Assembly (NCBI GenBank): GCA_011911785.1
Contig: GCA_011911785.1_4084.1
Length of the DNA stretch: 64,000 nt
DNA from: a phage
Reading direction: 5' to 3' (one strand)
In this document: piece after piece, positions 1 through 64,000 of the stretch
How the letters are laid out: every line of letters begins with the position of its first letter
Numbering within the stretch: position 1 is the first letter of the stretch
The notes under the pieces: generated by a model
Told to the model about the DNA's origin: nothing
Database searches by the model: none
The model's input: the letters and a program-made list of their open reading frames with translations, nothing else
Made by a program: the position numbers and the translations under genes

Positions 1-20
1 GTATACGGCAAAATCTGATA

Positions 21-365
21 ATGGACAAAGATATTATGCAATACGATCAAGAGAACTTACGATTATTGGATAGGCATCTTGCTATTCTTATCGACCTTGT
101 GATGAAAAGTGATGTAAAAATTTTTGAAAGTAGATTTCTTGAGGATTATAAAACACAATTACAAGAACTGTACAAAGGTAAAAAAGTATTACTTAGTACT
201 GGTGACTATGGTAAAATTGAGTACGTGTATTATGAATGGAAAAAGGTTATATATTTTATAAAAACCAAAATAAAATACCAAAATAAAACAAGAACCTATA
301 AAGCATATTACGATTCAAATGAGATAGAGATTATATATGACCAACACGTTAATAACAAAAAGTGA
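21..365 (+). CDS. hypothetical protein
   Basis: 114-aa ORF in a tightly packed co-directional array; no recognisable motif. Confidence 0.4.
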   Translation: MDKDIMQYDQENLRLLDRHLAILIDLVMKSDVKIFESRFLEDYKTQLQELYKGKKVLLSTGDYGKIEYVYYEWKKVIYFIKTKIKYQNKTRTYKAYYDSNEIEIIYDQHVNNKK

Positions 366-660
366 ATTAGATTATTTGAATTATATAAACAGATACTTTC
401 TGATTCTATATAATATACTTCTTGAAGAACAATGCACTAAATCAAACCATCAGTTATATAACTATATTAACTGTATAATTAGTGAAATATATGAATCATT
501 GGAAAAGAGATTTAAGTACAGAACTATTAAGTGCGAAGATGATATTGTATATATTCATGGTGTTTTTGGTACAGGATATGGAATATTCGTTGATTATAAA
601 ATACACCCATTTGATCCGTACATAGAAAATAGTATGTACATAGAAGAGATTGAACTATGA
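337..660 (+). CDS. hypothetical small protein (possible paralog of 657..974)
   Basis: 107-aa ORF; C-terminal 'GTGYGIFVDY' resembles 'GTDYGLMIDC' in the next ORF. Confidence 0.4.
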   Translation: MTNTLITKSELDYLNYINRYFLILYNILLEEQCTKSNHQLYNYINCIISEIYESLEKRFKYRTIKCEDDIVYIHGVFGTGYGIFVDYKIHPFDPYIENSMYIEEIEL

Positions 661-974
661 CACAAGAAGAATATAATAAATTAATAATGTACGAGAATCA
701 TTTTAATTATTGTCTGAAATGGTTATTGTACATTGATAACGTTGAGATGGATATGTACAGAAAAGAGGTGAATAAACGTGTTAAAGATTTCTATTACGAA
801 TTGACTGATCTTTTTTATAATAATGTAGTATATGAAGCAAATACCAGTCGTGATTATGACCTTTATATCAAGCAAATATGGGGTACTGACTACGGTCTGA
901 TGATTGATTGCAGTACTGGTCCTAATATAGACAGACCCAGTACTACATTGTATCTGGATGAGATTTTCATATGA
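657..974 (+). CDS. hypothetical small protein
   Basis: 105-aa ORF, ATGA-type overlap with upstream ORF. Confidence 0.4.
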   Translation: MTQEEYNKLIMYENHFNYCLKWLLYIDNVEMDMYRKEVNKRVKDFYYELTDLFYNNVVYEANTSRDYDLYIKQIWGTDYGLMIDCSTGPNIDRPSTTLYLDEIFI

Positions 975-1273
975 ATGAACTATTACTTTGTCATAAAACA
1001 TACATTATGCTATTCAGAACGTGCCATGATATGCGAATTGAAGGTATACTAGACTACCCAACTATGATGATTAACTTCAGGGTGTTAATGGATTCATATT
1101 CACAATCTGTCATTGATGCATTTGAAGGTAGAGAAATAAAGTTCAAAAATGCCAGGACAAATAATGAGCTATGTGATACAATTAAATCAGTGGGGATTTC
1201 GGTTCCAAATGTGTACGTAATCCCATTGATGTACGGAAAAGTAGTATCCACTAACGAAATTATTAGTATATGA
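971..1273 (+). CDS. hypothetical protein
   Basis: 100-aa ORF, overlapping stop/start with neighbours. Confidence 0.4.
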   Translation: MNELLLCHKTYIMLFRTCHDMRIEGILDYPTMMINFRVLMDSYSQSVIDAFEGREIKFKNARTNNELCDTIKSVGISVPNVYVIPLMYGKVVSTNEIISI

Positions 1274-1569
1274 TTAAAACATTATATGAAGCAGAAGAAA
1301 CATATAAACTTCTGTGGGAAACTTTTATTTTTGACAAATACTATAATAGAACTGAATGGTTAGAGGTAAGTAAAATATATCTTCAAATTTTAAATGATTA
1401 TTTTTGTCCGTTAGTTGCTGAATGTAAAAATAATCCAATTGAAGAAATTAATATAATCGAAATAGTAGATGGGTTTGGTGCGTGGTTGATATACCAAGAC
1501 AACTATCACTTTTCTAATTATATCGAAGATATCGGTAAAATAACTGTAATTAAAGGAGTCATACTATGA
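1270..1569 (+). CDS. hypothetical protein
   Basis: 99-aa ORF in operon-like array. Confidence 0.4.
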   Translation: MIKTLYEAEETYKLLWETFIFDKYYNRTEWLEVSKIYLQILNDYFCPLVAECKNNPIEEINIIEIVDGFGAWLIYQDNYHFSNYIEDIGKITVIKGVIL

Positions 1570-2180
1570 TTTATGCACTATACGTACTATACGTACTTGG
1601 TCTGGTTATTGGTTGGTTTTTGGCAAAATCTTACAACCGTAATGCACTGGCATACACAGTATTTGGTATTATTTTTACGCCAGTACTAGAACTAGGTTTA
1701 CTCATTATTATGGGTCGCCGTGACATGACACCAGTCATTGACGATAATCGTGATAAAGCAGTACATGATGTACCAGTTTTTGAAGGATATACGCCAACTT
1801 TAACAGTTGATGACGTTTACATTGATGGTGCTGAAGAAGTTAAATCAGTTCAGGAAGAAGTTGAAGAAGTTCCAGTAAAAGAAGAACCACAACCAAAAGC
1901 ATCAACAACTAAAACAAAAGCAAAAACTTCTAAGAAAACAAAAGGTCGCAAGACTAGCACTAAAAATACCAAAAAAACCAGTACAACTCGCAAAAGCACT
2001 AAAACTGATAAGGAAGCATCTTCCAGTACTACCAGTACTGATGATGGTACAAGCACTGTTCTACTGACAGCAGCAACAACTGCCGCAATTATCAGTACTT
2101 CATCCTATAGCGACTCATCTTCCTCTTATGACAGTGGCTCTTGTGATAGTTCAAGCTCAAGTTCAGGAAGCTGTGATTAA
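1566..2180 (+). CDS. membrane protein with low-complexity K/T/S-rich tail
   Basis: Two N-terminal hydrophobic segments (LYVLYVLGLVIGWFLA, VFGIIFTPVLELGLLIIMG) followed by a K/T-rich basic stretch and an S-rich acidic C-terminus. Confidence 0.45.
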   Translation: MIYALYVLYVLGLVIGWFLAKSYNRNALAYTVFGIIFTPVLELGLLIIMGRRDMTPVIDDNRDKAVHDVPVFEGYTPTLTVDDVYIDGAEEVKSVQEEVEEVPVKEEPQPKASTTKTKAKTSKKTKGRKTSTKNTKKTSTTRKSTKTDKEASSSTTSTDDGTSTVLLTAATTAAIISTSSYSDSSSSYDSGSCDSSSSSSGSCD

Positions 2181-2524
2181 TGGTTCCGTTATCATCTGAA
2201 CTAAGGTACTTCGAATCTCTCCTTGATCTTCAATCAGAATTCGTTAGTACCTTAAAAAATAAATTAATAGGCAAAAAAGTAAAATTCACTCAAGAGTATA
2301 TTGACCACATCAATAAGGCTAAGGAGGATGAAGTAGATTCTGACTGGATTTATTGTGATGATGAAGCTTCTCATATCAACGAAAATACAGTTATGTTTAT
2401 TACTTTGTTGCGAGTAAAGAATTCATCAATCTATGTTGATGTTGAATATGAAAATCCAAAAAGTTCTGAATGGTACGGATTCACTTACCGTTTAGATCGT
2501 TTAGAACTAATAGAAGAGGAATAA
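2180..2524 (+). CDS. hypothetical protein
   Basis: 114-aa ORF. Confidence 0.4.
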   Translation: MVPLSSELRYFESLLDLQSEFVSTLKNKLIGKKVKFTQEYIDHINKAKEDEVDSDWIYCDDEASHINENTVMFITLLRVKNSSIYVDVEYENPKSSEWYGFTYRLDRLELIEEE

Positions 2525-2767
2525 ATGATTTTATTTTTTGCTTTGTATGGTGTAGGAGTACTGAGTACATTTATCAGTACTTTTCTTATCATCAATTGGG
2601 GTTCTTTTAAAGATACCCCTACCACAATGATTAATATTAGTACCTGCTCTATGTTATCAGTACTGTGGCCTGTGTCGTTGGTGTATCTTTTCATTTCAAT
2701 CTGTAAAGATTTTTACGATACACTAACAAAATTCAAGAAGAAGAAACATGACAAAGACGGAAATTGA
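2525..2767 (+). CDS. small membrane protein
   Basis: 80-aa ORF with two hydrophobic helices. Confidence 0.4.
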   Translation: MILFFALYGVGVLSTFISTFLIINWGSFKDTPTTMINISTCSMLSVLWPVSLVYLFISICKDFYDTLTKFKKKKHDKDGN

Positions 2768-3002
2768 ACAGTTAAAGATGTTACAATCGTTATCTGATGA
2801 TTTTGTCCAACGTGCTAAGCACAAATATATTGGTCAAGAAATTCTTCTTAAACACTCCAGAGGTTGGCAAAAAATATGCATAAGAGATATGGGAACATAT
2901 TATGGTGATGTGCGATATTACGTAGATTGCTATGTTAATGACCAAATTGCCAATACTCAAGTTGTCACCTATGATAAAATTATATGGATTAAAGAACAAT
3001 GA
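2748..3002 (+). CDS. hypothetical protein
   Basis: 84-aa ORF; start uncertain (overlaps previous ORF by 20 nt). Confidence 0.35.
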   Translation: MTKTEIEQLKMLQSLSDDFVQRAKHKYIGQEILLKHSRGWQKICIRDMGTYYGDVRYYVDCYVNDQIANTQVVTYDKIIWIKEQ

Positions 3003-3742
3003 AACATTTCTTAGAAGTAACAGTTCCTGATGAAAAAGATTTGTATATAGTAGGAGACATTCACGGTAATGCAAAACTATGGGAACATACCAAGAAAGAA
3101 TTTGGTATTACTCCTGAAGATTATGTATTCAGTTTAGGCGATTTAATTGACAGAGGTGAGCAAAGTGCTCACCTTTTGTTTGAGTTTTTATTCGCTGAGA
3201 ATCGATATATGATCATGGGCAATCATGAATCGATGTGTGTTGATTCTGCAACTCATCGTGACTGGTATCATTGCTGGACACAGAATGGGGGCGATAAGTT
3301 CCTGGAAGAAGTTGGTGTATCAGGAGTGGAATTCTTCCGTCAGTACTTGAACCAGCTACCTATGATTATCCAAATCAATCACAGAGGACTCAAGATTGGC
3401 CTCGTACATGCAAGTGTAGACCTTAAGCACACTGACTGGAATAAGTTCATTACTGGGACAAAATCAATGTCCAATGATACAATTGAGTCATGCCTATGGG
3501 ACAGAAAGACATTTGATTTCTGTAAAGCCAACAACGTCTTTAATGCATCACGTATTACCAACGTAGATTATGTACTTAGTGGGCATACTGCCGTGTTTGA
3601 TCCCCTCATTTATGGTAACCGTATCTGGATTGACAGTCAGTTTCTTACTGGTGATTTGACTATTGCTACCCCACAAGGTGGTAAGATGCGTTATTTGCGT
3701 AAAGAAAAAGACGAATATTCATTTAGTCGATTCAAAAGGTAA
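2999..3742 (+). CDS. Ser/Thr protein phosphatase (PPP-family metallophosphatase)
   Basis: Metallophosphatase motifs GDIHGN, GDLIDRG, GNHE in canonical order. Confidence 0.8.
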   Translation: MKHFLEVTVPDEKDLYIVGDIHGNAKLWEHTKKEFGITPEDYVFSLGDLIDRGEQSAHLLFEFLFAENRYMIMGNHESMCVDSATHRDWYHCWTQNGGDKFLEEVGVSGVEFFRQYLNQLPMIIQINHRGLKIGLVHASVDLKHTDWNKFITGTKSMSNDTIESCLWDRKTFDFCKANNVFNASRITNVDYVLSGHTAVFDPLIYGNRIWIDSQFLTGDLTIATPQGGKMRYLRKEKDEYSFSRFKR

Positions 3743-3747
3743 TTATT

Positions 3748-4026
3748 ATGCATGACATGATTGATAGTGCATTAACCGAATTTAACTTTTTTAAAAAATC
3801 ACTCGATACAATAATCAATGATACCAACCAACAAATGAAAGACCATTTAAGTGATAAATTGGTTGGTCGTTGGGTTGAGCTACCATATATAGATGGAACT
3901 ACTGTTGGTGTGATTCATAGAATTGTAACAATTCATGAAGTGAAGGTGTATGTTGAAATTCTGGTTGACAATGAAACTAACAAATGTTTTGTACAATTAA
4001 GCACTGAAGATTTAACTTTTTTATAA
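3748..4026 (+). CDS. hypothetical protein
   Basis: 92-aa ORF. Confidence 0.4.
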   Translation: MHDMIDSALTEFNFFKKSLDTIINDTNQQMKDHLSDKLVGRWVELPYIDGTTVGVIHRIVTIHEVKVYVEILVDNETNKCFVQLSTEDLTFL

Positions 4027-4035
4027 GGATATAAA

Positions 4036-4263
4036 ATGAAAGTAATTTATGTTCAGGTTGAAAAATATCAAACTGAAGATGGTCGCATTTTTGATTCAGC
4101 TAAACAAGCTGAGCATCATGAACGTATTATTTCTGGTGTTCGTCGCATTTGTCCTAAATGTAACGGAACACAACAAGTTCCCGATGAAGAATTTCGTCGC
4201 TATTATGCATGTCCAGATTGTGATGGTAAAGGATATGTAGAAAAACAAGAGGTATGGAAGTGA
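4036..4263 (+). CDS. small zinc-ribbon protein (DnaJ-type CxxCxGxG repeats)
   Basis: CPKCNGTQ ... CPDCDGKG, two CxxCxGxG elements; RBS 'aagga' upstream. Confidence 0.45.
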   Translation: MKVIYVQVEKYQTEDGRIFDSAKQAEHHERIISGVRRICPKCNGTQQVPDEEFRRYYACPDCDGKGYVEKQEVWK

Positions 4264-4673
4264 AACTATATTGCTTAACAAACATGTACTGTCAGGGTGT
4301 TCAGGCTGGCATTCAGGCATTTCATGCTGGTATTAAACTCGTCAAAGATTATGAAGGTTCAGTATTCAGTACTCTAATCGATGAATGGTATAATGAGCAC
4401 GAAACTATTGTAATTCTCAATGCTGGCAACCAAGATAAATTAACCACTCATTACGAGAATCTATCCAAACAGGGCAAGGTTCCATTTGCTAAATTCAATG
4501 AACCAGGTTTGAACGATACCCTCACTAGTGTAGCAGTACTATGCACTGAAGAAATGATTGATGACATGGCACTGATGCGTACTAACGACCCAATGACTGA
4601 TTTACAGCTATGTCACAAATACGGTCATATGTACGAAACACTAAAAGCTATGAGTACAATGAGGACTATTTGA
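4254..4673 (+). CDS. hypothetical protein
   Basis: 139-aa ORF. Confidence 0.4.
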   Translation: MEVKLYCLTNMYCQGVQAGIQAFHAGIKLVKDYEGSVFSTLIDEWYNEHETIVILNAGNQDKLTTHYENLSKQGKVPFAKFNEPGLNDTLTSVAVLCTEEMIDDMALMRTNDPMTDLQLCHKYGHMYETLKAMSTMRTI

Positions 4674-5869
4674 TGAATTTTCCTGAAAAGATTTTCGTCG
4701 CAAGACGTTTTGTTAGTGGGGATCAGGTTGACGGATATATTATCGACGCAACTAAAATGCACACTAAAGCATTTGAAACCAAGAAAGAACGTGTTGAGTA
4801 CTGGGCAAGAACCAATAATATGCCGTCACTTATACTCGACAATGAACCGAAAAAAGGTTTTGCTATTGTTCAAAAATTGATTCACAGTGGGCGTGATACC
4901 TATTTTGTTTGTCGTCACCCAGAAGGATTTGAGTTCAATATCACCGCAAACAATATGCTGGACTTAATCACACACAATGATATCGTTAATGGTGTATTCC
5001 AAGATGCTATGTTCTTTAATAATAATCTTGAACTCATCAATGGTAATACAAAAACATTTGCTAAGATGCAAGAGAAGCAAGAAAAAGCTGAAGAACGTAA
5101 AAGCGTTGTTGGTGAGTTGAAAGTTGGTGATGGATTCCTTTATAACAAAAAAGAGTACTACTATTGTGGTCGAGTTCATGCTCTTTGTTTGAAGAAAACT
5201 AAAGAATTCTCTTTACCTAACAAAAGTTCTTTCTATCATATGGTGTATTGTATCGCTGATGGTACATATGGTGTATGTGCAAGCCTTGACCGTTACGAAT
5301 TAACACCCAGAGCACTCCATAACGTTAAAACGACAATGGAAGCTGAAATTGTTAAAGCAAATGCGTATTTCAATACGTACCGAATGCGAACTGAGAACGC
5401 ATTAGGTGAATGCAATAGACCAGTACTGATCAGTACTAAATCATTTAAAAGTACTGATATGAAAGTAAAATACACTGAAATCACTAAAGACGTTCTTGTT
5501 AATGGTCGTTTCAATGAAAACGTATTATTCATGACTGAACAGAATGGTCAAAAATATCGTGTATTCTTTGGTATTTCAGATAACAACAGCAGAAATTCCT
5601 ATGGATATTATCGCCATGATTATTCTATAGCGTACAAGGGTGATTTTGAAAAATACTGCGGATACCCAGTGGAAGTTGATGCGAATGGTGTAATGTCAAT
5701 GGATGTTGATATCGATAAACATACATCTTTCAATACATGGCGTGGTTATAATTCACCTTTCTATCCACCGACCAAACGATATAGTAATAATTCATCAGAA
5801 TCTAATAAAAAAACTATGGTTCATATTAGCACTGACTGTCCTATTTTTTATGGAACCTATTATCTATAA
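4673..5869 (+). CDS. hypothetical protein
   Basis: Start moved to in-frame ATG at 4673, which forms an ATGA overlap with the upstream stop; no motif recognised. Confidence 0.45.
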   Translation: MNFPEKIFVARRFVSGDQVDGYIIDATKMHTKAFETKKERVEYWARTNNMPSLILDNEPKKGFAIVQKLIHSGRDTYFVCRHPEGFEFNITANNMLDLITHNDIVNGVFQDAMFFNNNLELINGNTKTFAKMQEKQEKAEERKSVVGELKVGDGFLYNKKEYYYCGRVHALCLKKTKEFSLPNKSSFYHMVYCIADGTYGVCASLDRYELTPRALHNVKTTMEAEIVKANAYFNTYRMRTENALGECNRPVLISTKSFKSTDMKVKYTEITKDVLVNGRFNENVLFMTEQNGQKYRVFFGISDNNSRNSYGYYRHDYSIAYKGDFEKYCGYPVEVDANGVMSMDVDIDKHTSFNTWRGYNSPFYPPTKRYSNNSSESNKKTMVHISTDCPIFYGTYYL

Positions 5870-5878
5870 GGGAATATA

Positions 5879-7297
5879 ATGAGCATTTTAGCAATTCTGG
5901 AACAAATCAAAAAGACTTCAAGTACACTTGGTAAGAAAGCAATCCTTGAAGAAAACAAAAACAATGAAACACTCAAAAAAGTACTGAAATATACGCTAGA
6001 CCCTACTATCGTAAGTGGCTATAAGAAGCTACCAGACGCTGCTGACGTGTATCAACATATGACGTTAGATGAAGCTATTGATAAGCTAGAATGCATCTAT
6101 AAGCGTGGTGTGACGGGTAATACGGGGCGTGATTTCATTGCTTCAGTACTGGGTTCCGTATCTGAAGATGATCAGGAAGTTCTCCGTAAAATGCTCACGA
6201 AGAACCTTGATTGTGGTATTCAGGAAAAGAACTGTAATGATGTATTCGGTAAAGGCTTTATTAAAGATGAACCTTATATGCGTTGTTCATTGATTGACAA
6301 GAAAACTGCTAAGAACATCAACTTCAAAGATTATGGTTATGCCGTTGCTGAAGTTAAGATGGATGGTCAGTACTTGAACCACGTTGTTATCAATGCATCA
6401 TTAACATCCACTTCCCGTAATGGTAAGATTTATGACTTCCTCGGTTGTCGTGATGCTGAAATGGCTGGACTTGCTCATCATATTCAAAGTACAGATGAAC
6501 GTTTCAGTAGTGGTGTAGTCTTTATGGGCGAGGGTTTAGTACTGGATACTGATGGGGAAACTATTCTTCCACGTACAACTGGTAACGGCATCATTCAGAA
6601 AGCAGGTAAAGATACTATCACCCAAAACGAAGCAATGCGTACAGTATTCGTTCTCTGGGATGTAGTGCCATATGATGCTTATTGTGCTGGTATCTGGGAT
6701 GTGAAACGTAAGGAACGTCGCGAGATTCTTGAAGGTGCAATCAATGCATTAGGTAGTGAATTCGTGCGTATGGTTGGATATCGTAAGGTGAAGGATCTCA
6801 AAGAAGCCTTTGCTTACAACTCTGAACTCATGAGTTCAGGTGAAGAAGGTTCAGTACTGAAATGTGAAGATGGTATCTGGAAATCTCATACTTCTCCTAA
6901 GCAGTTGAAAATGAAATTGAAAATGCAACTGGACTTGCGTATTGTTGGTTTCAATGAAGGTGAAGGTAAGCGTAAAGGTATGCTTGGTTCTTTACAACTG
7001 GAAAGTGCTTGTGGTACACTAAAAGTAAGCGTAGGAACAGGCATTAAAGAGAAAGATGCTGAATGGACATTTAAAACCATTTGGGAAAGAATGCAAGAAC
7101 TCATTGGTAAAGTTGTTACAATTGAGTGCAATGACGTAGTATATGATAAGCGTACTGGTGAACCGTCACTATTCTTACCAGTGTTTATTGAATTTAGATT
7201 TGACAAAAACACTTGTGACGATTATACTCGTATCTTAGAAATTCGCGATAGTGCAGTTGAGGTCTTCTCAAACAGTATTATTGAATCACTTGGCTAA
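5879..7297 (+). CDS. lig: ATP-dependent DNA ligase (T4 gp30-like)
   Basis: KxDG adenylation motif (EVKMDGQ), EGLVLD, EGSVLK, DLRIVGF; N-terminus MSILAILEQIKK..AILEENKNNE matches my recollection of T4 DNA ligase. Confidence 0.9.
   Translation: MSILAILEQIKKTSSTLGKKAILEENKNNETLKKVLKYTLDPTIVSGYKKLPDAADVYQHMTLDEAIDKLECIYKRGVTGNTGRDFIASVLGSVSEDDQEVLRKMLTKNLDCGIQEKNCNDVFGKGFIKDEPYMRCSLIDKKTAKNINFKDYGYAVAEVKMDGQYLNHVVINASLTSTSRNGKIYDFLGCRDAEMAGLAHHIQSTDERFSSGVVFMGEGLVLDTDGETILPRTTGNGIIQKAGKDTITQNEAMRTVFVLWDVVPYDAYCAGIWDVKRKERREILEGAINALGSEFVRMVGYRKVKDLKEAFAYNSELMSSGEEGSVLKCEDGIWKSHTSPKQLKMKLKMQLDLRIVGFNEGEGKRKGMLGSLQLESACGTLKVSVGTGIKEKDAEWTFKTIWERMQELIGKVVTIECNDVVYDKRTGEPSLFLPVFIEFRFDKNTCDDYTRILEIRDSAVEVFSNSIIESLG
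6850..6861. repeat. 12-bp palindrome TTCAGTACTGAA
   Basis: Exact 12-mer, inside the ligase CDS; same word at 40883, 42123, 59188 and within 62365..62378. Confidence 0.6.
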
Positions 7298-7316
7298 ACA
7301 TTTATTGGAGGTAATT

Positions 7317-8108
7317 ATGAAATTTGTCGTAACATCTGATGTGCACGGTGGCACTGATTACCTCCACAGTGGTGATTACAGTGATACAGTACTGATCATT
7401 GCAGGGGATTTCGATGAAGTTAAACGCAGCCGTTATCGTACTGGTATCGAATCACTGTGTAAGCAGTTCAAGAATGTAGTACTGGTTCCTGGCAACCACG
7501 AGTACTACGGTTCGAACATTTACAAAACGCATCAAGTACTGTCCGATATGCAAGATGAGTTTCCTAATTTCATCTTTTTGCAAAACAAATTTGTATGGCT
7601 GGATGGTGTTTTGCTCGTTGGTAGTACTCTGTGGACAGACTTTGACAAAGGTAATTCCATGACGAAGTTTGATGCTCGTCAGAAGATGAACGATTACAAA
7701 CACATCCGTCATGGAACAACATCCGAGCCTTGGCGTAAGAAACTGACACCAGAAGATACTGAGTTCATGCATCACAAAGATAAACAATTTATCAAAAATT
7801 CAGTTGACACAGTACGCTTAATGCAGGATAATGATTTCAAGGTCATCGTGATTACCCATCACGCACCGAGTTTTCAAAGTGTTTCACCAAAATATAAAAA
7901 CGATTCACTGAATGGTTGTTACTGTTCAGACATGGATCAGTACATTGAAGATTTGGGTGCTGATGTTTGGATTCATGGTCATGTTCATAGTAGCTTTGAT
8001 TACCACATCGGTAAGACACGTATCATTTGTAATCCAAGAGGTTACGAATCTTATAGTGGAGCTTGTGAGAATTTCGATTACAATCCTAAATTGGTATTCG
8101 AAATCTAA
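7317..8108 (+). CDS. calcineurin-like metallophosphoesterase
   Basis: Motifs TSDVHGG, GDFDE, GNHEYY, ITHHAP, HGHVHS; start set to ATG 7317 preceded by 'ggag'. Confidence 0.7.
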   Translation: MKFVVTSDVHGGTDYLHSGDYSDTVLIIAGDFDEVKRSRYRTGIESLCKQFKNVVLVPGNHEYYGSNIYKTHQVLSDMQDEFPNFIFLQNKFVWLDGVLLVGSTLWTDFDKGNSMTKFDARQKMNDYKHIRHGTTSEPWRKKLTPEDTEFMHHKDKQFIKNSVDTVRLMQDNDFKVIVITHHAPSFQSVSPKYKNDSLNGCYCSDMDQYIEDLGADVWIHGHVHSSFDYHIGKTRIICNPRGYESYSGACENFDYNPKLVFEI

Positions 8109-8117
8109 GGGATTACT

Positions 8118-8513
8118 ATGATATATACATTGCATACAAAAGACAAAATGATCGTAATCAATGGAAGTACTCGTATGTTCCAAAGATATGGTATGCGTCT
8201 GGTGACATATTGTGATAAAGTTCAATTCTATGATGATAAGAAAGGAATCAACTCAGTACTGAAAGATAGGTATCACTATAGTCGTGATATCCAGAGAGCA
8301 GATGATTTGGATTCTTTTAGTGGTAAAGTGTACGTTGTTGTTTGTGATGATAGTAAAGGTGATGTGTTACCTTTCAGTACTTTTGCATGTAATATGTTCT
8401 TTAGAAATGAACTCCCTGATTCATTAAGAATGATTGAGGTTGATTTTGATACCATACCATGTGGAATTCGTTTAGAATTTCTTAACGCACTGGTATCAAT
8501 TAGGGAGTACTGA
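8118..8513 (+). CDS. hypothetical protein
   Basis: 131-aa ORF. Confidence 0.4.
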   Translation: MIYTLHTKDKMIVINGSTRMFQRYGMRLVTYCDKVQFYDDKKGINSVLKDRYHYSRDIQRADDLDSFSGKVYVVVCDDSKGDVLPFSTFACNMFFRNELPDSLRMIEVDFDTIPCGIRLEFLNALVSIREY

Positions 8514-8896
8514 TGAAAATTATTACTGTGTACACAATTGTATATAATAACGAAATCAAGTACGTGTTAAATGCAAACTTACACCACACTAGAGGTGAAA
8601 CAAAGTTACAACAGAACAGTACAGAAATCTCTCACTACTGGCTGGATGATGATTCAGTTGAAGTGTATATTGATGGTCGTGCTGAATACTATGATGCAGT
8701 TTTCTTTGAAGATTTAGATAAATCGAACGAATTCTTCATTTATGTCAGTACTGACCAATATTATACGCATTCTTTGTTTGACATTACCAACACTTCTGTG
8801 TATGATACAGGTATGGTTAGGTTACTGAAGATAGACCCAACTCTGTACAACAAAGAAACAATTTACGGTTTACTAGATTTTACAAGAAAATTGTAG
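8513..8896 (+). CDS. hypothetical protein
   Basis: 127-aa ORF. Confidence 0.4.
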   Translation: MKIITVYTIVYNNEIKYVLNANLHHTRGETKLQQNSTEISHYWLDDDSVEVYIDGRAEYYDAVFFEDLDKSNEFFIYVSTDQYYTHSLFDITNTSVYDTGMVRLLKIDPTLYNKETIYGLLDFTRKL

Positions 8897-8921
8897 ACAA
8901 ATACGAACACTGTGATATAAT
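8894..8921 (+). promoter_or_regulatory. sigma70-like promoter (TAGACA-16 nt-TATAAT)
   Basis: -35-like TAGACA at 8894..8899 and perfect -10 TATAAT at 8916..8921, about 35 nt upstream of the clpP-like start. Confidence 0.4.
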
Positions 8922-8956
8922 ACTCACATCAATGAAACAATAGAGGAAAATATACA

Positions 8957-9652
8957 ATGACTCAACAATTTATGTTTGGTGGTTATGCGAATGGTGAAAC
9001 AACTAACATTTCAATTCCATATGTAGTTGAAAAAGTTAATGGCAACGAACGTACTTATGATCTAGCATCTCGTATGATGCAAGACCGTATCATTTTCCTT
9101 GATACTGATTTCAACGACCAGATGGCACATATCATCAAGCAACAATTGGTGTGGTTGGATTCTCAAGGTTCTGAACCAATTACTCTTTATATTTCCTCGC
9201 CGGGTGGTAGTGTTCATGCAGGTTTGGGTATTTCTGATATTGCTAAATCTTGTGTATCACCAATCCGCACAGTAGTGATGGGTTATGCAGCATCAATGGG
9301 TTGCTACACACAATCAGTAGTGGGTACTAAAGGTTATCGTCTTGGTGGTAAACGCTCGTACTTTATGTGTCACCAAGTAAGTTCTGGTACACAAGGTCTG
9401 ATCACTGATCAGAAAATTGCACTAAAACACTCTGATGCATTGAACACATTGCTGACGAAAGAAATCGCTGAAGCTGTAGGTGTTTCTCATGAAAAACTAC
9501 TAGAAGATGCGGACCGCGATTTGTGGTTGAGTGCAGATGAAGCACTTGAGTATGGTGAACTTGGATTTATCGATGGTATTATCCTTGGTCCACGTAATGA
9601 AAAAGGTCAATACCTAGTTAAACGTCGCGGTGGCGTGGAAGAGTGGGTATAA
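8957..9652 (+). CDS. clpP: ClpP-family serine protease
   Basis: ISSPGGSVHAGLGISD and MGYAASMG match ClpP signatures (INSPGG / GQAASMG), followed by a His-containing HQVSSG segment. Confidence 0.75.
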   Translation: MTQQFMFGGYANGETTNISIPYVVEKVNGNERTYDLASRMMQDRIIFLDTDFNDQMAHIIKQQLVWLDSQGSEPITLYISSPGGSVHAGLGISDIAKSCVSPIRTVVMGYAASMGCYTQSVVGTKGYRLGGKRSYFMCHQVSSGTQGLITDQKIALKHSDALNTLLTKEIAEAVGVSHEKLLEDADRDLWLSADEALEYGELGFIDGIILGPRNEKGQYLVKRRGGVEEWV

Positions 9653-9681
9653 TTCAGTACTAAAAACTTAAAATATATTAT

Positions 9682-9704
9682 GCCTCACTATGTGGGGCAT
9701 TTTC
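9682..9704 (+). terminator. rho-independent terminator
   Basis: Hairpin gcctcac-tat-gtggggc followed by attttc; shares a 15-nt core (cctcactatgtgggg) with the terminator at 60744. Confidence 0.55.
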
Positions 9705-9716
9705 TAAGGAGTTAAA

Positions 9717-10010
9717 ATGTCAAAGAAACTTGTACGAAACTCTAGCACTGAAGAAGTTGAAATTCTTGATGATTCGGAATTCATCAGTACTGCACTAGAG
9801 CAGATCAGTACTCAAGCGTTAGCACTAAAAGACATTAATGAATCAGAAGACCTACTGGTTGGTATGGCTGAAATTCTTGAATTGATGCAAGAAGTTCTTA
9901 TGAAGAACAATATTAAACCAATTGATGCAGTGCAATATGCTGCAAATTTGCGAGCCGAACACGGTTCATTCAACGAGAAAAAAGCTGTCAGCACAGAAGA
10001 TAAGGAATAA
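9717..10010 (+). CDS. hypothetical acidic protein
   Basis: 97-aa ORF with 'aagga' RBS. Confidence 0.4.
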   Translation: MSKKLVRNSSTEEVEILDDSEFISTALEQISTQALALKDINESEDLLVGMAEILELMQEVLMKNNIKPIDAVQYAANLRAEHGSFNEKKAVSTEDKE

Positions 10011-10014
10011 TACA

Positions 10015-10461
10015 ATGGCTAATGAACAACACAAAGAAGGTTATGACGCGTTTAAAAACAAAGTAGTTTTTAACAATGAACAGCTAAAATCACAGCACCC
10101 ACTATTCCGTCAAGGCTATCGTGCTGCACAAGCTGACGCAATGAAGAAAAACAATGTAACCTTCCCAACTACATTGTTTGATATTCCTAAACGTCCTGAA
10201 GTGTTTAAGGCTGATTGGACTGATATTATGGCAGCAACTAAACGACCACGTTTTGCAAAACTACATACCGACGAAGGTAAATGGCTGCTAATGGGTATCA
10301 TGAAAGCTGTTGAAAAACGTGCACATACTATTGTCCGTTATCGTGATGTTGTTACTATGGTAGATGAAGCATTTGATATTGTACTTCAGTACGGCTACGA
10401 TGAAGGTGTATTAACTGTTGAAGATTGTCAACAATATAACTATACACCGACCGAAAAGTGA
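10015..10461 (+). CDS. hypothetical protein
   Basis: Start set to ATG 10015 (MANEQHKEG) with 'aagga' RBS, immediately after the upstream stop. Confidence 0.4.
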   Translation: MANEQHKEGYDAFKNKVVFNNEQLKSQHPLFRQGYRAAQADAMKKNNVTFPTTLFDIPKRPEVFKADWTDIMAATKRPRFAKLHTDEGKWLLMGIMKAVEKRAHTIVRYRDVVTMVDEAFDIVLQYGYDEGVLTVEDCQQYNYTPTEK

Positions 10462-10510
10462 TTAAATAAATGGGAGTCATTGTACTCCCTTTTCGCATAG
10501 GTAAATTTAT

Positions 10511-10864
10511 ATGAGTAAAGTTTACATTTCTGTTGATATGGATTATTCATCTGATCCTATATGGACTTCTAAAACAGGAGACTATTGGATTAATGATGAT
10601 CTTGATGGATACAAAAAACTTTTTAGTGCAGGTTTAATGCATAGCTTGTATGTTTACCAGCAAATTTGGGAGGCATCCAATTGGAGTTCATATCTGTCAC
10701 CATCGGATATGATAAATGTGGAAGCACCTGGGATGTTTATGATCCAACAAGCATCACATATATTAAGTCAAGCTTGTGCAGTACAAATAAAGAAGGAGTT
10801 TCCTGACTGGCACGTCTTTTATTGGTGCGACGCAAGTAACACTAGGAAGGAGGTAATACTTTAA
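10511..10864 (+). CDS. hypothetical protein
   Basis: 117-aa ORF. Confidence 0.4.
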   Translation: MSKVYISVDMDYSSDPIWTSKTGDYWINDDLDGYKKLFSAGLMHSLYVYQQIWEASNWSSYLSPSDMINVEAPGMFMIQQASHILSQACAVQIKKEFPDWHVFYWCDASNTRKEVIL

Positions 10865-11373
10865 TGATCTTTAAAATCACTAAAGAAAGCAGTATTGAGT
10901 TCTCAAAAAATATGTTTTTAATAAATGAGTACGCAAAAAATATCAGTACTGAAGCAATAGAAATAACCAAGAAATGGTACGATAATTATTTGAATACAAG
11001 AAAATGGTATCATAAAATTAATGATTACCAGTGGTTTCTTACTACTATAACTGAGGGAGATGGACTAGTATTAAGATATAATTGTATGAATTTTAATTAC
11101 ATTGGACTTGATTTCAATTCAACAATTGTTGGTATGGATATTAAAAAAATTAGAAAATTAACATCAATCAATACTAAGGAAATATATGAAGAATCGGGTA
11201 AAGTTTGGGAAGCTGTAACATTTATGATTAAGCACTCGTCATTTATGTATAGAAATTATGATATTAGTATGGATTTACAAGGTCGTAATATCCCATATAC
11301 TTTAGATGAAAAACAATATCATCACATGAAAATGTGTGAAGAGATGGTTGAATCTTTAAAATTAAAGGAGTGA
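10864..11373 (+). CDS. hypothetical protein
   Basis: 169-aa ORF. Confidence 0.4.
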   Translation: MIFKITKESSIEFSKNMFLINEYAKNISTEAIEITKKWYDNYLNTRKWYHKINDYQWFLTTITEGDGLVLRYNCMNFNYIGLDFNSTIVGMDIKKIRKLTSINTKEIYEESGKVWEAVTFMIKHSSFMYRNYDISMDLQGRNIPYTLDEKQYHHMKMCEEMVESLKLKE

Positions 11374-11374
11374 T

Positions 11375-11896
11375 ATGAACTATAATCAATTATCACAAGA
11401 AGATACTGATATTTGGCTAAAGAACGTAAACAATACGTTGGAACTTGTGCGACAATGTATTTCGGAAGCTGACCGTGTATCAGACGAAGCTAAAGAAAAA
11501 ACATACAAACACTTTCACCGTAATATCTTCATGAAAATTTATGCACTTACTATGTATAATATGTACAAACCATCTGATATTTTTATTGGGTTGTATAGTG
11601 GGGCGATGTTCACATTAGGTGGGATTTTTTCAGATACTGGTCGCACATTAGAACAAAACGAAAAAGATGTTATCGTGGCAGTTGATAAGATTATGAATAA
11701 GGAAGTAGATTTCATTCTGGAAATCGTTCGTTGCTGGAATGTTTATAGCTCAAAACCATTTGACATTACACAGAAAGATATAGTAGACTATATGCGTATT
11801 TTACGTACACATCAGATCTGTAAAGAACTATTAACCAATTTAGGGACATATGATGAAACATACAACGTGGTTGAAGATAGCCAGTGTCGTTGCTGA
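11375..11896 (+). CDS. hypothetical protein
   Basis: 173-aa ORF. Confidence 0.4.
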   Translation: MNYNQLSQEDTDIWLKNVNNTLELVRQCISEADRVSDEAKEKTYKHFHRNIFMKIYALTMYNMYKPSDIFIGLYSGAMFTLGGIFSDTGRTLEQNEKDVIVAVDKIMNKEVDFILEIVRCWNVYSSKPFDITQKDIVDYMRILRTHQICKELLTNLGTYDETYNVVEDSQCRC

Positions 11897-12332
11897 GGAA
11901 AGTAAGTGTCTTTCCCAGAAAGTAGGTTGTGTTATTGTAAAGAATAACCGAGTATTGAGTACTGGATATAACGGTACACCATCAAAGCAACCTAACTGTT
12001 GTGATGTTAATAAACATCTCGTAAACAATGGTCAGTTTCAGGATTGGATTGATGAAGATGCAAAACACTTACATCACGAGTGGAGCAACATTCATGAGAT
12101 CCATGCGGAAATGAATGCATTACTATATAGTTCACCACAAGAACGTCAGGGTGCAACACTTTACACCACACTCCAACCGTGCTATACTTGTTCTAAGTTA
12201 ATCGCTGGTAGTGGTATTTCTCGTGTAATTTACGAAAAATCGTATCCTCGCACTCCACCAGAAGCTATTAAAGTACTGGAAGATGCTGGGATTATTGTAA
12301 ATTGTATCTATGATAATGGACTCAATAAATGA
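11850..12332 (+). CDS. cd: dCMP deaminase
   Basis: Zinc-deaminase motifs HAEMNA and PCYTCS; N-terminus VGCVIVKNNRVLSTGYNGTP matches my recollection of T4 cd. Confidence 0.9.
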   Translation: MMKHTTWLKIASVVAEESKCLSQKVGCVIVKNNRVLSTGYNGTPSKQPNCCDVNKHLVNNGQFQDWIDEDAKHLHHEWSNIHEIHAEMNALLYSSPQERQGATLYTTLQPCYTCSKLIAGSGISRVIYEKSYPRTPPEAIKVLEDAGIIVNCIYDNGLNK

Positions 12333-12589
12333 CAATGGTATATTTGTTTCTAGGTTGTATTGTTATATTTGTATTGTTTGCTATCTATTGTTTAGTTGAT
12401 ACTGATTATTCAATGCGTGGTAATAAGAATTATCAAGTACGTTTTTCCCCGCATAATAACAAGTACTACATTGTGAATGTTATCCACACTACTGGTCGTG
12501 AAATGAAAGTAACTGGTAGATTTGGCTTTACAATTTACTATGATAACCAAATTGATGTTGATTATGTTGTTGAAAAGTTAAATAAATGA
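12329..12589 (+). CDS. small membrane protein
   Basis: 86-aa ORF with N-terminal hydrophobic helix. Confidence 0.4.
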   Translation: MTMVYLFLGCIVIFVLFAIYCLVDTDYSMRGNKNYQVRFSPHNNKYYIVNVIHTTGREMKVTGRFGFTIYYDNQIDVDYVVEKLNK

Positions 12590-12594
12590 GAAAA

Positions 12595-12616
12595 GGAGCC
12601 TATGGCTCCTTTTTTA
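12595..12616. terminator. bidirectional rho-independent terminator
   Basis: Hairpin ggagcc-tat-ggctcc flanked by A-run and T-run, between convergent genes. Confidence 0.6.
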
Positions 12617-13030
12617 TTATGCTTTTTTACGTAGGATGTATTGTCCATTATGTAATTTAATTTTGTGAATCATGTACATAGTGCAAAACCCTTCAATACC
12701 TGCTTCTTCATCTTTCAATTTAATGAAGAAAGTATTATCTCTTAGGCTTTCTACAAGGCTTTCATCTGAATCTTCGAAATTCATGATATATGAATCTTTA
12801 TTTCTATACACCATCTGAACATATTCATAAACCTTACCGCTTTCATCGATTAGATCATAAGTATGTGCTGAACGTTGTTTTAAAATATATAGTTTACCAA
12901 GAATAGCTGCTCCATTAATTTTAGCACCAGTAATTTCGATACCATTAATAGAAAAAGGAAGTCTTCCGGTTAATGCAATTGGTTTACCCATTATTATACT
13001 TCTCCAAGTAAAGTGCATGAAAATTATCAT
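12617..13030 (-). CDS. stand-alone paralog of the N-terminal module of the large Ig-like proteins
   Basis: 137-aa protein; LPFSINGIEITGAKINGAA..YILKQRSAHTYDLIDE resembles the N-termini of the 13049..15475 and 21833..27478 products. Confidence 0.45.
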   Translation of the reverse strand: MIIFMHFTWRSIIMGKPIALTGRLPFSINGIEITGAKINGAAILGKLYILKQRSAHTYDLIDESGKVYEYVQMVYRNKDSYIMNFEDSDESLVESLRDNTFFIKLKDEEAGIEGFCTMYMIHKIKLHNGQYILRKKA

Positions 13031-13048
13031 GCACTATATTATTAAAAA

Positions 13049-15475
13049 TTAAGCACTGATTGTTACAGTTGCAGTATCAGTTTTATTGCCATTCGCAGTA
13101 GTCACTGTAATGACTACAGTACCTTCTTCTAGAGCAGTTACTAATCCATCATCACTAATAGATACTTTAGTAGGTTCATCTGCACTATAAGTTACTGATT
13201 TGTTAGTTGCGTTAGCTGGAAGAACTTCTGGAACTAGTTGAACTGTTTTAGTACCTGATAGTGAAAGATCAGTGGCTTTAGGTGTTAAACCAACGCTGGA
13301 TACTGGTACTGGAATATTAACAGTTACAGCACATTTTGCAGTTTTTGCACCATCAGTAGTTTTTACAGTGATATCAGCAGTACCGTTTGCAACAGCAGTG
13401 ATTAAACCACTTGCACTAACAGTTGCGACACCAGCAGCAGAAGTACTATAAGTTACTGCTTTGTTAGTTGCATTAGCTGGTAGTACAGTTGGTGTTAGTT
13501 GTTGAGTTGCACCAACAGATGTTAAAGTTGCTGTTGTTGGAGAAACAGAAACACTAGCTACAGGAACTGGGATTGACACAGTAATGACACCTTGACCTGT
13601 TTTACCACTTCCATCAGCGGCAGTTGCGATAATGTTTGCAGTACCGTTAGTTAACGCAGTTACAACACCAGTACTAGCATCAACTTTCGCTACAGCAGGT
13701 GCACTAGAAGACCATGTTACAGCTTTATTAGTTGCGTTAGCTGGAAGAACTTCAGCAGCCATTGCTTGAGTTGCGTTAACAGCAGTCAATGTTTTAGTTG
13801 CTGGTGTAACATTAATAGTTGTTACTGGAACTGGAATTGCTACAGTTACTGCACAAACCGCAGTTTTTGCACCATCAGCGGTTGTTACGGTGATGTTAGC
13901 AGTGCCATTTGCTACAGCAGTTATCAATCCTGAAGTGCTAACAGTTGCTACACCCGCATTAGAAGTACTATAAGTTACTGCTTTATTGGTTGCATTAGTT
14001 GGTGCAACCGATGGTGTTAGTTGTTGTGTTGCACCAACAGATTTTAAAGTTGCTGTTGTTGGAGAAACAGAAACACCAGTTACTGGTACTGGAATATTAA
14101 CAGTTACAGCACAAACTTTACTAAAGCCACCATCAGCAGTAGTAGCCGTGATATTAGCAGTGCCATTCGCTACCGCAGTGATTAAACCACTTGTACTAAC
14201 GGTTGCAACACCAGCAGCAGAAGTTGCGTATGTTACTGCTTTGTTACGAGCATTAGCTGGTAGAACAGTTGCAGTTAATTGCTGTGTTGCACCAACAGAA
14301 GTTAATGAAGCGGTTGCAGGTGTTAGGTTAATACCAGTTACTGGGATCGTCACATCAATAATTGATTGTGCGGTTTTTTCACCATCAATAGTTGTTACGG
14401 TAATAGTGGCAGTACCATTATTAACAGAAGTTACTAAACCGTCATCATCAACTTCTGCTACTGTAGGTGCAGAAGATTCATAACGAACTTCCTGATTTGA
14501 TGCAGTTCTTGGTAGTACCGTTGCTGTTAATGGTTCATTTGCACCAATAGTAGTGAATGTATATGTTTCAGGTGTTAACGTAACACCAGTTACTGCTGTT
14601 TGAACTTTAATAGAAGAAGTATCAGTAAATGAACCATCTTCAGATGTTGCAGTAATAGTAACATCACCATTGGATACACCTGTTACCAACCCAGAATCTT
14701 TATCAACTGTTGCAACGGATGGAGCAGATGAAGTCCATGTAACTTTCTTGTCTGTTGCTGAGGCCGGAGTAACTTCAGCTAACAATTGTTGAGTTGCCCC
14801 AACGTTTACAGTTGCAGTTTTAGGAGAAACGGTAACACCAGTAACACCAGTACTGACAACGATAGAACACACATCTGTGAAATCACCATCGTGAGTTGTT
14901 ACGGTTACATCAGCATTGCCATTTGCAAGTGCAGTTGCTAGACCTGTTTGAGCATCAACTTCAACGATTGTAGGAGCAGATGAAGAGTAGGTTACGGTCT
15001 TGTCTTTTGCATTAGATGGAACTACTTGGGCTGATAGTTGTTTTGTTGCACCAACTTTAAGAGATGCATCTTTGGGTGTAATTACAACACCAGTTACGGG
15101 GATATCAGCATTAACATAATCGCGTTTTACGATACGACCATTATTTAATTTAATAACACGACCCATATAAAGCATAGTATATCCCATACTAATACCATCA
15201 TCAACATAGATCATGAATGAATTGTCTTGAACCATATTAATTGCGTCTGCTGGCTCAACAGAATTTGGAATGTCGATACCACGAGTATCATACCAACGCA
15301 TGGAAACTTTGTAATAGATATCACCATTATCATTGATGAGATCATACACGTTACCGGAACGTTGACGGTTAATATATAAAGTTTCGGTTAACACCTTACC
15401 ATCGATTTTAGCGACAGAAACTTTAATACCACCAATACCAAAAGGCAATTTACCTTCACTAGATATTGCTTTCAT
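13049..15475 (-). CDS. Ig-like (Big_2-type) repeat virion-surface protein, putative adhesin or decoration protein
   Basis: 808 aa; shared N-terminal module then about 8 tandem ~85-aa repeats of Big_2 character (VTGVxVSP..ATQQL..V.P.NAT.K.VTY.SS...VATV...GL.TAV..G.A.IT). Confidence 0.6.
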   Translation of the reverse strand: MKAISSEGKLPFGIGGIKVSVAKIDGKVLTETLYINRQRSGNVYDLINDNGDIYYKVSMRWYDTRGIDIPNSVEPADAINMVQDNSFMIYVDDGISMGYTMLYMGRVIKLNNGRIVKRDYVNADIPVTGVVITPKDASLKVGATKQLSAQVVPSNAKDKTVTYSSSAPTIVEVDAQTGLATALANGNADVTVTTHDGDFTDVCSIVVSTGVTGVTVSPKTATVNVGATQQLLAEVTPASATDKKVTWTSSAPSVATVDKDSGLVTGVSNGDVTITATSEDGSFTDTSSIKVQTAVTGVTLTPETYTFTTIGANEPLTATVLPRTASNQEVRYESSAPTVAEVDDDGLVTSVNNGTATITVTTIDGEKTAQSIIDVTIPVTGINLTPATASLTSVGATQQLTATVLPANARNKAVTYATSAAGVATVSTSGLITAVANGTANITATTADGGFSKVCAVTVNIPVPVTGVSVSPTTATLKSVGATQQLTPSVAPTNATNKAVTYSTSNAGVATVSTSGLITAVANGTANITVTTADGAKTAVCAVTVAIPVPVTTINVTPATKTLTAVNATQAMAAEVLPANATNKAVTWSSSAPAVAKVDASTGVVTALTNGTANIIATAADGSGKTGQGVITVSIPVPVASVSVSPTTATLTSVGATQQLTPTVLPANATNKAVTYSTSAAGVATVSASGLITAVANGTADITVKTTDGAKTAKCAVTVNIPVPVSSVGLTPKATDLSLSGTKTVQLVPEVLPANATNKSVTYSADEPTKVSISDDGLVTALEEGTVVITVTTANGNKTDTATVTISA
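13250..14330. repeat. intragenic tandem DNA repeats (~250 bp units) encoding near-identical Ig-like domains
   Basis: Identical 31-mer ctggtactggaatattaacagttacagcaca at 13313..13343 and 14084..14114; flanking sequence also closely similar. Confidence 0.6.
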
Positions 15476-15511
15476 ATACTTTCCTTTATAAATTGTATTG
15501 TAGTGTTATAT

Positions 15512-15519
15512 TATTTATA
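15512..15519 (-). promoter_or_regulatory. T4-type late promoter element (TATAAATA on minus strand)
   Basis: Plus-strand tatttata at 15512..15519, about 40 nt upstream of the minus-strand gene start at 15475. Confidence 0.35.
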
Positions 15520-15543
15520 TTATACCAAAAGTATTTTAGGATT

Positions 15544-15566
15544 AAAAAAAGGAGTCCGAAGACTCC
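15544..15566 (-). terminator. rho-independent terminator (minus strand)
   Basis: Hairpin ggagtc-cgaa-gactcc; on the minus strand it is followed by a 7-nt U-tract; lies just downstream of gene 15580..17283. Confidence 0.55.
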
Positions 15567-15579
15567 TTAAAATATAAAG

Positions 15580-17283
15580 TTATTGGAAACGAGCATACGG
15601 TGGAAATCTGGTTTGGTCAGGTTCATCTTGTTGGATTACACCGAATACAACAGGAACAGCAATAAATTTCTCATCTGGACAAATAACTTCAATTAATTGA
15701 CCACGCATTTTTACAAAATTATCAGTCATTATTGGAATTGTATAGTCGTATACACAGTCAACTGGTGTATAATTAACTGTAACATAACGTCTTTCATTAG
15801 GCGACATATCTGAAACTTTTGCAGGGTCTAACGAAATACCAGTCATTGGAGTACTAGTACAATTAATTATTAGTACATCTGAGTTAAAGTTTGCTGCTGA
15901 TGTAGGTGGACATACATACGACACAGTGACTGGAGAATATGGTTTAGTTGTACCAAAAAACTTCAATGTTAAATCTGTATTAGATGAACCATTGTGTTTT
16001 GCCACATCCGATGATGATTGCCAATGACCATCAGGAAGATATGAATATTCTGGAATTAACACATAATCAAATTTTACATTATTTTTGTTATACGATGATG
16101 TTGAAATATCCCCTTGTACTTTAATAGTATGTTTTTGGTCTGGGAATTTCAATCCAGTTGCTTTTGGTAATATACCAGATGCACGAACAGTGTTAGAAGA
16201 TACTTTTCCATCCAGAGATACCGCAGTAACCATGATTGAAGGTTGTGTTGGATTGTATGATGGTCCATCCCCAACTGGCTTAGTTTTAAAATATGCTCTT
16301 TCTGGAGTACTTTTATCTGCTAGATATACTAGATTCGGTGCATCATTGAACTTACAACCGTGGAATGTATTATCTGGAACATATGAGATATCAACATAAA
16401 ATTCATCACCAAAATTTAAAGTTCCAGGAACTGGATTTGATAGATTTATTATTTGAACTGATGGATAAGTTGTGTGGCATGTAAATGAAGCAGATGAACT
16501 ACCATCACTTGTGTGCCATGTAGAAACGACAGGAGTACTGGATTCTTCAATTACTGTAAAATGTGCACGGTATGGAGTACTGTCTGTTTCAAGACTCAAT
16601 ACATCTTTTGGGAAATCCCAATAACCACTTTCATTACCTAAGTATGGGTCATATAATATATCCACATAAAAATCAGTACCTTTTGGAGAAGACACTATTG
16701 ATGGATTAATTTTAACTTTAACATCAGGTTTGATAATATTACAGGTAACACCATCATAATCACCACCAACGTTACACACTAGTGTTTTAGGTTCACTATC
16801 TTTAGGTAAGACTAACGCTTTGAAATGAGCACGAGTGTCAGTACTGTCATTAATTTTCTCAAAATAAGTTGTATCAAATACCCAAGATGGATATCCTTTA
16901 TTCTTATCATATTCAACATCAATAAAGAAGTCATCCCCGACAATTACAGTAACATTCTTAGGTGTTAACTTAATTGGAACTGGTGCATCAGGATCAACAA
17001 CTGTAACATTACAAATTAGAGTTTGTGTTTTATCATAGGTTGGTACATATGAAACTGGAAATTTACCCGCTTTAATTGCAGTAAGGATTATCAGTGTTGG
17101 TGTTTCAGTGGTTGCAATTAAGCTTTTTTTATCATAATTCCAGTCCCCGACTTTCTGGTTATCAGGTGTATCAGAACTGAAATCTGCGAAAATTTGTTTA
17201 GTGTCACCAATTTTCATTTCCAAATGGGATGGATTTAATGTAACTGAAAACAAATTCTCTATATTTTTTACTTTCTTAGACAT
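15580..17283 (-). CDS. Ig-like repeat protein (second repeat class)
   Basis: 567 aa; several ~90-aa repeats with consensus GDxFxIDIxYxPDxAxHxGxW.YD...STxxRAHFKxxK and a conserved Cys. Confidence 0.5.
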   Translation of the reverse strand: MSKKVKNIENLFSVTLNPSHLEMKIGDTKQIFADFSSDTPDNQKVGDWNYDKKSLIATTETPTLIILTAIKAGKFPVSYVPTYDKTQTLICNVTVVDPDAPVPIKLTPKNVTVIVGDDFFIDVEYDKNKGYPSWVFDTTYFEKINDSTDTRAHFKALVLPKDSEPKTLVCNVGGDYDGVTCNIIKPDVKVKINPSIVSSPKGTDFYVDILYDPYLGNESGYWDFPKDVLSLETDSTPYRAHFTVIEESSTPVVSTWHTSDGSSSASFTCHTTYPSVQIINLSNPVPGTLNFGDEFYVDISYVPDNTFHGCKFNDAPNLVYLADKSTPERAYFKTKPVGDGPSYNPTQPSIMVTAVSLDGKVSSNTVRASGILPKATGLKFPDQKHTIKVQGDISTSSYNKNNVKFDYVLIPEYSYLPDGHWQSSSDVAKHNGSSNTDLTLKFFGTTKPYSPVTVSYVCPPTSAANFNSDVLIINCTSTPMTGISLDPAKVSDMSPNERRYVTVNYTPVDCVYDYTIPIMTDNFVKMRGQLIEVICPDEKFIAVPVVFGVIQQDEPDQTRFPPYARFQ

Positions 17284-17295
17284 AATAGTTTTACC

Positions 17296-19185
17296 TCATC
17301 TATTATTGATTGTTAATATACAAGCATCTACTTTTGAATTTAACGTAATATACGTAATAGGTGTAGTAGTATCACCTGTAGATTTTAATGTTCTGAACTT
17401 TGCCTTATTAATTATACTACCATCATCTAGTCTCTCAACTAATGTATCATCGAACACCCATCTCCCTGCTGGATTTGCATCACTAGGTGTAAATGTTGCA
17501 ATAACATTAAACTCTTGATACAAATCTTTTGTTAGAGATTTTGGTGTTACAGCTACTGCTGTTGGTGACGGTTGTGCTTTAATAAGACAATATGCATCTG
17601 CACTTTTACCCTCCGAATTGTAAGTTATTTGTTGAAATTGATCTGATTCTTTTAGTGCTGTAAAATATCCAACGTCAGAGGTACTAATATCTTCTTTTTG
17701 GATGTAATTAGAATCATATGTCCAAGTTCCGCTATGGGCAGCAGTATCTGGTATATAATCTATGTTTATTGCAAATGTGGATGAAACAGTTACTGCTTGT
17801 GTTTGTGGTGAAAGTTTAATACTATCCAAGGGTTTATAGGGTGATATTCTACATATATTAGAATCATTTACGGATGCAGATGTATTTGATATAAATGTAA
17901 TAGTCATAGGGTCTGTATTATATTTCAATACTGTAAAAACACCACAATCATCAGTACTGGAATCGCTTAATTCAAATGTTTCTTTATCATATATCCATAT
18001 ACCACCATGAATGGAATAATCCGGTGTATAATTTACATTAATTTTAAAAGTATCACCTACATATACAGATTCAGTTTTCGGACTTAATGAAACACTACTT
18101 GGTGGTGTACTTGAATCGATTTTACATGTATTATACCCAATTCTATTAAGGGTTGAATATGATATTTGTAATGGTGTTGGAGTTTCATCTAAAACGAAGA
18201 ATCTTACATATTGACCAGCATTTGATTTATCTACCATACGAAGCTTTGTTGCATCATATAGCCATGTACCTAATGGATATGTACCAGGTGGATCGTATTC
18301 AACATTTATTGTGAAGTAGTCACCTTTTTTAACTTCTTCGGTTCCTGGTGAAAGTGTAATAGATTTAAGTTTTTGAATGTGGCATTTATTTTTAGCAGAT
18401 ACATTTCCAGAAACAAAGTAAGTTAAATCTATTCCTTCTGGTGGTGTTTCTTCTATTGCTTTAAAATGTGCTCTTACTGTTGAGTCAGTATCATTAATCA
18501 AAGATACTTTTGTTTGGTCATAGTTCCATATACCATTCTTTTCAGCATTACTTGGAACATATGTTATGTCAATATAAAAATCTTCATCTTCCGATACTAT
18601 TTCACTACTTGGGGATAGTATAACTTCTGACGCTTCTGTACTGGAAATATGACATTGGTTAGTGTCCTTAATATCATTGTATGAAAAAGATATTAATGTA
18701 GTTTGTTGTTCTGATGATATTACTTCAAATGTACCAACATCCATATCATCATTAATTAGTTTAAGCACTGCATGATCATATGTCCATTCACCAACATGTG
18801 GTGCATCATTTGGTGTGTAAGTCACATTTACATCAAATGTATCACCAAATGAAACAACTTCATTCTTAGGAGATAGCGTGATTTTTTCAAGTGGTGTTGT
18901 ATTAATATTCACATAGCAAACCCCTGATAGTAATGGATTTGTGTCTGGAATATAAGTTATTTTTGTTGATCCTTGTTTGAGTGCAGTGAATGAAAATGTA
19001 GTCGATGTAATATCAGGTGAATCACTACTAATAAATTCTGAATCATAAACCCACTTTCCTTTTTTATATGGATAGTTGACTGGATTGAAAACAACTTCTA
19101 ATACATCAGATTCTTGTATATCTATGTTTTCATACCTAGGTATAATTCTAACACTTATTAAAGTGTCGCTATTTTGATTAGTCAT
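17296..19185 (-). CDS. Ig-like repeat protein (second repeat class)
   Basis: 629 aa; about 7 repeats of the same ~90-aa unit. Confidence 0.5.
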   Translation of the reverse strand: MTNQNSDTLISVRIIPRYENIDIQESDVLEVVFNPVNYPYKKGKWVYDSEFISSDSPDITSTTFSFTALKQGSTKITYIPDTNPLLSGVCYVNINTTPLEKITLSPKNEVVSFGDTFDVNVTYTPNDAPHVGEWTYDHAVLKLINDDMDVGTFEVISSEQQTTLISFSYNDIKDTNQCHISSTEASEVILSPSSEIVSEDEDFYIDITYVPSNAEKNGIWNYDQTKVSLINDTDSTVRAHFKAIEETPPEGIDLTYFVSGNVSAKNKCHIQKLKSITLSPGTEEVKKGDYFTINVEYDPPGTYPLGTWLYDATKLRMVDKSNAGQYVRFFVLDETPTPLQISYSTLNRIGYNTCKIDSSTPPSSVSLSPKTESVYVGDTFKINVNYTPDYSIHGGIWIYDKETFELSDSSTDDCGVFTVLKYNTDPMTITFISNTSASVNDSNICRISPYKPLDSIKLSPQTQAVTVSSTFAINIDYIPDTAAHSGTWTYDSNYIQKEDISTSDVGYFTALKESDQFQQITYNSEGKSADAYCLIKAQPSPTAVAVTPKSLTKDLYQEFNVIATFTPSDANPAGRWVFDDTLVERLDDGSIINKAKFRTLKSTGDTTTPITYITLNSKVDACILTINNR

Positions 19186-19205
19186 ATAATAACCTCCGGT
19201 ATAAA

Positions 19206-19231
19206 AGATGCCACCGAAATGGCATCTTTTT
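19206..19231. terminator. terminator-like hairpin
   Basis: agatgcca-ccgaaa-tggcatct followed by ttttt on the plus strand; lies between two minus-strand genes, so orientation and function are uncertain. Confidence 0.35.
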
Positions 19232-19243
19232 GTTTATTTGTAA

Positions 19244-21742
19244 TTAACGAATTATGAAACAGGTGGCATATGCTTCAGGTGGGGTTTGGTCAGGATTAAT
19301 TGGAGTACTGACAAATCTCATAGAGGTTGGACCTGTTGGAGCATTATCTTTAACTTTAAAGTGTGCAACATCCATAGTACTATCCTGTTGATATTCCAAT
19401 ATAGTTTCATCGACATACCATGTACCTTTATGTTGTGCACTTTCTGGTTCATATATAACTGTAACATAGAAATCACTTCCACTTGATGTTGGAATGCGGG
19501 ATGGTGTTATAGATACACTATCGGTGTTTGAAAATTCAATTGTACATGTATGCACTGCTTTATTTTTCCCATCACCATAATCATAAGTGATATCAGTATC
19601 CCCTGCCTCAACATTTTTTAAGACATAGAAACCAACTTCATCATGAGGGTAATCACTTGGCAAAAATGCAATCTTATCCATATCATAAGTCCATGTACCT
19701 TTATGTTTAGCATCGTCAGGATCGTAACTAACAACTATATTAATTGCGTCACCTGGTTTCAAGGTAGACTTCGGTGGAATTAATGAGATTGATTCAACGT
19801 CAGGATATTTCACTATACATTTATAATTCACTGGGTCAACACCATCTGGCTGGAATGAAAGAATTACACCATCTTCAGTTGTTGGTTTTAATGCTCTAAA
19901 CACAGTAACATCAGGAGTACATTTTTCTTTAACAAACTCAACGATGTCCGCTGGGTAGTTCCATTGTAGACGACCAGTATGTTGTGCAGTTAGAGGCATG
20001 TAGGTCATATTGATGGTAAATTCTTCACCAACTTCATGTGCACCATTATCGGGGGATATAGCAACACTGTCCAAATATGAATACCCAACTGTAATGTTAA
20101 ATGCAACAGCATTTTCCTCTTTCACACTTTCAGGAATAAAATAGACATTTGTTGATTTTGATGTTGATTTAGAACTCTTAACATACCCAACATCAGCAGT
20201 TGTTCCGGTCCCCATTGCTGCAACATCTTCATCTTCTATTTTCCATGTACCTGCATGTTTTGCTGTTTCTGGATTATAATTCACCTTAACAATACTGATA
20301 TCATCATACGAAATTACATCACTAGGTGGTGTATAGGAATACGATATCAAATCAGAATAATCTATTTTACAAGGATAAGAATACTTAGAATATCCAGAAT
20401 CGAAAGTTAGATTAATTGTATCATTTGGTAATCCTGCGGCAAATGTGGATTTAAGGGAAGAGAATGTATATAGATCATCTTGTGGTGCACCTGAAAGTTT
20501 CACATATTGTTCAACATCTTGTATATCCCAAATACCACTATGTCTAGCAGTGTCTGGATTATATTTCACTTTAACATTGAATACATCTAGTGCTTTGATT
20601 TCTTTTGATGGGGGATCAAATTCTATTGAAATTAAATCCGAATAGTCAGGAACTATATTGATTGCGTTTGATTGAACCCCACCAGATGATTGGAAATATA
20701 TTGGTAATGCTGAATCGAACGGTTTGATAGTACTGAAATATCCACGGGTATCAGTTGATTTAGCAGATTCAAATTTGAAATGCTCTTCATCAAAAACCCA
20801 TTTACCAGTTTTGTTTGCAGACGCTGGTTCGAATACCATATCAATGAAAAAGCCATTTGGTACTTTGACGATCTTATCATCGGATTGTGCTGTAATTGAT
20901 TTAACTGGTGAATAAGTTACAGTAACGTTACATTCAGCTTTTGCTTTATCATTACAAATATAGCTAATAGTACTGGCAGTTTGTGGTGGTGTACTTTTAA
21001 GTGCAATGAAGGTTGCACCATCTAAGCCACTTTTTGTTTCATTAAGACTGAAGACTTCCTCATCATATTTCCAAATTCCCATTTTATCCGCAGTTGTTGG
21101 ATCATATGTTAATGCTAGATAGAATGATTCACCAACTTCACAACTTACTGTTTGTGGGTCAATTGTAACTGAATTGATTGGGTTATTAGTTAAGAAGTAA
21201 TTACATTCTGCACTTACTGAACCTACTGATGCAGTTATTTTACCATTACAAGGGTCGGTTGATATAACATTAAACAATCCAGATTTTCTAGAACTAAGCA
21301 TTGGCACTAACGCAATTTGTGTGTTATCATAATCCCATACTGGTACGTCTATACCATTATCGGGTGAATATTCCACTTCAATGGTGAATTTATTAGGACT
21401 AAGCCCCGATGTCATTAAACTTGGGGTGAGTTTCATTGAACTCACTGATTGGTTTAATACTGTAATTGTACAAGTCGCTGATGATGATTTATTATCATCT
21501 GGTGTAAATGTAATGGTTGCTGTTCCTGTTTTTAGAGCAGTATAATCACATTGTAAACCACTTCTATATCCTATTTTAACAACGTCAGGATTATCACAAT
21601 CCCATTGACCTGCTTTATGTGTCCATGATTGTGGTTCATAGACTACGTTTAATTCAGATGTATCGTTAACATAGACCACTGAAGACCTACCTTCCTTAAA
21701 ATGAACGGAACGCAATGTTTCGAATTGATTTGTATTTTTCAT
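19244..21742 (-). CDS. Ig-like repeat protein (second repeat class)
   Basis: 832 aa; about 9 repeats of the same unit. Confidence 0.5.
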   Translation of the reverse strand: MKNTNQFETLRSVHFKEGRSSVVYVNDTSELNVVYEPQSWTHKAGQWDCDNPDVVKIGYRSGLQCDYTALKTGTATITFTPDDNKSSSATCTITVLNQSVSSMKLTPSLMTSGLSPNKFTIEVEYSPDNGIDVPVWDYDNTQIALVPMLSSRKSGLFNVISTDPCNGKITASVGSVSAECNYFLTNNPINSVTIDPQTVSCEVGESFYLALTYDPTTADKMGIWKYDEEVFSLNETKSGLDGATFIALKSTPPQTASTISYICNDKAKAECNVTVTYSPVKSITAQSDDKIVKVPNGFFIDMVFEPASANKTGKWVFDEEHFKFESAKSTDTRGYFSTIKPFDSALPIYFQSSGGVQSNAINIVPDYSDLISIEFDPPSKEIKALDVFNVKVKYNPDTARHSGIWDIQDVEQYVKLSGAPQDDLYTFSSLKSTFAAGLPNDTINLTFDSGYSKYSYPCKIDYSDLISYSYTPPSDVISYDDISIVKVNYNPETAKHAGTWKIEDEDVAAMGTGTTADVGYVKSSKSTSKSTNVYFIPESVKEENAVAFNITVGYSYLDSVAISPDNGAHEVGEEFTINMTYMPLTAQHTGRLQWNYPADIVEFVKEKCTPDVTVFRALKPTTEDGVILSFQPDGVDPVNYKCIVKYPDVESISLIPPKSTLKPGDAINIVVSYDPDDAKHKGTWTYDMDKIAFLPSDYPHDEVGFYVLKNVEAGDTDITYDYGDGKNKAVHTCTIEFSNTDSVSITPSRIPTSSGSDFYVTVIYEPESAQHKGTWYVDETILEYQQDSTMDVAHFKVKDNAPTGPTSMRFVSTPINPDQTPPEAYATCFIIR

Positions 21743-21832
21743 TATATAATCTCCTATAAATGAATTTGTATTATGGGGAACTTATAATTAAGCTCCCCGT
21801 CGAACGAGTTTATATTATACACCTCCGATATT

Positions 21833-24800
21833 TTAAAAATCTGCTGTTATGGTTATTGTCTTGGTAATCCCAGCCTCTTTAACTTCATACGTAAGCGTAA
21901 TTGGATTCTCTGGCTTCTTGATTAGATAAAAATGAACTATCGTTTTCATTGGAGGCCAGTTCACTGAAAGATACGTCTCGTCATAAGTTAATGTACCAGT
22001 ATATAACGCATCGTCAGGATGGTTTGTAAGGAATGCAACATACATTTTACCTAATGCTGTGATGTTTACATGATCAGACTTTGTGGTCTTTTCAATAAAA
22101 TCAACTGATACCAAAGGTGACGCAGTTGATACAATATGAACAGAATTAGTTGAATATGCATCATGACCTGTACCTTGGGTGTACTTAAATTTTACATCAA
22201 TCCCTTCTGGTGGAGTTTCTAATATTGTCATTAAGTTATGAGAATCACTAAAAACCTTATAATCATATGGAGGAAGTGCAACAACTGATTCATGTAATCT
22301 ACCATCACCTATTGCATCAGGTGGATTTACGGTCATAACTACATAGTTTCCATATGAGTTTGCTTTTGTTGTAAACGAATCTGGTGTTATGGTGAATGAT
22401 TCAACATATGGTCTTAGTGGAGTTATCTGTGCTGTTGCAGGAGCGTAACCAGGAATTGTATAAACTAAATCAAACGGAGCACCAAGCACTTCAGCAGTTT
22501 TATCCACTGGTATTTCATCCTCGTCAAAATAATCTATACCGTAAACTGGTTGTTGATAATAACTATCACCAACAGATGGATCGTAAGCTGTAACTTTAAA
22601 ATATGCTTCAGTCAATGTACTCTTAGCTGGGATATATTCGCAGTAGTTTAATGCCTCACCACTAAATGTACCAGCAAGTGGTATAACATTAGATGGTTTG
22701 AAAACAATATTAACTTTAAATTCCATACCTTTGTGGTAATCATTTTTACCAGGCAAACCAAGACTTATTGATTGTATAATATCATGAACAACCGTACATT
22801 TGTTTGTTGCAGTTTTACCCGAACTTGTATAAATCAATGAAATTGGATTTGGATCTGATTTCAATGCTTTAAAATGTGCACGGTCAGGGGTACTGTCTGA
22901 AAGTAATTCAAAATACCCAACTGCAACTGACCCATCAGATAAACTATAAGACCAAGAACCTTTATGATCTGCTGTATCAGGTGTATATGTGATATCAATA
23001 TAGAAATCATCACCAGCATCCAACTCTTCTGTAGCTGGAGATAATGAAATAGATTCCAATACACTATAATCAACATAACATATAGTTTTATTCGAAACAA
23101 TGTTACCACAAATAAACTGCAATTCTAACTCATCAACCGTTTTAATAGCTTTAAAGTGTGCACGGTCTGGTGTACTATCACTCTCAAGTGTTAAGTACTG
23201 GTCAAATCCAGATGTATTCCACGTACCAGTATGTTCAGCACTATCTGGTGTATATGTAATATCAATATAGAAATCATCACCAGTCTTCACTTCTATAGTA
23301 CTTGGCGAAATAGTAATTGCAGACAATGCACTATGTTGTATTGTACAAGTAGATGAACTAGATTTACCAGAACTGGTATATGTCAGTGTTATTGGTGAAC
23401 TGCTATATTTTTTAACTTGGAAGTGTGCTTTATCTGGAGTACTATCACTTTCAAGAGATAAGTATTCTTCAAAATCACTGGTATTCCATGTACCAATATG
23501 CTGTGCAGTATCAGGTGTATATGTGATATCAATATAGAAATCATCGCCAATAGCTGGAGTTACCGATTCAGGGGACAATTTAACATCAGTTAATTGTGAA
23601 TAAGGTATAACTGTTACATCAGCACTTTTCTTTGCACTAGTAAATGTTAACTTTTTAGAATCAGGTAGCTGTTTGATTACATCAAAATAAGCTTCACTTT
23701 CAGTACTTCTAGAGGTTAGATATGAGAAATAATCAGTTTCATAACTCCATTTACCAGATTTCAAAGCGGTATCCGGCACATAAGTTATAGTAACATCAAA
23801 CGTATCACCATCATTAACATTAATACTAGGTGGATTTACTGATACAGATTCTAACTTGTCATAAAGAATAGAGCATGTATTTTCTGTGGTTACACCAGCA
23901 CTAGAGAATGATATTTGTTGTGTACTTTCGGTTGATGGTGGCTTTGCAATAACTTCAAATACCCCAACATCGGCGGTGCTTTTTGATGTATCTAACTTAA
24001 GATATGTTTCATCATACGCCCAATCACCTTTATGTTCAGCAGTGCTTGGTTCGTATGTTATAGCAATATCAATAATATCACCAACTGATACGGTTTCATT
24101 ATCAGGTGATAATGTCAATTTAACCAACTTGTCATATTTCGCAGTACATGTATTTTCAGCATATTTTCCATTAGTACTGGTATATTTCAATACAGTTGGT
24201 GTATCTGAACGTTTGAGTACTTGGAATTGCTGCTGTTCATAATTAATTGGTTCAATCAATTTAATCATATCAGTATCATATTCCCATGTACCAATATGCT
24301 GAGCACTATCTGGTGTATAGGATATGTCTATTGTGAATGTATCACCATTCAAAACAGTTTCAGAATCAGGAGTTAAATCCACTGATGTTAATAAATCATA
24401 ACGTGCATCACATGTATTAGTTTTAGTGATTCCTGCACTAGTAAAAGATATTACCAATGGTGTATCAGATTTTTTCAGCACTTTAAATTGTGGTTTATCG
24501 TAATCATCTGGGTTCAATAACTCCAAATGGTCTTTATCATAATCCCATGTACCAATGTGTTGTGCTGTATCAGGTGTATATGTAATATCAATTACAAATG
24601 TTTCACCCAATGGGACAATTTCACTAGCTGGTGTTATTGAGAAATCGGTTAATTTATCATACTTAGCATCGCAAATACTATTACCCTTAACACTACCTTG
24701 TTCAAATGTTATTGTTAATGGAGTATCAGACTTTTTGATTACTGTAAAATTACCTTTCTCGTACTCAACACTTTGAGCCGCATTATATTGTAAGTACTCT

Positions 24801-27478
24801 TTGTCATAAACCCATTCACCAATGTGTTGAGCCGTATCAGGTTCATATTTCACTTCAATATCAAAAGATTCACCCAACGGAACAGTTTCATTTGCAGGTG
24901 ATAAAGTAATCCCAGTAAGTGCATCATAACTTGCAACACATGTGTTTGTTGCGGAGTGTCCAGTTGACTTATATGTTAATGTTAATGGAGTATCTGATTT
25001 CTTAATAACCTTAAATATCCCTTTTTCATATTCTCCATTATTAAGATGTTCCAAATATTCATGGTCGAATAACCAAACACCAAAATGATATGCAGTATCA
25101 GGTTCATATTTTATATCAATAGTGAATGTTGAACCTAATGGGGCAATTTCGGATGTAGGAGAAAGTGAAATCCCAGTTAATACATCATGTGATGAATCAA
25201 CGTTAACATATGCTGGATATGCATTACCATTTTGGTAGCTCATACTAACATTTGGTGATTTCTCAATAATTTTAAAGTGAGCACGTTCAGGTGTACTGTC
25301 ATCTAAATGAGTCAAATAATATTGATTGTAATACCACGCACCAGCATGTTCTGCATTATCAGGTTCATATGTTAAATCAATATAGAAATCAGTTCCGACT
25401 GGTGCAATAATTTTAGAAGGATTTGCTGTTATTATAGTTGGTGTTACAAAAGGAACACTACCATAAATGGTATTACTTGTAATGGAACCAGACTTATAGG
25501 TAAATGCAAGTTTATCTTGTGTATCTTTAATAGCTAAGAATCTTGCATAATTTGGTGCTTCTGGGTCCATTCCTTGATACTCAAAATGTTCTTTGTCATA
25601 TTCCCATGTACCAGTGTGTTCTGCTTCATCAGGTGTATAAGTTAGTTCAATATATGCAAGTTCACCAACAGTTAATATTTGGAATCGTATAGGGTCATAA
25701 GCAGCAATTGTAAGTGATTCCAAATCTTTATAATCAACTTTACACTCATTAGTTGCAGTAACTTTACCTTCTGAGTACACTAAATCAATTTTATCAATAT
25801 GTTTTAATGCTTTAAAGTGTGCTTTATCAGCAGTTGACTTAGTACTATCAAATGTGATATATTCTTTAAACGTATCAGTATTCCATGCACCTTCGTGTTT
25901 AGCGGTGTCTGGTACATAAGATATCTCAATATCAAATTCATCACCAATCTTCACAGTTTCTGATGTAGGATTCAGTACTAGTGAAGTTAAATCAGAATAT
26001 AGGACATTGAAGCTAACTGTTTTAGCATCACCACCACCATCTGGGGTAAATGTTGCAGTTGTGGTTCCTTGCTTCTTGGCTACGTAGTACATTACATCAT
26101 CGGTACTTTTAGTTGTATCTTCTTCAACGATCCCAACTGGTTCAAATGTCCAAGTACCACCTTTTTGTGCATTGTTTGGTGTATAAGTAATGTCAATTTT
26201 ACCAGTACTTTCTGGTTTGATATTGGATACAGTACTAGGTGTTAACACTACACTTTTCAAATCAGCATACTCAACCGTGAAGTTGACTTCTGGTAAATCT
26301 TTAGTATAATCTGCACTTGGTGTAAATGTAGCTTTTGTACTACCATGTTCAAGTAGCTGGTAATCAAATTTAGTATCTGTATGCGAAATACTTTTTACTA
26401 TATTAGTATCATCAATTGACCATGTTCCACCTTGTTTGGCGTTATCAGGGGTATAGATTATTTCAATCGTGCCAGATGAACCCGCTTTGTCATCTACAGA
26501 GGCAGGTTTGAGTTCTACATTGTCCAACGCAGCATAAGTTATGTCAATTGTTGCAGCCGCAGTTTTAGTTTTATCTTCATTTAATGTGAAGAGTACACTG
26601 GTGGTTGGGTGAACATTTTCTTTGACAGCTATTGCTTTAAACGTTATACTATTTTCGTCTTCACTTACAACTTCAAGAACATTTGTGTTGTATCCACTCC
26701 ATACACCACCACGTTTAGCTGGGGCATAATCGACTGGATCATAAACAACAGATACAGTAAATGTATCATTAAGTTTTACATCAATTGGGTTTGGGTTGAG
26801 AGAAACACTAAAGAGGACGTTAGGATCATCATGTAAATGACCGAACGCGGTTGATTTTAAATGAGGTTTGTTTGTGGGAGTGAATGATATTTCTACTGGA
26901 ATATCACCATCAATGACTCCTGCTTGGAGGATAATACTATTTTTATCACTATGTACTTCAGTTAAATGTTCAGTTGGGTATGTCCATGTACCAGATTGGT
27001 CAGGCCAATCTTTCGGAGAGAAGTAAGCAGTGAATTGCATTTTATCATTTGAATAAAGAACAAAATCATCTGGCTTTATTATAACTTTAGACAACGAATT
27101 TGGCTCCACGTTCGTTCTTCTGAAAATTATTTCACCATTATGTAATTTTATTTTATTACTTTGATATTGAATACCAAAACCATACTTATTATTAATAGCA
27201 TCAGCTTCTTTTATGCAAAATGTATTATTTGCTAAAGATTTAGCAATTTCAGCATCGTCATCATCATACAACAATGTTGATTTATCTTTATTTCTACCTG
27301 TGATTTTTATATCTTTGTAAATCTTGAAATTTTCAGATATTAAATCATATGAATCGAATGTTCTTTGTTTTATAACATACAATTCTTTAACAAATACTTG
27401 CCCTTCTATCTTTGCAGCAGTAACCTGCAATCCACCTATAACAAATGGAAATTGATCTAAGCCAGCTATTGGTTTCAT
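21833..27478 (-). CDS. giant Ig-like repeat protein with shared N-terminal module
   Basis: 1881 aa; N-terminus paralogous to 13049..15475 and 12617..13030, then about 18 repeats of the ~90-aa unit. Confidence 0.55.
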   Translation of the reverse strand: MKPIAGLDQFPFVIGGLQVTAAKIEGQVFVKELYVIKQRTFDSYDLISENFKIYKDIKITGRNKDKSTLLYDDDDAEIAKSLANNTFCIKEADAINNKYGFGIQYQSNKIKLHNGEIIFRRTNVEPNSLSKVIIKPDDFVLYSNDKMQFTAYFSPKDWPDQSGTWTYPTEHLTEVHSDKNSIILQAGVIDGDIPVEISFTPTNKPHLKSTAFGHLHDDPNVLFSVSLNPNPIDVKLNDTFTVSVVYDPVDYAPAKRGGVWSGYNTNVLEVVSEDENSITFKAIAVKENVHPTTSVLFTLNEDKTKTAAATIDITYAALDNVELKPASVDDKAGSSGTIEIIYTPDNAKQGGTWSIDDTNIVKSISHTDTKFDYQLLEHGSTKATFTPSADYTKDLPEVNFTVEYADLKSVVLTPSTVSNIKPESTGKIDITYTPNNAQKGGTWTFEPVGIVEEDTTKSTDDVMYYVAKKQGTTTATFTPDGGGDAKTVSFNVLYSDLTSLVLNPTSETVKIGDEFDIEISYVPDTAKHEGAWNTDTFKEYITFDSTKSTADKAHFKALKHIDKIDLVYSEGKVTATNECKVDYKDLESLTIAAYDPIRFQILTVGELAYIELTYTPDEAEHTGTWEYDKEHFEYQGMDPEAPNYARFLAIKDTQDKLAFTYKSGSITSNTIYGSVPFVTPTIITANPSKIIAPVGTDFYIDLTYEPDNAEHAGAWYYNQYYLTHLDDSTPERAHFKIIEKSPNVSMSYQNGNAYPAYVNVDSSHDVLTGISLSPTSEIAPLGSTFTIDIKYEPDTAYHFGVWLFDHEYLEHLNNGEYEKGIFKVIKKSDTPLTLTYKSTGHSATNTCVASYDALTGITLSPANETVPLGESFDIEVKYEPDTAQHIGEWVYDKEYLQYNAAQSVEYEKGNFTVIKKSDTPLTITFEQGSVKGNSICDAKYDKLTDFSITPASEIVPLGETFVIDITYTPDTAQHIGTWDYDKDHLELLNPDDYDKPQFKVLKKSDTPLVISFTSAGITKTNTCDARYDLLTSVDLTPDSETVLNGDTFTIDISYTPDSAQHIGTWEYDTDMIKLIEPINYEQQQFQVLKRSDTPTVLKYTSTNGKYAENTCTAKYDKLVKLTLSPDNETVSVGDIIDIAITYEPSTAEHKGDWAYDETYLKLDTSKSTADVGVFEVIAKPPSTESTQQISFSSAGVTTENTCSILYDKLESVSVNPPSINVNDGDTFDVTITYVPDTALKSGKWSYETDYFSYLTSRSTESEAYFDVIKQLPDSKKLTFTSAKKSADVTVIPYSQLTDVKLSPESVTPAIGDDFYIDITYTPDTAQHIGTWNTSDFEEYLSLESDSTPDKAHFQVKKYSSSPITLTYTSSGKSSSSTCTIQHSALSAITISPSTIEVKTGDDFYIDITYTPDSAEHTGTWNTSGFDQYLTLESDSTPDRAHFKAIKTVDELELQFICGNIVSNKTICYVDYSVLESISLSPATEELDAGDDFYIDITYTPDTADHKGSWSYSLSDGSVAVGYFELLSDSTPDRAHFKALKSDPNPISLIYTSSGKTATNKCTVVHDIIQSISLGLPGKNDYHKGMEFKVNIVFKPSNVIPLAGTFSGEALNYCEYIPAKSTLTEAYFKVTAYDPSVGDSYYQQPVYGIDYFDEDEIPVDKTAEVLGAPFDLVYTIPGYAPATAQITPLRPYVESFTITPDSFTTKANSYGNYVVMTVNPPDAIGDGRLHESVVALPPYDYKVFSDSHNLMTILETPPEGIDVKFKYTQGTGHDAYSTNSVHIVSTASPLVSVDFIEKTTKSDHVNITALGKMYVAFLTNHPDDALYTGTLTYDETYLSVNWPPMKTIVHFYLIKKPENPITLTYEVKEAGITKTITITADF

Positions 27479-27611
27479 AACATCTCCTTACCTTAAAAAT
27501 GGGATTGTAAACTGCCTCCCAATATGATACCATAGTTCAAATGGTCAATTGGTAAATCAATGAACTTAACAAAAACACTTGATACTACAGTCATAATTGT
27601 TCAGTTTTGCA

Positions 27612-27640
27612 CTTGACATAATTGATCAATTATTGTACTA
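27612..27640 (+). promoter_or_regulatory. sigma70-like promoter (TTGACA-17 nt-TACTAT)
   Basis: Perfect -35 TTGACA at 27612..27617, 17-nt spacer, -10-like TACTAT; in the divergent intergenic region upstream of 27677. Confidence 0.45.
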
Positions 27641-27676
27641 TTATTTATGTTCCTTAACTCAAATCCGAGGTAATCA

Positions 27677-28282
27677 ATGAAACGAATCTTGAAAGAGATT
27701 GTACAAACCGTTGTTTTAATCGCTGCATTAAACTTTCCGGCAGCGGCAGAAGTTTCAAAAAAATCATCTGTTTTTCTATTAAATGAACATGTTGTGTCAA
27801 TTGATGGTGAACTAAATGATGAAACTGTACAAGAAGTGAAGAAGTTGTGGAAAGAAACAAGATTTAAAATTTTAACAATTACATCACCTGGTGGAGATTT
27901 TGATGCAGGATTAGATTTGGGATTGTTTGTGGCTGCTAAAAAGTTAACTGTTTATGTCCCAAAGCAATGTAATTCGTCTTGTAGTCTGGTTTTTTTCTCT
28001 GCATCATCTGAACGTAGGGATATGAGTGATACCGCAGTGATGGGTTTACATAACATCTCACTAGTATCTACGAATGGTGCAGATCCAGATACGACATTCG
28101 TTTCAGTTAGACAGTTGATGGAGTTTACACATCAAGTCTCAACTAAAGTTGGGTATCTTTTTACACTGTACGCACATAACGGTATCCCCGCTGAAACACT
28201 CATTGATATCAGTACTAAACATGGTGAGGATATCGTTGTCTTACGAAGATCAGATCTCGTTAAATGGGGAATCATTCAATAA
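27677..28282 (+). CDS. secreted ClpP-like protein
   Basis: N-terminal signal-peptide-like segment (VVLIAALNFPAAAEV); ILTITSPGGDFDAG resembles the ClpP SPGG motif. Confidence 0.4.
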   Translation: MKRILKEIVQTVVLIAALNFPAAAEVSKKSSVFLLNEHVVSIDGELNDETVQEVKKLWKETRFKILTITSPGGDFDAGLDLGLFVAAKKLTVYVPKQCNSSCSLVFFSASSERRDMSDTAVMGLHNISLVSTNGADPDTTFVSVRQLMEFTHQVSTKVGYLFTLYAHNGIPAETLIDISTKHGEDIVVLRRSDLVKWGIIQ

Positions 28283-28409
28283 AAAGTTGTATTTTTTATG
28301 AAGCAATGATATAATCCTAATACTAATTCATGATTTTGGTTAAGGGTGGTGTACTGCCACCCGATTTTAAGATATAATGGTTGTACATTATCAACCAAGG
28401 AAACAAAAA

Positions 28410-28673
28410 ATGACAGAATTATCACATCTTCAAGGCTGGACAGAGTTCATCTTCTATGCTACTATAGTTACATATGGAATCATTGTTCTTTTATCAGTGA
28501 TTATGGCAAGTGATTTCAAGAGTGGTTTTCTTGAAGAAAATGGTGAGTTTTCTTCTAAAACTGAAAAGTACTTTTATTATTTCTTTAAAATTTCGTATAC
28601 AATTTTACTCATAATTTTGGGTTTACTATTGTATTTCATGTACACAATCTTAGATGTAATGCATCTTTTATAA
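28410..28673 (+). CDS. small membrane protein
   Basis: Two hydrophobic helices; start set to ATG 28410 with 'aagga' RBS. Confidence 0.35.
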   Translation: MTELSHLQGWTEFIFYATIVTYGIIVLLSVIMASDFKSGFLEENGEFSSKTEKYFYYFFKISYTILLIILGLLLYFMYTILDVMHLL

Positions 28674-28684
28674 CGGAGATATCA

Positions 28685-29287
28685 ATGACTTGTATTATTG
28701 CTTACACTGATGGTAACACATCTTTTATCGCGGGTGACAAACTGGGTAGTAATGGTTTCACTAAAGCAATTCAAACTGAACCAAAAGTGTTTGAAAAAGA
28801 ATTCATCAAAATCGATGAAAGTGGATTGAATCGCACCAAAGAAGTTATGGCAATGGGATACACGTCGAGCTTCCGCATGGGACAATTGCTGACGTATAAA
28901 CTTGATTTACCTGAACAGCAATCAAACCAAACATTCTCACAGTACTTAGTACTTGAGGTAATCCCACGTATTCGCACACTCTTCAAAGAAGAATGGGGTG
29001 CTCGTGATACAACTCAAGACGTTGGTGGTGGACAGTTTATTATTCTCCACAATCATACAATTTATGAAGTTCAAGAGGATTTTTCAGTACTCCAACCTAA
29101 GACACAAATTACATCTGTTGGTAGTGGTACATATCATGCAATTGCAGCTATGCAAGCATATATTGAAGTTCAAAAAGAAACAGGTGTTAAGATGGTTGAT
29201 CGCACCGATTCTATCTTCAAAATTGTAAGTGATAATGTTACCAGCGTTAGTGCTGAGTATGATTTACTAAGCTATCCTAAGCTGTAA
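28685..29287 (+). CDS. HslV/proteasome-beta-like Ntn hydrolase
   Basis: N-terminus MTCIIAYTDGNTSFIAGDKLG resembles HslV (TTIVSV..NG.VVIAGDGQ) with Thr at position 2; C-terminal SVGSGTYHAIAA resembles the HslV GSGG..A motif. Confidence 0.45.
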   Translation: MTCIIAYTDGNTSFIAGDKLGSNGFTKAIQTEPKVFEKEFIKIDESGLNRTKEVMAMGYTSSFRMGQLLTYKLDLPEQQSNQTFSQYLVLEVIPRIRTLFKEEWGARDTTQDVGGGQFIILHNHTIYEVQEDFSVLQPKTQITSVGSGTYHAIAAMQAYIEVQKETGVKMVDRTDSIFKIVSDNVTSVSAEYDLLSYPKL

Positions 29288-29296
29288 TACAAAAAA

Positions 29297-29321
29297 GGGG
29301 ATTCTTATAATCCCCTATATT
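29297..29321 (+). terminator. rho-independent terminator
   Basis: Hairpin ggggatt-cttat-aatcccc followed by a T-rich tract. Confidence 0.5.
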
Positions 29322-29347
29322 AATTTAATAAGGAGAGTATTATAACT

Positions 29348-29560
29348 ATGATAACTATCAATTACTTTTCACTATGCTTTGTTTATTTTGTTGTTGTATT
29401 TCTAGCAGTTGTAGCGTACAATAATATTAAATGTATATATAAAATTATCAAAAACAAAGAGAAATTCAATGGATGGATGATATATCACATTGTCATCTCG
29501 GTTGTGTGTATCTTATTTGTATACGATTTGAGTTCATTAGGTACAGTAGGTAAGCTATGA
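29348..29560 (+). CDS. small membrane protein
   Basis: 70-aa ORF with two hydrophobic helices. Confidence 0.35.
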   Translation: MITINYFSLCFVYFVVVFLAVVAYNNIKCIYKIIKNKEKFNGWMIYHIVISVVCILFVYDLSSLGTVGKL

Positions 29561-30309
29561 TTTCTGACTCTTTTATAAAAAATAAAGGTAATAAACGTGT
29601 ATTGGTTATTTCCGGTGCAGGTCTATCCGTTGAAAGTGGGATGGAACCGTTTCGCATGGACGATGGCCTATGGGATCAATTTCAAATAAATGATGTATGT
29701 AACATTGCACGTCTTAGTACTAAGTATCATTTAGTACACACTTTCTATAATACATTACGTGTTAAAATGAAAGATTGTGTTCCTAATGATATGCATTATT
29801 ATATCAAATCTCTAGAAGATACATACGGTGATAACTTTTTACATATGACTTCGAATATGGATGATCTCTATACTCGTATTGGTGGCAATGAATTAAAGTT
29901 ACATGGTAATTTAAAAGAAGTTATTGAGAATTTTACAATTGGTGGTGACGATTATAGTATTGTGGATTGTGGTTATGAACCGTACATTCCGAAAGAAGGT
30001 GTCTTTGCGAAACCAAACGTAGTGTTCATTGGTGAATATTATCGTTATGTTGATGGTGAAAAACTCCCAATATACGATGAGCGTAATTTAGTATTGCAAT
30101 CCTTAACAGAAGATGATACAGTTGTAGTCATTGGTAGCAGTGACACAGTACTGAAATGGTCACATCTGGTTGCGTGTTTACCATGCTTTAGTGTTAATAT
30201 CAACATCAGAAAAAATGATAACGATTTCATGTTCAATGAAAAAATTATAAAACCAGCTACAAAAGCGATTCCAGTACTGGAAACTATCATTAAGGATAGA
30301 ATGAAATGA
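29557..30309 (+). CDS. SIR2-family (sirtuin-like) NAD-binding protein, no zinc ribbon
   Basis: GAGLSVESGMEPFR..GLW (sirtuin GAGIS.ESGIP.FR..GLW), TSNMDDLYTRIG (sirtuin TQNID.LH.RAG), catalytic-His context LHGNL; no CxxC pairs. Confidence 0.7.
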   Translation: MISDSFIKNKGNKRVLVISGAGLSVESGMEPFRMDDGLWDQFQINDVCNIARLSTKYHLVHTFYNTLRVKMKDCVPNDMHYYIKSLEDTYGDNFLHMTSNMDDLYTRIGGNELKLHGNLKEVIENFTIGGDDYSIVDCGYEPYIPKEGVFAKPNVVFIGEYYRYVDGEKLPIYDERNLVLQSLTEDDTVVVIGSSDTVLKWSHLVACLPCFSVNINIRKNDNDFMFNEKIIKPATKAIPVLETIIKDRMK

Positions 30310-30854
30310 TTCGAGAAGTACCTCTAGGTGAGTATGGTAAACGAGCAAACTTTGTATTCTGTTACTTCTTTGCTCGAAATTGTAACCCATATAAAGGTTA
30401 TGATTTAAATGATATCCCTGTTGTGAATCTGGTATTACTCCAGCTTCGTTGGGATGGTTTACTGGGTGGTTGTGGTGGAACAGTTGAAGATACCGATGCC
30501 ACCTTAGAAGATGCACTATTCCGTGAAATTCAGGAAGAGATGGATTATAATATTTTCATCGAACAACTGAAACCATTGAAAACTTACGAACTATATCCAG
30601 GAGCACATACTCATAGCTATAGTTATGAAGTTACTTACGAAGAATTGAAAGCGATTCGCGATGGATACAGTACTGCTAAACATGCAAGTGCAGAAGTGGC
30701 TGGTGTTAATTTATGTCACATTTCTCGTTATTCAAAGGGACAAAACCGAGAAGCAGGATATAATAATCTTATGACACAAAACTTCATAGGAACTGCTAAA
30801 ATGGAATTAGAACATCTTGTTCAATCCGAGAATTTACTGATTAGTTACTTATAA
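30306..30854 (+). CDS. hypothetical protein, possible degenerate Nudix hydrolase
   Basis: GGTVEDTDATLEDALFREIQEEMDY contains REIQEE resembling the Nudix box core, but spacing is non-canonical. Confidence 0.35.
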   Translation: MIREVPLGEYGKRANFVFCYFFARNCNPYKGYDLNDIPVVNLVLLQLRWDGLLGGCGGTVEDTDATLEDALFREIQEEMDYNIFIEQLKPLKTYELYPGAHTHSYSYEVTYEELKAIRDGYSTAKHASAEVAGVNLCHISRYSKGQNREAGYNNLMTQNFIGTAKMELEHLVQSENLLISYL

Positions 30855-30865
30855 GGTGAATTATA

Positions 30866-31198
30866 ATGTCTTACTCAATGTTTCTGGATGATATTCGTGA
30901 TCCTGAAAAGTATTATCCAAATCAAAACATGGTTTTATGTCGTGATTATGAAAGTGCATGTGCTTATGTAAATGAACATGGTTTACCACAATTTATTAGC
31001 TTCGATCATGACTTAGGTGATGTTGGGGAGGATGAAAAAACAGGGTATTCATTTGCAAAATTTCTAATTGATTATATGGTCGAAAACAATATCAGTACTG
31101 GATTCGATTATATTATTCATAGCAGTAATCCTGTAGGGAAGGTCAACATTGACACATACTTACAGAATGGTTTTAGATTTTTGAGAGGGGACAATTGA
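30866..31198 (+). CDS. hypothetical protein
   Basis: 110-aa ORF. Confidence 0.4.
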   Translation: MSYSMFLDDIRDPEKYYPNQNMVLCRDYESACAYVNEHGLPQFISFDHDLGDVGEDEKTGYSFAKFLIDYMVENNISTGFDYIIHSSNPVGKVNIDTYLQNGFRFLRGDN

Positions 31199-31494
31199 CA
31201 AAACATCATATACAAAGCTTTATAATCACAAGTGTTATATTTCTTGTTGTGTTTTGGTTCTTCTATCATCAAGATCAAACCAAGCACCGAAATATATACT
31301 ACCGTACTGCTGTTGTTACTGACATAGGGCAGTGTGAAGAAAATACATGTTCATTTACTTATAAGACTGAAGATGGGTCTATTAAGTATGGAGCATCAAG
31401 GAAACCAGTTTCAGTTGGGCAAATTGTTTACAATGAATGCTGGACAGAAAAGGCTCGCGGTCACCGCTGCTACGTTGACTATGAGCCACAATAA
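31195..31494 (+). CDS. hypothetical membrane protein
   Basis: 99-aa ORF with apparent TTG start and N-terminal hydrophobic helix; start uncertain. Confidence 0.35.
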   Translation: MTKHHIQSFIITSVIFLVVFWFFYHQDQTKHRNIYYRTAVVTDIGQCEENTCSFTYKTEDGSIKYGASRKPVSVGQIVYNECWTEKARGHRCYVDYEPQ

Positions 31495-31558
31495 GAAGTG
31501 TCTGAGTCTATAATCTACCGTAGAGCACAAGGATGTGCTCATAACTCAAGGATGTTTT

Positions 31559-32998
31559 ATGAAAAAATACACAATTGACACAAACGTACTACTATCCGAT
31601 CCAAATGCAACCGTAGCATTTGATGGGGCAGCAGTGATTCTACCATTCACTGTTCTTGAAGAACTTGATTCAATCAAGAGCCGTAATGTTGACGTATCAC
31701 GTGATGCACGTTTCGCAATCCGTAACATCGATGCAATTCTGAAAGATGCTACTCATGAAGAAATCAGCAGTACTGGTGTTAATATTGCCAATATCCACAA
31801 AAATATGGATGCATCCAGTAAGCTATTCGTTATGACGAATGAAGAAGCTGAAGCACTTATTCGTATGGGCGGCAGTGAAGATAAAGTAGAAACTCTACTT
31901 AAAAGTACTGTACCAGATGACAAAATCATTCTAGTGGCTTTGGCATCACAATCAGTACTGGTAACTCGCGACATTAACATGCGTATCAAAGCAATGAGCT
32001 ACGGTGTTGAGGTACAAGATTACCGTCATGACGTTGCAATCGAAGATAGTGAGTTGATTCATATTGGTCAGCACCACCTTGATATTGATTTCTGGAAAAC
32101 ATTCAGTGAAGTTAATAATGCTGAAATTAAATCCCAACAAGAAGGTCGCCGTCTATATCACTATATTCCAACCGCATTGATTCAAGATGTTCTACCAGAT
32201 AATCTATGTATTGGTGATTATCTATATGATAATGCTGATGTACTATTCGTATACGAAGGTCAATCTGCTATCGAAGAAGAAGACGGTTCACTAACACCTG
32301 AAGATATTTTGGTATTCCAGGATATTGGTCAAAGTATCGCTCTTCGTGCTAAAGTTTGGGATATTAAAGCAAAGAATATTCAACAGGCACTAGCAATTAA
32401 CAGTATTCTTGACCCTGATGTACATTTGACAGTACTACTCGGTTCAGCAGGTACTGGTAAAACATTGATTACTGTTGCTACTTCACTCGAATTAGTACTA
32501 GAGAAGCGTAAATACGATCGTATAATCTTCTCCAAAACACAAGATTCTCAATTTGAAGAAATTGGTTTCTTGCCTGGTTCTGAAGCTGAGAAGGTCATCC
32601 CATTCTGTGGGGCTGCAATTGATGCACTAGAGTATCTACACAAAGACGATGCTAACCCACAAGGTAGTATTGAAGAGATTCTCAAACGTAACGTAATGCA
32701 GTTTAAAGCATTGAACTTTATTCGTGGTCGTTCTTTTACTAATACAATTCTAATTGTTGATGAATTCCAGAACATCACCCCTGCACAGGCAAAAACTATT
32801 CTTACCCGTGCAGGTCAAAACTGTAAGGTTATCATTATGGGTAACTTAGCACAGATTGATAGTAAGTTTATTAGTCCAGTTAATAGTGGTTTGACATATG
32901 TAACTGAAAAATTCAAAGATTGGGAAGGGTGTCGTATCATTGAATTGGAAGGTGTTGTACGTTCTGCACTTGCAGAGTTTGCAGAAGAAAATATGTAA
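31559..32998 (+). CDS. phoH: PhoH-like ATPase with N-terminal PIN-like domain
   Basis: Walker A GSAGTGKT, Walker B-like VDEFQN; start set to ATG 31559 with 'aagga' RBS. Confidence 0.85.
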   Translation: MKKYTIDTNVLLSDPNATVAFDGAAVILPFTVLEELDSIKSRNVDVSRDARFAIRNIDAILKDATHEEISSTGVNIANIHKNMDASSKLFVMTNEEAEALIRMGGSEDKVETLLKSTVPDDKIILVALASQSVLVTRDINMRIKAMSYGVEVQDYRHDVAIEDSELIHIGQHHLDIDFWKTFSEVNNAEIKSQQEGRRLYHYIPTALIQDVLPDNLCIGDYLYDNADVLFVYEGQSAIEEEDGSLTPEDILVFQDIGQSIALRAKVWDIKAKNIQQALAINSILDPDVHLTVLLGSAGTGKTLITVATSLELVLEKRKYDRIIFSKTQDSQFEEIGFLPGSEAEKVIPFCGAAIDALEYLHKDDANPQGSIEEILKRNVMQFKALNFIRGRSFTNTILIVDEFQNITPAQAKTILTRAGQNCKVIIMGNLAQIDSKFISPVNSGLTYVTEKFKDWEGCRIIELEGVVRSALAEFAEENM

Positions 32999-33005
32999 TC
33001 TATTA

Positions 33006-33034
33006 TTGACATTAAATGTGTTCATTGCTATAAT
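33006..33034 (+). promoter_or_regulatory. consensus sigma70 promoter (TTGACA-17 nt-TATAAT)
   Basis: Perfect -35 at 33006..33011 and perfect -10 at 33029..33034; RBS aaggaag and ATG 33067 downstream. Confidence 0.6.
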
Positions 33035-33066
33035 GAACACACCATTATCGAAGAAGGAAGTAAATC

Positions 33067-33255
33067 ATGGCTAAACAACCTAAGAAAAAAGAACCAGAAG
33101 TTAAAGTTAAAAAAGTGAAAGTTATTCAATCCAAAGAACAACGCACTTATGAGCTACGTAAAGCTGAAACTTTAAGTGGGCTTCAGTCTCTACGTAAGCA
33201 AGGTGTACTAACACGTGCACAATATCGTGAACTGGTTGCACAAAAAGGTTTTTGA
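33067..33255 (+). CDS. small basic protein
   Basis: 62-aa K/R-rich ORF with strong RBS directly downstream of the consensus promoter. Confidence 0.45.
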   Translation: MAKQPKKKEPEVKVKKVKVIQSKEQRTYELRKAETLSGLQSLRKQGVLTRAQYRELVAQKGF

Positions 33256-33271
33256 TTTAACGCGTTTTTTT

Positions 33272-33334
33272 GGAGTTCTTAATAAATACTTTCATAAGAA
33301 TAATAATACTTTTTATGAATTTAAAAAGAACTCC
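33272..33334 (+). repeat. long inverted repeat (nested stem-loop)
   Basis: 9-nt arms ggagttctt / aagaactcc around a 45-nt AT-rich loop that contains a second inverted repeat (ttcataa / ttatgaa). Confidence 0.5.
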
Positions 33335-33358
33335 ATGTGTTATTTCAGTAAGTTTTTC

Positions 33359-33387
33359 ATCCCTGTCAATTGGCAGGGATTTTTTAT
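33359..33387 (+). terminator. rho-independent terminator
   Basis: Hairpin atccctg-tcaattgg-cagggat followed by tttttt. Confidence 0.6.
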
Positions 33388-33399
33388 TGGTGGTAAACT

Positions 33400-34146
33400 A
33401 TGGATCTTGAAAAACAAACCGAAGCAATCATCACCGAACTAATCAAAATTGGTTATAAATGTCCATTCATCTATGGTTCATGGAATACTTTTTGTTTGTA
33501 TAAGTATGATGACAAATTGCCAAATGATATTGATGTTATTAATATAGTACCAGAAGAGTATGAAGAAGGTGAATTCTCTGTAAAATTAGATTGTATTGAT
33601 ATACCTGTCAATATAGAATGTATGACTCTAAATCATCTTCGTGTAGAATTAATGCGTGGGGATGTTAAATACTATACCATTGGTTTTGGTACTATTGTAC
33701 CGAAATGTGCAAATCATCTTTTGATGTACCTTGGTCATATCGGTTCGGTTATGATGACCCGCCGTAACAGTGAGATTCGTAAAATTTGCAGTACTGCATC
33801 AGATAAAGCCTTTAATAAAGGAAAAAAGAAGTTGACAGTACTGGAAGATTACGATAAGATGTTAGGACTAAAGAACATCTGGCATAGCATTCACTTCATC
33901 TATATCATTACGCATTATTACAATCTGTACAGATCTAACACTGAACATGAAATGAATATTGCGTCGATGAAACAAGAGTTTGATGTGCTTGAAATGCTGA
34001 ACATTCGCGACAACATCTATAAGATATATGATGAAACATATGGTGATTATCATGTAAAAGCACAAGCTGTTATTGATTACGCGAAACCGATTCGTAACAA
34101 ACTGATGACTGAATTTAGAAAATTATACCCCAAGGAGGATGTATGA
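33400..34146 (+). CDS. hypothetical protein
   Basis: 248-aa ORF; a weak GS...DxD-like segment (YGSW..NDIDV) is too loose to call. Confidence 0.4.
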   Translation: MDLEKQTEAIITELIKIGYKCPFIYGSWNTFCLYKYDDKLPNDIDVINIVPEEYEEGEFSVKLDCIDIPVNIECMTLNHLRVELMRGDVKYYTIGFGTIVPKCANHLLMYLGHIGSVMMTRRNSEIRKICSTASDKAFNKGKKKLTVLEDYDKMLGLKNIWHSIHFIYIITHYYNLYRSNTEHEMNIASMKQEFDVLEMLNIRDNIYKIYDETYGDYHVKAQAVIDYAKPIRNKLMTEFRKLYPKEDV

Positions 34147-34209
34147 AAGATACTTTCAGAGGTCGCATGACTTTCCATTAAGGAACTTTAACTTAATGGA
34201 GAAAATAAT

Positions 34210-34767
34210 ATGTTCTTTGACCAAACATTTACGTTGTACCATGATTCTGGAAAAGTAGAGATTGTTGATAATCTTCTACAATATATTGCTGACCACGAAG
34301 GGGTTGATCGATTTCACAGCAAAATGAAATTTGATTTATCCGAGTTCAACAAGAAGAATCGTGAATCATTCTGGAAAAATCGTTTCTATTACGAAATGTA
34401 TCCTGAAAAGTTTGTTGGTTATTATCTCTGTACTGAAAAAGGTTTATTAGTATCGCCTGATTTACTTATGGGTGAATACATGGTTCTCTATAATGAGTAC
34501 TGGGAACATAAACGTAAGGCCCGTGACACCGAATGGCGACACAAACGCTCTTACATGTACAAGCATAACCATTCTCGCTACAAACGTCCTAAGACACAAC
34601 AAGAGCGTCGTATGGCGTGTGCAGTACTGAAGGATGATGGTGAACCTGATATTCGTGGAAAACGCAAGATGCGTTCACTACCGACATATTGGGACGATTT
34701 TAGAACAAGACACAGTACTGGCTGGAAATACAGTACTAAGCGTAAAAAACAATACAAAGGGAGCTAA
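34210..34767 (+). CDS. hypothetical protein with basic C-terminus
   Basis: 185-aa ORF. Confidence 0.4.
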   Translation: MFFDQTFTLYHDSGKVEIVDNLLQYIADHEGVDRFHSKMKFDLSEFNKKNRESFWKNRFYYEMYPEKFVGYYLCTEKGLLVSPDLLMGEYMVLYNEYWEHKRKARDTEWRHKRSYMYKHNHSRYKRPKTQQERRMACAVLKDDGEPDIRGKRKMRSLPTYWDDFRTRHSTGWKYSTKRKKQYKGS

Positions 34768-34795
34768 TGCTCCCTATTTTTATAGGTTAAACGTT

Positions 34796-35125
34796 ATGAA
34801 CAAAGTTGATGTTGATGTAGTTATTGGCTATATTGAAATTGAACAGTGTTGTATTGATACATTGATTGACACTCTTAATAAGTACCGTGCAGAGTACAAG
34901 GGACACATTAGTCTTTCACCGGACGGTGGTTACGGCGGTTTCGATGGATACAATGTAATTTGGACACGAGAAGAAACGGATGAAGAATACAATATCCGTT
35001 TGCAGTTAGAATCACAACGTCGCGAAGAAATTGAACGTCAAGAAATGAAACATTTAATGAACAAGAAATCATTATGTGCTGAAGAGAAATCTAAACTTCT
35101 AAAATATATCAAGGATTACATGTAA
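34796..35125 (+). CDS. hypothetical protein
   Basis: Start set to first ATG after the upstream stop (MNKVDVDVV). Confidence 0.4.
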   Translation: MNKVDVDVVIGYIEIEQCCIDTLIDTLNKYRAEYKGHISLSPDGGYGGFDGYNVIWTREETDEEYNIRLQLESQRREEIERQEMKHLMNKKSLCAEEKSKLLKYIKDYM

Positions 35126-35775
35126 TGAAAAATGTAACTCAAGAAAAGATTCTGTATCACGCTAAACATAACGGTTCTTTCAATATTATTAGCCGAGAAT
35201 ACGTTGGTCATATGGCTAAGTTGATTGATAATTTATTGGAATTTGATTTCCTGAATTGGGAAACTAATGTTCTTTGGTATGAATACGCTGGAAAGCAATG
35301 GGAAAGTGATTATGATAATGCAACACATTCATATACTATCACCAAAGCAGGTGAAGTTCGTTTAGCCATTATGCGTTGTGCATATGCTTACAAAAATCAC
35401 AAAGGTGAAGAAAAACATATTCGCAGAAATGAAGAGCTATTGCTTCTCATGGAATCAGCGAAAGTTACAATGTATGATTTGTTCAACCATCCACGTTGGT
35501 ATGAAAATCTAACCAAAGCAGAGTGCAAAGCGTTGCGTTACATTGATGAACAGACCAAAACGCCAATTTTAGTAGATGATGTAAGTGACGGTGAACTAAG
35601 CCTCAAATGTGTATTTGACAATTCCAGTACTGAAAGTATTACAGACATTTCTGTACAGATGGCACTAAAAGCAATGGAACTTTTCAAGACACAATATGAA
35701 GGACACAGTGCCGATGAAATTGAACGTGAGTTCATTACACGCGTACAGATTGCATTAGCTAAGACCAAAACTTAA
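35125..35775 (+). CDS. hypothetical protein
   Basis: 216-aa ORF. Confidence 0.4.
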   Translation: MKNVTQEKILYHAKHNGSFNIISREYVGHMAKLIDNLLEFDFLNWETNVLWYEYAGKQWESDYDNATHSYTITKAGEVRLAIMRCAYAYKNHKGEEKHIRRNEELLLLMESAKVTMYDLFNHPRWYENLTKAECKALRYIDEQTKTPILVDDVSDGELSLKCVFDNSSTESITDISVQMALKAMELFKTQYEGHSADEIEREFITRVQIALAKTKT

Positions 35776-35793
35776 AAACATTGGAAAATAATC

Positions 35794-35979
35794 ATGAAAA
35801 GACTTGCATATGTATTAGTATTAATGTTAATATCATCTTGTTCACTAATGGACTTTAAATACAGTACACAATACTATTCAGTGTTTGAAGAAGCACCAGA
35901 TAACTGTTTACTAGAAAGTAATCAGATGTATGTCATTAATGGTGAAACAAAATTACAATACATTTGCAAAGAGGATTAA
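35794..35979 (+). CDS. small putative lipoprotein
   Basis: N-terminal hydrophobic signal followed by Cys (LISSCS). Confidence 0.35.
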   Translation: MKRLAYVLVLMLISSCSLMDFKYSTQYYSVFEEAPDNCLLESNQMYVINGETKLQYICKED

Positions 35980-35982
35980 TTC

Positions 35983-36216
35983 ATGAAAAAGATTATCATT
36001 TCTTGTTTAGTTGCTGGGTCAACCTTACTCGTAGGCTGTGCACCTAAAGTTAACGAGATGGATGCAGAAATGATCCGTAAGGACTTAACTAAACTGAATC
36101 ATAATGGCACACTCTATGCCTGTCATGAGATGCGTCACGGACAGGATCTAAATCTTATGTGTCGCAAAATTGTTAACCGCAAACGCTTAACAACAGTTCC
36201 AAAGGATGCTCAATGA
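35983..36216 (+). CDS. small putative lipoprotein
   Basis: Signal peptide with lipobox-like LLVGC. Confidence 0.4.
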   Translation: MKKIIISCLVAGSTLLVGCAPKVNEMDAEMIRKDLTKLNHNGTLYACHEMRHGQDLNLMCRKIVNRKRLTTVPKDAQ

Positions 36217-36238
36217 AAGACGTAATGGGATATAAACT

Positions 36239-36598
36239 ATGAGTGATTATGTTGCATTCCTACATCGTTTTGGTAAAGCTGAAGAAAAGCACATCATTCG
36301 TCTACCAGCTTATGGTGAGAAAGACTGGTACAAAAGTACTATCAGCGTAGGTGCATTCCGTGACCGTGAAGCTGAATTCTTTCTCGGTAAGCAACATGAA
36401 CGAGCAGTGCTTTGTTCCCTTTGGCGTTTAGACGAATGGGATGAAGATAATGCAAGAACTGCGGTATCAATGCTTAAAAGTGTTGGCATTGCAAACTATC
36501 AGCACCCATATGATCTATTACCTACGTTTACCCATGCTTCATTGTTTGACTTTTATAAAGCAATCGGGTATGATTATAAAAAGAAACGTTATATCTGA
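36239..36598 (+). CDS. hypothetical protein
   Basis: 119-aa ORF. Confidence 0.4.
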   Translation: MSDYVAFLHRFGKAEEKHIIRLPAYGEKDWYKSTISVGAFRDREAEFFLGKQHERAVLCSLWRLDEWDEDNARTAVSMLKSVGIANYQHPYDLLPTFTHASLFDFYKAIGYDYKKKRYI

Positions 36599-36608
36599 GG
36601 ATCAATCC

Positions 36609-37412
36609 ATGTCGAATCCAATCTGTAAGCATTGTTCAAAAACTAAATTCTACCATGAACCACATACATTGAAATGTCCTAAACCTTCTCGTTCTCTTCT
36701 CGTCACTTATGAAGATGTTAATGTATATGATGAAGTAGTTTCTGAACCAAACGTTTTAGTTATTCCAGAAATCAATCAAACCGTAAGTCCATTACTAGAT
36801 TGGAAAGAACAGATTACCAATGTTGATGATTTTGTTATTCCGTTACATGACAAACAATGGGTTTTTGATACGATTTATAAAAATGCCGATGTTGATTGTG
36901 AAGAAGAAGCAGATGACCTAAAATGTGCATTAAACAATTGTGATGGAACTGTCGTTTTAGGTAAACCGGATACTGCAAATGATGGAACTTATCTAATGTT
37001 TGGTATGAAAACCAATATCGGTGAACTTGAAGATGATTACTGCCTTCTTGATAATATTACATTAATAGAATGGAGTAAGCTTTCTAATTTAGAATTGATT
37101 GAAATTGGCACTTTTGAAAGTCATATGGATATTGATGAAAGTAAGAATAAAGGTATTAATGCCTTTATGTCTGAAGTTATTGGGCGTTCATTGTATAGTC
37201 CCGATTCCGTTGATATCAAAACGACTGCTGATTGTAAAGCATTCCTAAAGCAAGAATATGATGTTGAAAAAGCAAAACGCATTAAAAAAGAAAAATGGGG
37301 TCAAATCGAATACCGCTTATTTGAATCAGATGAAGGTAGACATTACACCTTAGTATCGTATAACGATAAACTAATTTCTCATTACGCTTTTGCATATAAC
37401 GAAGACTACTAA
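36609..37412 (+). CDS. hypothetical protein with N-terminal zinc-ribbon-like motif
   Basis: CKHCSK...CPKP near the N-terminus; start set to ATG 36609 with 'gagga' RBS. Confidence 0.4.
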   Translation: MSNPICKHCSKTKFYHEPHTLKCPKPSRSLLVTYEDVNVYDEVVSEPNVLVIPEINQTVSPLLDWKEQITNVDDFVIPLHDKQWVFDTIYKNADVDCEEEADDLKCALNNCDGTVVLGKPDTANDGTYLMFGMKTNIGELEDDYCLLDNITLIEWSKLSNLELIEIGTFESHMDIDESKNKGINAFMSEVIGRSLYSPDSVDIKTTADCKAFLKQEYDVEKAKRIKKEKWGQIEYRLFESDEGRHYTLVSYNDKLISHYAFAYNEDY

Positions 37413-37456
37413 TAGTTCAGTACTGTCCATGTGGCAGTACTTTTTATGGAGACTAT

Positions 37457-38074
37457 ATGACTACATCACAAAAGTACTGGTGGATTTTGGGACACCCTGA
37501 ATTTATCAATAAAGACTACGTTGATGCTCGCATTGATGTTGAGCCACACGATGTATGTCCTATCACCAATCGTATTGAAGATTATCCGGTACTGAATACA
37601 AAAACACAGTACTGGATCGAAATGCTAACTCCGTTTTTCGATGAAGACGAAGGGAAGTTCGTTCGTGGACATGAGTACGAGTTGGATTGTGGTGGTGATA
37701 CATATGAAGAAGCAATTGATAATTTATACACCAAGATCCTAGAAAAGTACGGTGATTACACACAAGAAGAAGCGGAAGCTAAGTATGATGCTGTACATCA
37801 GCGTGTAGTGACGAAAAGTGCTTTTCCTTCATCAATGTTCCAACCAGAAGAACTTCGTAACACATGGGAGAACTCAAAATTATCTGAAATTGAACTTGAT
37901 TATATTCCAGGTGATATTGAAAACATTAAAGGTACAATAAAAGCCTTGAAAGAATTCCTCAAAACTTGTACAATAGAAGAACAAGAAGAGGCAAACAAAC
38001 ATTTACAATCCGAGGAATGTAAACTATGGGTGCTTGAGGAATCACTTAGAAAAGGCATAGACTACAACATATGA
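37457..38074 (+). CDS. hypothetical acidic protein
   Basis: 205-aa ORF. Confidence 0.4.
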   Translation: MTTSQKYWWILGHPEFINKDYVDARIDVEPHDVCPITNRIEDYPVLNTKTQYWIEMLTPFFDEDEGKFVRGHEYELDCGGDTYEEAIDNLYTKILEKYGDYTQEEAEAKYDAVHQRVVTKSAFPSSMFQPEELRNTWENSKLSEIELDYIPGDIENIKGTIKALKEFLKTCTIEEQEEANKHLQSEECKLWVLEESLRKGIDYNI

Positions 38075-38439
38075 ACCCGAAATTGCTTAAACTGGTAGAA
38101 GAACTCCGTGAGATGCCGCCGATTGAACAAGTTGGCAATTACAAACGGTATAGAGTAATTGCTCGTGCACTGGATAAGAAAGGTCGAGTACTGGCTACTC
38201 GTACCAACTCTTACACACAGACTCACCCTAAGCAGAAAGGCTTTGCAATTCGTGCGGGTCGCCCTCAAGGGGAATTTTTACACGCTGAAATTTCGTGTCT
38301 TCTTGCTGCTCGTGCTGAAGTACATACTCTTCTTATCGCTCGTGTAAGTAAAGATGGAATTCCAGTTCCAGCAAAACCTTGTGAGATTTGTACATTAGCA
38401 ATTCAGGAGTACGGGGTAAAAGAGATTATCCATACATGA
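38071..38439 (+). CDS. CDA-fold zinc-dependent deaminase (TadA / cytidine deaminase-like)
   Basis: HAEISCLLAA and PCEICTL, the H[AC]E ... PCxxC deaminase signature, in a 122-aa protein. Confidence 0.55.
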   Translation: MNPKLLKLVEELREMPPIEQVGNYKRYRVIARALDKKGRVLATRTNSYTQTHPKQKGFAIRAGRPQGEFLHAEISCLLAARAEVHTLLIARVSKDGIPVPAKPCEICTLAIQEYGVKEIIHT

Positions 38440-38657
38440 AAATTGAACGATATCAGCACCATACTGTACTGTTTGGTGAATCAATAATGTACTATTATAT
38501 TTTTGAGCCAAAACATTCGTTACAAATAACTATATACGAAAATGGTAAATTTAAAGATACCAATTTCCCATTACATGAATTGGCATTATATTCCAGTACT
38601 GATCACTTTAAGCATTTAGTATTTGTATATTGTATTCCAAATGAAAACGAGGAATAA
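38436..38657 (+). CDS. hypothetical protein
   Basis: ATGA overlap with upstream stop. Confidence 0.35.
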   Translation: MKIERYQHHTVLFGESIMYYYIFEPKHSLQITIYENGKFKDTNFPLHELALYSSTDHFKHLVFVYCIPNENEE

Positions 38658-38659
38658 CT

Positions 38660-39070
38660 ATGTTAGAAGATGAGTTTCTAAAATTAAGTAGAAAGATATT
38701 TGATATACTAGGTGATGAAACAGATTTCAATCTAAGCGATAAAGATATCCCATTGGAAGATGGTGGTTTCTTTTTCGCATTTGGATCTACGTATAATCTG
38801 GATATTTCAAAGCCTATCAGTGATGATAGTGATTATACTGCAACAACATATTTTGATTTCCAGCTTAATGGACACAAAGAGCGTTTACTAACGTACAGAC
38901 GTAAAGGTAGTTTCAATAGAACCGAGATTACATTAATGGATTTTGAGAAACGCATCGAACTCGCGAAGAAACATCCATTCATCAGTACTCATGCGTTTAA
39001 TAGGCTAATCGATCTATTAGACAGTTATCCAGAGACAATACGAGGGTCATTACGTTTAAATGCAGATTGA
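38660..39070 (+). CDS. hypothetical protein
   Basis: 136-aa ORF. Confidence 0.4.
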   Translation: MLEDEFLKLSRKIFDILGDETDFNLSDKDIPLEDGGFFFAFGSTYNLDISKPISDDSDYTATTYFDFQLNGHKERLLTYRRKGSFNRTEITLMDFEKRIELAKKHPFISTHAFNRLIDLLDSYPETIRGSLRLNAD

Positions 39071-39245
39071 AATTTTAAAAAAAGAATATGATGGTGAAAG
39101 TCTATATGATATCCAAAGAGATGTGCATGAAGCTTTTGATTCAAGATTTAACCCATTAGCTGAACAAATCCCACAAGATGAATATGGCTTCCAACAAGGT
39201 ACATTTACTGTAACTATTACATGGAGTCCAGATAAGACTAATTAA
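39060..39245 (+). CDS. hypothetical small protein
   Basis: 61-aa ORF. Confidence 0.3.
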   Translation: MQIEILKKEYDGESLYDIQRDVHEAFDSRFNPLAEQIPQDEYGFQQGTFTVTITWSPDKTN

Positions 39246-39346
39246 ACTATTCATTGGTTGCAGTGCAATTGCAATTTATATGTTATGCCCAGCACCAATT
39301 AACACTGTTATGCTAATATGGTCAGTTGTTATTTTGTCTATTCTAT

Positions 39347-39372
39347 AAAGCACCCAAGTGGTGCTTTTTGTG
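39347..39372 (+). terminator. rho-independent terminator
   Basis: Hairpin aaagcacc-caagt-ggtgcttt followed by a T-tract. Confidence 0.6.
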
Positions 39373-39503
39373 TTTGTACAGTACTTAATCAATTGCACTT
39401 TTCCTTGATTTAGGTCAAGAGAAAAAGGCCAATATGAGGCTATAATGCTCTTTGTTGAAGTTAAATAAATTCACCCAAACGAATAACATACAAGGAATGT
39501 GAA

Positions 39504-41309
39504 ATGCAAATAGATAAATTATATACGGACGTAACTAACTTCCTCAACCAGAGTAACGCTGATTTAACAAACGAAAATGCAAATAAAGACGCTAAATGTG
39601 TTAATACACATCGTGATTTATTGGCAGGTATTCTTTCTAAACATTATTCCCAAGATGTGATTCCTGATGAATTGATGAAGTGGCATAATGAAGGTTACGG
39701 TCATATTCATGATTTAGACTATTACATTAGCCCATTAACAAACTGTTGTTTAGTTAATTATCCTGATATGCTTGCTAATGGCTTCATGATTGGTTGTGCC
39801 AAGATTGAAGAACCAAAAAGCTTTGGGGTAGCTTGTACAGTACTAACACAGATTGTTCAGGCTGTGGCAAGTTCACAGTACGGTGGTCAGTCGTTGGCTC
39901 ACATTGACACTGGCCTTGCACCATATGTACAAAAGTCATGGGATAAACTTCTAGAAAAACAAAAGAAATACAATCTTAGTACTGAATTCATCGAAGATGA
40001 GTTGCGTAAGGAAGTTTATGACGGTTGTCAAACAATTCTATATCAAACAAACTCAATGATCAGTACTAATGGTCAGGCTGCGTTCATTTCTTTGAGTTTA
40101 GGATTAGGTACATCTAAATTTGAAAAACTAATCACTGAACAATATTTGAAAGTACATGAAAATGGACTAGGTAAAGATAAGATTACTCCAGTATTTCCTA
40201 AAGTAATATTCTTTCTTCAGGATGGAATTAATATGAACAGTACTGATTGTAATTATGACTTAAAACAATTAGCTATGCGTTGTGCAGCTAAACGCATCTA
40301 TCCTGATTTTGTATCAGTACCTTTGAATCAAAAAGTTACTGGAAGCACAACTATTCCTGTTACTCCTATGGGATGCAGAAGTTTCTTAGGGAAATGGGAA
40401 AATACACAAGGAGAAGAAAAATACAATGGTAGATTCAACCTTGGCGTTGTGTCTATCAACTTACCACTAATTGCTCTTGAGAGTGAGTCTGATGGTGATT
40501 TCTTTGATAAGATTGACGAGCACATGAATATTGCTTACAGAGCACAGATGAACCGTGTAGAACGTTTAAAAGGTACAAAGGCAAAACAAAACCCTATACT
40601 TTTCGCTGAAGGTGCGATTGCACGTCTTGATCCTGAAGACACTATTGACCATTTATTTTATAATGGTTATGCTAGTATCAGTATTGGTTATGTTGGGTTA
40701 TCTGAGTGTTCAGAGATCCTCACTGGTTCAATTAGTAAAGAGTTCTGTATGAGTATTTTGAACTACATGAAAGCAAAATGTGATGAATTCAAAAAAGAGA
40801 GTAACATTGCATTTAGTCTTTACGGTACACCAGCAGAATCACTATGTTATAAATTTGCACGTTGTATTGAGGCAAAACATCCTTCAGTACTGAAACGTGA
40901 CTTTATCACTAACTCATTCCATCAACCAGTATGGGTTGAAAGTACACCTTTTGCTAAATGGGATTATGAGGAAAACTTTGCTTATCTAAGCAATGGTGGT
41001 AATATTAGCTATGTCGAAACACCAAATCTAGCTAATAATATACAAGCACTTGAAACATTAATAAATTTTGCTTATACTAAAATTCCATATTTTGGTATTA
41101 ATCAGAAGGTCGATAAGTGTTTTGAATGTGATTTTGAGGGTGAATTTAGTGTAGATAAAAATGGTTTCCATTGTCCGGTATGTGACAACCGCAATGAACG
41201 CACAATGTCGGTTATTCGCAGAGTATCAGGATATCTTAGTGCACCAAATAGTCGCCCGTTCAATAAAGGTAAACAAGCTGAAGTTATTCAACGTATACAA
41301 CACATGTAA
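39504..41309 (+). CDS. nrdD: anaerobic ribonucleoside-triphosphate reductase
   Basis: 601 aa; C-terminal zinc ribbon (CFECDF ... CPVCDN) followed by glycyl-radical motif RRVSGYL; adjacent nrdG. Confidence 0.9.
   Translation: MQIDKLYTDVTNFLNQSNADLTNENANKDAKCVNTHRDLLAGILSKHYSQDVIPDELMKWHNEGYGHIHDLDYYISPLTNCCLVNYPDMLANGFMIGCAKIEEPKSFGVACTVLTQIVQAVASSQYGGQSLAHIDTGLAPYVQKSWDKLLEKQKKYNLSTEFIEDELRKEVYDGCQTILYQTNSMISTNGQAAFISLSLGLGTSKFEKLITEQYLKVHENGLGKDKITPVFPKVIFFLQDGINMNSTDCNYDLKQLAMRCAAKRIYPDFVSVPLNQKVTGSTTIPVTPMGCRSFLGKWENTQGEEKYNGRFNLGVVSINLPLIALESESDGDFFDKIDEHMNIAYRAQMNRVERLKGTKAKQNPILFAEGAIARLDPEDTIDHLFYNGYASISIGYVGLSECSEILTGSISKEFCMSILNYMKAKCDEFKKESNIAFSLYGTPAESLCYKFARCIEAKHPSVLKRDFITNSFHQPVWVESTPFAKWDYEENFAYLSNGGNISYVETPNLANNIQALETLINFAYTKIPYFGINQKVDKCFECDFEGEFSVDKNGFHCPVCDNRNERTMSVIRRVSGYLSAPNSRPFNKGKQAEVIQRIQHM
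40883..40894. repeat. 12-bp palindrome TTCAGTACTGAA
   Basis: Exact 12-mer inside nrdD. Confidence 0.6.
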
Positions 41310-41318
41310 GGAGATATT

Positions 41319-41681
41319 ATGTCAATTCAAGGTAAACAAGTCATGTCTGGTGAGCACCGTGGAACTATCATGCTAATAGAAAATGATATTGCACGTATTA
41401 TTGTATCAAAGACCTTTTCCGAAGATGATGAAGTACTTTTGAGTACTTTTGATGGTGAGGTACTGCGTGATGTGGAAATTCAACACGCACCGAATATTGA
41501 AGGTGGTCAGCACTTGAATGTAAATGTTCTATCTAAAGAACAACTAATTGATGCACAAAATAATCCAGAAAAGTATCCGCAACTTACAATTCGTGTTAGT
41601 GGTTATGCAGTTCGTTTCAATTCACTAACAAAAGAACAACAAGATGATGTAATCAATCGTACTTTTACTAAAGGTCTATGA
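41319..41681 (+). CDS. grcA: autonomous glycyl-radical cofactor (GrcA/YfiD-like)
   Basis: C-terminus [42 protein letters not shown] closely matches my recollection of E. coli GrcA. Confidence 0.85.
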
Positions 41682-42013
41682 TGGACTTAAAACCAATTGT
41701 AGTTAACAAATATAAAGAACCATATGATGTGTATATAGGTCGTGGGTCCAAATGGGGAAATCCATTTACCCACATTAATGACAAACAAACAAAGGCAGAG
41801 TTTATAGTTCCGACACGAGAAGAGTCGATTGAGAAGTTCAGAGAGTATCTTATCCAAAGAATTGAAAATGGTGAGGTTACTATCGAAGAACTACTTGAAT
41901 TGGCTGGGAAGCGTCTTGGGTGCTTTTGTAAGCCAAAATCATGTCATGGTGATGTTCTTGTAGAAATAGTGAGTGCAATATTAGATGAATTACCAGACGA
42001 TAATCAAGGATGA
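41678..42013 (+). CDS. conserved hypothetical protein (DUF4326-like)
   Basis: Motif [10 protein letters not shown] plus C-terminal [11 protein letters not shown]; family assignment is from memory and uncertain. Confidence 0.4.
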
Positions 42014-42464
42014 TTTAGTTAATGGGGAGGGAGTTAGATGCTCCCTTTTTGTTTCAGGGTGTAGCCACGGATGTGAAGAATGCTTCAACGAAAAAGCATG
42101 GGATTATCGCAGTGGTTCAGAATTCAGTACTGAAACAGTTGAAATCATCCTGAATGAACTTAACAAGCCATATGTACAAGGATTATCCCTTTTAGGTGGT
42201 GATCCATTGATGCCAAAGAATATCAGTACTGTTATTGAGTTATGTAAAGTAGTAAAAGAAAAATATCCAAATAAAGATATTTGGTGCTGGAGTGGTTATA
42301 CTTTAGAGGAAATAATAAATAATCATGCCTCCGTAATACTAGAGTACATTGATGTATTAGTTGATGGTAAATTTATTCTTGAAGAAAAGAATTTAGAATT
42401 ACCATTTAGAGGCTCTAATAATCAACGTATTCTTCGTAAAGGAGTAGATTATGCGTTATCTTGA
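41985..42464 (+). CDS. nrdG: anaerobic ribonucleotide reductase activating protein (radical SAM)
   Basis: N-terminus [35 protein letters not shown] matches the NrdG signature. Confidence 0.9.
   Translation: MNYQTIIKDDLVNGEGVRCSLFVSGCSHGCEECFNEKAWDYRSGSEFSTETVEIILNELNKPYVQGLSLLGGDPLMPKNISTVIELCKVVKEKYPNKDIWCWSGYTLEEIINNHASVILEYIDVLVDGKFILEEKNLELPFRGSNNQRILRKGVDYALS
42123..42134. repeat. 12-bp palindrome TTCAGTACTGAA
   Basis: Exact 12-mer inside nrdG, preceded by AA (aattcagtactgaa). Confidence 0.6.
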
Positions 42465-42609
42465 TATTATTTCGGAAAAGATACAGAAACGTGGAAATGA
42501 GTGGGTTGTTACTGACCACACAGGGAAGAAAGTTCTCGGTCGTCACCCAACAAGAAAAGAAGCACTTAAACAATTAAGAGCAGTTGAATTTTCTAAACAC
42601 GGCGGTTAA
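42451..42609 (+). CDS. small hypothetical protein (52 aa)
   Basis: ORF below the track threshold; ATG 42451 overlaps the nrdG 3' end; followed directly by a terminator. Confidence 0.35.
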   Translation: MRYLDIISEKIQKRGNEWVVTDHTGKKVLGRHPTRKEALKQLRAVEFSKHGG

Positions 42610-42616
42610 TATGAAG

Positions 42617-42641
42617 AAGCACCCTTTGGGTGCTTTTTTTA
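42617..42641 (+). terminator. rho-independent terminator
   Basis: Hairpin aagcaccc-ttt-gggtgctt followed by ttttt. Confidence 0.65.
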
Positions 42642-42647
42642 TACTAT

Positions 42648-42655
42648 TATAAATA
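42648..42655 (+). promoter_or_regulatory. T4-type late promoter element TATAAATA
   Basis: Exact tataaata 32 nt upstream of the ATG of the tail-fibre-like gene at 42687. Confidence 0.4.
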
Positions 42656-42686
42656 CACTATGGATATCTAGATAAAAGGGATATAT

Positions 42687-45386
42687 ATGGCAAAGAAAAT
42701 ATATGGTGGCATTGATGTTACACATAATGTAACAGTCAAAGGTAAGAGAAGTGTTCAGAGCATCAATGATAACGTATTTGATGAAAATGGCAATCTCACA
42801 ATAGATGCATATACACAAGATGATATGCTGGAAATGGTTGGTATGTTACCCATTTCTCGTTATGGTACACAAAACTATCTACCTGCTGGTGTCAATGGTA
42901 CAACAGTTGGTTCTTCAGAAAATGCTAGTTCCAGAAATACAAAATTATTTTTGGAAGATGATAACACTTTAGTAATGTTACGTCCGGGTACTAATGGAAG
43001 TTCACAGGGGATTTATTATAGTTATATGACCCAGGCGGTTGGTACAACAAATACAAGTCGTATGGTTAATACTACTCGTGCATATAAACCAAATTATTTT
43101 GGTGCTGGGTATGCAGTTTATTTGTATCCAAGCAGTGATGATATTACTTGTGGTTTGGTGAGAACTGAAAATTCTGATGGTACATATATTGATAGAGTTT
43201 TTGTTTCAGTCAATAATGGTACTATGAATGATACAATGCACACTGGTATTATTCTATCAGACCATACAGCCGTACAACCTTTTGGTGCAATACAATTTGT
43301 TATTCGTGCTGAAGATGGTTCATTATACTTTTTCAGTTTAGATACACCAAGCAATACTCTTAAAATATCCGTTACTAAAGTTACTTTTAGTCCAAGTAAT
43401 AACCCAGGTGGTGGTACTTATAGTACTACTAGAATTACTGGTTGGGCCACAAGAACTTTTTATAATGCAATGGTATATGATGACAATATTGTTCCAACTA
43501 TGAAAATAAATTCAACAAATACCAATGATAATCCATACGTTTTAATTCCAAGTGGTATTATTGGGTTTGGTGTTTATATGACAGATCCAGATTTATATGT
43601 TGCACAGAAATCTGGTACATCCGAATTCAGATTTAGATTATGTGGTGATATGTGGATGACAAATGGACGATATGACACACGCCCACAACACAGTTTTAGT
43701 ATGACTTTTGATGTTGTGACAAAACAATGTAAATTGGATAATATGTTAACGACTACACCAGTTGCTGTTAATGACACGGGTTCAAGTATGAATGTAACGG
43801 GTCAATGCATAACAAAAGATCCATTTTATCTTCACGCGGGTGGTCGTAATATTTTTAGTAATTATTGCTATGTACCATCAACTGGTGATGCATTTTGTTC
43901 ATTCTCACCAAACCTCGCAGAAGCATTGAATTTATCATACGCGAAATATCCACCACAGTCATTGTTTAATTTAATGAATGTTAGAAGTGTATCAGCAACT
44001 AATTTTATTAATGGTGTAGTATCACCAAGATTTGGTTCAGCAGTTGGATCATACCAAGTAGGCGTAGAGTTATTACCAAATAACAGTACTAAACAATATT
44101 CAAGACGTTCTGGTGATGGTCGTTTTTATCCATCCTATGCTGTACATAAAGCTACACCGAACTTCACATTTAAGTCTCTAGACTATGGTACTGTTCCTGG
44201 TTATGAACCAACACCAGACCGAGCGTTTATAACTACACCAGAATCTAGAATTTTTATAAGTTCAATTTCTGGATCAACGGTAACGACTAATGGTGGTGTT
44301 TTGGTGGCTGATAATAGAACATCAACTCCTATTAGTTTTGATTATAAAGGTAATGTACTGAATAATGGTACAATCAGTATGTCTCAAGATATAATGAATG
44401 CTATTCGAAATTCCGAATTTGCTAAAGTTGCTAGTTCATGGAATATATCACCAGAATCAATAAAAACATTATCTGTATTTGTTCCACAACAAACTGATAT
44501 TCCTGTTTTTGGTGTTCTTGCAGCATCTACTACAGCCCGTGGTTTATATGTACGAGTTGTTGAATTGAATGTCAATACAAGAACTGGTGATATTACAACA
44601 TGGTCGTTCAAACGTTTAGTACATGAAAGTGTTCAAGCTGGGGATTACAAAACAGATACCGCATATCATCTTGATAGTGGAAGTATTGGTATTACTATAT
44701 ATGATGCTGGTTCTTTCTACTTCATCGGTGGTGGTATTCCTGGGTTCTTTAATACTGTTGGTAATACAGCTTCACCATTTTTCCGTGCTACAGTAGATAA
44801 AGCAACTGCCCAATTTAATAATTTCCATATAGCGGGTCAGCGTCCGATCTATGCATTAGATGGTCAACCATTCGCTTTACCTAATATTGGGTTTGGTATT
44901 CTTCAAAGTATAGATAATACAAACAAAACAATTTTTAGAACATATGGTACTACATTAGCGGATTATAATGCATGGACTGATAAAGGAAATCCATTTATAT
45001 GTCTTGTTTCCCAAGATGTTGCTCAAGGTTTTATTATATACTTCACCGAAGAGACACCAGTACTGATATCCGGTAAACACTATACATTACCAATATCAAA
45101 TATAGATTTAACAACTGTGAAAGCAAATCCTGCCAATACTACATTTTATGTGTATATTAAATTAGTACAGGGTATTGCAAACTATCATATATCAACAACT
45201 GAATTAGCTGAAACTCATTCAATATTCTGGATTGGTACAGTGAAAACTGATAATTTACAAATAACCGAAATTAATATAGAAAAACGTTCTCGTTTAGACC
45301 TGTTTGGTTCATCATTCAACGCTGCCGGAAGTTCCTTCCCAGTAAGTTCTGGGTTCCCTTCAAGTTCTGGTAATGTGAATTGGTAA
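42687..45386 (+). CDS. putative tail fibre / receptor-binding protein (paralog A)
   Basis: 899 aa, Gly/Ser/Thr/Asn-rich; N-terminal (MLPISRYGTQNYLP) and C-terminal (SSGFPSSSGNVNW) modules shared with 45998..48739. Confidence 0.45.
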   Translation: MAKKIYGGIDVTHNVTVKGKRSVQSINDNVFDENGNLTIDAYTQDDMLEMVGMLPISRYGTQNYLPAGVNGTTVGSSENASSRNTKLFLEDDNTLVMLRPGTNGSSQGIYYSYMTQAVGTTNTSRMVNTTRAYKPNYFGAGYAVYLYPSSDDITCGLVRTENSDGTYIDRVFVSVNNGTMNDTMHTGIILSDHTAVQPFGAIQFVIRAEDGSLYFFSLDTPSNTLKISVTKVTFSPSNNPGGGTYSTTRITGWATRTFYNAMVYDDNIVPTMKINSTNTNDNPYVLIPSGIIGFGVYMTDPDLYVAQKSGTSEFRFRLCGDMWMTNGRYDTRPQHSFSMTFDVVTKQCKLDNMLTTTPVAVNDTGSSMNVTGQCITKDPFYLHAGGRNIFSNYCYVPSTGDAFCSFSPNLAEALNLSYAKYPPQSLFNLMNVRSVSATNFINGVVSPRFGSAVGSYQVGVELLPNNSTKQYSRRSGDGRFYPSYAVHKATPNFTFKSLDYGTVPGYEPTPDRAFITTPESRIFISSISGSTVTTNGGVLVADNRTSTPISFDYKGNVLNNGTISMSQDIMNAIRNSEFAKVASSWNISPESIKTLSVFVPQQTDIPVFGVLAASTTARGLYVRVVELNVNTRTGDITTWSFKRLVHESVQAGDYKTDTAYHLDSGSIGITIYDAGSFYFIGGGIPGFFNTVGNTASPFFRATVDKATAQFNNFHIAGQRPIYALDGQPFALPNIGFGILQSIDNTNKTIFRTYGTTLADYNAWTDKGNPFICLVSQDVAQGFIIYFTEETPVLISGKHYTLPISNIDLTTVKANPANTTFYVYIKLVQGIANYHISTTELAETHSIFWIGTVKTDNLQITEINIEKRSRLDLFGSSFNAAGSSFPVSSGFPSSSGNVNW

Positions 45387-45396
45387 TGGAGATAAT

Positions 45397-45987
45397 ATGG
45401 CTTATAAATTTAGATCTGATGTGGAAGCGTATGCTTCCGTTAAATCACAAGGAAAAAATACTGGGACCACGATAACTGATCGTTCTGGTAATGTGTATCA
45501 AGCTGATGCTAATGGGAATGTTGATGTACCACTCATGAGTACAGATGATGTGAATTACATTACCAGTTCCTTTCCGTTATCACAATTTGGTTCACTTTAC
45601 AGTACTGAACCATTGGGTATTTCTGCTGCTGGTTTCAATTTAACTTTCAGCAAAGAATTACCGTTATTCATGGCGGGAGCGGCGTATACCCTCCCAGCTA
45701 AAACAATAACAGATCCCGGTGTTTCTGGTACTAATATTGAAACACATTATGTATATGTTATATTAGATGTTGGGGTAGCTGACTACCTCATTTCTAAAAC
45801 TCAACGCCCTGAAAGTAGTGTTAATATGTACATAGGACAACTGACAGTTTTCCCAGATGGCATTACAGGGGTCAGTATAAATAAAGTGTCAAGATTTGAC
45901 GACTTCAGAGTAAGTGCTACAAAAATTGGTTCAGCTATCCCTATCAGTTCTGGTACACCAGATGTGAATAGTGGGACAGAATGGTAA
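45397..45987 (+). CDS. short tail-fibre-related protein
   Basis: 196 aa; C-terminus SSGTPDVNSGTEW is paralogous to the C-termini of both flanking large proteins. Confidence 0.4.
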   Translation: MAYKFRSDVEAYASVKSQGKNTGTTITDRSGNVYQADANGNVDVPLMSTDDVNYITSSFPLSQFGSLYSTEPLGISAAGFNLTFSKELPLFMAGAAYTLPAKTITDPGVSGTNIETHYVYVILDVGVADYLISKTQRPESSVNMYIGQLTVFPDGITGVSINKVSRFDDFRVSATKIGSAIPISSGTPDVNSGTEW

Positions 45988-45997
45988 AGGAATATAT

Positions 45998-48739
45998 ATG
46001 GCTTCGAGACGAATTATAGGAAACGCAGAAATACTAGGGAATTTGAAAATTAATGGAAAGTATGCATTACGTTCCTTTAATGGATTCCCTGCTGATTCTG
46101 CTGGTAAAATCACTTACCAATATTATGACAAAGCGGAAGTAGATCAGATGTTTGATATGCTTCCAGTTTCAAGGGTAGGTGATCAAGATTACCTACCGAT
46201 GAGTATTAACGGTACATTTGAAGGTGCTTCTTCCTTTTCATTTGAAAAAATAATGCAACCTTGTATCATTGAAAATGATGGTACTGGTGTAATTTTACGT
46301 GCAGGTACAAATGGAAGTTCTTATGGTTACTATTATGCTTATATTAAAAATATAAGAGATATAGAAACACTAACTCAAGATAATATAATTATAACCAACA
46401 CGATGTATAGACCTTCTGTGCTACCAAGTACTGATTACATTTATGAATTTTATGGGTCAAATGCATATGAATTACTATTTTGGGAATCAACTGATAGAGC
46501 ATCATACTACCTTACATTAACAAATGAAACATTAAATGAATCAGCACACAAACATTGCAGAATTCCAAAAACAGCAATAACAAATAAACCAATCTATGCA
46601 CACATCGTAAATGATTCAGTTTATATATGGTGTATGGATTCAAGTGTATTGAGTAGTGTTCGCGGGTGTGCATTTATCATATACACAGTACCTTTAACTG
46701 CATTTAATACTGGTTCAGTTTCGACAGTAACACAGATTAGTGGTTATTCAGGAAGAACTATAAGAAATGTAACATACACTGCATCTAATAATATTCGTGT
46801 TTATGATAGTTATTCAGTGTTGGGTTCAGGTGGTGATGCACTAATAGCATATGATAATGGTGTTTCCAGAATAGATTATTGGGAAAATAACGCATTTAAT
46901 ACCCAAGCAGTTCTTAGCCCTGATGGTACAAAAATAAGAGTAGCGATATATCCAGGGTTTCGTGTCTTTACCGCAACAAAAACATCTAGTGTATATGCAC
47001 TTGGTATCAGCTTTACATATGATATCAGTACTAAAACAATGACACTTGACGGTTCTGAACGTGGTCCAATCAGAGTATCAGCTAATACATCAACTGGTAG
47101 TATAACAGTGAGTAACCCGTTTTCAATCAATATGGAAAACTTTACAGGGTTTTATGATGGTGCACTTGGTAACTATGGTTCAATCTGTCAAACTTCTGAT
47201 GGTTTTGTTTTCACTACCAAAGCAAGATGGTCATCCATGCCGACCTATGCAGTACAAACATACAAAGTTTCTGGTACACCTTATGATAGTTGGGTTGCTA
47301 AAACACGTACTGGTAGTAATTTAAAACGTGTAGAAGTAATGCCAGTTTATGGCTCCCCTGTCGGTGAAAACTTAATAGGTGTTCGTTTCGTAGATAAACG
47401 TAAGATACTTGTTGCATGTTCTGGTACTGCTGATGGAATTTCTTATGGTTATGATAGTACAGTTTTTACTGAAATAGGTGAGAATCCAACTTATAGTTAT
47501 AAAAACTTGGAACAAAATACCACAATGAATGGTTTTGCACCATCAGGTAATAGACACTATTTAAGTACTGATTACAAATATGCAGGTATGGTAACATTGG
47601 TTGATGCCAATGGAAATGTCAGCACTTATGGATCTTCTTTAATAGAAGGTATCGATAAACCAGCTTATGGAAAATTCGACCCTGTTACAATGGACTTTAA
47701 CAGTGATAGATATGAAATTTCAGGAACTACATTATCAGGTATAGGTTATAATGCCGTTGCTAAAGCTGGATTGACTGGAATAACTGAACATAAAACTGTT
47801 TTTTATTATGTACCTGATACTACATATTCTAAATCTATTGCAGTCACTTCTGCACTAAACGGTACTACCAACGTGTGTTATATTATTTTTTCCGAAATAT
47901 CATGTAGTGCACTGGGTACAAGTGGTACTATAATTTTACGTGGTATTAGTGTTGATACAGCAAGATATACATCAATCACGAATACATTCCAAATTTCACC
48001 AAATGAAATGATCAAACGTTGGGCTGGTATGACTGTTGCTAAGTTTAGTGGTTTTAACTACTTAGGTGTGAACATTTTATATGGCATTGATACCCCAGGT
48101 TGGACTCGTTATCCTAACATGATTGCTAAAGTGAAAAATGGTATTATTTCAAGTCAACGATATATGGAAACAACTTATATTTCAAACGCACAATTTGATA
48201 TAGGTACAATTCCAGGGATTGGGTTTGGATATTACCAAATGAACAAAAACGATTATCAAACTAAATCAGTTTTTGCTGTATGTGGTACTACTGAAGCAGA
48301 TATGGATAAACTAATATCTGGTAATGAAACGATATCACAGTACTTAGTTGTTGCTTCACAGGATGTGGCACAAGGGTTCAACGTGTACTTTTCACAAGAA
48401 GTACCAGTTTTCTTGGGTGGAAAGTTTGCAAAGATACCACCGACTATGATAGACTTATCTACCATAAGTACTACACCAGATAATTCAACATTCTACATAT
48501 ATGCGGTTATGGATAGAGGTACATCTACAGCATCGTATCAGATATCACTATATCAATTATCAGAAACTATGACATCAACCTACATTGGTAAGATAGTAAC
48601 TGATGCTAATGGTATTGCATCAATCGAGTCTGAAAAAGTGTCCAGATTCTTGCTATACCGCCCAAGTACCTACAATCGTGGTTCTGCTATCCCAGCTAGT
48701 TCTGGGTTACCATCACAATCTGGTACTCGTTGGAGTTAA
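45998..48739 (+). CDS. putative tail fibre / receptor-binding protein (paralog B)
   Basis: Start set to ATG 45998 (MASRRIIGN) with aaaggaa RBS; MLPVSRVGDQDYLP and C-terminal SSGLPSQSGTRWS. Confidence 0.45.
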   Translation: MASRRIIGNAEILGNLKINGKYALRSFNGFPADSAGKITYQYYDKAEVDQMFDMLPVSRVGDQDYLPMSINGTFEGASSFSFEKIMQPCIIENDGTGVILRAGTNGSSYGYYYAYIKNIRDIETLTQDNIIITNTMYRPSVLPSTDYIYEFYGSNAYELLFWESTDRASYYLTLTNETLNESAHKHCRIPKTAITNKPIYAHIVNDSVYIWCMDSSVLSSVRGCAFIIYTVPLTAFNTGSVSTVTQISGYSGRTIRNVTYTASNNIRVYDSYSVLGSGGDALIAYDNGVSRIDYWENNAFNTQAVLSPDGTKIRVAIYPGFRVFTATKTSSVYALGISFTYDISTKTMTLDGSERGPIRVSANTSTGSITVSNPFSINMENFTGFYDGALGNYGSICQTSDGFVFTTKARWSSMPTYAVQTYKVSGTPYDSWVAKTRTGSNLKRVEVMPVYGSPVGENLIGVRFVDKRKILVACSGTADGISYGYDSTVFTEIGENPTYSYKNLEQNTTMNGFAPSGNRHYLSTDYKYAGMVTLVDANGNVSTYGSSLIEGIDKPAYGKFDPVTMDFNSDRYEISGTTLSGIGYNAVAKAGLTGITEHKTVFYYVPDTTYSKSIAVTSALNGTTNVCYIIFSEISCSALGTSGTIILRGISVDTARYTSITNTFQISPNEMIKRWAGMTVAKFSGFNYLGVNILYGIDTPGWTRYPNMIAKVKNGIISSQRYMETTYISNAQFDIGTIPGIGFGYYQMNKNDYQTKSVFAVCGTTEADMDKLISGNETISQYLVVASQDVAQGFNVYFSQEVPVFLGGKFAKIPPTMIDLSTISTTPDNSTFYIYAVMDRGTSTASYQISLYQLSETMTSTYIGKIVTDANGIASIESEKVSRFLLYRPSTYNRGSAIPASSGLPSQSGTRWS

Positions 48740-48746
48740 AAAAATT

Positions 48747-48777
48747 AAGCCTGTCTATTGACAGGCTTTTCTTTTAT
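48747..48777 (+). terminator. rho-independent terminator
   Basis: Hairpin aagcctgtc-tatt-gacaggctt followed by a T-tract. Confidence 0.6.
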
Positions 48778-48786
48778 CCGTATAAT
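48758..48786 (+). promoter_or_regulatory. consensus sigma70 promoter (TTGACA-17 nt-TATAAT) overlapping the terminator
   Basis: Perfect -35 at 48758..48763 (inside the terminator 3' arm) and perfect -10 at 48781..48786; RBS aggagg and ATG 48809 downstream. Confidence 0.55.
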
Positions 48787-48808
48787 GCTAAAAAACTAGG
48801 AGGAAACT

Positions 48809-49369
48809 ATGGTACAATCACGTTTTAGACCACCGCTGTCACCAGCACAGTTACAACGTTTAAAAGAAAAAGAGCAGCACTTTCAGAATACCCTAGTAGT
48901 TCGTTTGCTATGCAAAAGTGTAACTCTTAAAGATTTTGTGAAAACCGATAATGAACGTAAATCACTTATCGAACTTAAGTACAAGTTAAGTAAGCATAAA
49001 CTATATGGATTACTAGCAGAATACACCCAAAATCCATTCAGTGATCGTTGGTCTATGGTTCAAAAAAAACTGTGGGGTGGTGATGAAGAATTCACACTAC
49101 GTGATTTAAAAAATGCAATCATGTTTAAGGTCGATTATACACCAGCAGGGATTGAACACAGAACCGAAGAAACTATCATTCAATCAAGAGATTTATCATG
49201 TGTTGTTTCTTCAAACTTCGGTGTTCATTATGATATGCTTGATGACGATGAGTTAATGATCCTGTTCCATGTGATTATTGGTGCTGAAGATATTAAAGAA
49301 AAGTTATCACAAATTGAAGAAGAACAGCGTAAATTCAAAATCCAAAAGAGAATAACTGATTTATATTAA
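48809..49369 (+). CDS. hypothetical protein, tandem paralog family member 1
   Basis: Shares DNERKSLIELKYKLSKHKL and LFHVIIGAEDIKEKLSQIEEEQRKFK with the next two ORFs. Confidence 0.45.
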   Translation: MVQSRFRPPLSPAQLQRLKEKEQHFQNTLVVRLLCKSVTLKDFVKTDNERKSLIELKYKLSKHKLYGLLAEYTQNPFSDRWSMVQKKLWGGDEEFTLRDLKNAIMFKVDYTPAGIEHRTEETIIQSRDLSCVVSSNFGVHYDMLDDDELMILFHVIIGAEDIKEKLSQIEEEQRKFKIQKRITDLY

Positions 49370-49378
49370 GAGGTTACT

Positions 49379-49879
49379 ATGTTTTTCAAAAAGAAAAATA
49401 ATGATCACAAAAGAGAAAATGTAGAGTGGTGTACATTAATTCTTCCAGTACTGATGAAAAGCTATTCTTTAAAAGAAATTATCCGTACTGATGAAGATCG
49501 TAGAACTATACTTAAAATTAAAGAAATGTTAAGTTCTCATTCTCTAATGAAACTAATCACAGACCTAGTTAAAGAACCATACGGTGAACGTTGGTTATAT
49601 GAACCAGTATTCATATATGGTAATCATATCAACCGTGTAAAATTGTTTGATACCGAAACTAAGGTTGATTTTAATGCAGTAACATATTCATCTAAAGATT
49701 ATGATGAAAAACATACATTTGTTTATATTAACGGAGATGCGAATATTCTACCTAAACATGAACAAATGTTTTTGTTTCATTTACTCGTTGCACTTCGTGA
49801 GCTTGAAACAAAGTACAAGAAGTTAGAATACGAGCAGCATAAACTTAATGAATTTAATAAATTAAAAGGATTATACTAA
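49379..49879 (+). CDS. hypothetical protein, tandem paralog family member 2
   Basis: DEDRRTILKIKEMLSSHSL and LFHLLVALRELETKYKKLEYEQHKL. Confidence 0.45.
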   Translation: MFFKKKNNDHKRENVEWCTLILPVLMKSYSLKEIIRTDEDRRTILKIKEMLSSHSLMKLITDLVKEPYGERWLYEPVFIYGNHINRVKLFDTETKVDFNAVTYSSKDYDEKHTFVYINGDANILPKHEQMFLFHLLVALRELETKYKKLEYEQHKLNEFNKLKGLY

Positions 49880-50385
49880 TGTTCTTCGGTAAACATAAAG
49901 TAAAAGATGATGGTATTCTTCAGTACTTAGTTGCGTTGATTTTAAACAAAAGTACTTTATTAGTACCTAATATTAAATCAGACAAAGATCGCAGAGAAAT
50001 TATTCAAAACAAATATCTTCTTTCAAAATGTGATCCTGTTATCTATGCATTTTGTAAGTACTGTTCAAAAAACTTGTTCAGTATTCATGTAGATTTTGAA
50101 AGACAAGAAAGCAGCACACGAAATTCTTGTTTTAAAGTGTATATGATTAATGATTTAAATCGTGGGAATCGAGGGTTCATGTTCTGGATGGACGGACGTG
50201 ATATACGTGTGCGTATTAAAATGTCAGTTGGGTGGAAGGATTTTTCAACTTCTGTATCTGATTTTCTTGTACTTCACGCACTATATAACAGTATTACTAA
50301 CGTGAAAGATATCGACAAGAAAATTCAGGAACAAAAAGAATTGGATGATGCAAAGAACGAATACTTACAACATTACAGGAGTTAA
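49879..50385 (+). CDS. hypothetical protein, tandem paralog family member 3
   Basis: DKDRREIIQNKYLLSKCD and LVLHALYNSITNVKDIDKKIQEQKEL. Confidence 0.45.
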   Translation: MFFGKHKVKDDGILQYLVALILNKSTLLVPNIKSDKDRREIIQNKYLLSKCDPVIYAFCKYCSKNLFSIHVDFERQESSTRNSCFKVYMINDLNRGNRGFMFWMDGRDIRVRIKMSVGWKDFSTSVSDFLVLHALYNSITNVKDIDKKIQEQKELDDAKNEYLQHYRS

Positions 50386-50388
50386 TAT

Positions 50389-50790
50389 ATGGATCTTGAT
50401 GATGTGTATAGCACCATAAGACAGATGGATTCGTATAAAAAAGTATATAGTGGTTACAAGAGTGATAAACAATTTTATGGAATCGGGGAGTATGATGTAA
50501 TATCATTCGAATACGATGATACTGGTGAAAGTTCCATTAATATTGTTTGTCCTCGTGACCGTGAAAATAACTTCATGTACGTTGAAATCAATAATGATGG
50601 TTTACACTTTACTAAAATATTAAATGGTGGCAAACAATCTATTTCTCTGGATTTATCCGAAGAAGAAAAGTTCTTTCAAGAAGATACTATAATCAATCTA
50701 GGTTTTAGTTTATCAGAATACAAAGTTCTTCATAAAGATTTCATGAAGTACTATAATGGGTTTCTTAAGGAGCTAACATTACATCTATGA
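50389..50790 (+). CDS. hypothetical protein
   Basis: 133-aa ORF. Confidence 0.4.
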   Translation: MDLDDVYSTIRQMDSYKKVYSGYKSDKQFYGIGEYDVISFEYDDTGESSINIVCPRDRENNFMYVEINNDGLHFTKILNGGKQSISLDLSEEEKFFQEDTIINLGFSLSEYKVLHKDFMKYYNGFLKELTLHL

Positions 50791-53066
50791 ATAATAACAA
50801 ATTTCTTGAACAAACAATTGTGAAGCACTTAGCAGGTTCACAAGCGTATGGAACCAGTACACCTGAAAGTGATACGGATTATCGTGGTATTTTTCTTGCT
50901 AACAAAGAATTTATCCTTACACCTTTTTATAATGTCAAGGAAGTTTCTGATAAAAAAGAAGAAGATACTAAATTCTATGAACTAAATCAGTACTTAAGAC
51001 TATACACAGAGGCTAACCCAAATATCCTTGAATCACTATGGGTTGATCCTGAACACATCGTAGAAAGTACTGAAATCTATGATTATCTACGTACATTCAA
51101 TCAACAATTACTTAGTTCTAAGATTGCATTCTCTTATACCGGTTATGCATATAATCAGGTTAAACGTATGTCCAATCACCACGGGTGGATGGATAAAGAG
51201 CGTATTGCTGAAAAACGTCTAAATGAAATCTTAGAAGATTTTCCAGTAGATGAAACTTTAGCATGGATGTATGAAAACTTCCCACACTATTTGGTAGAAC
51301 GTTTAGATACTTCTAAACTACATCCATTTAATGCTAAGAAAATAGATTTTGAAAAATACATGCGTGATACTTCATTGCAGTTAGTTTCGACTCATCCGTT
51401 GAAACAGTATCATTTTGTACGTTTAGTACATAATTACAGTACTGATAAAGTACTAGACCGTGATTTCAACTTATTGGATTATAACAATGGGTACGAATTA
51501 ATTCATTACGGTGAAAATATCTTTGGTGTTATTATCAATCCTAATGAAAGTACAATTAACGCTGATGGTTCTTTACGTTATTTCAACAAAGAACGCAGTA
51601 CTGAAGAATTGAAAGTACGACCTGAACTCATTGTCAAATTCAATGAAAAAGAATACAGTGAGAACAGTGAGAACCGTAAAAGTTATCACAAATGGAAAGA
51701 GAATCGTAATGCTAAACGTGCAATTCTTGAATCCAAACACGGCTATGACTGTTATAGTTTTGATACTGAATTCTTAACTAAAGATGGTTGGAAATTGTTT
51801 GATGATATCACTGAAAATGATCTATTAGCAACATTTGATAAAAATCACAAAATAGAATATCAGAAATATACTGAACGTTTTGATAATTTATATAATGGCA
51901 ACCTATATCACTTCACTGGTTATCACCAAGATACTTTAGTGACTGCTAACCATCGAATGTATGTTAAGGATTATGCACGTAATCAGAAAAAAGATATGTC
52001 TGATTGGAAATTTGTGGAAGCTGCACAATTAAAAGAAACATATAAAATTTTGAATACATTATCCCCAATAACAAACGAATACCAAGATAAAAAAAGTCCA
52101 TTTGACTACATGGATATCAAAGTTTATCTTCAACTTATGGGATGGTTTATTTCAGATGGTAGTATAAGTTTCAGAGATGGTAAAGTAAAATCATTATATA
52201 TTTCCCAATCAAAAGCAAGTCCAGGTATGCGTTGTGCTTTAACAAAATACAAACAATCTGGTCAATTGGTTTTCCATGAATACATTGTAGAAAAGAAAGA
52301 TTATCAAGCGAATGATGAATCAAGATTTACATTCCCACGTGAAGTGGCTGAAGCATTATATAATGATTGTGGACATGGTTCATATAATAAACGAATTCCA
52401 AATTGGGTATTTGATTTAACAAAACGCAAAATGGATTTTCTACTGAAAGGTTTGTTACAAGGTGATGGTACAAAACGCAATTTAGTTAATGATAATGATA
52501 CATATGTATATTATACTGCGAATTCATTATTAGCAGATGATGTTCAAAAACTAGCATTACTGTGCGGGTATGAAACATCAAAATGGGGGCCGTACACAAA
52601 CGAGACTAATTTTGGACGTGTTGATATGTATCAAATTCATATCAACATGAAACCGAAATCCGAAAAAATGAACATGAAACAAAATCTTGAAAAAATTCCA
52701 GTTACTAATTACAGAACTGTTTGTTTTTCTGTTCCCAACGGCACACTCGTTACTCGTAGAAATGGTAAAATAGCATTACATGGAAACTGCAAACATGCTA
52801 TGCATACGATCAGACTTTTGAATACAGCCGAAGAAGCATTACAAAGCGGTATTATCCTCGTGAAACGTCCTGATGCTGATATGCTAATGGATATTCGCAA
52901 CGGTAAATGGAAATATGAAGAAGTCATGGATTATTTCAATGAAAAGGTTGACTATATTCGTAATGTAGTGTATCCTAAGTCAGTACTACCAAAGAAACCA
53001 GATATTGCATTAGCAGCGAAAGTACTTTTAGATATTCGTGAAATGCAATGGTATAGTTCAAAATAA
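50787..53066 (+). CDS. Pol-beta-superfamily nucleotidyltransferase-domain protein interrupted by a putative intein
   Basis: N-terminal NTase signature GS-x10-DTD (HLAGSQAYGTSTPESDTDYRG); central ~346-aa insertion with intein-like blocks. Confidence 0.55.
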   Translation: MNNNKFLEQTIVKHLAGSQAYGTSTPESDTDYRGIFLANKEFILTPFYNVKEVSDKKEEDTKFYELNQYLRLYTEANPNILESLWVDPEHIVESTEIYDYLRTFNQQLLSSKIAFSYTGYAYNQVKRMSNHHGWMDKERIAEKRLNEILEDFPVDETLAWMYENFPHYLVERLDTSKLHPFNAKKIDFEKYMRDTSLQLVSTHPLKQYHFVRLVHNYSTDKVLDRDFNLLDYNNGYELIHYGENIFGVIINPNESTINADGSLRYFNKERSTEELKVRPELIVKFNEKEYSENSENRKSYHKWKENRNAKRAILESKHGYDCYSFDTEFLTKDGWKLFDDITENDLLATFDKNHKIEYQKYTERFDNLYNGNLYHFTGYHQDTLVTANHRMYVKDYARNQKKDMSDWKFVEAAQLKETYKILNTLSPITNEYQDKKSPFDYMDIKVYLQLMGWFISDGSISFRDGKVKSLYISQSKASPGMRCALTKYKQSGQLVFHEYIVEKKDYQANDESRFTFPREVAEALYNDCGHGSYNKRIPNWVFDLTKRKMDFLLKGLLQGDGTKRNLVNDNDTYVYYTANSLLADDVQKLALLCGYETSKWGPYTNETNFGRVDMYQIHINMKPKSEKMNMKQNLEKIPVTNYRTVCFSVPNGTLVTRRNGKIALHGNCKHAMHTIRLLNTAEEALQSGIILVKRPDADMLMDIRNGKWKYEEVMDYFNEKVDYIRNVVYPKSVLPKKPDIALAAKVLLDIREMQWYSSK
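51750..52787 (+). mobile_element. putative intein with LAGLIDADG-type homing endonuclease domain
   Basis: Block A CYSFDTEFLT, block B TANH, two LAGLIDADG-like motifs (LMGWFISDGSIS, LLKGLLQGDGTK), C-terminal NGKIALHGN followed by Cys; in frame with the host ORF. Confidence 0.5.
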
Positions 53067-53078
53067 GAGGATATTGAT

Positions 53079-53504
53079 ATGCTGAATTCAAACATTGTTG
53101 AAGCTCTTCGTGTACTGAACCGTGAAGTTAGCCGTATCCATAAAAGTACTGATCGTTATAAAGTAATGCATGAAATTAAACTAGAATTAGAAGCTATCAA
53201 TAAGGGTGAATGGTTCCTTGAACCAGAATACCGTACACGTGGACCAACTGACGTTGAGAAAGCAATTGCAAAATTCATTTCTGGACGTTATGGTGATGTA
53301 TCAGAGGCAGATGTACTGATGAATTTACATTTAACCTCCTTAGAAATTGAAGATAAATTCAAATTTGATTCACTGGACTGGGTAGAAATGATCATGGAAC
53401 TTGAAGATGAATTTAAGGTTGAGATCGAAGATAAGTATGAATCAGGTGATACCAGAATCGTGCATCTCGTTGAACATGTACAAACAATGATCGATAAACG
53501 CTAA
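53079..53504 (+). CDS. hypothetical acidic protein
   Basis: 141-aa ORF. Confidence 0.4.
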   Translation: MLNSNIVEALRVLNREVSRIHKSTDRYKVMHEIKLELEAINKGEWFLEPEYRTRGPTDVEKAIAKFISGRYGDVSEADVLMNLHLTSLEIEDKFKFDSLDWVEMIMELEDEFKVEIEDKYESGDTRIVHLVEHVQTMIDKR

Positions 53505-53549
53505 TTTTAAGCACTCTAAATAATATCATCATCTATAGGAGATATTATT

Positions 53550-53924
53550 ATGAGTGTACTAGATATTATTGTTTCAAAAGTACTGATACCGTTCTGGAAA
53601 CCAATTGCGTTTGTTCTCCTGATGGCATCATGTACTTTTGGAGGCTGGAAGGCTAATACTTTTTATACTGGGTATAAAGAAAGTATTGAATTAAAAATAG
53701 AGAAGAAAGTAGATGCGGCTTTAAGTAAAATTGAAAGCCAAAATACTAAAAACTATGTAGAAACTAAACAGATAATGCAAAATAATGCAAAGGTAATAGA
53801 AACTAAAGTACCAGTTATTATTGAGCGTGAAGTGTATAGAAATGTATGTTTAGATGAAGAAGGGGTAAAACTTTTGAATGATCTAAAACAAAATTCACTT
53901 GCAGCTAGAGAGAAATTTAAATGA
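53550..53924 (+). CDS. putative i-spanin (Rz-like)
   Basis: Single N-terminal TM helix then charged periplasmic region; overlaps the downstream lipoprotein gene. Confidence 0.45.
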   Translation: MSVLDIIVSKVLIPFWKPIAFVLLMASCTFGGWKANTFYTGYKESIELKIEKKVDAALSKIESQNTKNYVETKQIMQNNAKVIETKVPVIIEREVYRNVCLDEEGVKLLNDLKQNSLAAREKFK

Positions 53925-54235
53925 AATACATATTAACATTCTTGATTACTTTTATGCTTATCACTGGGTGTTCTAATAAGGTTCCAGTTCAAGCGTCACC
54001 AATAATCACCCAGGAAATATTATTAGAACGATGCGAAGAAGATACACCAATTCCTAAAAAAATTGTTGTTGACTCACATGGTAATAGAGGATATGCTGGT
54101 GATGAAATTCTTAACGTTCTGACGCGTTGGGATTCCATGTACAATGAATGTGCACTGAGATATGATGCACTAATTGATACAATTCGCAAACTCCAAGACC
54201 AAAATATTCGTGTTAACATAAAAGTTAAGGAATAG
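53921..54235 (+). CDS. putative o-spanin (Rz1-like lipoprotein)
   Basis: Signal peptide with lipobox LITGC; ATGA overlap with the upstream TM protein gene. Confidence 0.5.
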   Translation: MKYILTFLITFMLITGCSNKVPVQASPIITQEILLERCEEDTPIPKKIVVDSHGNRGYAGDEILNVLTRWDSMYNECALRYDALIDTIRKLQDQNIRVNIKVKE

Positions 54236-54236
54236 T

Positions 54237-54848
54237 ATGTCTAAATATCATGTTTATTATGTAACCAAATTGAGTTTACTAGATGAACTCAATCATACTA
54301 GTACCAAAATGAAACGTTATACTTATAATGGTATTACTTTCAGATACTTTCCACAAAAAGTACTAACATTCGTTAAGAATTGTAAGTGCGTTGCTTGTGG
54401 CATCGAGGCTACAGAAGTTCGAATCGAACGTTCCAACTGTAGTGATCCGGTATATGGTAAACCGCATTTAAATGTGTATGCAGTATGTGGTCTTTATGAA
54501 GTTATGATGACTGTAGATCATAATCATCTTGCATCTAAAGGTGGTGCTGATTTGGAGTCAAACTTTAATACAATGTGTGCGAGATGTAATCAGTTGCGTT
54601 CAAATAAAACTGAAACGGTTGATGAATTCCTTGAGAAAGTCAAAAACCGAAATCTACTTGAAGAACATATGAATCGTTATTTCAATAAGATTGAGAAGGA
54701 AAGTAAACGTCCTACACCAGAAATGCTCGAAGAACGTAGATTGCGTCAAGAGCTATGGGATAACGATCATCTGTGGCATGTTCGTGAGTACGGGCGACAC
54801 ATGAAAGCATTAAAAAAGGCACAAAAGCTGTTGGATAAACATGAGTAA
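54237..54848 (+). CDS. HNH homing endonuclease
   Basis: HNH core VDHNHLASKGGADLESNFNTMCARCNQLRSN with upstream Cys pairs. Confidence 0.7.
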   Translation: MSKYHVYYVTKLSLLDELNHTSTKMKRYTYNGITFRYFPQKVLTFVKNCKCVACGIEATEVRIERSNCSDPVYGKPHLNVYAVCGLYEVMMTVDHNHLASKGGADLESNFNTMCARCNQLRSNKTETVDEFLEKVKNRNLLEEHMNRYFNKIEKESKRPTPEMLEERRLRQELWDNDHLWHVREYGRHMKALKKAQKLLDKHE

Positions 54849-54860
54849 TATCTTATAATA

Positions 54861-54888
54861 GGGACTTGAGAAATCAAGTCCTTTTTTA
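54861..54888 (+). terminator. rho-independent terminator
   Basis: Hairpin ggacttga-gaaa-tcaagtcc followed by tttttt. Confidence 0.65.
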
Positions 54889-54901
54889 ATGGAGAAAATA
54901 A

Positions 54902-55258
54902 ATGAAATCAAAAATCTTTTTACCACAGTTAATGTGGCATCTTGCAGAGTTAGATGAAGATGATGTGTATACTGACTATGGTACATGGGATGACAGTACT
55001 GAAACCTTTGGTCCAGATGTGCAGTACAAAATCATTTACAATGAAAGTAAAGGGCATAGACGATTTACTGAAGAATTTGATCTTGTTTTTCTTGACATGA
55101 ACGAGAACAAGTATTATCATTGTACGTATGAACGAGGTTTAACAGAATATCGACCACAACGACCATTCGAGTATGAAACGGATGGTGTTAAGTGCAATGA
55201 AGTTTCTGTTACCAGAGAAGAAATTATCACTTATAGAACTTTGTGGAAATATGTGTAA
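54902..55258 (+). CDS. hypothetical protein
   Basis: 118-aa ORF. Confidence 0.4.
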   Translation: MKSKIFLPQLMWHLAELDEDDVYTDYGTWDDSTETFGPDVQYKIIYNESKGHRRFTEEFDLVFLDMNENKYYHCTYERGLTEYRPQRPFEYETDGVKCNEVSVTREEIITYRTLWKYV

Positions 55259-55656
55259 TGCTTAAAGATTTAGATTTTTCAAACTTAGAAATTGTTAGTG
55301 CTGTGAAAAATATCTCTGACATGGGAGACGAAAAGACAGTACTGTTAACTATTACATTTGTCAAAGAAGAAGATAGTTATTTACATCTTACAGGTATTGA
55401 AGAACTAATTCATAAAACTAATCTACAAGATAATGGGAAGTTTATTAAGCTTCAGGCTTCCTATACGAAAAAAACGTCAAATTTTGTAGACCTAAATAGT
55501 GTAGTCAAGGTGGTATTCAATCACCCTGAACAAAAGTACAGAAATGTGTCACGTAATGAGACAGATGCCAGTACTCTACAGCTTCTTCAGGATATTGAGT
55601 TCATTGAAACAGTATTTGAACGAAGCAGCAAAGAATTGAAAAAAGTTTATATGTAA
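55258..55656 (+). CDS. hypothetical protein
   Basis: Start set to ATG 55258 (TAATG overlap); the track start at 55243 is a GTG. Confidence 0.4.
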   Translation: MLKDLDFSNLEIVSAVKNISDMGDEKTVLLTITFVKEEDSYLHLTGIEELIHKTNLQDNGKFIKLQASYTKKTSNFVDLNSVVKVVFNHPEQKYRNVSRNETDASTLQLLQDIEFIETVFERSSKELKKVYM

Positions 55657-55657
55657 T

Positions 55658-55686
55658 TGGGACAATACTTTATATTGTGCTATAAT
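55658..55686 (+). promoter_or_regulatory. candidate promoter with extended -10 (TGcTATAAT)
   Basis: tgctataat at 55678..55686 with a weak -35 (TGGGAC); points into the ORF-free region. Confidence 0.35.
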
Positions 55687-56232
55687 TATATTGTAATGGA
55701 AAATGTCAGTGGACGTTTTAACAACGGACAAGAAGAACCTACTTCTCTTGAAAATGTAAAGGATAGATGAGCCTTCCCACTGAGGCGATGAGCAAAAGAA
55801 ACCCGTTAGTACCATCCAAGTGCATTCATACAAACGCGAAATAAGACACGGATCACACGGCGACACGGCTCAATAAAGAACTCCGATAAGCATACAGAGA
55901 GTTCCTCGATAGATGTATAAGGATCGCACCTTACCAGATTTGCTAAGGGAGTTTTACTTAAAACCAGCGGTCAATTTTTCTACGGGAAAGTTGCACCCAA
56001 AATTTGAGTAAAACGAGTACTGAATTGATCGAATAGTTCCAGTACTTTAGTGCAGGGGATGAAAATACCTGCGACCGTTGCATATGACTGCGATAGAGAG
56101 AAACAGAGCAACCCGCTTTCGTTCTCCAAAAATTGGACACCCTTGATCCGTCCAAAATATGGAGAAATTCGCAATTCGATAAATTCCGATGCCATCAGCG
56201 TCAAAATCAAGAACCTTCATTGGTTCTTTTTT
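55687..56232 (+). ncRNA. candidate non-coding RNA locus (ORF-free, GC-elevated, highly structured)
   Basis: About 0.7 kb without a credible ORF on either strand, visibly more GC-rich than flanks, with multiple stem-loops and a repeated gggatgaaaat word; bracketed by a promoter-like element and a terminator at 56210..56232. Confidence 0.25.
56210..56232 (+). terminator. rho-independent terminator
   Basis: Hairpin agaacc-ttcatt-ggttct followed by ttttt. Confidence 0.5.
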
Positions 56233-56376
56233 AATATCATTCCCCTGCGGGGGGATGAAAATGTCCTCAACAAATCCCGTCAATCTTTAAAAGTACAATA
56301 TAATATTAATTAACATGAATGAGTGAGTTATCGTAGATAACGAAACGAATTCTTGAGTTACGAGAGAACGAAGTGA

Positions 56377-56793
56377 ATGAGTAACGCAACGAATATTAAA
56401 AATTCATCTGATTTAACCAAAGAATTGTTTAAAAAGTTTTTTGAGTATCAAATCAATGAAGAGCACGGAATTAAACAGAATTACATAAGTACAATAAAAA
56501 CCAATAATATCCGTACTGAAATCTATGATAGTGTAATCGAATTTATTAATGCTTTGAGTACTGAAAGACCTATAGTAGTTTTGTTTTTTAAACGAGATTA
56601 TCCAGTACAAGTCAACAGGAATGTTCATTTCATTACAGAAAATGATTTAAGTACTTACACAACGAGTTCTATTAGGAATTGTATACTGATAGTATGTGAT
56701 GACTCCGAGTATTTTAGTAAAGTTGTATGGGATAGAAGACGTAATTCAGTAATAAGAGATATGAATCCCGAATTTACATTTCTGATCAAATAA
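56377..56793 (+). CDS. hypothetical protein
   Basis: 138-aa ORF. Confidence 0.4.
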   Translation: MSNATNIKNSSDLTKELFKKFFEYQINEEHGIKQNYISTIKTNNIRTEIYDSVIEFINALSTERPIVVLFFKRDYPVQVNRNVHFITENDLSTYTTSSIRNCILIVCDDSEYFSKVVWDRRRNSVIRDMNPEFTFLIK

Positions 56794-56804
56794 ATAGACA
56801 TAGA

Positions 56805-57266
56805 ATGACTCCCTGGAGAGATTTTATGGAAAATATTAACGACTTGCGACATGTTATGGACTTCATTGGCTGTACTGAAGAAGACAGTGCTTATGATGAA
56901 GTACTATTGACATTTATTGAAAACAGCATTATACTACCAGCAATTGCACATAGCTGGCATTTACAAAGTAAACACTACACAAAACATCTACAATTAGATG
57001 AGTTGTATAAAGAGTTACCAGAATATGTCGATGCGTTCATTGAAGGCATTATGAACACTCGTGGTGCTTTACAAATTGGTACTGGACACAGTTATAAGTT
57101 CACACCAATTGAACAGTGTATTCCTATTCTTGAAGAATACTGTGAACAATGTAAGTACGTTCATGCTATGCTTGAAGAAGCTGAAGACTATGGCAGTACT
57201 AATACCCTTGAAGATATAATGAGTTTCATTGAGGGTACTTTATATAAACTTAAGTATCTTGAATAA
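56805..57266 (+). CDS. hypothetical protein
   Basis: 153-aa ORF. Confidence 0.4.
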   Translation: MTPWRDFMENINDLRHVMDFIGCTEEDSAYDEVLLTFIENSIILPAIAHSWHLQSKHYTKHLQLDELYKELPEYVDAFIEGIMNTRGALQIGTGHSYKFTPIEQCIPILEEYCEQCKYVHAMLEEAEDYGSTNTLEDIMSFIEGTLYKLKYLE

Positions 57267-57275
57267 TATAAACAT

Positions 57276-57305
57276 GGAGAGTCATTTTGACTCTCCTTTT
57301 CTTTT
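57276..57305 (+). terminator. rho-independent terminator
   Basis: Hairpin ggagagtc-atttt-gactctcc followed by a T-tract. Confidence 0.65.
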
Positions 57306-57320
57306 ACTATAAAAAAGAGG

Positions 57321-57680
57321 TTGACTATGAGTGATTATCGCATAACAGCAGGTCTTATTGCACGTTTAGTAGATCCAGTACCACGAGAAGATTGGGAATC
57401 TATCACTGACCGTCTGTTTCAAGCAGATGTAAACCTTCATATTTCTTATGATGGTATGCTAGTGTATAGTACTGATAAAGATGTTACAATGTACGAGTTT
57501 GATATTCTCATTGGAGAACCAAGTGACAGTACAGAATTCAGTACTAAATGTGAACGAGAAGGTCTTTGCATTGATACTTCTTCTATTAAGCCTTATGTAT
57601 CTTTATGGTATGATGGTGCTGATAGTCCAATGTCAACTACTGAAATCGGTGATTTCCTGAATGCAAATCAAAAAAATTAA
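57321..57680 (+). CDS. hypothetical protein
   Basis: 119-aa ORF. Confidence 0.4.
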   Translation: MTMSDYRITAGLIARLVDPVPREDWESITDRLFQADVNLHISYDGMLVYSTDKDVTMYEFDILIGEPSDSTEFSTKCEREGLCIDTSSIKPYVSLWYDGADSPMSTTEIGDFLNANQKN

Positions 57681-58053
57681 ATTCCATCAGCATTGCTCAA
57701 TTCATGAATGTGATGACTGTGGTATGTGTATGAGTGATATTTTTACAGTTTCCTGTAAAGGATTCAAATTCACACATGGTGAACCTGCGTATTGTTATGG
57801 TACTGAAGAAGGTGATATTGAAGTAGTACTGAAAGAGTTGTTCCAGTACTTGCAAAGTGCAGGGCATGATGTTACAATGCCCACATATTATGAAGATGAA
57901 TATGACACTCATGTGGAAGAAAACATTTACTATAATCAATTCGTTTATGGTAATGGTTTTATCACATACCTTCACGAGAATGGTATTGAGGTAAAAACTA
58001 AGTACACAAGTGACGATTATGATGATGATAATTCTATGGAGATTGAAGATTGA
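57661..58053 (+). CDS. hypothetical Cys-rich acidic protein
   Basis: 130-aa ORF with CSIHECDDCGMC at the N-terminus. Confidence 0.4.
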   Translation: MQIKKIKFHQHCSIHECDDCGMCMSDIFTVSCKGFKFTHGEPAYCYGTEEGDIEVVLKELFQYLQSAGHDVTMPTYYEDEYDTHVEENIYYNQFVYGNGFITYLHENGIEVKTKYTSDDYDDDNSMEIED

Positions 58054-58619
58054 AAGCAAAAGACTTAGCAGCGTTATTGATGCAAAATCCTGAAATGGAA
58101 GTGTATCATGAGCACATGCACATTGATGATATGTGTGAGGTTTACTATTCTGCTGAAAATGTCACTGGTATTGAAATTACTCCAAGTGGTGTATTCATCA
58201 GTACTGAACGTGTTGATTTCAATTCCCAGCAAGAAATCAAAACTCCACATAATAAACCTCGCATTGGTGCTATTGACCTAGTATTTCATCAGGACCGTTT
58301 GGTAGAATATGATGAAGACGATGGTACTACCAGAACTGATGTTGAGAATGTTGTTTTTCGTTTTTATAATGCATACGAAGACCCAACTACTGGGGAAGAC
58401 TTCTTCCGTGAGCTATTCGAGGATGGTCAAGTTTATGGTCAGGATGGAACAGTTTTTGTTCTGGACCCTAACTATGAGCCAGATCACAATACATGGCAAT
58501 TCTATACACCACAAGATGTAATGGAAGTTAAAGTACTGACTTCTGTTGACGATGCGTGGAATCCAGTATATACTTCAATGACCTTTGAAGAAGCACGTAA
58601 TTTCTTTGTAAACAAATAA
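58050..58619 (+). CDS. hypothetical protein
   Basis: 189-aa ORF. Confidence 0.4.
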   Translation: MKAKDLAALLMQNPEMEVYHEHMHIDDMCEVYYSAENVTGIEITPSGVFISTERVDFNSQQEIKTPHNKPRIGAIDLVFHQDRLVEYDEDDGTTRTDVENVVFRFYNAYEDPTTGEDFFRELFEDGQVYGQDGTVFVLDPNYEPDHNTWQFYTPQDVMEVKVLTSVDDAWNPVYTSMTFEEARNFFVNK

Positions 58620-58634
58620 TAAGGATTCAAATAT

Positions 58635-58916
58635 ATGAAAATTGTTGGCGTAGCATGGATGTTGATGAATGATGGTACTAAAGGCTTTGAAGAATATGCA
58701 ATTCTTGAAAATGTAAATGATTTAAAGCATTTCAAGAAAACCACTGACGATGATACATTCGATATCGTCTATACGTACCAGCTTATCCCTAATGACACAG
58801 ACTACGAAGCATTTGAGTATGATTCTGATTTGTTTAACTCTGTAATTATGGATTCAGCAGAGTCCCTTGATGAAAATGCAGTACTTCTAATGTTGAGTAC
58901 AGTACCAGCAATGTAG
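58635..58916 (+). CDS. hypothetical protein
   Basis: 93-aa ORF. Confidence 0.4.
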   Translation: MKIVGVAWMLMNDGTKGFEEYAILENVNDLKHFKKTTDDDTFDIVYTYQLIPNDTDYEAFEYDSDLFNSVIMDSAESLDENAVLLMLSTVPAM

Positions 58917-58923
58917 AGGTTTT

Positions 58924-59421
58924 ATGTATACAATTATATTATTGCGTAGTTCATATGGTGAATCTGATTGTGCAACTGATGGTATAATGAGTTTTGATTA
59001 CGCACATAGTACATCAGATGCGATTGATACCATTAAAGAGATTGTACGAACTGAACATTACCGTGTACGTTCTGAACCAACGAATGTATTTGCTGATATT
59101 GCAATCACTGCCTTGTATAATGGTAAAGTGTTCAGCACGTATCCACAATATTCTGAAGATATCTATATAGTTGCTGAAGCACCAGAATTCAGTACTGAAG
59201 AAGAAAAGTACATTTTCGATGTTGGTGATATAATGTTATCAGAAAGTAAGAAATTCTCAAAAAATTATGTTTTCTGTGAGCGAATTAAAAACGAAGAAAA
59301 TGTATTAGGTATAAAGTTAAAAACACTATATTCTAATAGCTTACTTGAAGAACAAGAACGTAAACGTCTTACTGAACTAATGGAAAAGTATCCTGATATG
59401 GTGAAAAATTATGGCACTTAG
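58924..59421 (+). CDS. hypothetical protein
   Basis: 165-aa ORF. Confidence 0.4.
   Translation: MYTIILLRSSYGESDCATDGIMSFDYAHSTSDAIDTIKEIVRTEHYRVRSEPTNVFADIAITALYNGKVFSTYPQYSEDIYIVAEAPEFSTEEEKYIFDVGDIMLSESKKFSKNYVFCERIKNEENVLGIKLKTLYSNSLLEEQERKRLTELMEKYPDMVKNYGT
59188..59199. repeat. 12-bp palindrome TTCAGTACTGAA
   Basis: Exact 12-mer inside CDS 58924..59421, preceded by GAA (gaattcagtactgaa). Confidence 0.6.
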
Positions 59422-59743
59422 AGGTAGTAAGAAATATAATGCTTTTGAAACATACGTTTCGAAAGATGGAAAACTACACCGAGATTTAAAGCCTGAGTGT
59501 AAGGTATTACTTGATACAGTGCGTGATGCACCTTATGGCGGGAAACGCCGCAAATTGATTTATGAAATTCTGAAAAGCGGTGCAGAATTACAGGTTAATG
59601 GTAAACATTGTGTCCAAACGAAGAATGATCCTGATATTTTACGTCTTCTTAAAGAAGGTAAGATTGAAATGTTCAATGAAGGTGTTTCTTATTACGGACA
59701 AAGAGTAAAATGTAAACATACTTTTTTGAGAATTAAAAATTGA
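59411..59743 (+). CDS. hypothetical basic protein
   Basis: 110-aa ORF. Confidence 0.4.
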   Translation: MALRGSKKYNAFETYVSKDGKLHRDLKPECKVLLDTVRDAPYGGKRRKLIYEILKSGAELQVNGKHCVQTKNDPDILRLLKEGKIEMFNEGVSYYGQRVKCKHTFLRIKN

Positions 59744-59917
59744 TGAAACAGATATAGAATTACTAATTCGAAATAATCTTAGTGTAGAAATAGAATCAGA
59801 AGATGTAGAACTGTGGAATAGTGATGGTAGTACTTCACCACATAAACGCATTACTGTAAAATTACTATACGGAGGTAGTGTAATTAGTACAACAGAAACA
59901 AGTTTATAAACTAAGGA

Positions 59918-60508
59918 TTGGTTATGGGTAAACTTATTTTCTTTAGTGGGAGTATGTCATCAGGAAAGAGTACACATCTTTTACAGAACGCATATAACCA
60001 CAAGAAGAACGGGATGAAAGTCATCTACTTAACGAGTGCATTAGATGATCGTTATGGTACTGGTAAAATAACATCGAGAATCGGTATAGAATCTGAAGCT
60101 CAAGTTATTCCAAAAGATGACCTAAGCGTTATTCATGACGTAATAAAACTATTACAGGTTGACAATGATTATAATAGTATCTACGTTGATGAATGTCAGT
60201 TTTTAAATCGAAAACAAATTGATTTATTAGCCGATATTGCTGATGAGCATATGGTTGATGTATATTGTTATGGTATTAAAACCGATTTTGAATCAAATAC
60301 ATTTGAAGGTTCTCAAAGGCTATTTGAAATAGCAGATGAGATCCATGAATTAAAGAACGTATGTGAAAATCAAAAGTGCGGAAGAAATGCTATAATGAAT
60401 GCTCGCATCGTAGATAGTACTGATAAAGTGTTTATTGGTGGTGATGAATCATATAAGAGCCTGTGTAGAAAATGTTATAAAAACTATATGAGGAATAAAA
60501 ATGGTTGA
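59918..60508 (+). CDS. tk: thymidine kinase
   Basis: P-loop GSMSSGKST, DECQFL, C-terminal zinc ligands (CENQKCG ... CRKCY); collinear with my recollection of T4 Tk. Confidence 0.9.
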   Translation: MVMGKLIFFSGSMSSGKSTHLLQNAYNHKKNGMKVIYLTSALDDRYGTGKITSRIGIESEAQVIPKDDLSVIHDVIKLLQVDNDYNSIYVDECQFLNRKQIDLLADIADEHMVDVYCYGIKTDFESNTFEGSQRLFEIADEIHELKNVCENQKCGRNAIMNARIVDSTDKVFIGGDESYKSLCRKCYKNYMRNKNG

Positions 60509-60734
60509 TAAACTACTTAAAAATATTGCAGTACGCTTGTTGGATGGTTTTGTTGATACAGTGAAACTACTATTCAGTACTGCAATGAGCATTTTAGTAA
60601 TATTGATGTTCGCATTAGTATTACATTTCGTACCAGTATGGATTGTAATTACTGCAATTGTCGTTCTACTTATCATCATCTCGTATTTCACATATCGTGA
60701 AGAATTGCAAGAGTTGCTTGATAAAGATGACTAA
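60501..60734 (+). CDS. small membrane protein
   Basis: 77-aa ORF with two hydrophobic helices. Confidence 0.4.
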   Translation: MVDKLLKNIAVRLLDGFVDTVKLLFSTAMSILVILMFALVLHFVPVWIVITAIVVLLIIISYFTYREELQELLDKDD

Positions 60735-60743
60735 AACTTTATA

Positions 60744-60769
60744 TTCCTCACTATGTGGGGAATATTTTT
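60744..60769 (+). terminator. rho-independent terminator
   Basis: Hairpin ttcctcac-tat-gtggggaa followed by tattttt; same 15-nt core as the terminator at 9682. Confidence 0.55.
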
Positions 60770-60780
60770 AAGGTAATATT

Positions 60781-61242
60781 ATGATTAATCGTGAAATATT
60801 GCAATGCTTGTATCGTTTGGTTGATGTTTGTAAAGATACTAATCTATTGAAAATGGATTTTTATGAACACAAAGCTAATATATTAGCTGAAATTCTTGGA
60901 TATACAAATCCTCAATTCCGATACTATGACGGTGCGATGTTTAGTGCATTTGATGGTGATTATTCAGTCCAATGCGTAGCACAAGAGTTATTTTATGTGT
61001 GGGATGACACAACGAATTGTCAGGTTATGATCGAAGTTAGATATCCAGATGGGAGTAATACACCAATGGGTGAATATAATAGATTAGATACATTTTATGC
61101 ATTACAACCATCCACACCTACACCTGTTCCATATCCTAATATTGAATCTGAAATTATCCATTATGAGATGATTCAGAAATGTAAATCACTCTCAACTTAT
61201 GATGAGATATATTTTCCATTAGTTTTTATAGGATCTAAATGA
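60781..61242 (+). CDS. hypothetical protein
   Basis: 153-aa ORF. Confidence 0.4.
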   Translation: MINREILQCLYRLVDVCKDTNLLKMDFYEHKANILAEILGYTNPQFRYYDGAMFSAFDGDYSVQCVAQELFYVWDDTTNCQVMIEVRYPDGSNTPMGEYNRLDTFYALQPSTPTPVPYPNIESEIIHYEMIQKCKSLSTYDEIYFPLVFIGSK

Positions 61243-61625
61243 TGAGATGGAAAAAGAGACATACTAAACGATTTACTGAGATCGTCAAAAAGTATTATAA
61301 TTCTAAAGATAGTTTTGCATCTATGTTGTATGAAAGTATTACACCTAGACGTTATCCACAATGCTATGTTAATGTAAGAAACAAAAGTAAGAACCGATAT
61401 ACAGTAGAGTTATATGGGGAAGGTACTACATTTCTTGGGACTCGTATTTCAGTACCTTCTTACCTGTACTCAAGAGTTAAACGCAGTCGTGTTCAGGGTG
61501 TACTAGTCGGATATCAAATGTTGTCCATTGATGAAGTTAATGATAAGCTCACACGAAACTTTTCTTACACAGATTTCGAAATTCATGATATAATCTTAGA
61601 TATCTTATCAGATTTGGGGAATTGA
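61239..61625 (+). CDS. hypothetical protein
   Basis: 128-aa ORF. Confidence 0.4.
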   Translation: MMRWKKRHTKRFTEIVKKYYNSKDSFASMLYESITPRRYPQCYVNVRNKSKNRYTVELYGEGTTFLGTRISVPSYLYSRVKRSRVQGVLVGYQMLSIDEVNDKLTRNFSYTDFEIHDIILDILSDLGN

Positions 61626-61674
61626 CCGTGGTATACGTAGAAGTCTTTATGTTTGATGTTAAAAAAGGAAAAAA

Positions 61675-61809
61675 ATGATGAAAGGATTAAAGAAATTTGG
61701 ATCGGATTTTGTTAAGTGTATTCGCTACACTTATGATGCAAATCCAGAAATGACCGCCATTGTCGGTGTGTTTATTACATTAGTTGTGTTAAGCTTTGTA
61801 GTGGTGTAA
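61675..61809 (+). CDS. small membrane protein (44 aa)
   Basis: Below track threshold; aaggaaaaaa RBS, C-terminal TM helix; ends 4 nt before the next gene. Confidence 0.3.
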   Translation: MMKGLKKFGSDFVKCIRYTYDANPEMTAIVGVFITLVVLSFVVV

Positions 61810-61812
61810 AAT

Positions 61813-62223
61813 ATGATTGAAATGGAAGGAACTCTGGTGTATGATCCAGACCGTGGCACTATGAAAAAGAAGAAGGACTTCTGGTTAGTACTGCAACTTC
61901 CATTACAGTTGGTTAGATACTACCAGTACTTCATCAGAACTGATCTCCACATTGATGTTAAAGACCCACAATGGGGAGCACACGTCAGTATTGTTCGTGG
62001 TGAAGTGCCACCAAATCCAGAGTACTGGAAAAAGTACGATGGTCAAAAAATTAAAATAAAATTCAATCCTGATATTGTTCAAGTGAAAGATAAAAAGAAA
62101 CCAGGCTCGTTCTTTATCATAGAGTTCGATGATGAATTCATTGGACACATTCGCAATGAACTAGGATTACAATCAAAGTACTTACGTTATCACCTCACAG
62201 TAGGGAGAACGTACTACGACTAA
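61813..62223 (+). CDS. 2H-phosphoesterase-like protein (candidate Acb1-like or LigT-like)
   Basis: Two H-x-S/T-x motifs (HVSIV and HLTVG) about 70 residues apart in a 136-aa protein. Confidence 0.45.
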   Translation: MIEMEGTLVYDPDRGTMKKKKDFWLVLQLPLQLVRYYQYFIRTDLHIDVKDPQWGAHVSIVRGEVPPNPEYWKKYDGQKIKIKFNPDIVQVKDKKKPGSFFIIEFDDEFIGHIRNELGLQSKYLRYHLTVGRTYYD

Positions 62224-62364
62224 CCTATAGGTTTGTCATACAATTGGCTAAATAAAATGGGTATTAATATACCCATAATTATAACCAAAAGAAATATCAA
62301 GATTTTACTTGATATGAAATTGAAAGATGCTATACTACTTACATGTACAGAATGAAAGTTACCT

Positions 62365-62378
62365 TTTCAGTACTGAAA
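62365..62378. repeat. 14-bp perfect palindrome TTTCAGTACTGAAA
   Basis: Intergenic, upstream of the lysozyme gene; extended form of the recurrent AGTACT core. Confidence 0.6.
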
Positions 62379-62470
62379 GTATTGTAGAAAGTCCGATGAG
62401 GCTTTTGCAAATGGCCTCATAAGCCCTCTTTGTAATTGCTCATCATAACACGCAAACAAAGGAGGCGTTT

Positions 62471-63397
62471 TTGACAATAGCGATACAAACACCTAAAACT
62501 AAGACAGCTATAGGCTTATTAGTTTCACTTGTTATCATCGCTGCGTTTGGATTTTATGGTTTTTCTCAACATGATCGTGCATCATCATCGGGCGAAAGTC
62601 AGGTGCACAATTTAAAACCGCAAGTTACACAAATTCAAAAGCAGGAATTACCTAAAGGGTATACACCTAAAGTAGTTCCAGGCAGCGAGAAACATTATAC
62701 TGTTGAATACGGTGATAGTTATCATTCGATAGCTAAGAAGTTTAAACCGCATAATGTGTTGTTTGAAGATTACGTTACAGTATTGAAGAATATCAATCTT
62801 AATGCTAAACTTCATACATCGCAGGGTATCTTTATCCCAACAAAAGAGGATTTGAAAGACGTACTGTTACCTGATGTGGTAGTACTTTTCGATTATAATG
62901 ATCCTGAAATAGTAGCACACATCAAAGAAGCTGAAGGTTCAATTGAATTTCAGTCCAAGAACAAAAGACGTTTACTTGGGGGAAAAGTTGGAGTTCCTTT
63001 CTACAATTCAAAATTTCATCCTTATAAGGATATGAAAGGTAATTATACAATAGGTTATGGACATTACTTAGGTAAGAACGAATCTGATGCAATTAAGTAC
63101 AGAAACGGTATTACCAAAGCACAAGCACATAAACTATTACTTCAAGATTTGAAAAGGACATATAATGACTTTACAACTCTAATGAAGAAAAAAAATGCAG
63201 TAAATCTTACAAAAGACCAACAACGTATTCTCTTTGACATGGCTTACACGATGGGTGTTGATAAGTTGGCCTCATTTAATAAACTATGGAGAAGTGCTGA
63301 AGCTGAAAATCATAAGAAGTTTAAAAGAGAAATCAAAAATTCCTTATGGTATAGGCAAGTAACAAACAGAGCGGATACTTTGTTAAGCTCAATCTAA
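62471..63397 (+). CDS. membrane-anchored LysM-domain lysozyme (T4-lysozyme-like)
   Basis: N-terminal TM helix, LysM-like HYTVEYGDSYHSIAKKF, C-terminal YTIGYGHYL and SLWYRQVTNRADTL resembling T4 lysozyme; apparent TTG start 5 nt after aaaggagg. Confidence 0.75.
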   Translation: MTIAIQTPKTKTAIGLLVSLVIIAAFGFYGFSQHDRASSSGESQVHNLKPQVTQIQKQELPKGYTPKVVPGSEKHYTVEYGDSYHSIAKKFKPHNVLFEDYVTVLKNINLNAKLHTSQGIFIPTKEDLKDVLLPDVVVLFDYNDPEIVAHIKEAEGSIEFQSKNKRRLLGGKVGVPFYNSKFHPYKDMKGNYTIGYGHYLGKNESDAIKYRNGITKAQAHKLLLQDLKRTYNDFTTLMKKKNAVNLTKDQQRILFDMAYTMGVDKLASFNKLWRSAEAENHKKFKREIKNSLWYRQVTNRADTLLSSI

Positions 63398-63411
63398 AAG
63401 GAAGGTGAAGT

Positions 63412-63744
63412 ATGCTAAATCTAGTTATTCAAGGTAATGTTGATATTACTCCAGCAATCCATGACGCAATTCATCAAGAAGCAAACACTCTAAATAAATT
63501 TAGTGATTCTTCAGTACTGAATATTGGTGTTCATGTGAAAAAAGAGCATAAGACACAGTACGCAGTAACTTTAACATCAGGTGGTAAGTCTGTTACTGCC
63601 GATGATGCAGATTTATACAAGGCGATTGTCGATTCATTCGAAAAAATGGAAACTGTATTCAGTAAAGACAAAAGCATTAAATTGCACCGCCGAAACCATC
63701 CAGACCGTCCAGTTGTAGTTGATGTAACTGACGAAGAAGAGTAA
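63412..63744 (+). CDS. hpf: ribosome hibernation / translation inhibitor factor (HPF/RaiA family)
   Basis: VDITPAIHDAI ... TLTSGGKSVTADDADLYKAIVDSFEKME and acidic C-terminus match my recollection of E. coli RaiA/HPF (ITPAI, HEDMYTAI). Confidence 0.8.
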   Translation: MLNLVIQGNVDITPAIHDAIHQEANTLNKFSDSSVLNIGVHVKKEHKTQYAVTLTSGGKSVTADDADLYKAIVDSFEKMETVFSKDKSIKLHRRNHPDRPVVVDVTDEEE

Positions 63745-63753
63745 TATAATAAA

Positions 63754-63781
63754 GGGACAGATTGATTCTGTCCCTTTTCTT
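63754..63781 (+). terminator. rho-independent terminator
   Basis: Hairpin gggacag-attgatt-ctgtccc followed by a T-tract. Confidence 0.65.
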
Positions 63782-63795
63782 ATGGAGTTTTAATT

Positions 63796-64000
63796 ATGAA
63801 TTATGCTTGGATGGAAATTGTAAAATCTCTCGTATCAACACATGATGTTGATTTACCAGATAGTCTAGTATTTAATAGATGGTACTATCCATATCCAGAG
63901 GACCGTAGGGTTGGAATTGGATTTTTTATTAATGATAAATCTAATTTGATTGGATTAATTGAAGATATGAAATCCAACGCAGTATCAATCTCTATTGAGT
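63796..64000 (+). CDS. hypothetical protein (3' end beyond window)
   Basis: ATG 63796 after a ggag RBS; ORF runs to the window edge. Confidence 0.3.
   Translation, partial: MNYAWMEIVKSLVSTHDVDLPDSLVFNRWYYPYPEDRRVGIGFFINDKSNLIGLIEDMKSNAVSISIE

What the first reader, a model, noticed from the sequence alone, without database searches (positions are those of the whole stretch)
27677..28282. Second, secreted ClpP-like gene in addition to the canonical clpP at 8957
The 201-aa product has a signal-peptide-like N-terminus and an SPGG-type segment (ILTITSPGGDFDAG) resembling ClpP, but otherwise diverges from the cytoplasmic ClpP at 8957..9652. A periplasmic ClpP-fold protein in a phage could act in lysis, superinfection exclusion or envelope remodelling.
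Basis: partly seen in the sequence, partly recalled or inferred. Interest (0 to 1): 0.5.

Follow-up and report, generated by a model that had tools for sequence, protein, structure and literature searches.

The report
Exported ClpP-like protease of a jumbo phage
This jumbo coliphage gene encodes a ClpP-shaped serine protease that carries an export signal and most likely works outside the cytoplasm; it belongs to a very large, unstudied family of exported bacterial proteins, but its target is unknown.

Summary
ORF 27677..28282 (+) encodes a 201-aa protein containing ILTITSPGGDFDAG. The window is an Asteriusvirus jumbo phage, 98% identical to Escherichia phage A4. Orthologues are already annotated "protease (ClpP-like)" (121Q gp473) or "ClpP/crotonase-like domain protein" (A4_467).

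- **Active site:** family profiles place invariant Ser100 and His125 on ClpP's catalytic Ser and His, and Gly72 on the PGG motif that in ClpP supplies the oxyanion hole. ClpP's Asp position is not conserved.
- **Export signal:** all 23 phage orthologues keep a basic start and a short apolar core. 21 of 23 have an AxA-type cleavage site.

The gene is not a true ClpP: Pfam scores below threshold and there is no room for ClpP's N-terminal extension. It belongs to a huge unmodelled family (8,621 representatives) that UniRef calls COG3904. That family has the signature SxGG…CxSxC…H, and most members have signal peptides or lipoboxes.

I infer a Sec-exported, ATP-independent Ser-His peptidase whose nucleophile is braced by a Cys98-Cys102 disulfide, expressed from a conserved sigma-70-like promoter. 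It is not found in the phAPEC6 virion. The substrate and role are unknown. Interest is moderate.

The parts
27613..27641 (+). Sigma-70-like promoter (TTGACA, 17 nt, TACTAT), about 35 nt upstream of the start codon
   Evidence: This is the best promoter-like match in 27300-29700 (10 of 12 positions). The TTGAC / TAnTAT pair is conserved upstream of the orthologues in A4, 121Q, phAPEC6 and Ecwhy_1 although the flanks differ. A TTGACA is also present in Hallingskeid and EJP2, but not in RaK2. Function is inferred, not shown.
27667..27670 (+). Ribosome-binding site GAGG, 6 nt before the ATG
   Evidence: Read directly from the sequence. GAGG or AGGA is present at the same place in the orthologue alignment.
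27677..28282 (+). Gene for the 201-aa exported ClpP-fold protein (stop codon included)
   Evidence: PHROG 26024 'protease' E=2.4e-60 over the full length. 99.5% identical to A4_467.
27677..27748 (+). Predicted Sec signal peptide, residues 1-24 (MKRILKEIVQTVVLIAALNFPAAA, cleavage before EV)
   Evidence: Basic n-region, short apolar core, Pro at -4, and Ala at -3 and -1. 21 of 23 orthologues have a (-3,-1) site, and the median apolar core is 10 residues. In the AlphaFold model this is a detached helix (residues 2-18) followed by a disordered linker (20-25). Cleavage is inferred.
27749..28279 (+). Mature ClpP-fold domain, residues 25-201
27884..27895 (+). S70-P-G72-G73 motif (the ClpP 'SPGG' segment; in ClpP the first Gly contributes to the oxyanion hole)
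   Evidence: S70, G72 and G73 are invariant in 23 phage orthologues and in 53 diverse family members. The motif aligns to ClpP SPGG/SQGG in the HMM alignments. The oxyanion-hole role comes from established ClpP knowledge.
27968..27982 (+). C98-N-S100-S-C102: the predicted nucleophile Ser100 flanked by two invariant cysteines
   Evidence: C98, S100 and C102 are invariant in alignments A2 and A3. The motif aligns to ClpP A-A-S-M-G with Ser100 on the catalytic Ser. These are the only two Cys in the protein. The disulfide is inferred.
28049..28051 (+). His125, the predicted general base
   Evidence: Invariant in A2 and A3. Aligned on the catalytic His of ClpP (M-I-H-Q).
28410..28673 (+). Downstream small membrane protein (87 aa from MTELSHLQG), possibly in the same transcript
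   Evidence: ORF. Annotated as a CDS in A4 (A4_468) and 121Q (gp474). No Pfam hit. Any link to the protease is only positional, and the gene is absent from RaK2, XaC1 and Hallingskeid at this place.
28685..29287 (+). Downstream HslV-family (Ntn, Thr2) peptidase gene, probably the last gene of the same unit
   Evidence: ORF. Annotated 'peptidase HslV family' in 121Q gp475. Followed by a terminator-like hairpin at 29296-29316. Adjacent only in Asteriusvirus.
8957..9652 (+). The other, cytoplasmic-type ClpP homologue, used for comparison
   Evidence: Pfam CLP_protease E=7.7e-42. Contains AASMG (Ser), MCHQ (His) and DADRD (Asp). No N-terminal hydrophobic segment. It is the only other window ORF that the exported family's profile hits (E=3e-6).

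Best explanation
The gene encodes a Sec-exported, ATP-independent serine peptidase with the ClpP fold. It is a phage branch of the large, uncharacterised bacterial family that UniRef labels COG3904. Proposed steps follow, each marked shown or inferred. (1) Host RNA polymerase transcribes the gene from a sigma-70-like promoter, so it is probably made early (inferred from a conserved consensus). (2) The 24-residue N-terminal signal peptide sends the protein through Sec, and signal peptidase I cuts after Ala-Ala-Ala24 (inferred from conserved sequence properties). (3) In the oxidising periplasm, Cys98 and Cys102 form a disulfide. They sit two residues either side of the nucleophile, at the positions where ClpP has small Ala/Gly residues, so the disulfide would lock the strand-turn-helix that presents Ser100 (inferred). 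(4) Ser100 acts with His125 as a catalytic dyad, and the Gly72 region provides the oxyanion hole. Conservation and alignment to ClpP's catalytic residues are shown; activity is not. The third ClpP residue, Asp, has no conserved counterpart. (5) The enzyme cleaves one or more envelope or periplasmic proteins, of the host or of the phage, during infection. The substrate is unknown. It is not a virion or head-maturation protease.
Against: No dedicated signal-peptide predictor could be run and there are no localisation data. The n-region holds a nearly invariant Glu7 and the core holds Gln10, which is a little unusual for a signal peptide. Two of 23 orthologues lack a recognisable cleavage site (the RaK2/K64-1 type and P0005) and could stay membrane-anchored. 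ClpP's Asp171-equivalent (Asp185) is not conserved, so full catalytic competence is unproven. Pfam CLP_protease is below its gathering score. Promoter-like sites in the region are no more frequent than in shuffled sequence (12 found against 12.5 expected). No genomic neighbour points to a substrate.
Confidence: 0.65

Rival explanations
1. It is a membrane-anchored peptidase that works like SppA or NfeD. The N-terminal helix is not cleaved and tethers the catalytic domain to the periplasmic face of the inner membrane. There it clears signal peptides or clips membrane proteins during infection.
Confidence: 0.15
2. It is a cytoplasmic second ClpP subunit. It would co-assemble with the phage ClpP (8957..9652) or with host ClpP into a mixed ring, as ClpP1/ClpP2 pairs do, and the N-terminal helix is not an export signal.
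For: Both genes are conserved a few kb apart in Rak2-like phages. The best PDB sequence hits include ClpP1 of Listeria, a subunit of a mixed ClpP1/P2 complex that lacks the Asp (the Listeria point is from my own knowledge).
Against: The N-terminal signal-peptide properties are conserved while its sequence drifts. The wider family has lipoboxes and signal peptides. An invariant Cys pair is typical of oxidising compartments. The fold starts about 6 residues after the predicted cleavage site, which leaves no room for ClpP's N-terminal extension, which in ClpP forms the axial loops that dock the ATPase (the axial-loop role is established ClpP knowledge). Pfam is below threshold.
Confidence: 0.07
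3. It is a virion-associated or head-maturation protease, as some GenBank records annotate it (for example fEgEco12 and vB_Ec-M-J, 'head maturation protease').
For: Weak NCBIfam hits to Clp_rel_HeadMat (E=0.0075 for the window protein; 39 of 53 family members at E<=0.01). Some record annotations say so. The divergent neighbour is a structural Ig-domain protein.
Against: It is absent from the phAPEC6 virion proteome, which does contain a T4 gp21-like prohead protease. It is not flagged as a virion protein in 121Q, where neighbours are. An export signal is incompatible with prohead assembly in the cytoplasm. It is not located in a head-gene module.
Confidence: 0.04
4. It is a non-catalytic ClpP-fold protein (a pseudo-protease or binding protein), or a ClpP/crotonase-fold enzyme with a non-peptidase chemistry.
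Against: The only invariant residues across about 20%-identical members are exactly the ClpP nucleophile, base and PGG positions plus the two Cys. That pattern is what selection on catalysis predicts. ClpP scores well above the crotonases.
Confidence: 0.09

Closest known systems
COG3904 family (COG functional category S, function unknown; named as such by UniRef)
   Same: Same invariant signature: SxGG, CxSxC around the predicted nucleophile, and a His about 25 residues later. Same ClpP-like core of about 170 residues. N-terminal signal peptide, lipobox or membrane helices are the rule.
   Different: The phage clade is compact (190-210 aa) and forms its own tight group: 16 representatives at E<=1e-30, then a gap to bacterial members at about 1e-20. 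It has extra clade-specific invariant residues (N126, S128, Y165, P171). Bacterial members are often longer (220-300 aa) or carry tandem copies of the domain. No member has a known function, so this family gives a name but not a mechanism.
ClpP (MEROPS S14, Pfam PF00574), including the phage's own copy at 8957..9652
   Different: It has an export signal in place of ClpP's N-terminal extension. No conserved Asp. A Cys pair flanks the Ser where ClpP has Ala and Gly. It scores below the Pfam gathering threshold. The predicted compartment has no ATP or AAA+ partner, so it cannot work as a chaperone-fed chamber in the ClpXP sense (inference).
SppA (signal peptide peptidase A, MEROPS S49) and NfeD/STOPP (1510-N)
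   Different: From established knowledge, both use a Ser-Lys dyad and are membrane-anchored, whereas this family keeps the ClpP-type His and most phage members look cleavable. Fold similarity is lower than to ClpP.
ClpP-related phage head maturation proteases (NCBIfam NF045542; PHROG 94, 1684)
   Same: Phage-encoded proteins with the ClpP fold. Weak profile hits.
   Different: Those enzymes act inside proheads in the cytoplasm and lie in head-gene modules. This protein has an export signal, lies among nucleotide and NAD metabolism genes, and is absent from the phAPEC6 virion.

Membership tests
ClpP (MEROPS S14 / Pfam PF00574) | Scores above the curated Pfam gathering threshold for CLP_protease | tested here: not met
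   15.0 bits, E=0.023, against a cut-off of 20.2. NCBIfam ClpP models score at most 17 bits against cut-offs above 200.
ClpP (MEROPS S14 / Pfam PF00574) | ClpP/crotonase alpha/beta fold with ClpP as the nearest structural neighbour | tested here: met
ClpP (MEROPS S14 / Pfam PF00574) | Catalytic Ser and His at the canonical positions | tested here: met
   Ser100 and His125 are invariant and aligned on the ClpP catalytic Ser and His in three independent alignments (conservation).
ClpP (MEROPS S14 / Pfam PF00574) | Catalytic Asp completing the Ser-His-Asp triad | tested here: not met
   The equivalent position (Asp185 in the window protein) varies among D, E, R, G, N, T and K in orthologues. In the A3-to-ClpP alignment it falls on Ser/Gly columns.
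ClpP (MEROPS S14 / Pfam PF00574) | Cytoplasmic (or organellar matrix) location with N-terminal axial loops and a docking pocket for a AAA+ unfoldase | tested here: not met
   There is a predicted signal peptide, and the folded domain starts at about residue 31, only 6 residues after the predicted cleavage site. The docking pocket itself could not be tested.
ClpP (MEROPS S14 / Pfam PF00574) | Heptameric rings stacked into a tetradecameric chamber | not testable with these tools
   Only monomer prediction was available. A long helix is present at 144-167 where ClpP has its handle helix, but the segment before it (126-143) is coil with low confidence.
COG3904-like exported ClpP-fold family | Signature SxGG ... 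CxSxC ... H in a ClpP-like core | tested here: met
   These are the only invariant columns among 53 members at about 20% identity. The signature is present in 140 of 146 top representatives and in the UniRef-named COG3904 proteins P0040 and P0046.
COG3904-like exported ClpP-fold family | Significant profile similarity to named COG3904 proteins | tested here: met
   The phage-orthologue profile A1 hits P0040 (E=1.1e-5) and P0046 (E=3.2e-5), both named 'COG3904 family protein' by UniRef. The exhaustive search gives 535 representatives at E<=1e-10. I could not run the COG3904 model itself.
COG3904-like exported ClpP-fold family | N-terminal export signal (signal peptide, lipobox or membrane helix) | tested here: met
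   Window protein: basic n-region, apolar core, and AAA followed by EV. 21 of 23 orthologues have a (-3,-1) site. 117 of 146 family representatives have an N-terminal hydrophobic segment, against 2 of 41 window ORFs. This used a home-made criterion, not SignalP.
SppA / NfeD (MEROPS S49 and relatives) | Ser-Lys catalytic dyad | tested here: not met
   No invariant Lys in A2 or A3. The invariant base candidate is His125 at the ClpP position.
Phage head maturation protease, ClpP-related | Associated with the prohead or virion and encoded in the head-morphogenesis module | tested here: not met
   The orthologue gp346c is absent from the phAPEC6 virion proteome. Neighbours are dCMP deaminase, Sir2, Nudix and NAD-salvage genes.

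The most novel reading that the evidence does not exclude
The phage exports, early in infection, a protease that becomes active only once DsbA forms a disulfide around its nucleophile in the periplasm (a compartment-gated ClpP-like enzyme). It uses this enzyme to cut a specific host envelope protein, for example a receptor-associated, Tol/Ton or envelope-stress or defence-sensing component, so as to block superinfection or envelope-based defence. That would give the first function and mechanism for the whole COG3904 family of more than 8,000 sequence clusters.
Probability: 0.2. Interest if true: 0.65.

Novelty: new member of a known kind. Interest (0 to 1): 0.38.

Why it matters
As far as I know, phage-encoded proteases that act in the periplasm are hardly documented, and I found none in the paper searches. 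An early, exported protease conserved across Rak2-like jumbo phages of Escherichia, Klebsiella, Salmonella, Erwinia and Xanthomonas would be a plausible tool for remodelling the host envelope.

The analysis also gives a testable active-site model (Ser100/His125, with a Cys98-Cys102 brace) for a very large orphan family of exported bacterial proteins. That family currently has no Pfam or NCBIfam model and no characterised member. The phage protein is small and single-domain, so it would be a convenient entry point.

Against this, the gene is already catalogued as a ClpP-like protease, and nothing here shows what it cuts.

Tried and rejected
- **Single-sequence library scans.** Pfam and NCBIfam gave only sub-threshold ClpP/NfeD hits. 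PADLOC gave nothing for this protein, its two neighbours or the ClpP at 8957.
- **Word-indexed homologue search with the single protein.** It found only 6 close phage relatives. An alignment query and the exhaustive profile search were needed to reach bacterial relatives.
- **Bacterial gene context.** The COG3904 protein P0040 sits as a stand-alone gene among unrelated transporters and regulators, which gives no functional clue.
- **Literature.** 'COG3904' appears in two papers, once in a gene table as category S and once apparently mislabelled as copG. Searches on ClpP-like, periplasmic and phage terms, and on Asteriusvirus plus protease, found no characterisation.
- **afdb50 fold search.** This library was unavailable.
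- **IMG/VR scan.** It returned only 121Q and RaK2 again.
- **Third catalytic residue.** The ClpP Asp position is not conserved, and no other acidic residue is invariant.
- **Disulfide geometry.** It could not be measured because model coordinates are not exposed.
- **Head-maturation protease reading.** Rejected on the proteome, the gene context and the export signal.
- **Defence or anti-defence module with the HslV-like neighbour.** Considered, but the adjacency holds only in Asteriusvirus.

Full report
**1. Observation**

The ORF at 27677..28282 (+) is real and is the only long ORF at that place. It encodes 201 aa that start MKRILKEIVQTVVLIAALNFPAAAEV and contain ILTITSPGGDFDAG. A GAGG ribosome-binding site lies 6 nt upstream of the ATG.

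The gene at 8957..9652 is a clear ClpP-family protein (Pfam CLP_protease E=7.7e-42). It carries AASMG, MCHQ and DADRD. It stays below the NCBIfam ClpP equivalog cut-offs, so "canonical" is slightly generous.

**2. Source and existing annotation**

The window is an Asteriusvirus jumbo phage. The region is 98.3% identical to Escherichia phage A4, and the protein is 99.5% identical to A4_467, annotated "ClpP/crotonase-like domain protein".

- Orthologues at 26-64% identity occur in 48 phage records from Escherichia, Klebsiella, Salmonella, Erwinia and Xanthomonas.
- They are annotated as hypothetical protein, "protease", "protease (ClpP-like)" (121Q gp473) and, in some records, "head maturation protease".
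- PHROG 26024 "protease" matches over the full length at E=2.4e-60.

The existence of a second ClpP-like gene in these phages is therefore already on record.

**3. Is it ClpP-like?**

The single sequence is not convincing on its own: Pfam gives E=0.023 and 15 bits, below the cut-off of 20.2. Three stronger lines of evidence settle it.

- **Profiles.** A profile of 23 orthologues hits PDB ClpP chains at E=4.6e-4. A profile of 53 diverse family members hits them at E=1.3e-7, with NfeD at 8e-4.
- **Reciprocity.** The same profiles find the window's own ClpP as the only other hit among 170 window ORFs (E=3e-6).

**4. Active site**

All alignments use the same register.

| This protein | ClpP equivalent | Role in ClpP |
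|---|---|---|
| S70-P-G72-G73 | SPGG | first Gly lines the oxyanion hole (established knowledge) |
| C98-N-S100-S-C102 | A-A-S-M-G | Ser100 on the catalytic Ser |
| L-H125-N | I-H-Q | His125 on the catalytic His |

- S70, G72, G73, C98, S100, C102 and H125 are invariant in the 23 phage orthologues.
- They are the only invariant columns among 53 members that are about 20% identical.
- The position of ClpP's catalytic Asp (Asp185 here) is not conserved.

The family therefore looks like a Ser-His dyad enzyme, or it takes a third residue from elsewhere.

**5. Is it exported?**

No signal-peptide predictor was available, so I tested the properties directly.

- All 23 orthologues have a basic N-terminus and a 14-22-residue uncharged segment, with an apolar core of median 10 residues. 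That is typical of signal peptides and too short for a stable membrane span.
- 21 of 23 end in a small-x-small (-3,-1) site. In the window protein this is AAA followed by EV after residue 24, with Pro at -4.
- The sequence of this segment drifts while its properties persist.
- The model shows a detached helix (residues 2-18) and a disordered linker (20-25) before the globular domain.

Independent support comes from the wider family.

- The exhaustive profile search finds 8,621 representatives at E<=1e-3 and 535 at E<=1e-10.
- Of the top 146, 140 carry SxGG..CxSxC..H.
- 117 have an N-terminal hydrophobic segment, against 2 of 41 window ORFs of at least 150 aa judged by the same criterion.
- 21 have lipobox-like signals.
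- UniRef names members of this set "COG3904 family protein", and those proteins carry TSPGG / LCASACT / GFHG.
- The family has no Pfam or NCBIfam model of its own.
- I found no characterisation in the literature. COG3904 appears only as functional category S, function unknown.

**6. The cysteine pair**

Cys98 and Cys102 are the only cysteines in the window protein. They are invariant across the family.

They occupy the positions two residues before and after the nucleophile, where ClpP has Ala and Gly. In strand-turn-helix nucleophile elbows these two positions pack against each other; this point is established structural knowledge that I apply here by inference. In a family that is otherwise marked for export, an invariant Cys pair is most simply read as a disulfide that braces the nucleophile turn. 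It might also keep the enzyme inactive until it reaches an oxidising compartment. This is inference, because I could not measure the geometry.

**7. Context and expression**

- **Promoter.** TTGACA-17-TACTAT at 27613-27641 is the best sigma-70-like match in the region. It is conserved upstream of the Asteriusvirus orthologues, although the surrounding sequence differs. That suggests transcription by host polymerase, so probably early. Promoter-like matches as such are not enriched in the region.
- **Downstream genes.** Next come an 87-aa membrane protein, an HslV-family peptidase, and a terminator-like hairpin at 29296-29316. This trio exists only in Asteriusvirus.
- **Other clades.** In RaK2, XaC1, Hallingskeid and EJP2 the gene is followed, directly or after one intervening gene, by NAD-salvage genes.
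- **Conserved synteny.** The shared order is ClpP, several small genes, dCMP deaminase, a divergently transcribed structural gene, then this gene.
- **Bacterial context.** One COG3904 gene examined in its bacterial setting gave no clue.

**8. Not a structural protease**

The phAPEC6 orthologue gp346c is not among the 62 virion proteins found by mass spectrometry. The divergent neighbour gp347 is present at 75% coverage. A T4 gp21-like "prohead core scaffold and protease" (gp227c) is also present (PMC7247149). In 121Q, neighbouring genes are flagged as virion proteins but gp473 is not.

**9. Verdict**

- It is not a member of ClpP proper. It fails the Pfam threshold, the Asp, the N-terminal extension and the compartment tests.
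- It is the phage branch of the COG3904-like exported family.
- The most likely mechanism is a Sec-exported, ATP-independent Ser100-His125 peptidase with a disulfide-braced nucleophile, acting on an unknown envelope target during infection (confidence about 0.65).
- The main rival is an uncleaved, membrane-anchored version of the same enzyme.
- Roles in lysis, superinfection exclusion or envelope remodelling remain speculation.

Novelty is modest because the gene is already annotated as a ClpP-like protease. What is added here is the export signal, the family assignment and the active-site model.

Noticed in passing
window 12617..27478, minus strand (ORFs 13049..15475, 15580..17283, 17296..19185, 19244..21742, 21833..27478): Five large minus-strand ORFs (808, 567, 629, 832 and 1881 aa) sit between dCMP deaminase and the exported protease. 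The 1881-aa product is built of many Ig-like repeats (Pfam HYDIN/VesB-like Ig, E=8e-16). From about 14.0 to 27.0 kb there is no near match in the phage collection, and the closest relative, A4, has only a 722-aa gene there. It looks like a hypervariable fibre or 'whisker' cassette, and it explains why the two ClpP-like genes are 18 kb apart here against about 7 kb in A4.
   Followed up: partly
window 28685..29287 (+): A 200-aa protein starting M-T-C-I-I-A is annotated 'peptidase HslV family' in 121Q gp475. Thr2 would be the Ntn nucleophile. It has no Pfam hit above threshold (only Connectase N-terminal, E=0.007). A third protease-like gene therefore lies right next to the exported one, but only in Asteriusvirus.
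   Followed up: partly
window 28410..28673 (+) and 29348..29560 (+): Two small predicted membrane proteins (87 and 70 aa) with no family match flank the HslV-like gene. A bidirectional terminator-like hairpin at 29296-29316 separates the protease cluster from the Sir2-Nudix pair.
   Followed up: no
window 8957..9652 (+): The cytoplasmic-type ClpP is annotated 'head maturation protease' in RefSeq for 121Q and RaK2. However, phAPEC6 has a separate gp21-like prohead protease in its virion proteome, and the CBB homologue (CBB_104) was seen in virions with a single peptide only. The head-maturation label is doubtful, so its role (host-protein degradation with host ClpX/ClpA?) is open.
   Followed up: partly
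window 29557..30854 (+): Sir2-family (E=1.9e-19) and Nudt16-like Nudix (E=3.9e-19) genes overlap by ATGA. In RaK2, XaC1, Hallingskeid and EJP2 the same neighbourhood also holds NMN adenylyltransferase and nicotinamide phosphoribosyltransferase. This is an NAD+ salvage and turnover module next to the protease gene.
   Followed up: no
proteins P0090, P0091, P0106 (representatives): Some bacterial relatives carry the exported ClpP-like domain in tandem: 2 copies in a 537-aa protein, 4 matched stretches in a 773-aa protein and 6 in a 1339-aa protein. P0092 has two copies in which both Cys are replaced by Ala (AFSVAAN / AFSSAAN) and the first copy also lacks the His. The Cys brace is therefore not universal.
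   Followed up: partly
alignment A3 member (unidentified): One of the 53 family members hit NCBIfam NF058629, 'PA_0111/PP_0108 family redox-active disulfide protein' (E=1.7e-4). I did not identify which member or which region. It could be a lead on the redox role of the Cys pair or just an unrelated extra domain.
   Followed up: no

What the first reader, a model, noticed from the sequence alone, without database searches (positions are those of the whole stretch)
28685..29287. Phage-encoded HslV/proteasome-like protein without an HslU partner
N-terminus MTCIIAYTDGNTSFIAGDKLG (Thr2 would become the N-terminal nucleophile after Met removal) and the GSG-containing SVGSGTYHAIAA segment resemble HslV. 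No AAA+ HslU-like gene is visible in this window, so it might hijack host HslU or act as a standalone or decoy subunit.
Basis: partly seen in the sequence, partly recalled or inferred. Interest (0 to 1): 0.6.

Follow-up and report, generated by a model that had tools for sequence, protein, structure and literature searches.

The report
Phage stand-alone proteasome-like threonine protease
This jumbo-phage gene encodes a small proteasome/HslV-like threonine protease with an intact active site and no HslU partner; the family is large, mostly phage-borne and already annotated, but nobody has tested what it does.

Summary
The ORF at 28685-29287 (+) is real: 200 aa, a GGAG ribosome-binding site, and a hairpin after the stop. 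It is 100% identical to gp A4_469 ("protease") of Escherichia phage A4, a 355-kb Asteriusvirus.

It is not HslV proper. It scores 20 bits against a family cut-off of 137. Its pore loop is about 15 residues where HslV has a short linker. No hslU exists in the window or in the whole A4 genome. A ClpA-like AAA+ protein and a true ClpP are encoded elsewhere in the genome.

No partner gene is conserved across 158 loci. The family also occurs in Streptomyces and in Microbacterium and Gordonia phages, whose hosts lack HslVU. That argues against general dependence on host HslU, and the conserved catalytic residues argue against a decoy.

Phage proteasome homologues without AAA+ partners were described by Fuchs et al. 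2021, and the family is PHROG 1040.

The parts
28685..29287 (+). CDS of the 200-aa proteasome/HslV-like Thr-Ntn hydrolase, identical to phage A4 gp A4_469
28675..28678 (+). Shine-Dalgarno GGAG, with a 6-nt spacer to the ATG at 28685
   Evidence: Read directly from the sequence. The stop codon of the upstream ORF is at 28671-28673.
28688..28690 (+). Codon of Thr2, the predicted N-terminal nucleophile (Thr1 after Met removal). The next codon, Cys3, is 97% conserved.
   Evidence: Thr in 211 of 211 relatives and 'MTC' in 198 of 210. A start codon directly precedes the nucleophile (Thr; Ser in one locus) in 155 of 158 loci.
28736..28738 (+). Codon of Asp18, the equivalent of proteasome/HslV Asp17
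   Evidence: 100% conserved. Aligned to the HslV AGD motif.
28784..28786 (+). Codon of Lys34, the equivalent of Lys33
   Evidence: 100% conserved. HMMER aligns it to HslV Lys33.
28793..28846 (+). Residues 37-54: a 14-residue insertion that lengthens the beta-hairpin between the Lys34 strand and the Gly58 strand. It is specific to the Asteriusvirus-like jumbo-phage clade.
   Evidence: The region between F36 and G58 is 21 residues in 48 jumbo-clade sequences and 7 residues in 144 others. In the model it forms long strands 35-43 and 50-59 with pLDDT 93-96.
28856..28885 (+). Residues 58-67, the family signature G-Y-T-S-S-F-R-M-G-Q, lying at the position of the oxyanion-hole glycine (Gly47 in the proteasome) and the start of helix H1
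   Evidence: Conservation: G58 99%, T60 96%, S62 99%, R64 98%, Q67 96%. This motif was the pattern used to retrieve 355 viral and 390 genomic loci.
28985..29029 (+). Residues 101-115, the pore-loop region between helix H2 and the next strand. It is 15 residues long and ends in a conserved Gly-Gly.
   Evidence: It is 15 residues in nearly the whole family (10th-90th percentile 15-16), with net charge about -1. HMMER needs a deletion of about 8 residues in HslV here. pLDDT is lower in this stretch, 68-79.
29120..29128 (+). Codons of Gly146-Ser147-Gly148, the equivalent of HslV Gly123-Ser124-Gly125
   Evidence: G146 100% and G148 99.5% conserved; position 147 is Ser in 123 and Cys in 79 of 211 sequences. 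NCBIfam HslV models match residues 119-173.
29296..29316 (.). 8-bp GC-rich hairpin (AGGGGATT-CTTAT-AATCCCCT) directly after the stop codon, terminator-like on both strands
   Evidence: Terminator scan: 6 sites found against 1.6 expected in shuffled sequence.
27613..27641 (+). Best sigma-70-like promoter match (TTGACA-17-TACTAT) in the intergenic gap, at the head of the + strand gene run. Context only; weak evidence.
   Evidence: 10 of 12 positions match, but the total number of promoter-like hits is not above chance (28 against 23.7).
27677..28673 (+). Two upstream genes possibly co-transcribed with the protease: a 201-aa ClpP/crotonase-like protein with a signal-peptide-like N-terminus, and a 98-aa ORF with two hydrophobic segments. 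Context only, not a conserved partner.
   Evidence: ORFs listed. Only weak ClpP matches and no Pfam hit. Shared only with phage 121Q, at 43% and 39% identity.
29557..32998 (+). Downstream block conserved together with the protease gene in Asteriusvirus-like jumbo phages: Sir2-like, NUDIX-like, two small ORFs and a PhoH-like ATPase. Context only.
   Evidence: Sir2/CobB match of 92 bits. The block is conserved in L015-L018. A4 annotation.

Best explanation
The gene encodes a cytoplasmic, catalytically competent threonine N-terminal-nucleophile peptidase of the proteasome-beta/HslV superfamily. It belongs to a large, mostly phage-borne clade of 'group I' proteasome homologues, most likely the AAH family of Fuchs et al. 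2021, and it is not HslV itself.

Inferred mechanism:
1. Host methionine aminopeptidase removes Met1, because Thr is a permissive second residue. This frees the alpha-amine of Thr1. No propeptide has to be cleaved.
2. Thr1, Lys33 and Asp17 (residues 2, 34 and 18 here), together with the Gly58 loop and the Gly-Ser-Gly motif, form a classical proteasome-type active site.
3. By analogy with HslV and BPH, the subunits probably assemble into a double ring with the active sites inside. The conserved 15-residue pore loop would line the entrance.
4. The enzyme works without a dedicated AAA+ unfoldase of its own. It would act either on peptides and unfolded or specific proteins, or with an unidentified general host factor.
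5. It is made during the early or middle, metabolic phase of infection, not during head assembly.

Shown here: the fold, the conserved catalytic residues, the lack of a propeptide, the lack of any linked AAA+ gene, and the non-HslV features. Inferred: the ring assembly, actual protease activity, the substrates and the timing of expression.
For: Fold:
- AF2 model with pLDDT 91.5 and pTM 0.88, with helices H1-H4 all present.

Active site:
- T2, D18, K34 and G146 are 100% conserved, G148 99.5% and G58 99%, across 211 sequences down to about 25% identity.
- The spacing T2-D18-K34 is identical to that of the E. coli HslV precursor.
- A start codon directly precedes the nucleophile (Thr; Ser in one locus) in 155 of 158 loci.

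Not HslV:
- NCBIfam HslV models give 20 and 18.8 bits against cut-offs of 137 and 157.75.
- No Pfam Proteasome hit for this protein, although 8 of 29 relatives hit it.
- The pore loop is 15 residues, where HslV has a short linker (PMC5777263).

No partner:
- No HslU in the window or in the whole A4 genome.
- Across 158 loci in 70 dereplicated groups, no neighbouring gene is shared by more than 7 groups, and only 1 locus has a weak AAA+ neighbour.
- Fuchs et al. likewise found no co-occurring AAA+ proteins (PMC8665760, Discussion).

Independence from HslU at family level:
- The family is present in Streptomyces (a 50-member cluster), in 5 Microbacterium phage records and in Gordonia phages. Actinobacteria lack HslV (Table 1 of PMC8665760).

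Not a head protease:
- A4 has a separate capsid maturation protease next to the portal, scaffold and capsid genes.
- This gene sits among Sir2, NUDIX, PhoH, deaminase and RNR genes. In T5-like phage Sw2 it sits among the RNR, DHFR and ThyA early genes.

Under selection:
- 79-80% identical to its 121Q-type orthologues, while its upstream neighbours are 39-43% identical.
Against: - No member of this clade has been assayed.
- The two best-studied relatives argue for caution. HslV alone is nearly inactive and needs allosteric activation by the HslU C-terminal tails (PMC6429459). BPH was inert on all standard substrates tested (PMC5777263). Partner-independent activity is therefore unproven for any group I homologue.
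- Ring assembly could not be tested.
- The 14-residue hairpin insertion specific to the jumbo-phage clade could alter assembly or cover a surface.
- E. coli does have HslU, so lineage-specific use of it is not excluded.
- Assignment to AAH rests on distribution and architecture only. The reference sequence could not be retrieved.
- The timing of expression is inferred from gene neighbourhood, not measured.
Confidence: 0.6

Rival explanations
1. Host-HslU hijack. The phage subunit forms HslV-like hexameric rings that dock host HslU through its C-terminal tails. This would create a hybrid ATP-dependent protease with altered specificity, or compete with host HslV for HslU.
For: - HslV is among the closest solved structures.
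- The profile-profile match to E. coli HslV has 96.6% probability.
- The HMMER alignment puts a conserved aromatic residue (F63: 88% Phe, 9% Tyr) on HslV Phe54, one of the HslU-tail pocket residues (PMC6429459).
- The E. coli host encodes HslU.
- The phage encodes no HslU of its own, although other jumbo phages do.
Against: - The family is present in Streptomyces genomes and in Microbacterium and Gordonia phages, whose hosts lack HslVU (Table 1 of PMC8665760).
- The pore loop is 15 residues, as in the unfoldase-independent BPH, not the short HslV linker (PMC5777263).
- HslV's basic pore cluster R86/R89/K90 is not matched.
- Pocket residue Phe57 aligns to Gly or Gln depending on the method.
- Identity to HslV is only 14-18%.
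- BPH lost its HslU-interface residues while keeping the same fold (PMC5777263).
Confidence: 0.12
2. Monomeric or non-compartmentalised specific enzyme: a connectase-like transpeptidase/ligase, or a site-specific endopeptidase that processes one phage or host protein. One example would be cleavage of a defence or regulatory protein.
For: - The only Pfam hit of the protein itself is to the connectase N-terminal domain, covering residues 1-19, at E=0.007, below the cut-off.
- The jumbo-phage clade has an insertion at the S3/S4 site, where connectase carries its specificity element (PMC8665760 section 3.3).
- BPH's inertness on generic substrates suggests narrow specificity in this group (PMC5777263).
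- Some relatives carry C-terminal extension domains.
Against: - Helices H1 and H2, which connectase lacks, are present (PMC8665760).
- The insertion is a beta-hairpin extension, not a two-helix lid, and is absent from most of the family.
- No conserved neighbouring gene that could be a substrate was found.
Confidence: 0.12
3. The proteolytic core is used by the phage's own ClpA-like AAA+ unfoldase (A4_579), which is encoded about 82 kb away.
For: The A4 genome encodes a genuine two-ring ClpA/B-type AAA+ protein (AAA_2 171 bits, AAA 108 bits) and a weak ClpS-like adaptor.
Against: - The phage also encodes a true ClpP (143.7 bits, window 8957-9652), which is the expected partner.
- The ClpA-like protein has an LGL tripeptide at residue 626 in its D2 ring. 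E. coli ClpA has its ClpP-docking IGL loop at this position (from my own knowledge).
- T5-like and most other phages with this family showed no AAA+ gene within 7 kb of it.
- The two genes are far apart in the genome.
Confidence: 0.04
4. Inactive decoy or structural subunit that titrates HslU or poisons host HslV rings without any catalysis.
For: No partner gene is present, and other proteasome-family members such as the alpha subunits are non-catalytic.
Against: - Thr2, Asp18, Lys34 and the GSG glycines are invariant over 211 sequences at 25-100% identity. That pattern is expected for an enzyme, not a decoy.
- All three paralogues on viral contig L058 also keep these residues.
- 14-18% identity to HslV makes co-assembly with host HslV implausible.
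Confidence: 0.03

Closest known systems
[quoted passage not shown]
   Same: - Compact subunit of about 180-200 aa with H1-H4, no propeptide and no H5.
- The Thr1/Asp17/Lys33 triad is present.
- No AAA+ partner.
- Found in Alphaproteobacteria (many Azospirillum), Actinobacteria (Streptomyces), Firmicutes (Paenibacillus, Oceanobacillus, Moorella and Geobacillus phages) and many phages, matching the distribution in Table 1 of the paper.
   Different: - Membership could not be confirmed against the reference sequence WP_035979212.
- The family found here is far larger (8,574 clusters at 50% identity) than the 240 sequences reported in 2021.
- The jumbo-phage clade adds a 14-residue hairpin insertion.
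[quoted passage not shown]
   Same: - Phage-borne, and bacterial copies lie in prophage-like contexts with portal and integrase neighbours.
- Some relatives have C-terminal extensions like RPC (12 of 210).
- No AAA+ partner.
   Different: - PPH is described as about 140 residues and lacking helix H2. This protein and its relatives have a median length of 187 aa and a clear 20-residue H2 (residues 84-103).
- According to that paper's Table 1, PPH is absent from Firmicutes, whereas this family is present there.
HslV (ClpQ), the peptidase subunit of the HslVU ATP-dependent protease
   Same: - Thr1 is exposed by Met removal.
- Identical T-D-K spacing and the same GSG motif and H3 region.
- PHROG and GenBank name the family after it.
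   Different: - 14-18% identity, and 20 bits against the 137-bit family cut-off.
- No hslU gene in the genome.
- A 15-residue pore loop instead of a short linker, and no R86/R89/K90 basic cluster.
- The family occurs in lineages that have no HslU.
BPH (Betaproteobacteria proteasome homologue; PDB 5OVS, 5OVT, 5OVU)
   Same: - No propeptide and no partner unfoldase.
- Elongated pore loop.
- A Ser nucleophile occurs as a rare variant (1 of 158 loci).
   Different: - The BPH pore loop is strongly acidic, whereas here the net charge is about -1, with a conserved Gly-Gly.
- 13-17% identity.
- BPH is chromosomal and bacterial, not phage-borne.
- The ring symmetry of this protein is unknown.

Membership tests
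HslV (HslVU peptidase subunit; NCBIfam TIGR03692 / NF003964) | Score above the curated equivalog cut-off | tested here: not met
   20.0 bits against 137, and 18.8 bits against 157.75. Only residues 119-173 match.
HslV (HslVU peptidase subunit; NCBIfam TIGR03692 / NF003964) | N-terminal Thr nucleophile with Asp17 and Lys33 at the canonical spacing, plus the Gly-Ser-Gly motif | tested here: met
   T2, D18, K34 and G146-S147-G148 are present. All but Ser147 are at least 99.5% conserved in 211 relatives; position 147 is Ser in 123 and Cys in 79.
HslV (HslVU peptidase subunit; NCBIfam TIGR03692 / NF003964) | A cognate hslU gene in the same operon or genome | tested here: not met
   No HslU in the window or in the whole A4 genome by tblastn or phmmer or by annotation. 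Only 1 of 158 family loci has even a weak AAA+ neighbour.
HslV (HslVU peptidase subunit; NCBIfam TIGR03692 / NF003964) | Very short H2-S7 pore linker with the basic cluster Arg86/Arg89/Lys90 | tested here: not met
   The loop region is 15 residues with net charge about -1. HMMER needs a deletion of about 8 residues in HslV. The feature is as described in PMC5777263.
HslV (HslVU peptidase subunit; NCBIfam TIGR03692 / NF003964) | HslU C-terminal-tail pocket (Phe54, Phe57, Gln114 in E. coli and H. influenzae HslV) | tested here: inconclusive
   HMMER aligns F63 to Phe54 and G66 to Phe57. hhalign shifts this by one residue, giving R64 and Q67. No structural superposition was available. The pocket residues are taken from PMC6429459.
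HslV (HslVU peptidase subunit; NCBIfam TIGR03692 / NF003964) | Dodecamer of two hexameric rings | not testable with these tools
   Only a monomer prediction is offered. Concatenated or multimer inputs are not accepted.
Proteasome-beta-like Ntn hydrolases (MEROPS T1 / Pfam PF00227) | Alpha-beta-beta-alpha sandwich fold with the nucleophile at the N-terminus of strand S1 | tested here: met
   [not shown]
Proteasome-beta-like Ntn hydrolases (MEROPS T1 / Pfam PF00227) | Pfam PF00227 match above the gathering threshold | tested here: not met
   No PF00227 hit for this protein even at E<=10. 8 of 29 relatives match at E<=0.01, best 2e-7.
PHROG 1040 'peptidase HslV family' | Significant match to the PHROG profile | tested here: met
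   E=3.6e-21, 77 bits, residues 1-193.
AAH (Fuchs et al. 2021) | Compact group I subunit with H1-H4, no propeptide and no S12/H5 | tested here: met
   Helices at 63-72, 84-103, 149-166 and 170-184, then one final strand. A start codon directly precedes the nucleophile (Thr; Ser once) in 155 of 158 loci.
AAH (Fuchs et al. 2021) | Distribution in Alphaproteobacteria, Actinobacteria, Firmicutes and phages | tested here: met
   Azospirillum, Skermanella, Devosia, Streptomyces, Paenibacillus and Oceanobacillus genomes. Phages of Enterobacteria, Vibrio, Aeromonas, Moorella, Geobacillus and Microbacterium.
AAH (Fuchs et al. 2021) | Sequence clustering with the reference set (representative WP_035979212) | not testable with these tools
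   The reference sequences are not held. The accession look-up of 10 family members did not return it.
PPH (Fuchs et al. 2021) | About 140 residues and lacking helix H2 | tested here: not met
   200 aa here and a family median of 187 aa. H2 is present at residues 84-103 with pLDDT above 90.
BPH | Long, strongly acidic pore loop | tested here: inconclusive
   The loop is long (15 residues) but only weakly acidic: median net charge -1, range -5 to +3.
BPH | Tetradecamer of two heptameric rings | not testable with these tools
   No multimer modelling is available.
Connectase (Pfam PF09894) | Lacks H1/H2 and has a two-helix S3/S4 lid over the active site | tested here: not met
   [not shown]

The most novel reading that the evidence does not exclude
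The phage enzyme is a purpose-built infection weapon: either a stand-alone proteasome-like protease that destroys specific host proteins such as defence or regulatory factors, or a core that captures a host unfoldase (HslU or another AAA+ protein) to redirect host proteolysis. The jumbo-clade hairpin insertion and the conserved pore loop would act as the specificity or docking elements. This would give the first function for any of the orphan group I proteasome homologues (BPH, AAH, PPH).
Probability: 0.12. Interest if true: 0.75.

Novelty: already known. Interest (0 to 1): 0.3.

Why it matters
The biochemical role of stand-alone proteasome homologues (BPH, Anbu, AAH, PPH) is an open question: none has a known substrate. 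This clade is large (8,574 clusters at 50% identity) and mostly phage-borne.

It is present in easily manipulated E. coli K-12 phages. These include T5-like phages such as TrudiRoth, SuperGirl and IrmaTschudi, as well as Asteriusvirus jumbo phages. That makes a genetic and biochemical test of what an unfoldase-less proteasome homologue does readily feasible.

As a genome-scan finding, however, it repeats an existing annotation (GenBank 'protease' / 'peptidase HslV family', PHROG 1040). It also repeats a published observation that phage proteasome homologues lack AAA+ partners (PMC8665760, PMC7823757).

Tried and rejected
- A single-sequence search of the PDB found nothing. Only the family profile reached HslV and BPH.
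- Pfam on the protein alone gave only a sub-threshold 19-residue connectase hit, which I judged to be a generic N-terminal motif.
- PADLOC gave no hit for the protease.
- Capsid-maturation protease was rejected. A4 has a separate one beside the portal, scaffold and capsid genes, and this gene lies in a metabolic block.
- The search for a conserved partner led nowhere. I clustered all ORFs within 7 kb in 158 loci, and nothing was shared by more than 7 of 70 groups. The first run missed family ORFs in high-GC genomes because of my overlap filter, and I redid it.
- The upstream ClpP/crotonase-like gene and the small membrane ORF looked like an operon with the protease, but they are shared only with 121Q and diverge fast. 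I rejected them as partners.
- Residue-level mapping of the HslU-tail pocket failed. hhalign and HMMER disagree by one residue in H1, and hhalign misaligns H2, so the result is inconclusive.
- I tried to confirm the Fuchs family by accession look-up. The representative accessions were not returned, and the paper's supplement holds no sequences.
- Five literature searches found no functional, expression or interaction data for any phage HslV-like protein.
- Oligomer prediction was not possible with the tools offered.

Full report
**Observation**

- A GGAG Shine-Dalgarno sits at 28675-28678, six bases before the ATG. The preceding ORF stops at 28673.
- An 8-bp GC-rich hairpin at 29296-29316 follows the stop codon.
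- The window is 98-99% identical and colinear with Escherichia phage A4 (ON286972, genus Asteriusvirus, 355.5 kb), apart from two replaced segments.
- The protein is 100% identical to A4 gp A4_469, annotated 'protease'. Its 79-80% identical orthologues in phages 121Q and PBECO4 are annotated 'peptidase HslV family'.

**What it is**

Sequence evidence:
- PHROG 1040 'peptidase HslV family' matches at E=3.6e-21.
- The protein is remote from true HslV. The NCBIfam HslV equivalog models give 20 and 18.8 bits against cut-offs of 137 and 157.75, and only over residues 119-173.
- Pfam Proteasome is not hit at all by this protein, although 8 of 29 relatives reach it.
- A single-sequence PDB search finds nothing. 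The family profile finds HslV chains at E=2.4e-9 and BPH at 2e-4.
- hhalign against E. coli HslV gives 96.6% probability.

Structure evidence:
- An AlphaFold2 model built on a 29-sequence alignment is confident (pLDDT 91.5, pTM 0.88). It shows the full proteasome-beta architecture with helices H1-H4.

**Active site**

- In 211 relatives, down to about 25% identity, Thr2, Asp18, Lys34 and Gly146 are invariant. Gly148 is 99.5% conserved and Gly58 is 99% conserved.
- The T2-D18-K34 spacing is the same as in the E. coli HslV precursor, and HMMER puts Lys34 on HslV Lys33.
- 198 of 210 proteins begin 'MTC'. In 155 of 158 independently fetched loci a start codon directly precedes the nucleophile (Thr; Ser in one locus). 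There is therefore no propeptide. Removal of Met1 by methionine aminopeptidase would expose the nucleophile. This last step follows from established knowledge that Thr is a permissive second residue, and is how E. coli HslV itself matures.
- Family-specific signatures are the Cys right after Thr1 (97%) and G-x-T-x-S-F-R-M-x-Q at residues 58-67.

**How it differs from HslV**

- The region between H2 and the next strand is 15 residues in almost every member (10th-90th percentile 15-16, net charge about -1). It ends in a conserved Gly-Gly.
- HslV has only a short linker there, carrying the basic Arg86/Arg89/Lys90 cluster. A long pore loop is the hallmark of BPH, which has no unfoldase (PMC5777263; PMC8665760 section 3.3). 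HMMER needs a deletion of about 8 residues in HslV at this point.
- The Asteriusvirus-like clade alone (48 of 211 sequences) has a 14-residue insertion that lengthens the hairpin between the Lys34 strand and the Gly58 strand.
- I could not decide whether the HslU-tail pocket (Phe54, Phe57, Gln114; PMC6429459) is preserved. The two alignment methods disagree by one residue.

**The 'no partner' claim**

- No window ORF resembles HslU or any AAA+ protein.
- I fetched the whole A4 genome. It has no HslU either.
- It does encode a genuine two-ring ClpA/B-type AAA+ protein (A4_579), a true ClpP (window 8957-9652, 143.7 bits), a weak ClpS-like adaptor, and a poorly scoring ATPase next to a DUF2201/VWA protein.
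- The ClpA-like protein has an LGL tripeptide in D2, at the position where E. coli ClpA has its ClpP-docking loop (the loop position is from my own knowledge). It most plausibly serves ClpP.
- Other jumbo phages, such as the Erwinia Ea35-70 group and Salmonella SPAsTU, do encode HslU-like proteins. Absence here is therefore a real trait of this lineage.

**Family-wide context**

- The profile finds 8,574 clusters at 50% identity, of which 2,247 score E<=1e-30.
- A motif scan confirmed 355 viral contigs and 390 loci in bacterial genomes.
- I clustered all ORFs within 7 kb in 158 loci (70 groups after dereplication). No neighbouring gene recurs in more than 7 groups. The commonest are phage portal, integrase, NAD-dependent DNA ligase and HD-domain genes.
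- Only one locus has a weak AAA+ neighbour. This agrees with Fuchs et al., who found no co-occurring AAA+ protein for any new proteasome homologue (PMC8665760, Discussion).
- Within Asteriusvirus-like phages the gene travels with a Sir2-like, NUDIX-like and PhoH-like block.
- In T5-like Salmonella phage Sw2 it lies among the RNR, DHFR, ThyA and RNase H early genes.
- A4 has a separate capsid maturation protease next to its portal, scaffold and capsid genes.

**Test of the hijack idea**

- The family occurs in Streptomyces (a 50-member cluster), in five Microbacterium phage records and in Gordonia phages.
- Actinobacteria lack HslV/HslU according to Table 1 of PMC8665760. The family as a whole therefore cannot depend on host HslU.
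- This does not exclude opportunistic use of HslU in E. coli. Together with the BPH-like pore loop and 14-18% identity to HslV, it makes hijack a minority hypothesis.
- A dead decoy is unlikely, given invariant catalytic residues.

**Most likely mechanism**

Confidence is about 0.6. The protein is a cytoplasmic Thr1 peptidase that is active after Met removal. It is probably ring-forming, and it acts during early or middle infection without a dedicated unfoldase.

The fold, the active site, the absence of a propeptide and the absence of a linked AAA+ gene are shown. Assembly, activity, substrates and timing are inferred.

Caution is needed. HslV alone is nearly inactive (PMC6429459), and BPH was inert in all standard assays (PMC5777263).

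**Comparison with the known**

- The closest described family is probably AAH of Fuchs et al. 2021. It shares the compact H1-H4 subunit, the lack of a propeptide, and the distribution in Alphaproteobacteria, Actinobacteria, Firmicutes and phages.
- PPH is excluded on length and on the presence of H2.
- I could not confirm AAH membership against the reference sequence.
- The absence of HslU beside a phage HslV-like gene has already been remarked for another jumbo phage (PMC7823757).
- I found no functional study.

**Verdict**

The feature is already known and annotated, so interest is modest (0.3). Its main value is that it offers a tractable E. coli phage system for asking what orphan proteasome homologues do.

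Noticed in passing
window 15621-26996 (also 51745-53100): An 11.4-kb segment with four large minus-strand ORFs (567, 629, 832 and 1881 aa) has no counterpart in phage A4, although both flanks are 98-99% identical. The 1881-aa ORF (21833-27478) is built of many repeats of about 90 aa ('...TYTPDTAQHIGTW...'). It looks like a swapped tail-fibre or receptor-binding cassette.
   Followed up: partly
window 27677-28673: A 201-aa ClpP/crotonase-like protein has a signal-peptide-like N-terminus (MKRILKEIVQTVVLIAALNFPAAAE). It gives only weak ClpP matches and no Pfam hit. A 98-aa ORF with two hydrophobic segments follows it. The pair is shared only with phage 121Q, at 43% and 39% identity. It could be a membrane-associated serine protease pair.
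   Followed up: partly
window 29557-32998: A Sir2/CobB-like gene overlaps the start of a NUDIX-like gene, which has a weak PADLOC PDC-S07 hit. Two small ORFs and a 487-aa PhoH-like ATPase follow. The block is conserved with the protease gene in all four Asteriusvirus-like jumbo lineages examined. It may be an NAD/ADP-ribose-related module.
   Followed up: partly
window 8957-9652; A4 genome 178050-180335 and 263162-263707 (L006:31050-33335, L008:18162-18707): The phage carries its own Clp system: a true ClpP (143.7 bits) inside the window, and a two-ring ClpA/B-type AAA+ protein and a weak ClpS-like adaptor elsewhere in the genome.
   Followed up: partly
L012:4001-5454 (Aeromonas phage 2L372D); L058:7001-10765: Some phages carry several proteasome-like genes side by side. 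The Aeromonas phage has one gene of this family next to a 294-aa protein that hits Pfam Proteasome. Viral contig L058 has three paralogues that all keep Thr1, Asp17, Lys33 and G[SC]G, but two have lost the GYTSSFRMGQ signature. Hetero-oligomeric rings are possible.
   Followed up: partly
family-wide (for example P0048, P0053, P0067, P0072, P0076; L013:4001-4963): About 6% of family members (12 of 210) carry C-terminal extensions that bring them to 230-390 aa. This is reminiscent of the 'RPC' class of Fuchs et al.
   Followed up: no
window 28691-28693 (Cys3): The residue right after the nucleophilic Thr is Cys in 97% of 211 relatives. HslV has Thr at this position. The reason for this near-invariance is unexplained.
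   Followed up: no
L006:6818-9621 (A4 genome 153818-156621): A 441-aa weakly AAA-like ATPase lies next to a 467-aa protein with a DUF2201 putative metallopeptidase domain and a VWA-like domain. This is another possible ATPase-protease pair in the phage, outside the window.
   Followed up: no
L011:3549-3902 (Salmonella phage Sw2); A4 gp A4_80: In T5-like phage Sw2 a DUF3307 membrane protein lies immediately upstream of the protease gene. Phage A4 also encodes a DUF3307 protein, but far away. The small membrane ORF upstream of the protease gene in this window has no Pfam match.
   Followed up: partly

What the first reader, a model, noticed from the sequence alone, without database searches (positions are those of the whole stretch)
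38071..38439. Second, minimal CDA-fold deaminase besides dCMP deaminase
A 122-aa protein with HAEISCLLAA and PCEICTL zinc-deaminase motifs, separate from the cd-like dCMP deaminase at 11850. Small deaminases of this type include tRNA adenosine deaminases and nucleotide or nucleic-acid editing enzymes; in a phage it could act on nucleotides, tRNA, or DNA or RNA bases.
Basis: partly seen in the sequence, partly recalled or inferred. Interest (0 to 1): 0.45.

Follow-up and report, generated by a model that had tools for sequence, protein, structure and literature searches.

The report
Minimal phage zinc deaminase, dCMP-deaminase relative
This jumbo coliphage encodes, besides an ordinary dCMP deaminase, a 122-residue stripped-down zinc deaminase from a large, uncharacterised phage family whose genes often sit next to thymidine-synthesis genes, so it probably helps turn cytosine nucleotides into thymine precursors.

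Summary
ORF 38071-38439 (+) encodes a 122-aa protein with H71-A-E73 and P103-C104-x-x-C107. It is a different gene from the canonical dCMP deaminase at 11850-12332.

The window is an Asteriusvirus jumbo coliphage, 98.7% identical to phage A4. Public records already label this gene "dCMP deaminase" or "hypothetical".

The protein belongs to a large, almost phage-only family of 100-140-aa deaminases that includes phiKZ ORF260. I found 872 clusters at E<1e-10 and 507 IMG/VR loci. The zinc ligands and the catalytic Glu are invariant.

The nearest relatives are dCMP deaminases (hhalign 98.5%, 21% identity). However, the protein ends right after strand beta4, so it has no alpha4/beta5. It also lacks the G(Y/W)N(A/G) allosteric motif and the HAExNA Asn, carries a 10-residue insert, and is very basic (pI 9.7).

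Gene context points to thymidylate supply:
- mini-dCD-ThyX operons recur in unrelated phages.
- RNR genes lie nearby in several lineages.
- In Aeromonas phage 4L372D it is the only CDA-fold deaminase.

Most likely it is an unregulated cytosine-nucleotide deaminase; which phosphorylation state it acts on is unknown. A polynucleotide or nucleoside substrate is not excluded, and a TadA role has no support. This is a new variant of a known kind, of moderate interest.

The parts
38071..38439 (+). Minimal CDA-fold zinc deaminase: 122 aa, 13.7 kDa, pI 9.67. It is the orthologue of A4_486, 121Q gp490, RaK2 gp518 and GAP32_134, and a relative of phiKZ ORF260.
   Evidence: ORF; PF00383 at 30 bits; AF2 pLDDT 91.6 with a1-b1-b2-insert helix-a2-b3-a3-b4 and nothing after b4; annotation in relatives; pI and mass.
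38281..38289 (+). H71-A72-E73: first zinc ligand and catalytic proton-shuttle Glu, at the start of helix a2.
   Evidence: H in 157/158, A in 152/158 and E in 158/158 family members; invariant in A1, A2 and A3.
38377..38391 (+). P103-C104-E-I-C107: second and third zinc ligands, at the start of helix a3.
   Evidence: P in 157/158, C104 in 158/158 and C107 in 158/158.
38206..38235 (+). Family signature loop N46-S-Y-x-(K/Q)-T-H52-P53-x-Q55 between b2 and a2. It occupies the position of the G(Y/W)N(A/G) allosteric motif region of dCMP deaminases, but here it reads R-T-N-S-Y.
   Evidence: Conservation counts: N46 156/158, Y48 120, K50 137, T51 120, H52 141, P53 144, Q55 141. The motif definition comes from PMC12088426.
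38341..38376 (+). R91 (155/158) at the end of b3, followed by a roughly 10-residue insert (SKDGIPVPAK, with G96 and A101 conserved) before PCxxC. Canonical dCMP deaminases lack this insert.
   Evidence: Conservation; the hhalign gap opposite the canonical dCDs; DSSP of the model.
37457..38074 (+). Upstream 205-aa protein of unknown function (phrog_16370). Its stop codon overlaps the deaminase start (ATGA). This pairing is conserved across Rak2-like jumbo phages.
11850..12332 (+). Canonical dCMP deaminase (160 aa, pI 7.0) with GYNG, HAEMNAL, PCYTC and the C-terminal a4/b5 segment. It is the pathway companion of the minimal enzyme, not part of it.
   Evidence: It is 91% identical to Sharanji WNN14772.1.
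39504..42464 (+). Nucleotide-metabolism context about 1 kb downstream: NrdD (39504-41309), a stand-alone glycyl-radical domain ORF (41319-41681), DUF4326 (41678-42013) and NrdG (41985-42464).
   Evidence: Annotation of A4 and 121Q; Pfam. The deaminase-to-NrdD synteny is kept in RaK2, GAP32 and XbC2.

Best explanation
The ORF encodes a catalytically competent, zinc-dependent hydrolytic deaminase. It belongs to a distinct, essentially phage-restricted 'minimal' clade that branched from dCMP deaminases.

Shown: the zinc site and the proton-shuttle Glu are intact (H71, C104, C107, E73). The fold is a CDA core cut down to four strands. The C-terminal alpha4-beta5 unit and the dCTP/dTTP allosteric motif of canonical dCMP deaminases are missing.

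Inferred: the enzyme deaminates a free cytosine (deoxy)nucleotide, either dCMP or a more highly phosphorylated form such as dCTP or dCDP, to the uracil nucleotide. This feeds dUMP into phage thymidylate synthesis for an AT-rich genome (34.8% G+C). It would do so constitutively, without dTTP feedback, working beside the regulated canonical dCMP deaminase where one is present and replacing it where none is. The conserved basic residues around the pocket (K50 in the family, H52, R91, K102) would hold the phosphate(s). The truncated sheet edge probably requires oligomerisation. Translation is coupled to an upstream 205-aa protein of unknown role.
For: 1. Catalytic residues are invariant in 158 homologues, and the fold is confidently predicted.
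2. The closest characterised relatives by profile are dCMP deaminases: S-TIM5 4p9c at E 3.8e-11, S. mutans 2hvv at 1.5e-8, and hhalign against phage dCDs at 98.5% probability, E 1.7e-15.
3. The b2-a2 spacer (N46 to H71, 25 residues) aligns over its full length with the corresponding loop of the S-TIM5 and S. mutans dCMP deaminases, but needs a 14-residue gap against the M. capricolum tRNA-specific deaminase 6l2l.
4. Gene context recurs in independent lineages. The arrangement mini-dCD-ThyX occurs in L072 and L077, and mini-dCD with an overlapping or 8-nt junction occurs in L033, L043-45 and L077. In DC31 the mini lies two genes from dCD and 4.5 kb from ThyX. A canonical dCD lies within 10 kb in 7 of 30 sequence clusters and immediately downstream in 4 of them.
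5. RNR genes lie nearby. NrdD/NrdG sit about 1 kb downstream in all Rak2-like phages, with a thymidylate kinase in between in XbC2. NrdA/B sit 4-5 kb away in marine contigs.
6. In the complete genome of Aeromonas phage 4L372D (35% G+C) the mini is the only CDA-fold deaminase, alongside thymidylate synthase, dUTPase and RNR.
7. There is precedent for plastic phosphorylation-state specificity in dCD-like enzymes: PBCV-1 bi-DCD, XP-12 and CDADC1 (PMC12088426), and mSCD-B5 (bioRxiv 10.1101/2024.12.05.627091).
Against: There is no biochemical evidence for any family member; I found no paper on it.

Defining dCMP-deaminase features are absent:
- The G(Y/W)N(A/G) motif reads R-T-N-S here.
- The Asn of HAExNA is A, S or D in the family.
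- alpha4/beta5 is missing.

The phage already has a canonical dCD, and phiKZ relatives list a Dcd-type dCTP deaminase (PMC5468394). Plain redundancy therefore needs explaining.

The family is unusually basic (median pI 9.66, net charge +9) and the pocket is open at the C-terminus. Both features would also suit a nucleic-acid substrate.

Confidence: 0.55

Rival explanations
1. It is a polynucleotide deaminase. The open, basic, lid-less active site would accept a flipped-out base of ssDNA, mRNA or tRNA, for example to edit host or phage RNA or to damage host DNA.
Against: Profile similarity is best to mononucleotide dCMP deaminases. The repeated operon linkage is to dCD and ThyX, not to RNA-processing genes. 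PADLOC and toxin-type deaminase models do not hit. Foldseek hits to the DNA deaminases DddA and SsdA are weak (E 0.1 or worse). tRNA proximity is common in large phages and shows no specific anticodon pattern.
Confidence: 0.18
2. It is a nucleoside or other small-molecule deaminase built like the homotetrameric cytidine or blasticidin-S deaminases. Neighbouring subunits would complete the active site, and it would deaminate (deoxy)cytidine for salvage through thymidine kinase.
For: Its size matches that class. Foldseek's best matches are BSD 1wn5, M. smegmatis CDA 3mpz, yeast CDD1 and mouse CDA (TMq 0.61). The b3-turn-extended segment-PCxxC layout, and the short hairpin-like tail of the longer family members, resemble T-CDA; that comparison rests on my own knowledge. 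RaK2-type phages encode a thymidine kinase (PMC3622015).
Against: TIGR01354 scores only 14 bits against a cut-off of 114. The PCGxCRQ and NxE ribose-binding motifs are absent (seen in the sequence). The high positive charge and the conserved K/H/R residues near the pocket suggest a phosphorylated ligand. Nucleosides are minor intermediates during lytic infection (general knowledge).
Confidence: 0.15
3. It is a TadA-type tRNA adenosine-34 deaminase, as JGI auto-annotation names several family members.
For: JGI labels some members 'tRNA(Arg) A34 adenosine deaminase TadA'. The HAEI motif resembles TadA. The M. capricolum tRNA deaminase 6l2l is the third-best PDB profile hit, at 1e-7.
Against: No NCBIfam TadA hit. 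The C-terminal helix that TadA uses on tRNA is absent. The b2-a2 loop is dCD-length. Only 1 tRNA-Arg(ACG) occurs among about 120 tRNAs near family members; the Arg tRNAs are mostly UCU. The 'TadA' of phage Sharanji mentioned in the literature is really the canonical dCD orthologue.
Confidence: 0.04
4. It is mainly a non-enzymatic partner subunit that assembles with the canonical dCMP deaminase (in the manner of ADAT3 with ADAT2, or the inactive N-domain of CDADC1) to alter its regulation.
For: The genes are repeatedly adjacent, often with translationally coupled junctions. There is precedent for mixed deaminase-domain rings in CDADC1 (PMC12088426).
Against: The catalytic Glu and all zinc ligands are invariant across hundreds of clusters, unlike ADAT3 or the CDADC1 N-domain. 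The mini occurs without any canonical dCD in Aeromonas phage 4L372D and lies 26 kb from it in this window. It lacks alpha4, which mediates ring contacts in DCTD.
Confidence: 0.05

Closest known systems
Canonical zinc dCMP deaminases (DCTD/Cd/ComEB type): cyanophage S-TIM5 dCD (4p9c), S. mutans dCD (2hvv), T4 Cd (1vq2), and this phage's own enzyme at 11850-12332
   Same: It shares the HAE and PCxxC zinc site and the CDA alpha/beta core. The long b2-a2 loop is of similar length, and an aromatic or His residue ends b4. These are the best profile matches. It also shares genomic linkage with ThyX and RNR genes.
   Different: Identity is only 21%. There is no alpha4/beta5: the last ~27 residues of the canonical profile have no counterpart. 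There is no G(Y/W)N(A/G) allosteric motif and no Asn in HAExNA. It has a 10-residue insert between b3 and PCxxC, its own N-S-Y-x-K-T-H-P-x-Q signature and an invariant Arg after b3. Its pI is 9.7 against 7.0.
dCD-like enzymes that accept other phosphorylation states or polymers: PBCV-1 bi-DCD (7fh4), XP-12 5m-dCTP deaminase, human CDADC1, phage mSCD-B5
   Different: All of these keep the full dCD fold of 140-154 aa or more, with the C-terminal elements. No sequence-specific relationship to them was found beyond the general dCD similarity.
Homotetrameric cytidine deaminase and blasticidin-S deaminase
   Same: Similar size. Best Foldseek hits are 1wn5, 3mpz, 1r5t and 2fr5. There is a loop between b3 and the PCxxC helix. 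Longer family members have a short C-terminal tail compatible with a b4-b5 hairpin (inference).
   Different: TIGR01354 is far below its cut-off. The first ligand is His rather than Cys. There is no PCGxCRQ or NxE ribose motif. The window protein has no b5 at all.
TadA/ADAT2 tRNA adenosine deaminases
   Different: No C-terminal helix, a longer b2-a2 loop, no TadA model hit, and no link to tRNA-Arg(ACG).

Membership tests
CDA superfamily / Pfam PF00383 (dCMP_cyt_deam_1) | H/C-x-E and P-C-x-x-C zinc-binding motifs on consecutive helices of an alpha/beta fold; score above the Pfam gathering threshold. | tested here: met
dCMP deaminase (DCTD, EC 3.5.4.12) | Allosteric dCTP/dTTP site marked by the conserved G(Y/W)N(A/G) motif at the end of b2 (PMC12088426). 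| tested here: not met
   The window protein reads R44-T-N46-S47. The family consensus is G-x-N-S, with no conserved aromatic residue. The canonical dCDs encoded beside family members read GYNG in 9 of 12.
dCMP deaminase (DCTD, EC 3.5.4.12) | Full protomer with C-terminal alpha4-beta5(-alpha5); alpha4 makes the ring contacts of the homohexamer. | tested here: not met
   The protein ends at T122, immediately after b4. hhalign leaves the last ~27 positions of the canonical dCD profile (123-149) unmatched. The oligomeric state itself cannot be tested with these tools.
dCMP deaminase (DCTD, EC 3.5.4.12) | Asn two residues after the catalytic Glu (HAExNA), a substrate-contacting residue of dCDs (role from general knowledge; conservation measured here). 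| tested here: not met
   10 of 12 neighbouring canonical dCDs have N at this position. The window protein has S75, and the family has A (48), S (41) or D (22) of 158.
dCMP deaminase (DCTD, EC 3.5.4.12) | [quoted passage not shown] | not testable with these tools
   Needs an enzyme assay. Only context supports a role in dUMP/dTMP supply.
TadA (tRNA adenosine-34 deaminase) | Match to the TadA equivalog model; C-terminal helix for anticodon-loop binding; presence of the tRNA-Arg(ACG) substrate. | tested here: not met
   No NCBIfam TadA hit at E up to 10. No helix after b4. One tRNA-Arg(ACG) among about 120 tRNAs near family members, and none in the window. Host tRNA-Arg(ACG) as a target cannot be excluded.
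Homotetrameric cytidine deaminase (TIGR01354) | Equivalog model score; C/H-A-E plus PCGxCRQ; b4-b5 C-terminal hairpin. | tested here: not met
   14.4 bits against a cut-off of 113.65. The sequence is PCEICTL. There is no b5. Structural resemblance alone is present.
Minimal phage deaminase clade (phiKZ ORF260 / GAP32_134 / RaK2 gp518 family; not a curated family) | 100-140 aa stand-alone protein; signature N-S-Y-x-K-T-H-P-x-Q ... L-H-A-E ... R-x4-G-x4-A-x-P-C-x-x-C-x-x-A-I ... (Y/H)-(T/S); ends at b4 or b4 plus about 10 residues. | tested here: met
   The window protein has N46, S47, Y48, T51, H52, P53, Q55, L70-HAE, R91, G96, A101, PC..C, A110, I111, H121 and T122. Position 50 is Q rather than K. 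The profile search finds 872 clusters at E<1e-10.

The most novel reading that the evidence does not exclude
The family may be a functionally new class of the smallest natural CDA-fold deaminases (about 100-122 aa, four strands). Its substrate would not be dCMP. One possibility is a triphosphate or other cytosine nucleotide, making it the unregulated half of a two-deaminase module with canonical dCD. The other is single-stranded nucleic acid, which would make it the most compact polynucleotide deaminase scaffold known, and a phage effector that edits RNA or DNA.
Probability: 0.25. Interest if true: 0.65.

Novelty: new variant of a known kind. Interest (0 to 1): 0.42.

Why it matters
If the main reading is right, many large AT-rich lytic phages carry a feedback-insensitive route from cytosine to uracil nucleotides. 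This includes Rak2-like and phiKZ-like jumbo phages, T4-like cyanophages and Pakpunavirus-like phages. The route would operate in addition to, or instead of, the regulated dCMP deaminase, and it would help explain how these phages rebalance dNTP pools away from the host's G+C content.

The finding also shows that the labels 'dCMP deaminase', 'TadA' and 'hypothetical', now applied haphazardly to this family, cover a distinct clade that fails several defining features of both enzymes.

Because these are the shortest CDA-fold proteins with an intact active site, they are attractive for enzymology. If they accept polymers, they could also serve as compact editing domains.

Tried and rejected
1. 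The downstream 73-aa ORF (38436-38657, ATGA overlap) as a split-off C-terminal piece of the deaminase. Rejected: it is absent in RaK2, GAP32 and XbC2.
4. A defence or toxin deaminase link. There are no PADLOC hits, and only weak generic MafB19/Bd3614 matches.
5. Literature on phiKZ gp260, or on a second or truncated dCMP deaminase. Nothing relevant was found. The S-TIM5 structure paper is not held.
6. A 'third' TadA-like deaminase reported for phage Sharanji. It turned out to be the canonical dCD orthologue.
7. The genome-contig scan with the broad alignment failed for lack of a conserved stretch. The narrower alignment found only two MAG contigs.
8. Several distant loci have only small hypothetical neighbours and add nothing.

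Full report
**Observation.** The ORF at 38071-38439 (+) exists exactly as described. It encodes 122 codons plus TGA, with HAEISCLLAA at residues 71-80 and PCEICTL at 103-109. Its ATG overlaps the stop of an upstream 205-aa ORF (ATGA at 38071-38074). Its own stop overlaps the ATG of a 73-aa ORF (ATGA at 38436-38439).

The match is not a chance motif pair:
- Pfam PF00383 scores 30 bits against a gathering cut-off of 25, E 5e-7.
- PHROG 174 ('dCMP deaminase') scores E 5.8e-13.
- No NCBIfam model comes close: TIGR01354 scores 14 bits against a cut-off of 114, and no TadA or ComEB hit appears.

It scores 78 bits on PF00383 and 1.7e-60 on phrog_174, with ComEB and dCTP-deaminase-type NCBIfam models as best hits. 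It carries GYNG, HAEMNAL and PCYTC, and its pI is 7.0. The two proteins show no BLASTP similarity. A six-frame motif scan finds no third CDA-motif ORF in the window.

**Origin and existing annotation.** The window is an Asteriusvirus jumbo coliphage, 98.7% identical to Escherichia phage A4 and about 81% identical to 121Q, PBECO4 and G17. The gene is A4_486 and 121Q gp490, both labelled 'dCMP deaminase'. In RaK2, Sharanji and many other records it is 'hypothetical'. GAP32 and RaK2 note similarity to phiKZ ORF260.

The CBB paper already remarks on 'two CMP/dCMP deaminases' (PMC5259590). The RaK2 paper lists only gp495, the canonical enzyme, as dCMP deaminase (PMC3622015). The 'tRNA-specific adenosine deaminase' reported for phage Sharanji (PMC11895373) is WNN14772.1. 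That protein is 91% identical to the canonical enzyme at 11850, not to this protein.

**The family.**
- A word-indexed search found about 45 close relatives of 120-130 aa, on jumbo-phage-sized contigs where those are long enough to judge, followed by a gap.
- A profile search of 1.84 billion cluster representatives found 872 clusters at E<1e-10. Its 150 best hits are stand-alone proteins of 96-166 aa.
- tblastn finds the family in 196 phage records. These include Rak2-like jumbo phages, 47 Pseudomonas phage records in which all those listed are phiKZ-like jumbo phages (266-283 kb), 57 Synechococcus phage records in which those listed are 176-229-kb cyanophages, Aeromonas phages, and Ralstonia and Limnohabitans phages.
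- 507 IMG/VR loci encode a relative.
- A scan of one genome per bacterial and archaeal species found only two hits, both on short MAG contigs. The search pattern was narrow.

Across 158 members the following positions are conserved:

| Position | Count of 158 |
|---|---|
| H71 | 157 |
| A72 | 152 |
| E73 | 158 |
| P103 | 157 |
| C104 | 158 |
| C107 | 158 |
| N46 | 156 |
| R91 | 155 |

The family signature is N-S-Y-x-K-T-H-P-x-Q ... L-HAE ... R-x4-G-x4-A-x-PCxxC-x-x-A-I ... (Y/H)-(T/S).

Two length classes exist. One ends 15-17 residues after CxxC, like this protein. The other carries about 10 more residues. I read that extra tail as a beta-hairpin strand, but this is an inference.

The family is very basic, with median pI 9.66 and median net charge +9. 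The window protein has pI 9.67 and a mass of 13.7 kDa.

**Structure.** AlphaFold2 with the family alignment gives pLDDT 91.6. The order of elements is a1 (3-14), b1 (28-34), b2 (40-45), an insert helix (53-61), a2 with HAE (72-80), b3 (86-92), a loop with a short bridge, a3 with PCxxC (105-114), and b4 (118-121). The chain ends there. The alpha4-beta5 unit present in dCMP deaminases and TadA, and the b5 of cytidine deaminases, are absent.

**Nearest clade by sequence.** A family profile hits the following PDB sequences best:
- cyanophage S-TIM5 dCMP deaminase, E 3.8e-11
- S. mutans dCD, E 1.5e-8
- the M. capricolum tRNA deaminase, E 1e-7
- T4 and human dCD, about E 1e-6

Profile-profile comparison with 12 canonical dCDs, most of them encoded beside family members, gives 98.5% probability, E 1.7e-15 and 21% identity. 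It exposes a 10-residue insert before PCxxC in the mini and about 27 unmatched C-terminal residues in the canonical enzymes.

PMC12088426 gives the defining DCTD features as a roughly 20-kDa protomer in a homohexamer, HxE plus PCxxC, and a G(Y/W)N(A/G) allosteric motif with alpha4 ring contacts. Measured against these, the mini keeps only the catalytic motifs. It reads R-T-N-S at the allosteric motif, has S75 where 10 of 12 canonical neighbours have Asn (HAExNA), and has no alpha4. It is therefore a relative of dCMP deaminases but not a member in the defined sense.

**Genomic context.** In all Rak2-like genera examined the order is conserved: a roughly 205-230-aa unknown protein, then the mini with overlapping stop and start, then a few small ORFs, then NrdD and NrdG. 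This holds in A4, 121Q, RaK2, GAP32 and XbC2. Mimasviruses add a P-loop kinase or thymidylate kinase in between.

In two marine contigs the mini lies 4-5 kb from NrdA, NrdB and glutaredoxin.

In Limnohabitans phage DC31 it lies two genes upstream of a canonical dCD and 4.5 kb from ThyX.

I analysed 80 IMG/VR loci offline. The 76 with a mini ORF fall into 30 clusters at 60% identity or more.
- A canonical dCD with GYNG and the C-terminal segment lies within 10 kb in 7 clusters.
- It lies immediately downstream on the same strand in 4 clusters. The junction is overlapping or 8 nt in L033, L043-45, L072 and L077.
- If placement were uniform within the 20-kb window, about 6% per cluster would be expected (my arithmetic).

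Pfam shows L077 as mini-dCD-HNH-ThyX and L072 as mini-dCD-ThyX.

Conversely, the complete genome of Aeromonas phage 4L372D (138.7 kb, 35% G+C) has the mini as its only CDA-fold deaminase. That phage also encodes thymidylate synthase, dUTPase and RNR.

Other loci show only small hypothetical early genes.

The window is 34.8% G+C, well below E. coli (general knowledge).

**tRNA hypothesis.** The window has no tRNA gene. tRNAs occur within 10 kb of family members in 27 of 80 loci. However, tRNA-Arg(ACG), the TadA substrate, appears once among about 120 tRNAs, and the Arg tRNAs are mostly UCU. Together with the missing C-terminal helix and the absence of a TadA model hit, this leaves no positive support for a TadA role.

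**Interpretation.**

Shown:
- The zinc-deaminase active site is intact and under strong purifying selection.
- The fold is a truncated CDA core.
- The family descends from the dCMP-deaminase branch.
- The regulatory and C-terminal elements have been lost.
- The gene is repeatedly linked with dCD, ThyX and RNR genes.
- The protein occurs both beside a canonical dCD and as the sole deaminase.

Inferred:
- The substrate is a free cytosine (deoxy)nucleotide.
- The product feeds thymidylate synthesis.
- The enzyme is not feedback-controlled.
- The conserved K50 (family), H52, R91 and K102 bind phosphate.
- The exposed sheet edge is covered by oligomerisation.

The phosphorylation state is open. dCD-like enzymes that use dCTP, 5m-dCTP or even ssDNA are documented, and the strong positive charge would suit a triphosphate as well as a nucleic acid.

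I put 0.55 on the nucleotide-pool reading, 0.18 on a polynucleotide substrate, 0.15 on a nucleoside or other small-molecule CDA-like enzyme, about 0.05 on a non-catalytic partner of dCD, and 0.04 on TadA.

**Novelty and verdict.** The gene is annotated in public records and its existence is noted in genome papers. I found no characterisation of it, and no recognition that it forms a separate minimal clade which fails defining dCD and TadA features and pairs with canonical dCD. I rate it a new variant of a known kind, of moderate interest (0.42). Interest would rise if the substrate proves to be something other than dCMP.

Noticed in passing
window 41319-41681 (+): A stand-alone 120-aa ORF carrying only a glycyl-radical domain (PF01228, 64 bits) sits directly after NrdD and before DUF4326/NrdG. 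A4 calls it 'pyruvate formate-lyase'. 121Q has no ORF of this kind at that position, and RaK2 has a 120-aa 'vs.6' ORF after NrdD. It could be a GrcA-like spare glycyl-radical module for an oxygen-damaged class III RNR.
   Followed up: no
window 37457-38074 (+); L016 3327-3770: The 205-aa protein translationally coupled to the deaminase has a conserved N-terminal domain with invariant H13, N47, W53, E55, H72, D77, G79, G80, E85 and A86, plus a variable helical hairpin. It has no detectable family or fold match. A stand-alone homologue of the N-domain overlaps the start of a dUTPase-family gene in an unrelated contig.
   Followed up: partly
L102 3360-3836 (Sharanji gp491, WNN14772.1); window 11850-12332: The protein published as a 'tRNA-specific adenosine deaminase' of phage Sharanji is 91% identical to the canonical dCMP deaminase of this window (GYNG, HAEMNAL). 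The TadA name appears to be a misannotation. The same TadA/dCD confusion is visible in PAK_P-like Pseudomonas phage records.
   Followed up: yes
L077 10807-11478: An HNH-endonuclease-like ORF is inserted between the canonical dCMP deaminase and ThyX in one mini-dCD-ThyX operon. The related locus L072 lacks it. It looks like a homing-endonuclease insertion.
   Followed up: no
L103/L105 (Aeromonas phage 4L372D: 272-8436, 11627-20314, 135455-138662): The same block of small early genes appears three times in the annotation table, once forward and twice inverted. For example, the 'Sano_07'-like ORF occurs at 5723, 14178 and 138006. This suggests long inverted or terminal repeats, or an assembly artefact.
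   Followed up: no
window 41678-42013 (+): A DUF4326 protein (88 bits) is wedged between the glycyl-radical ORF and NrdG and overlaps both. It is conserved in A4 and 121Q, and its function is unknown.
   Followed up: no
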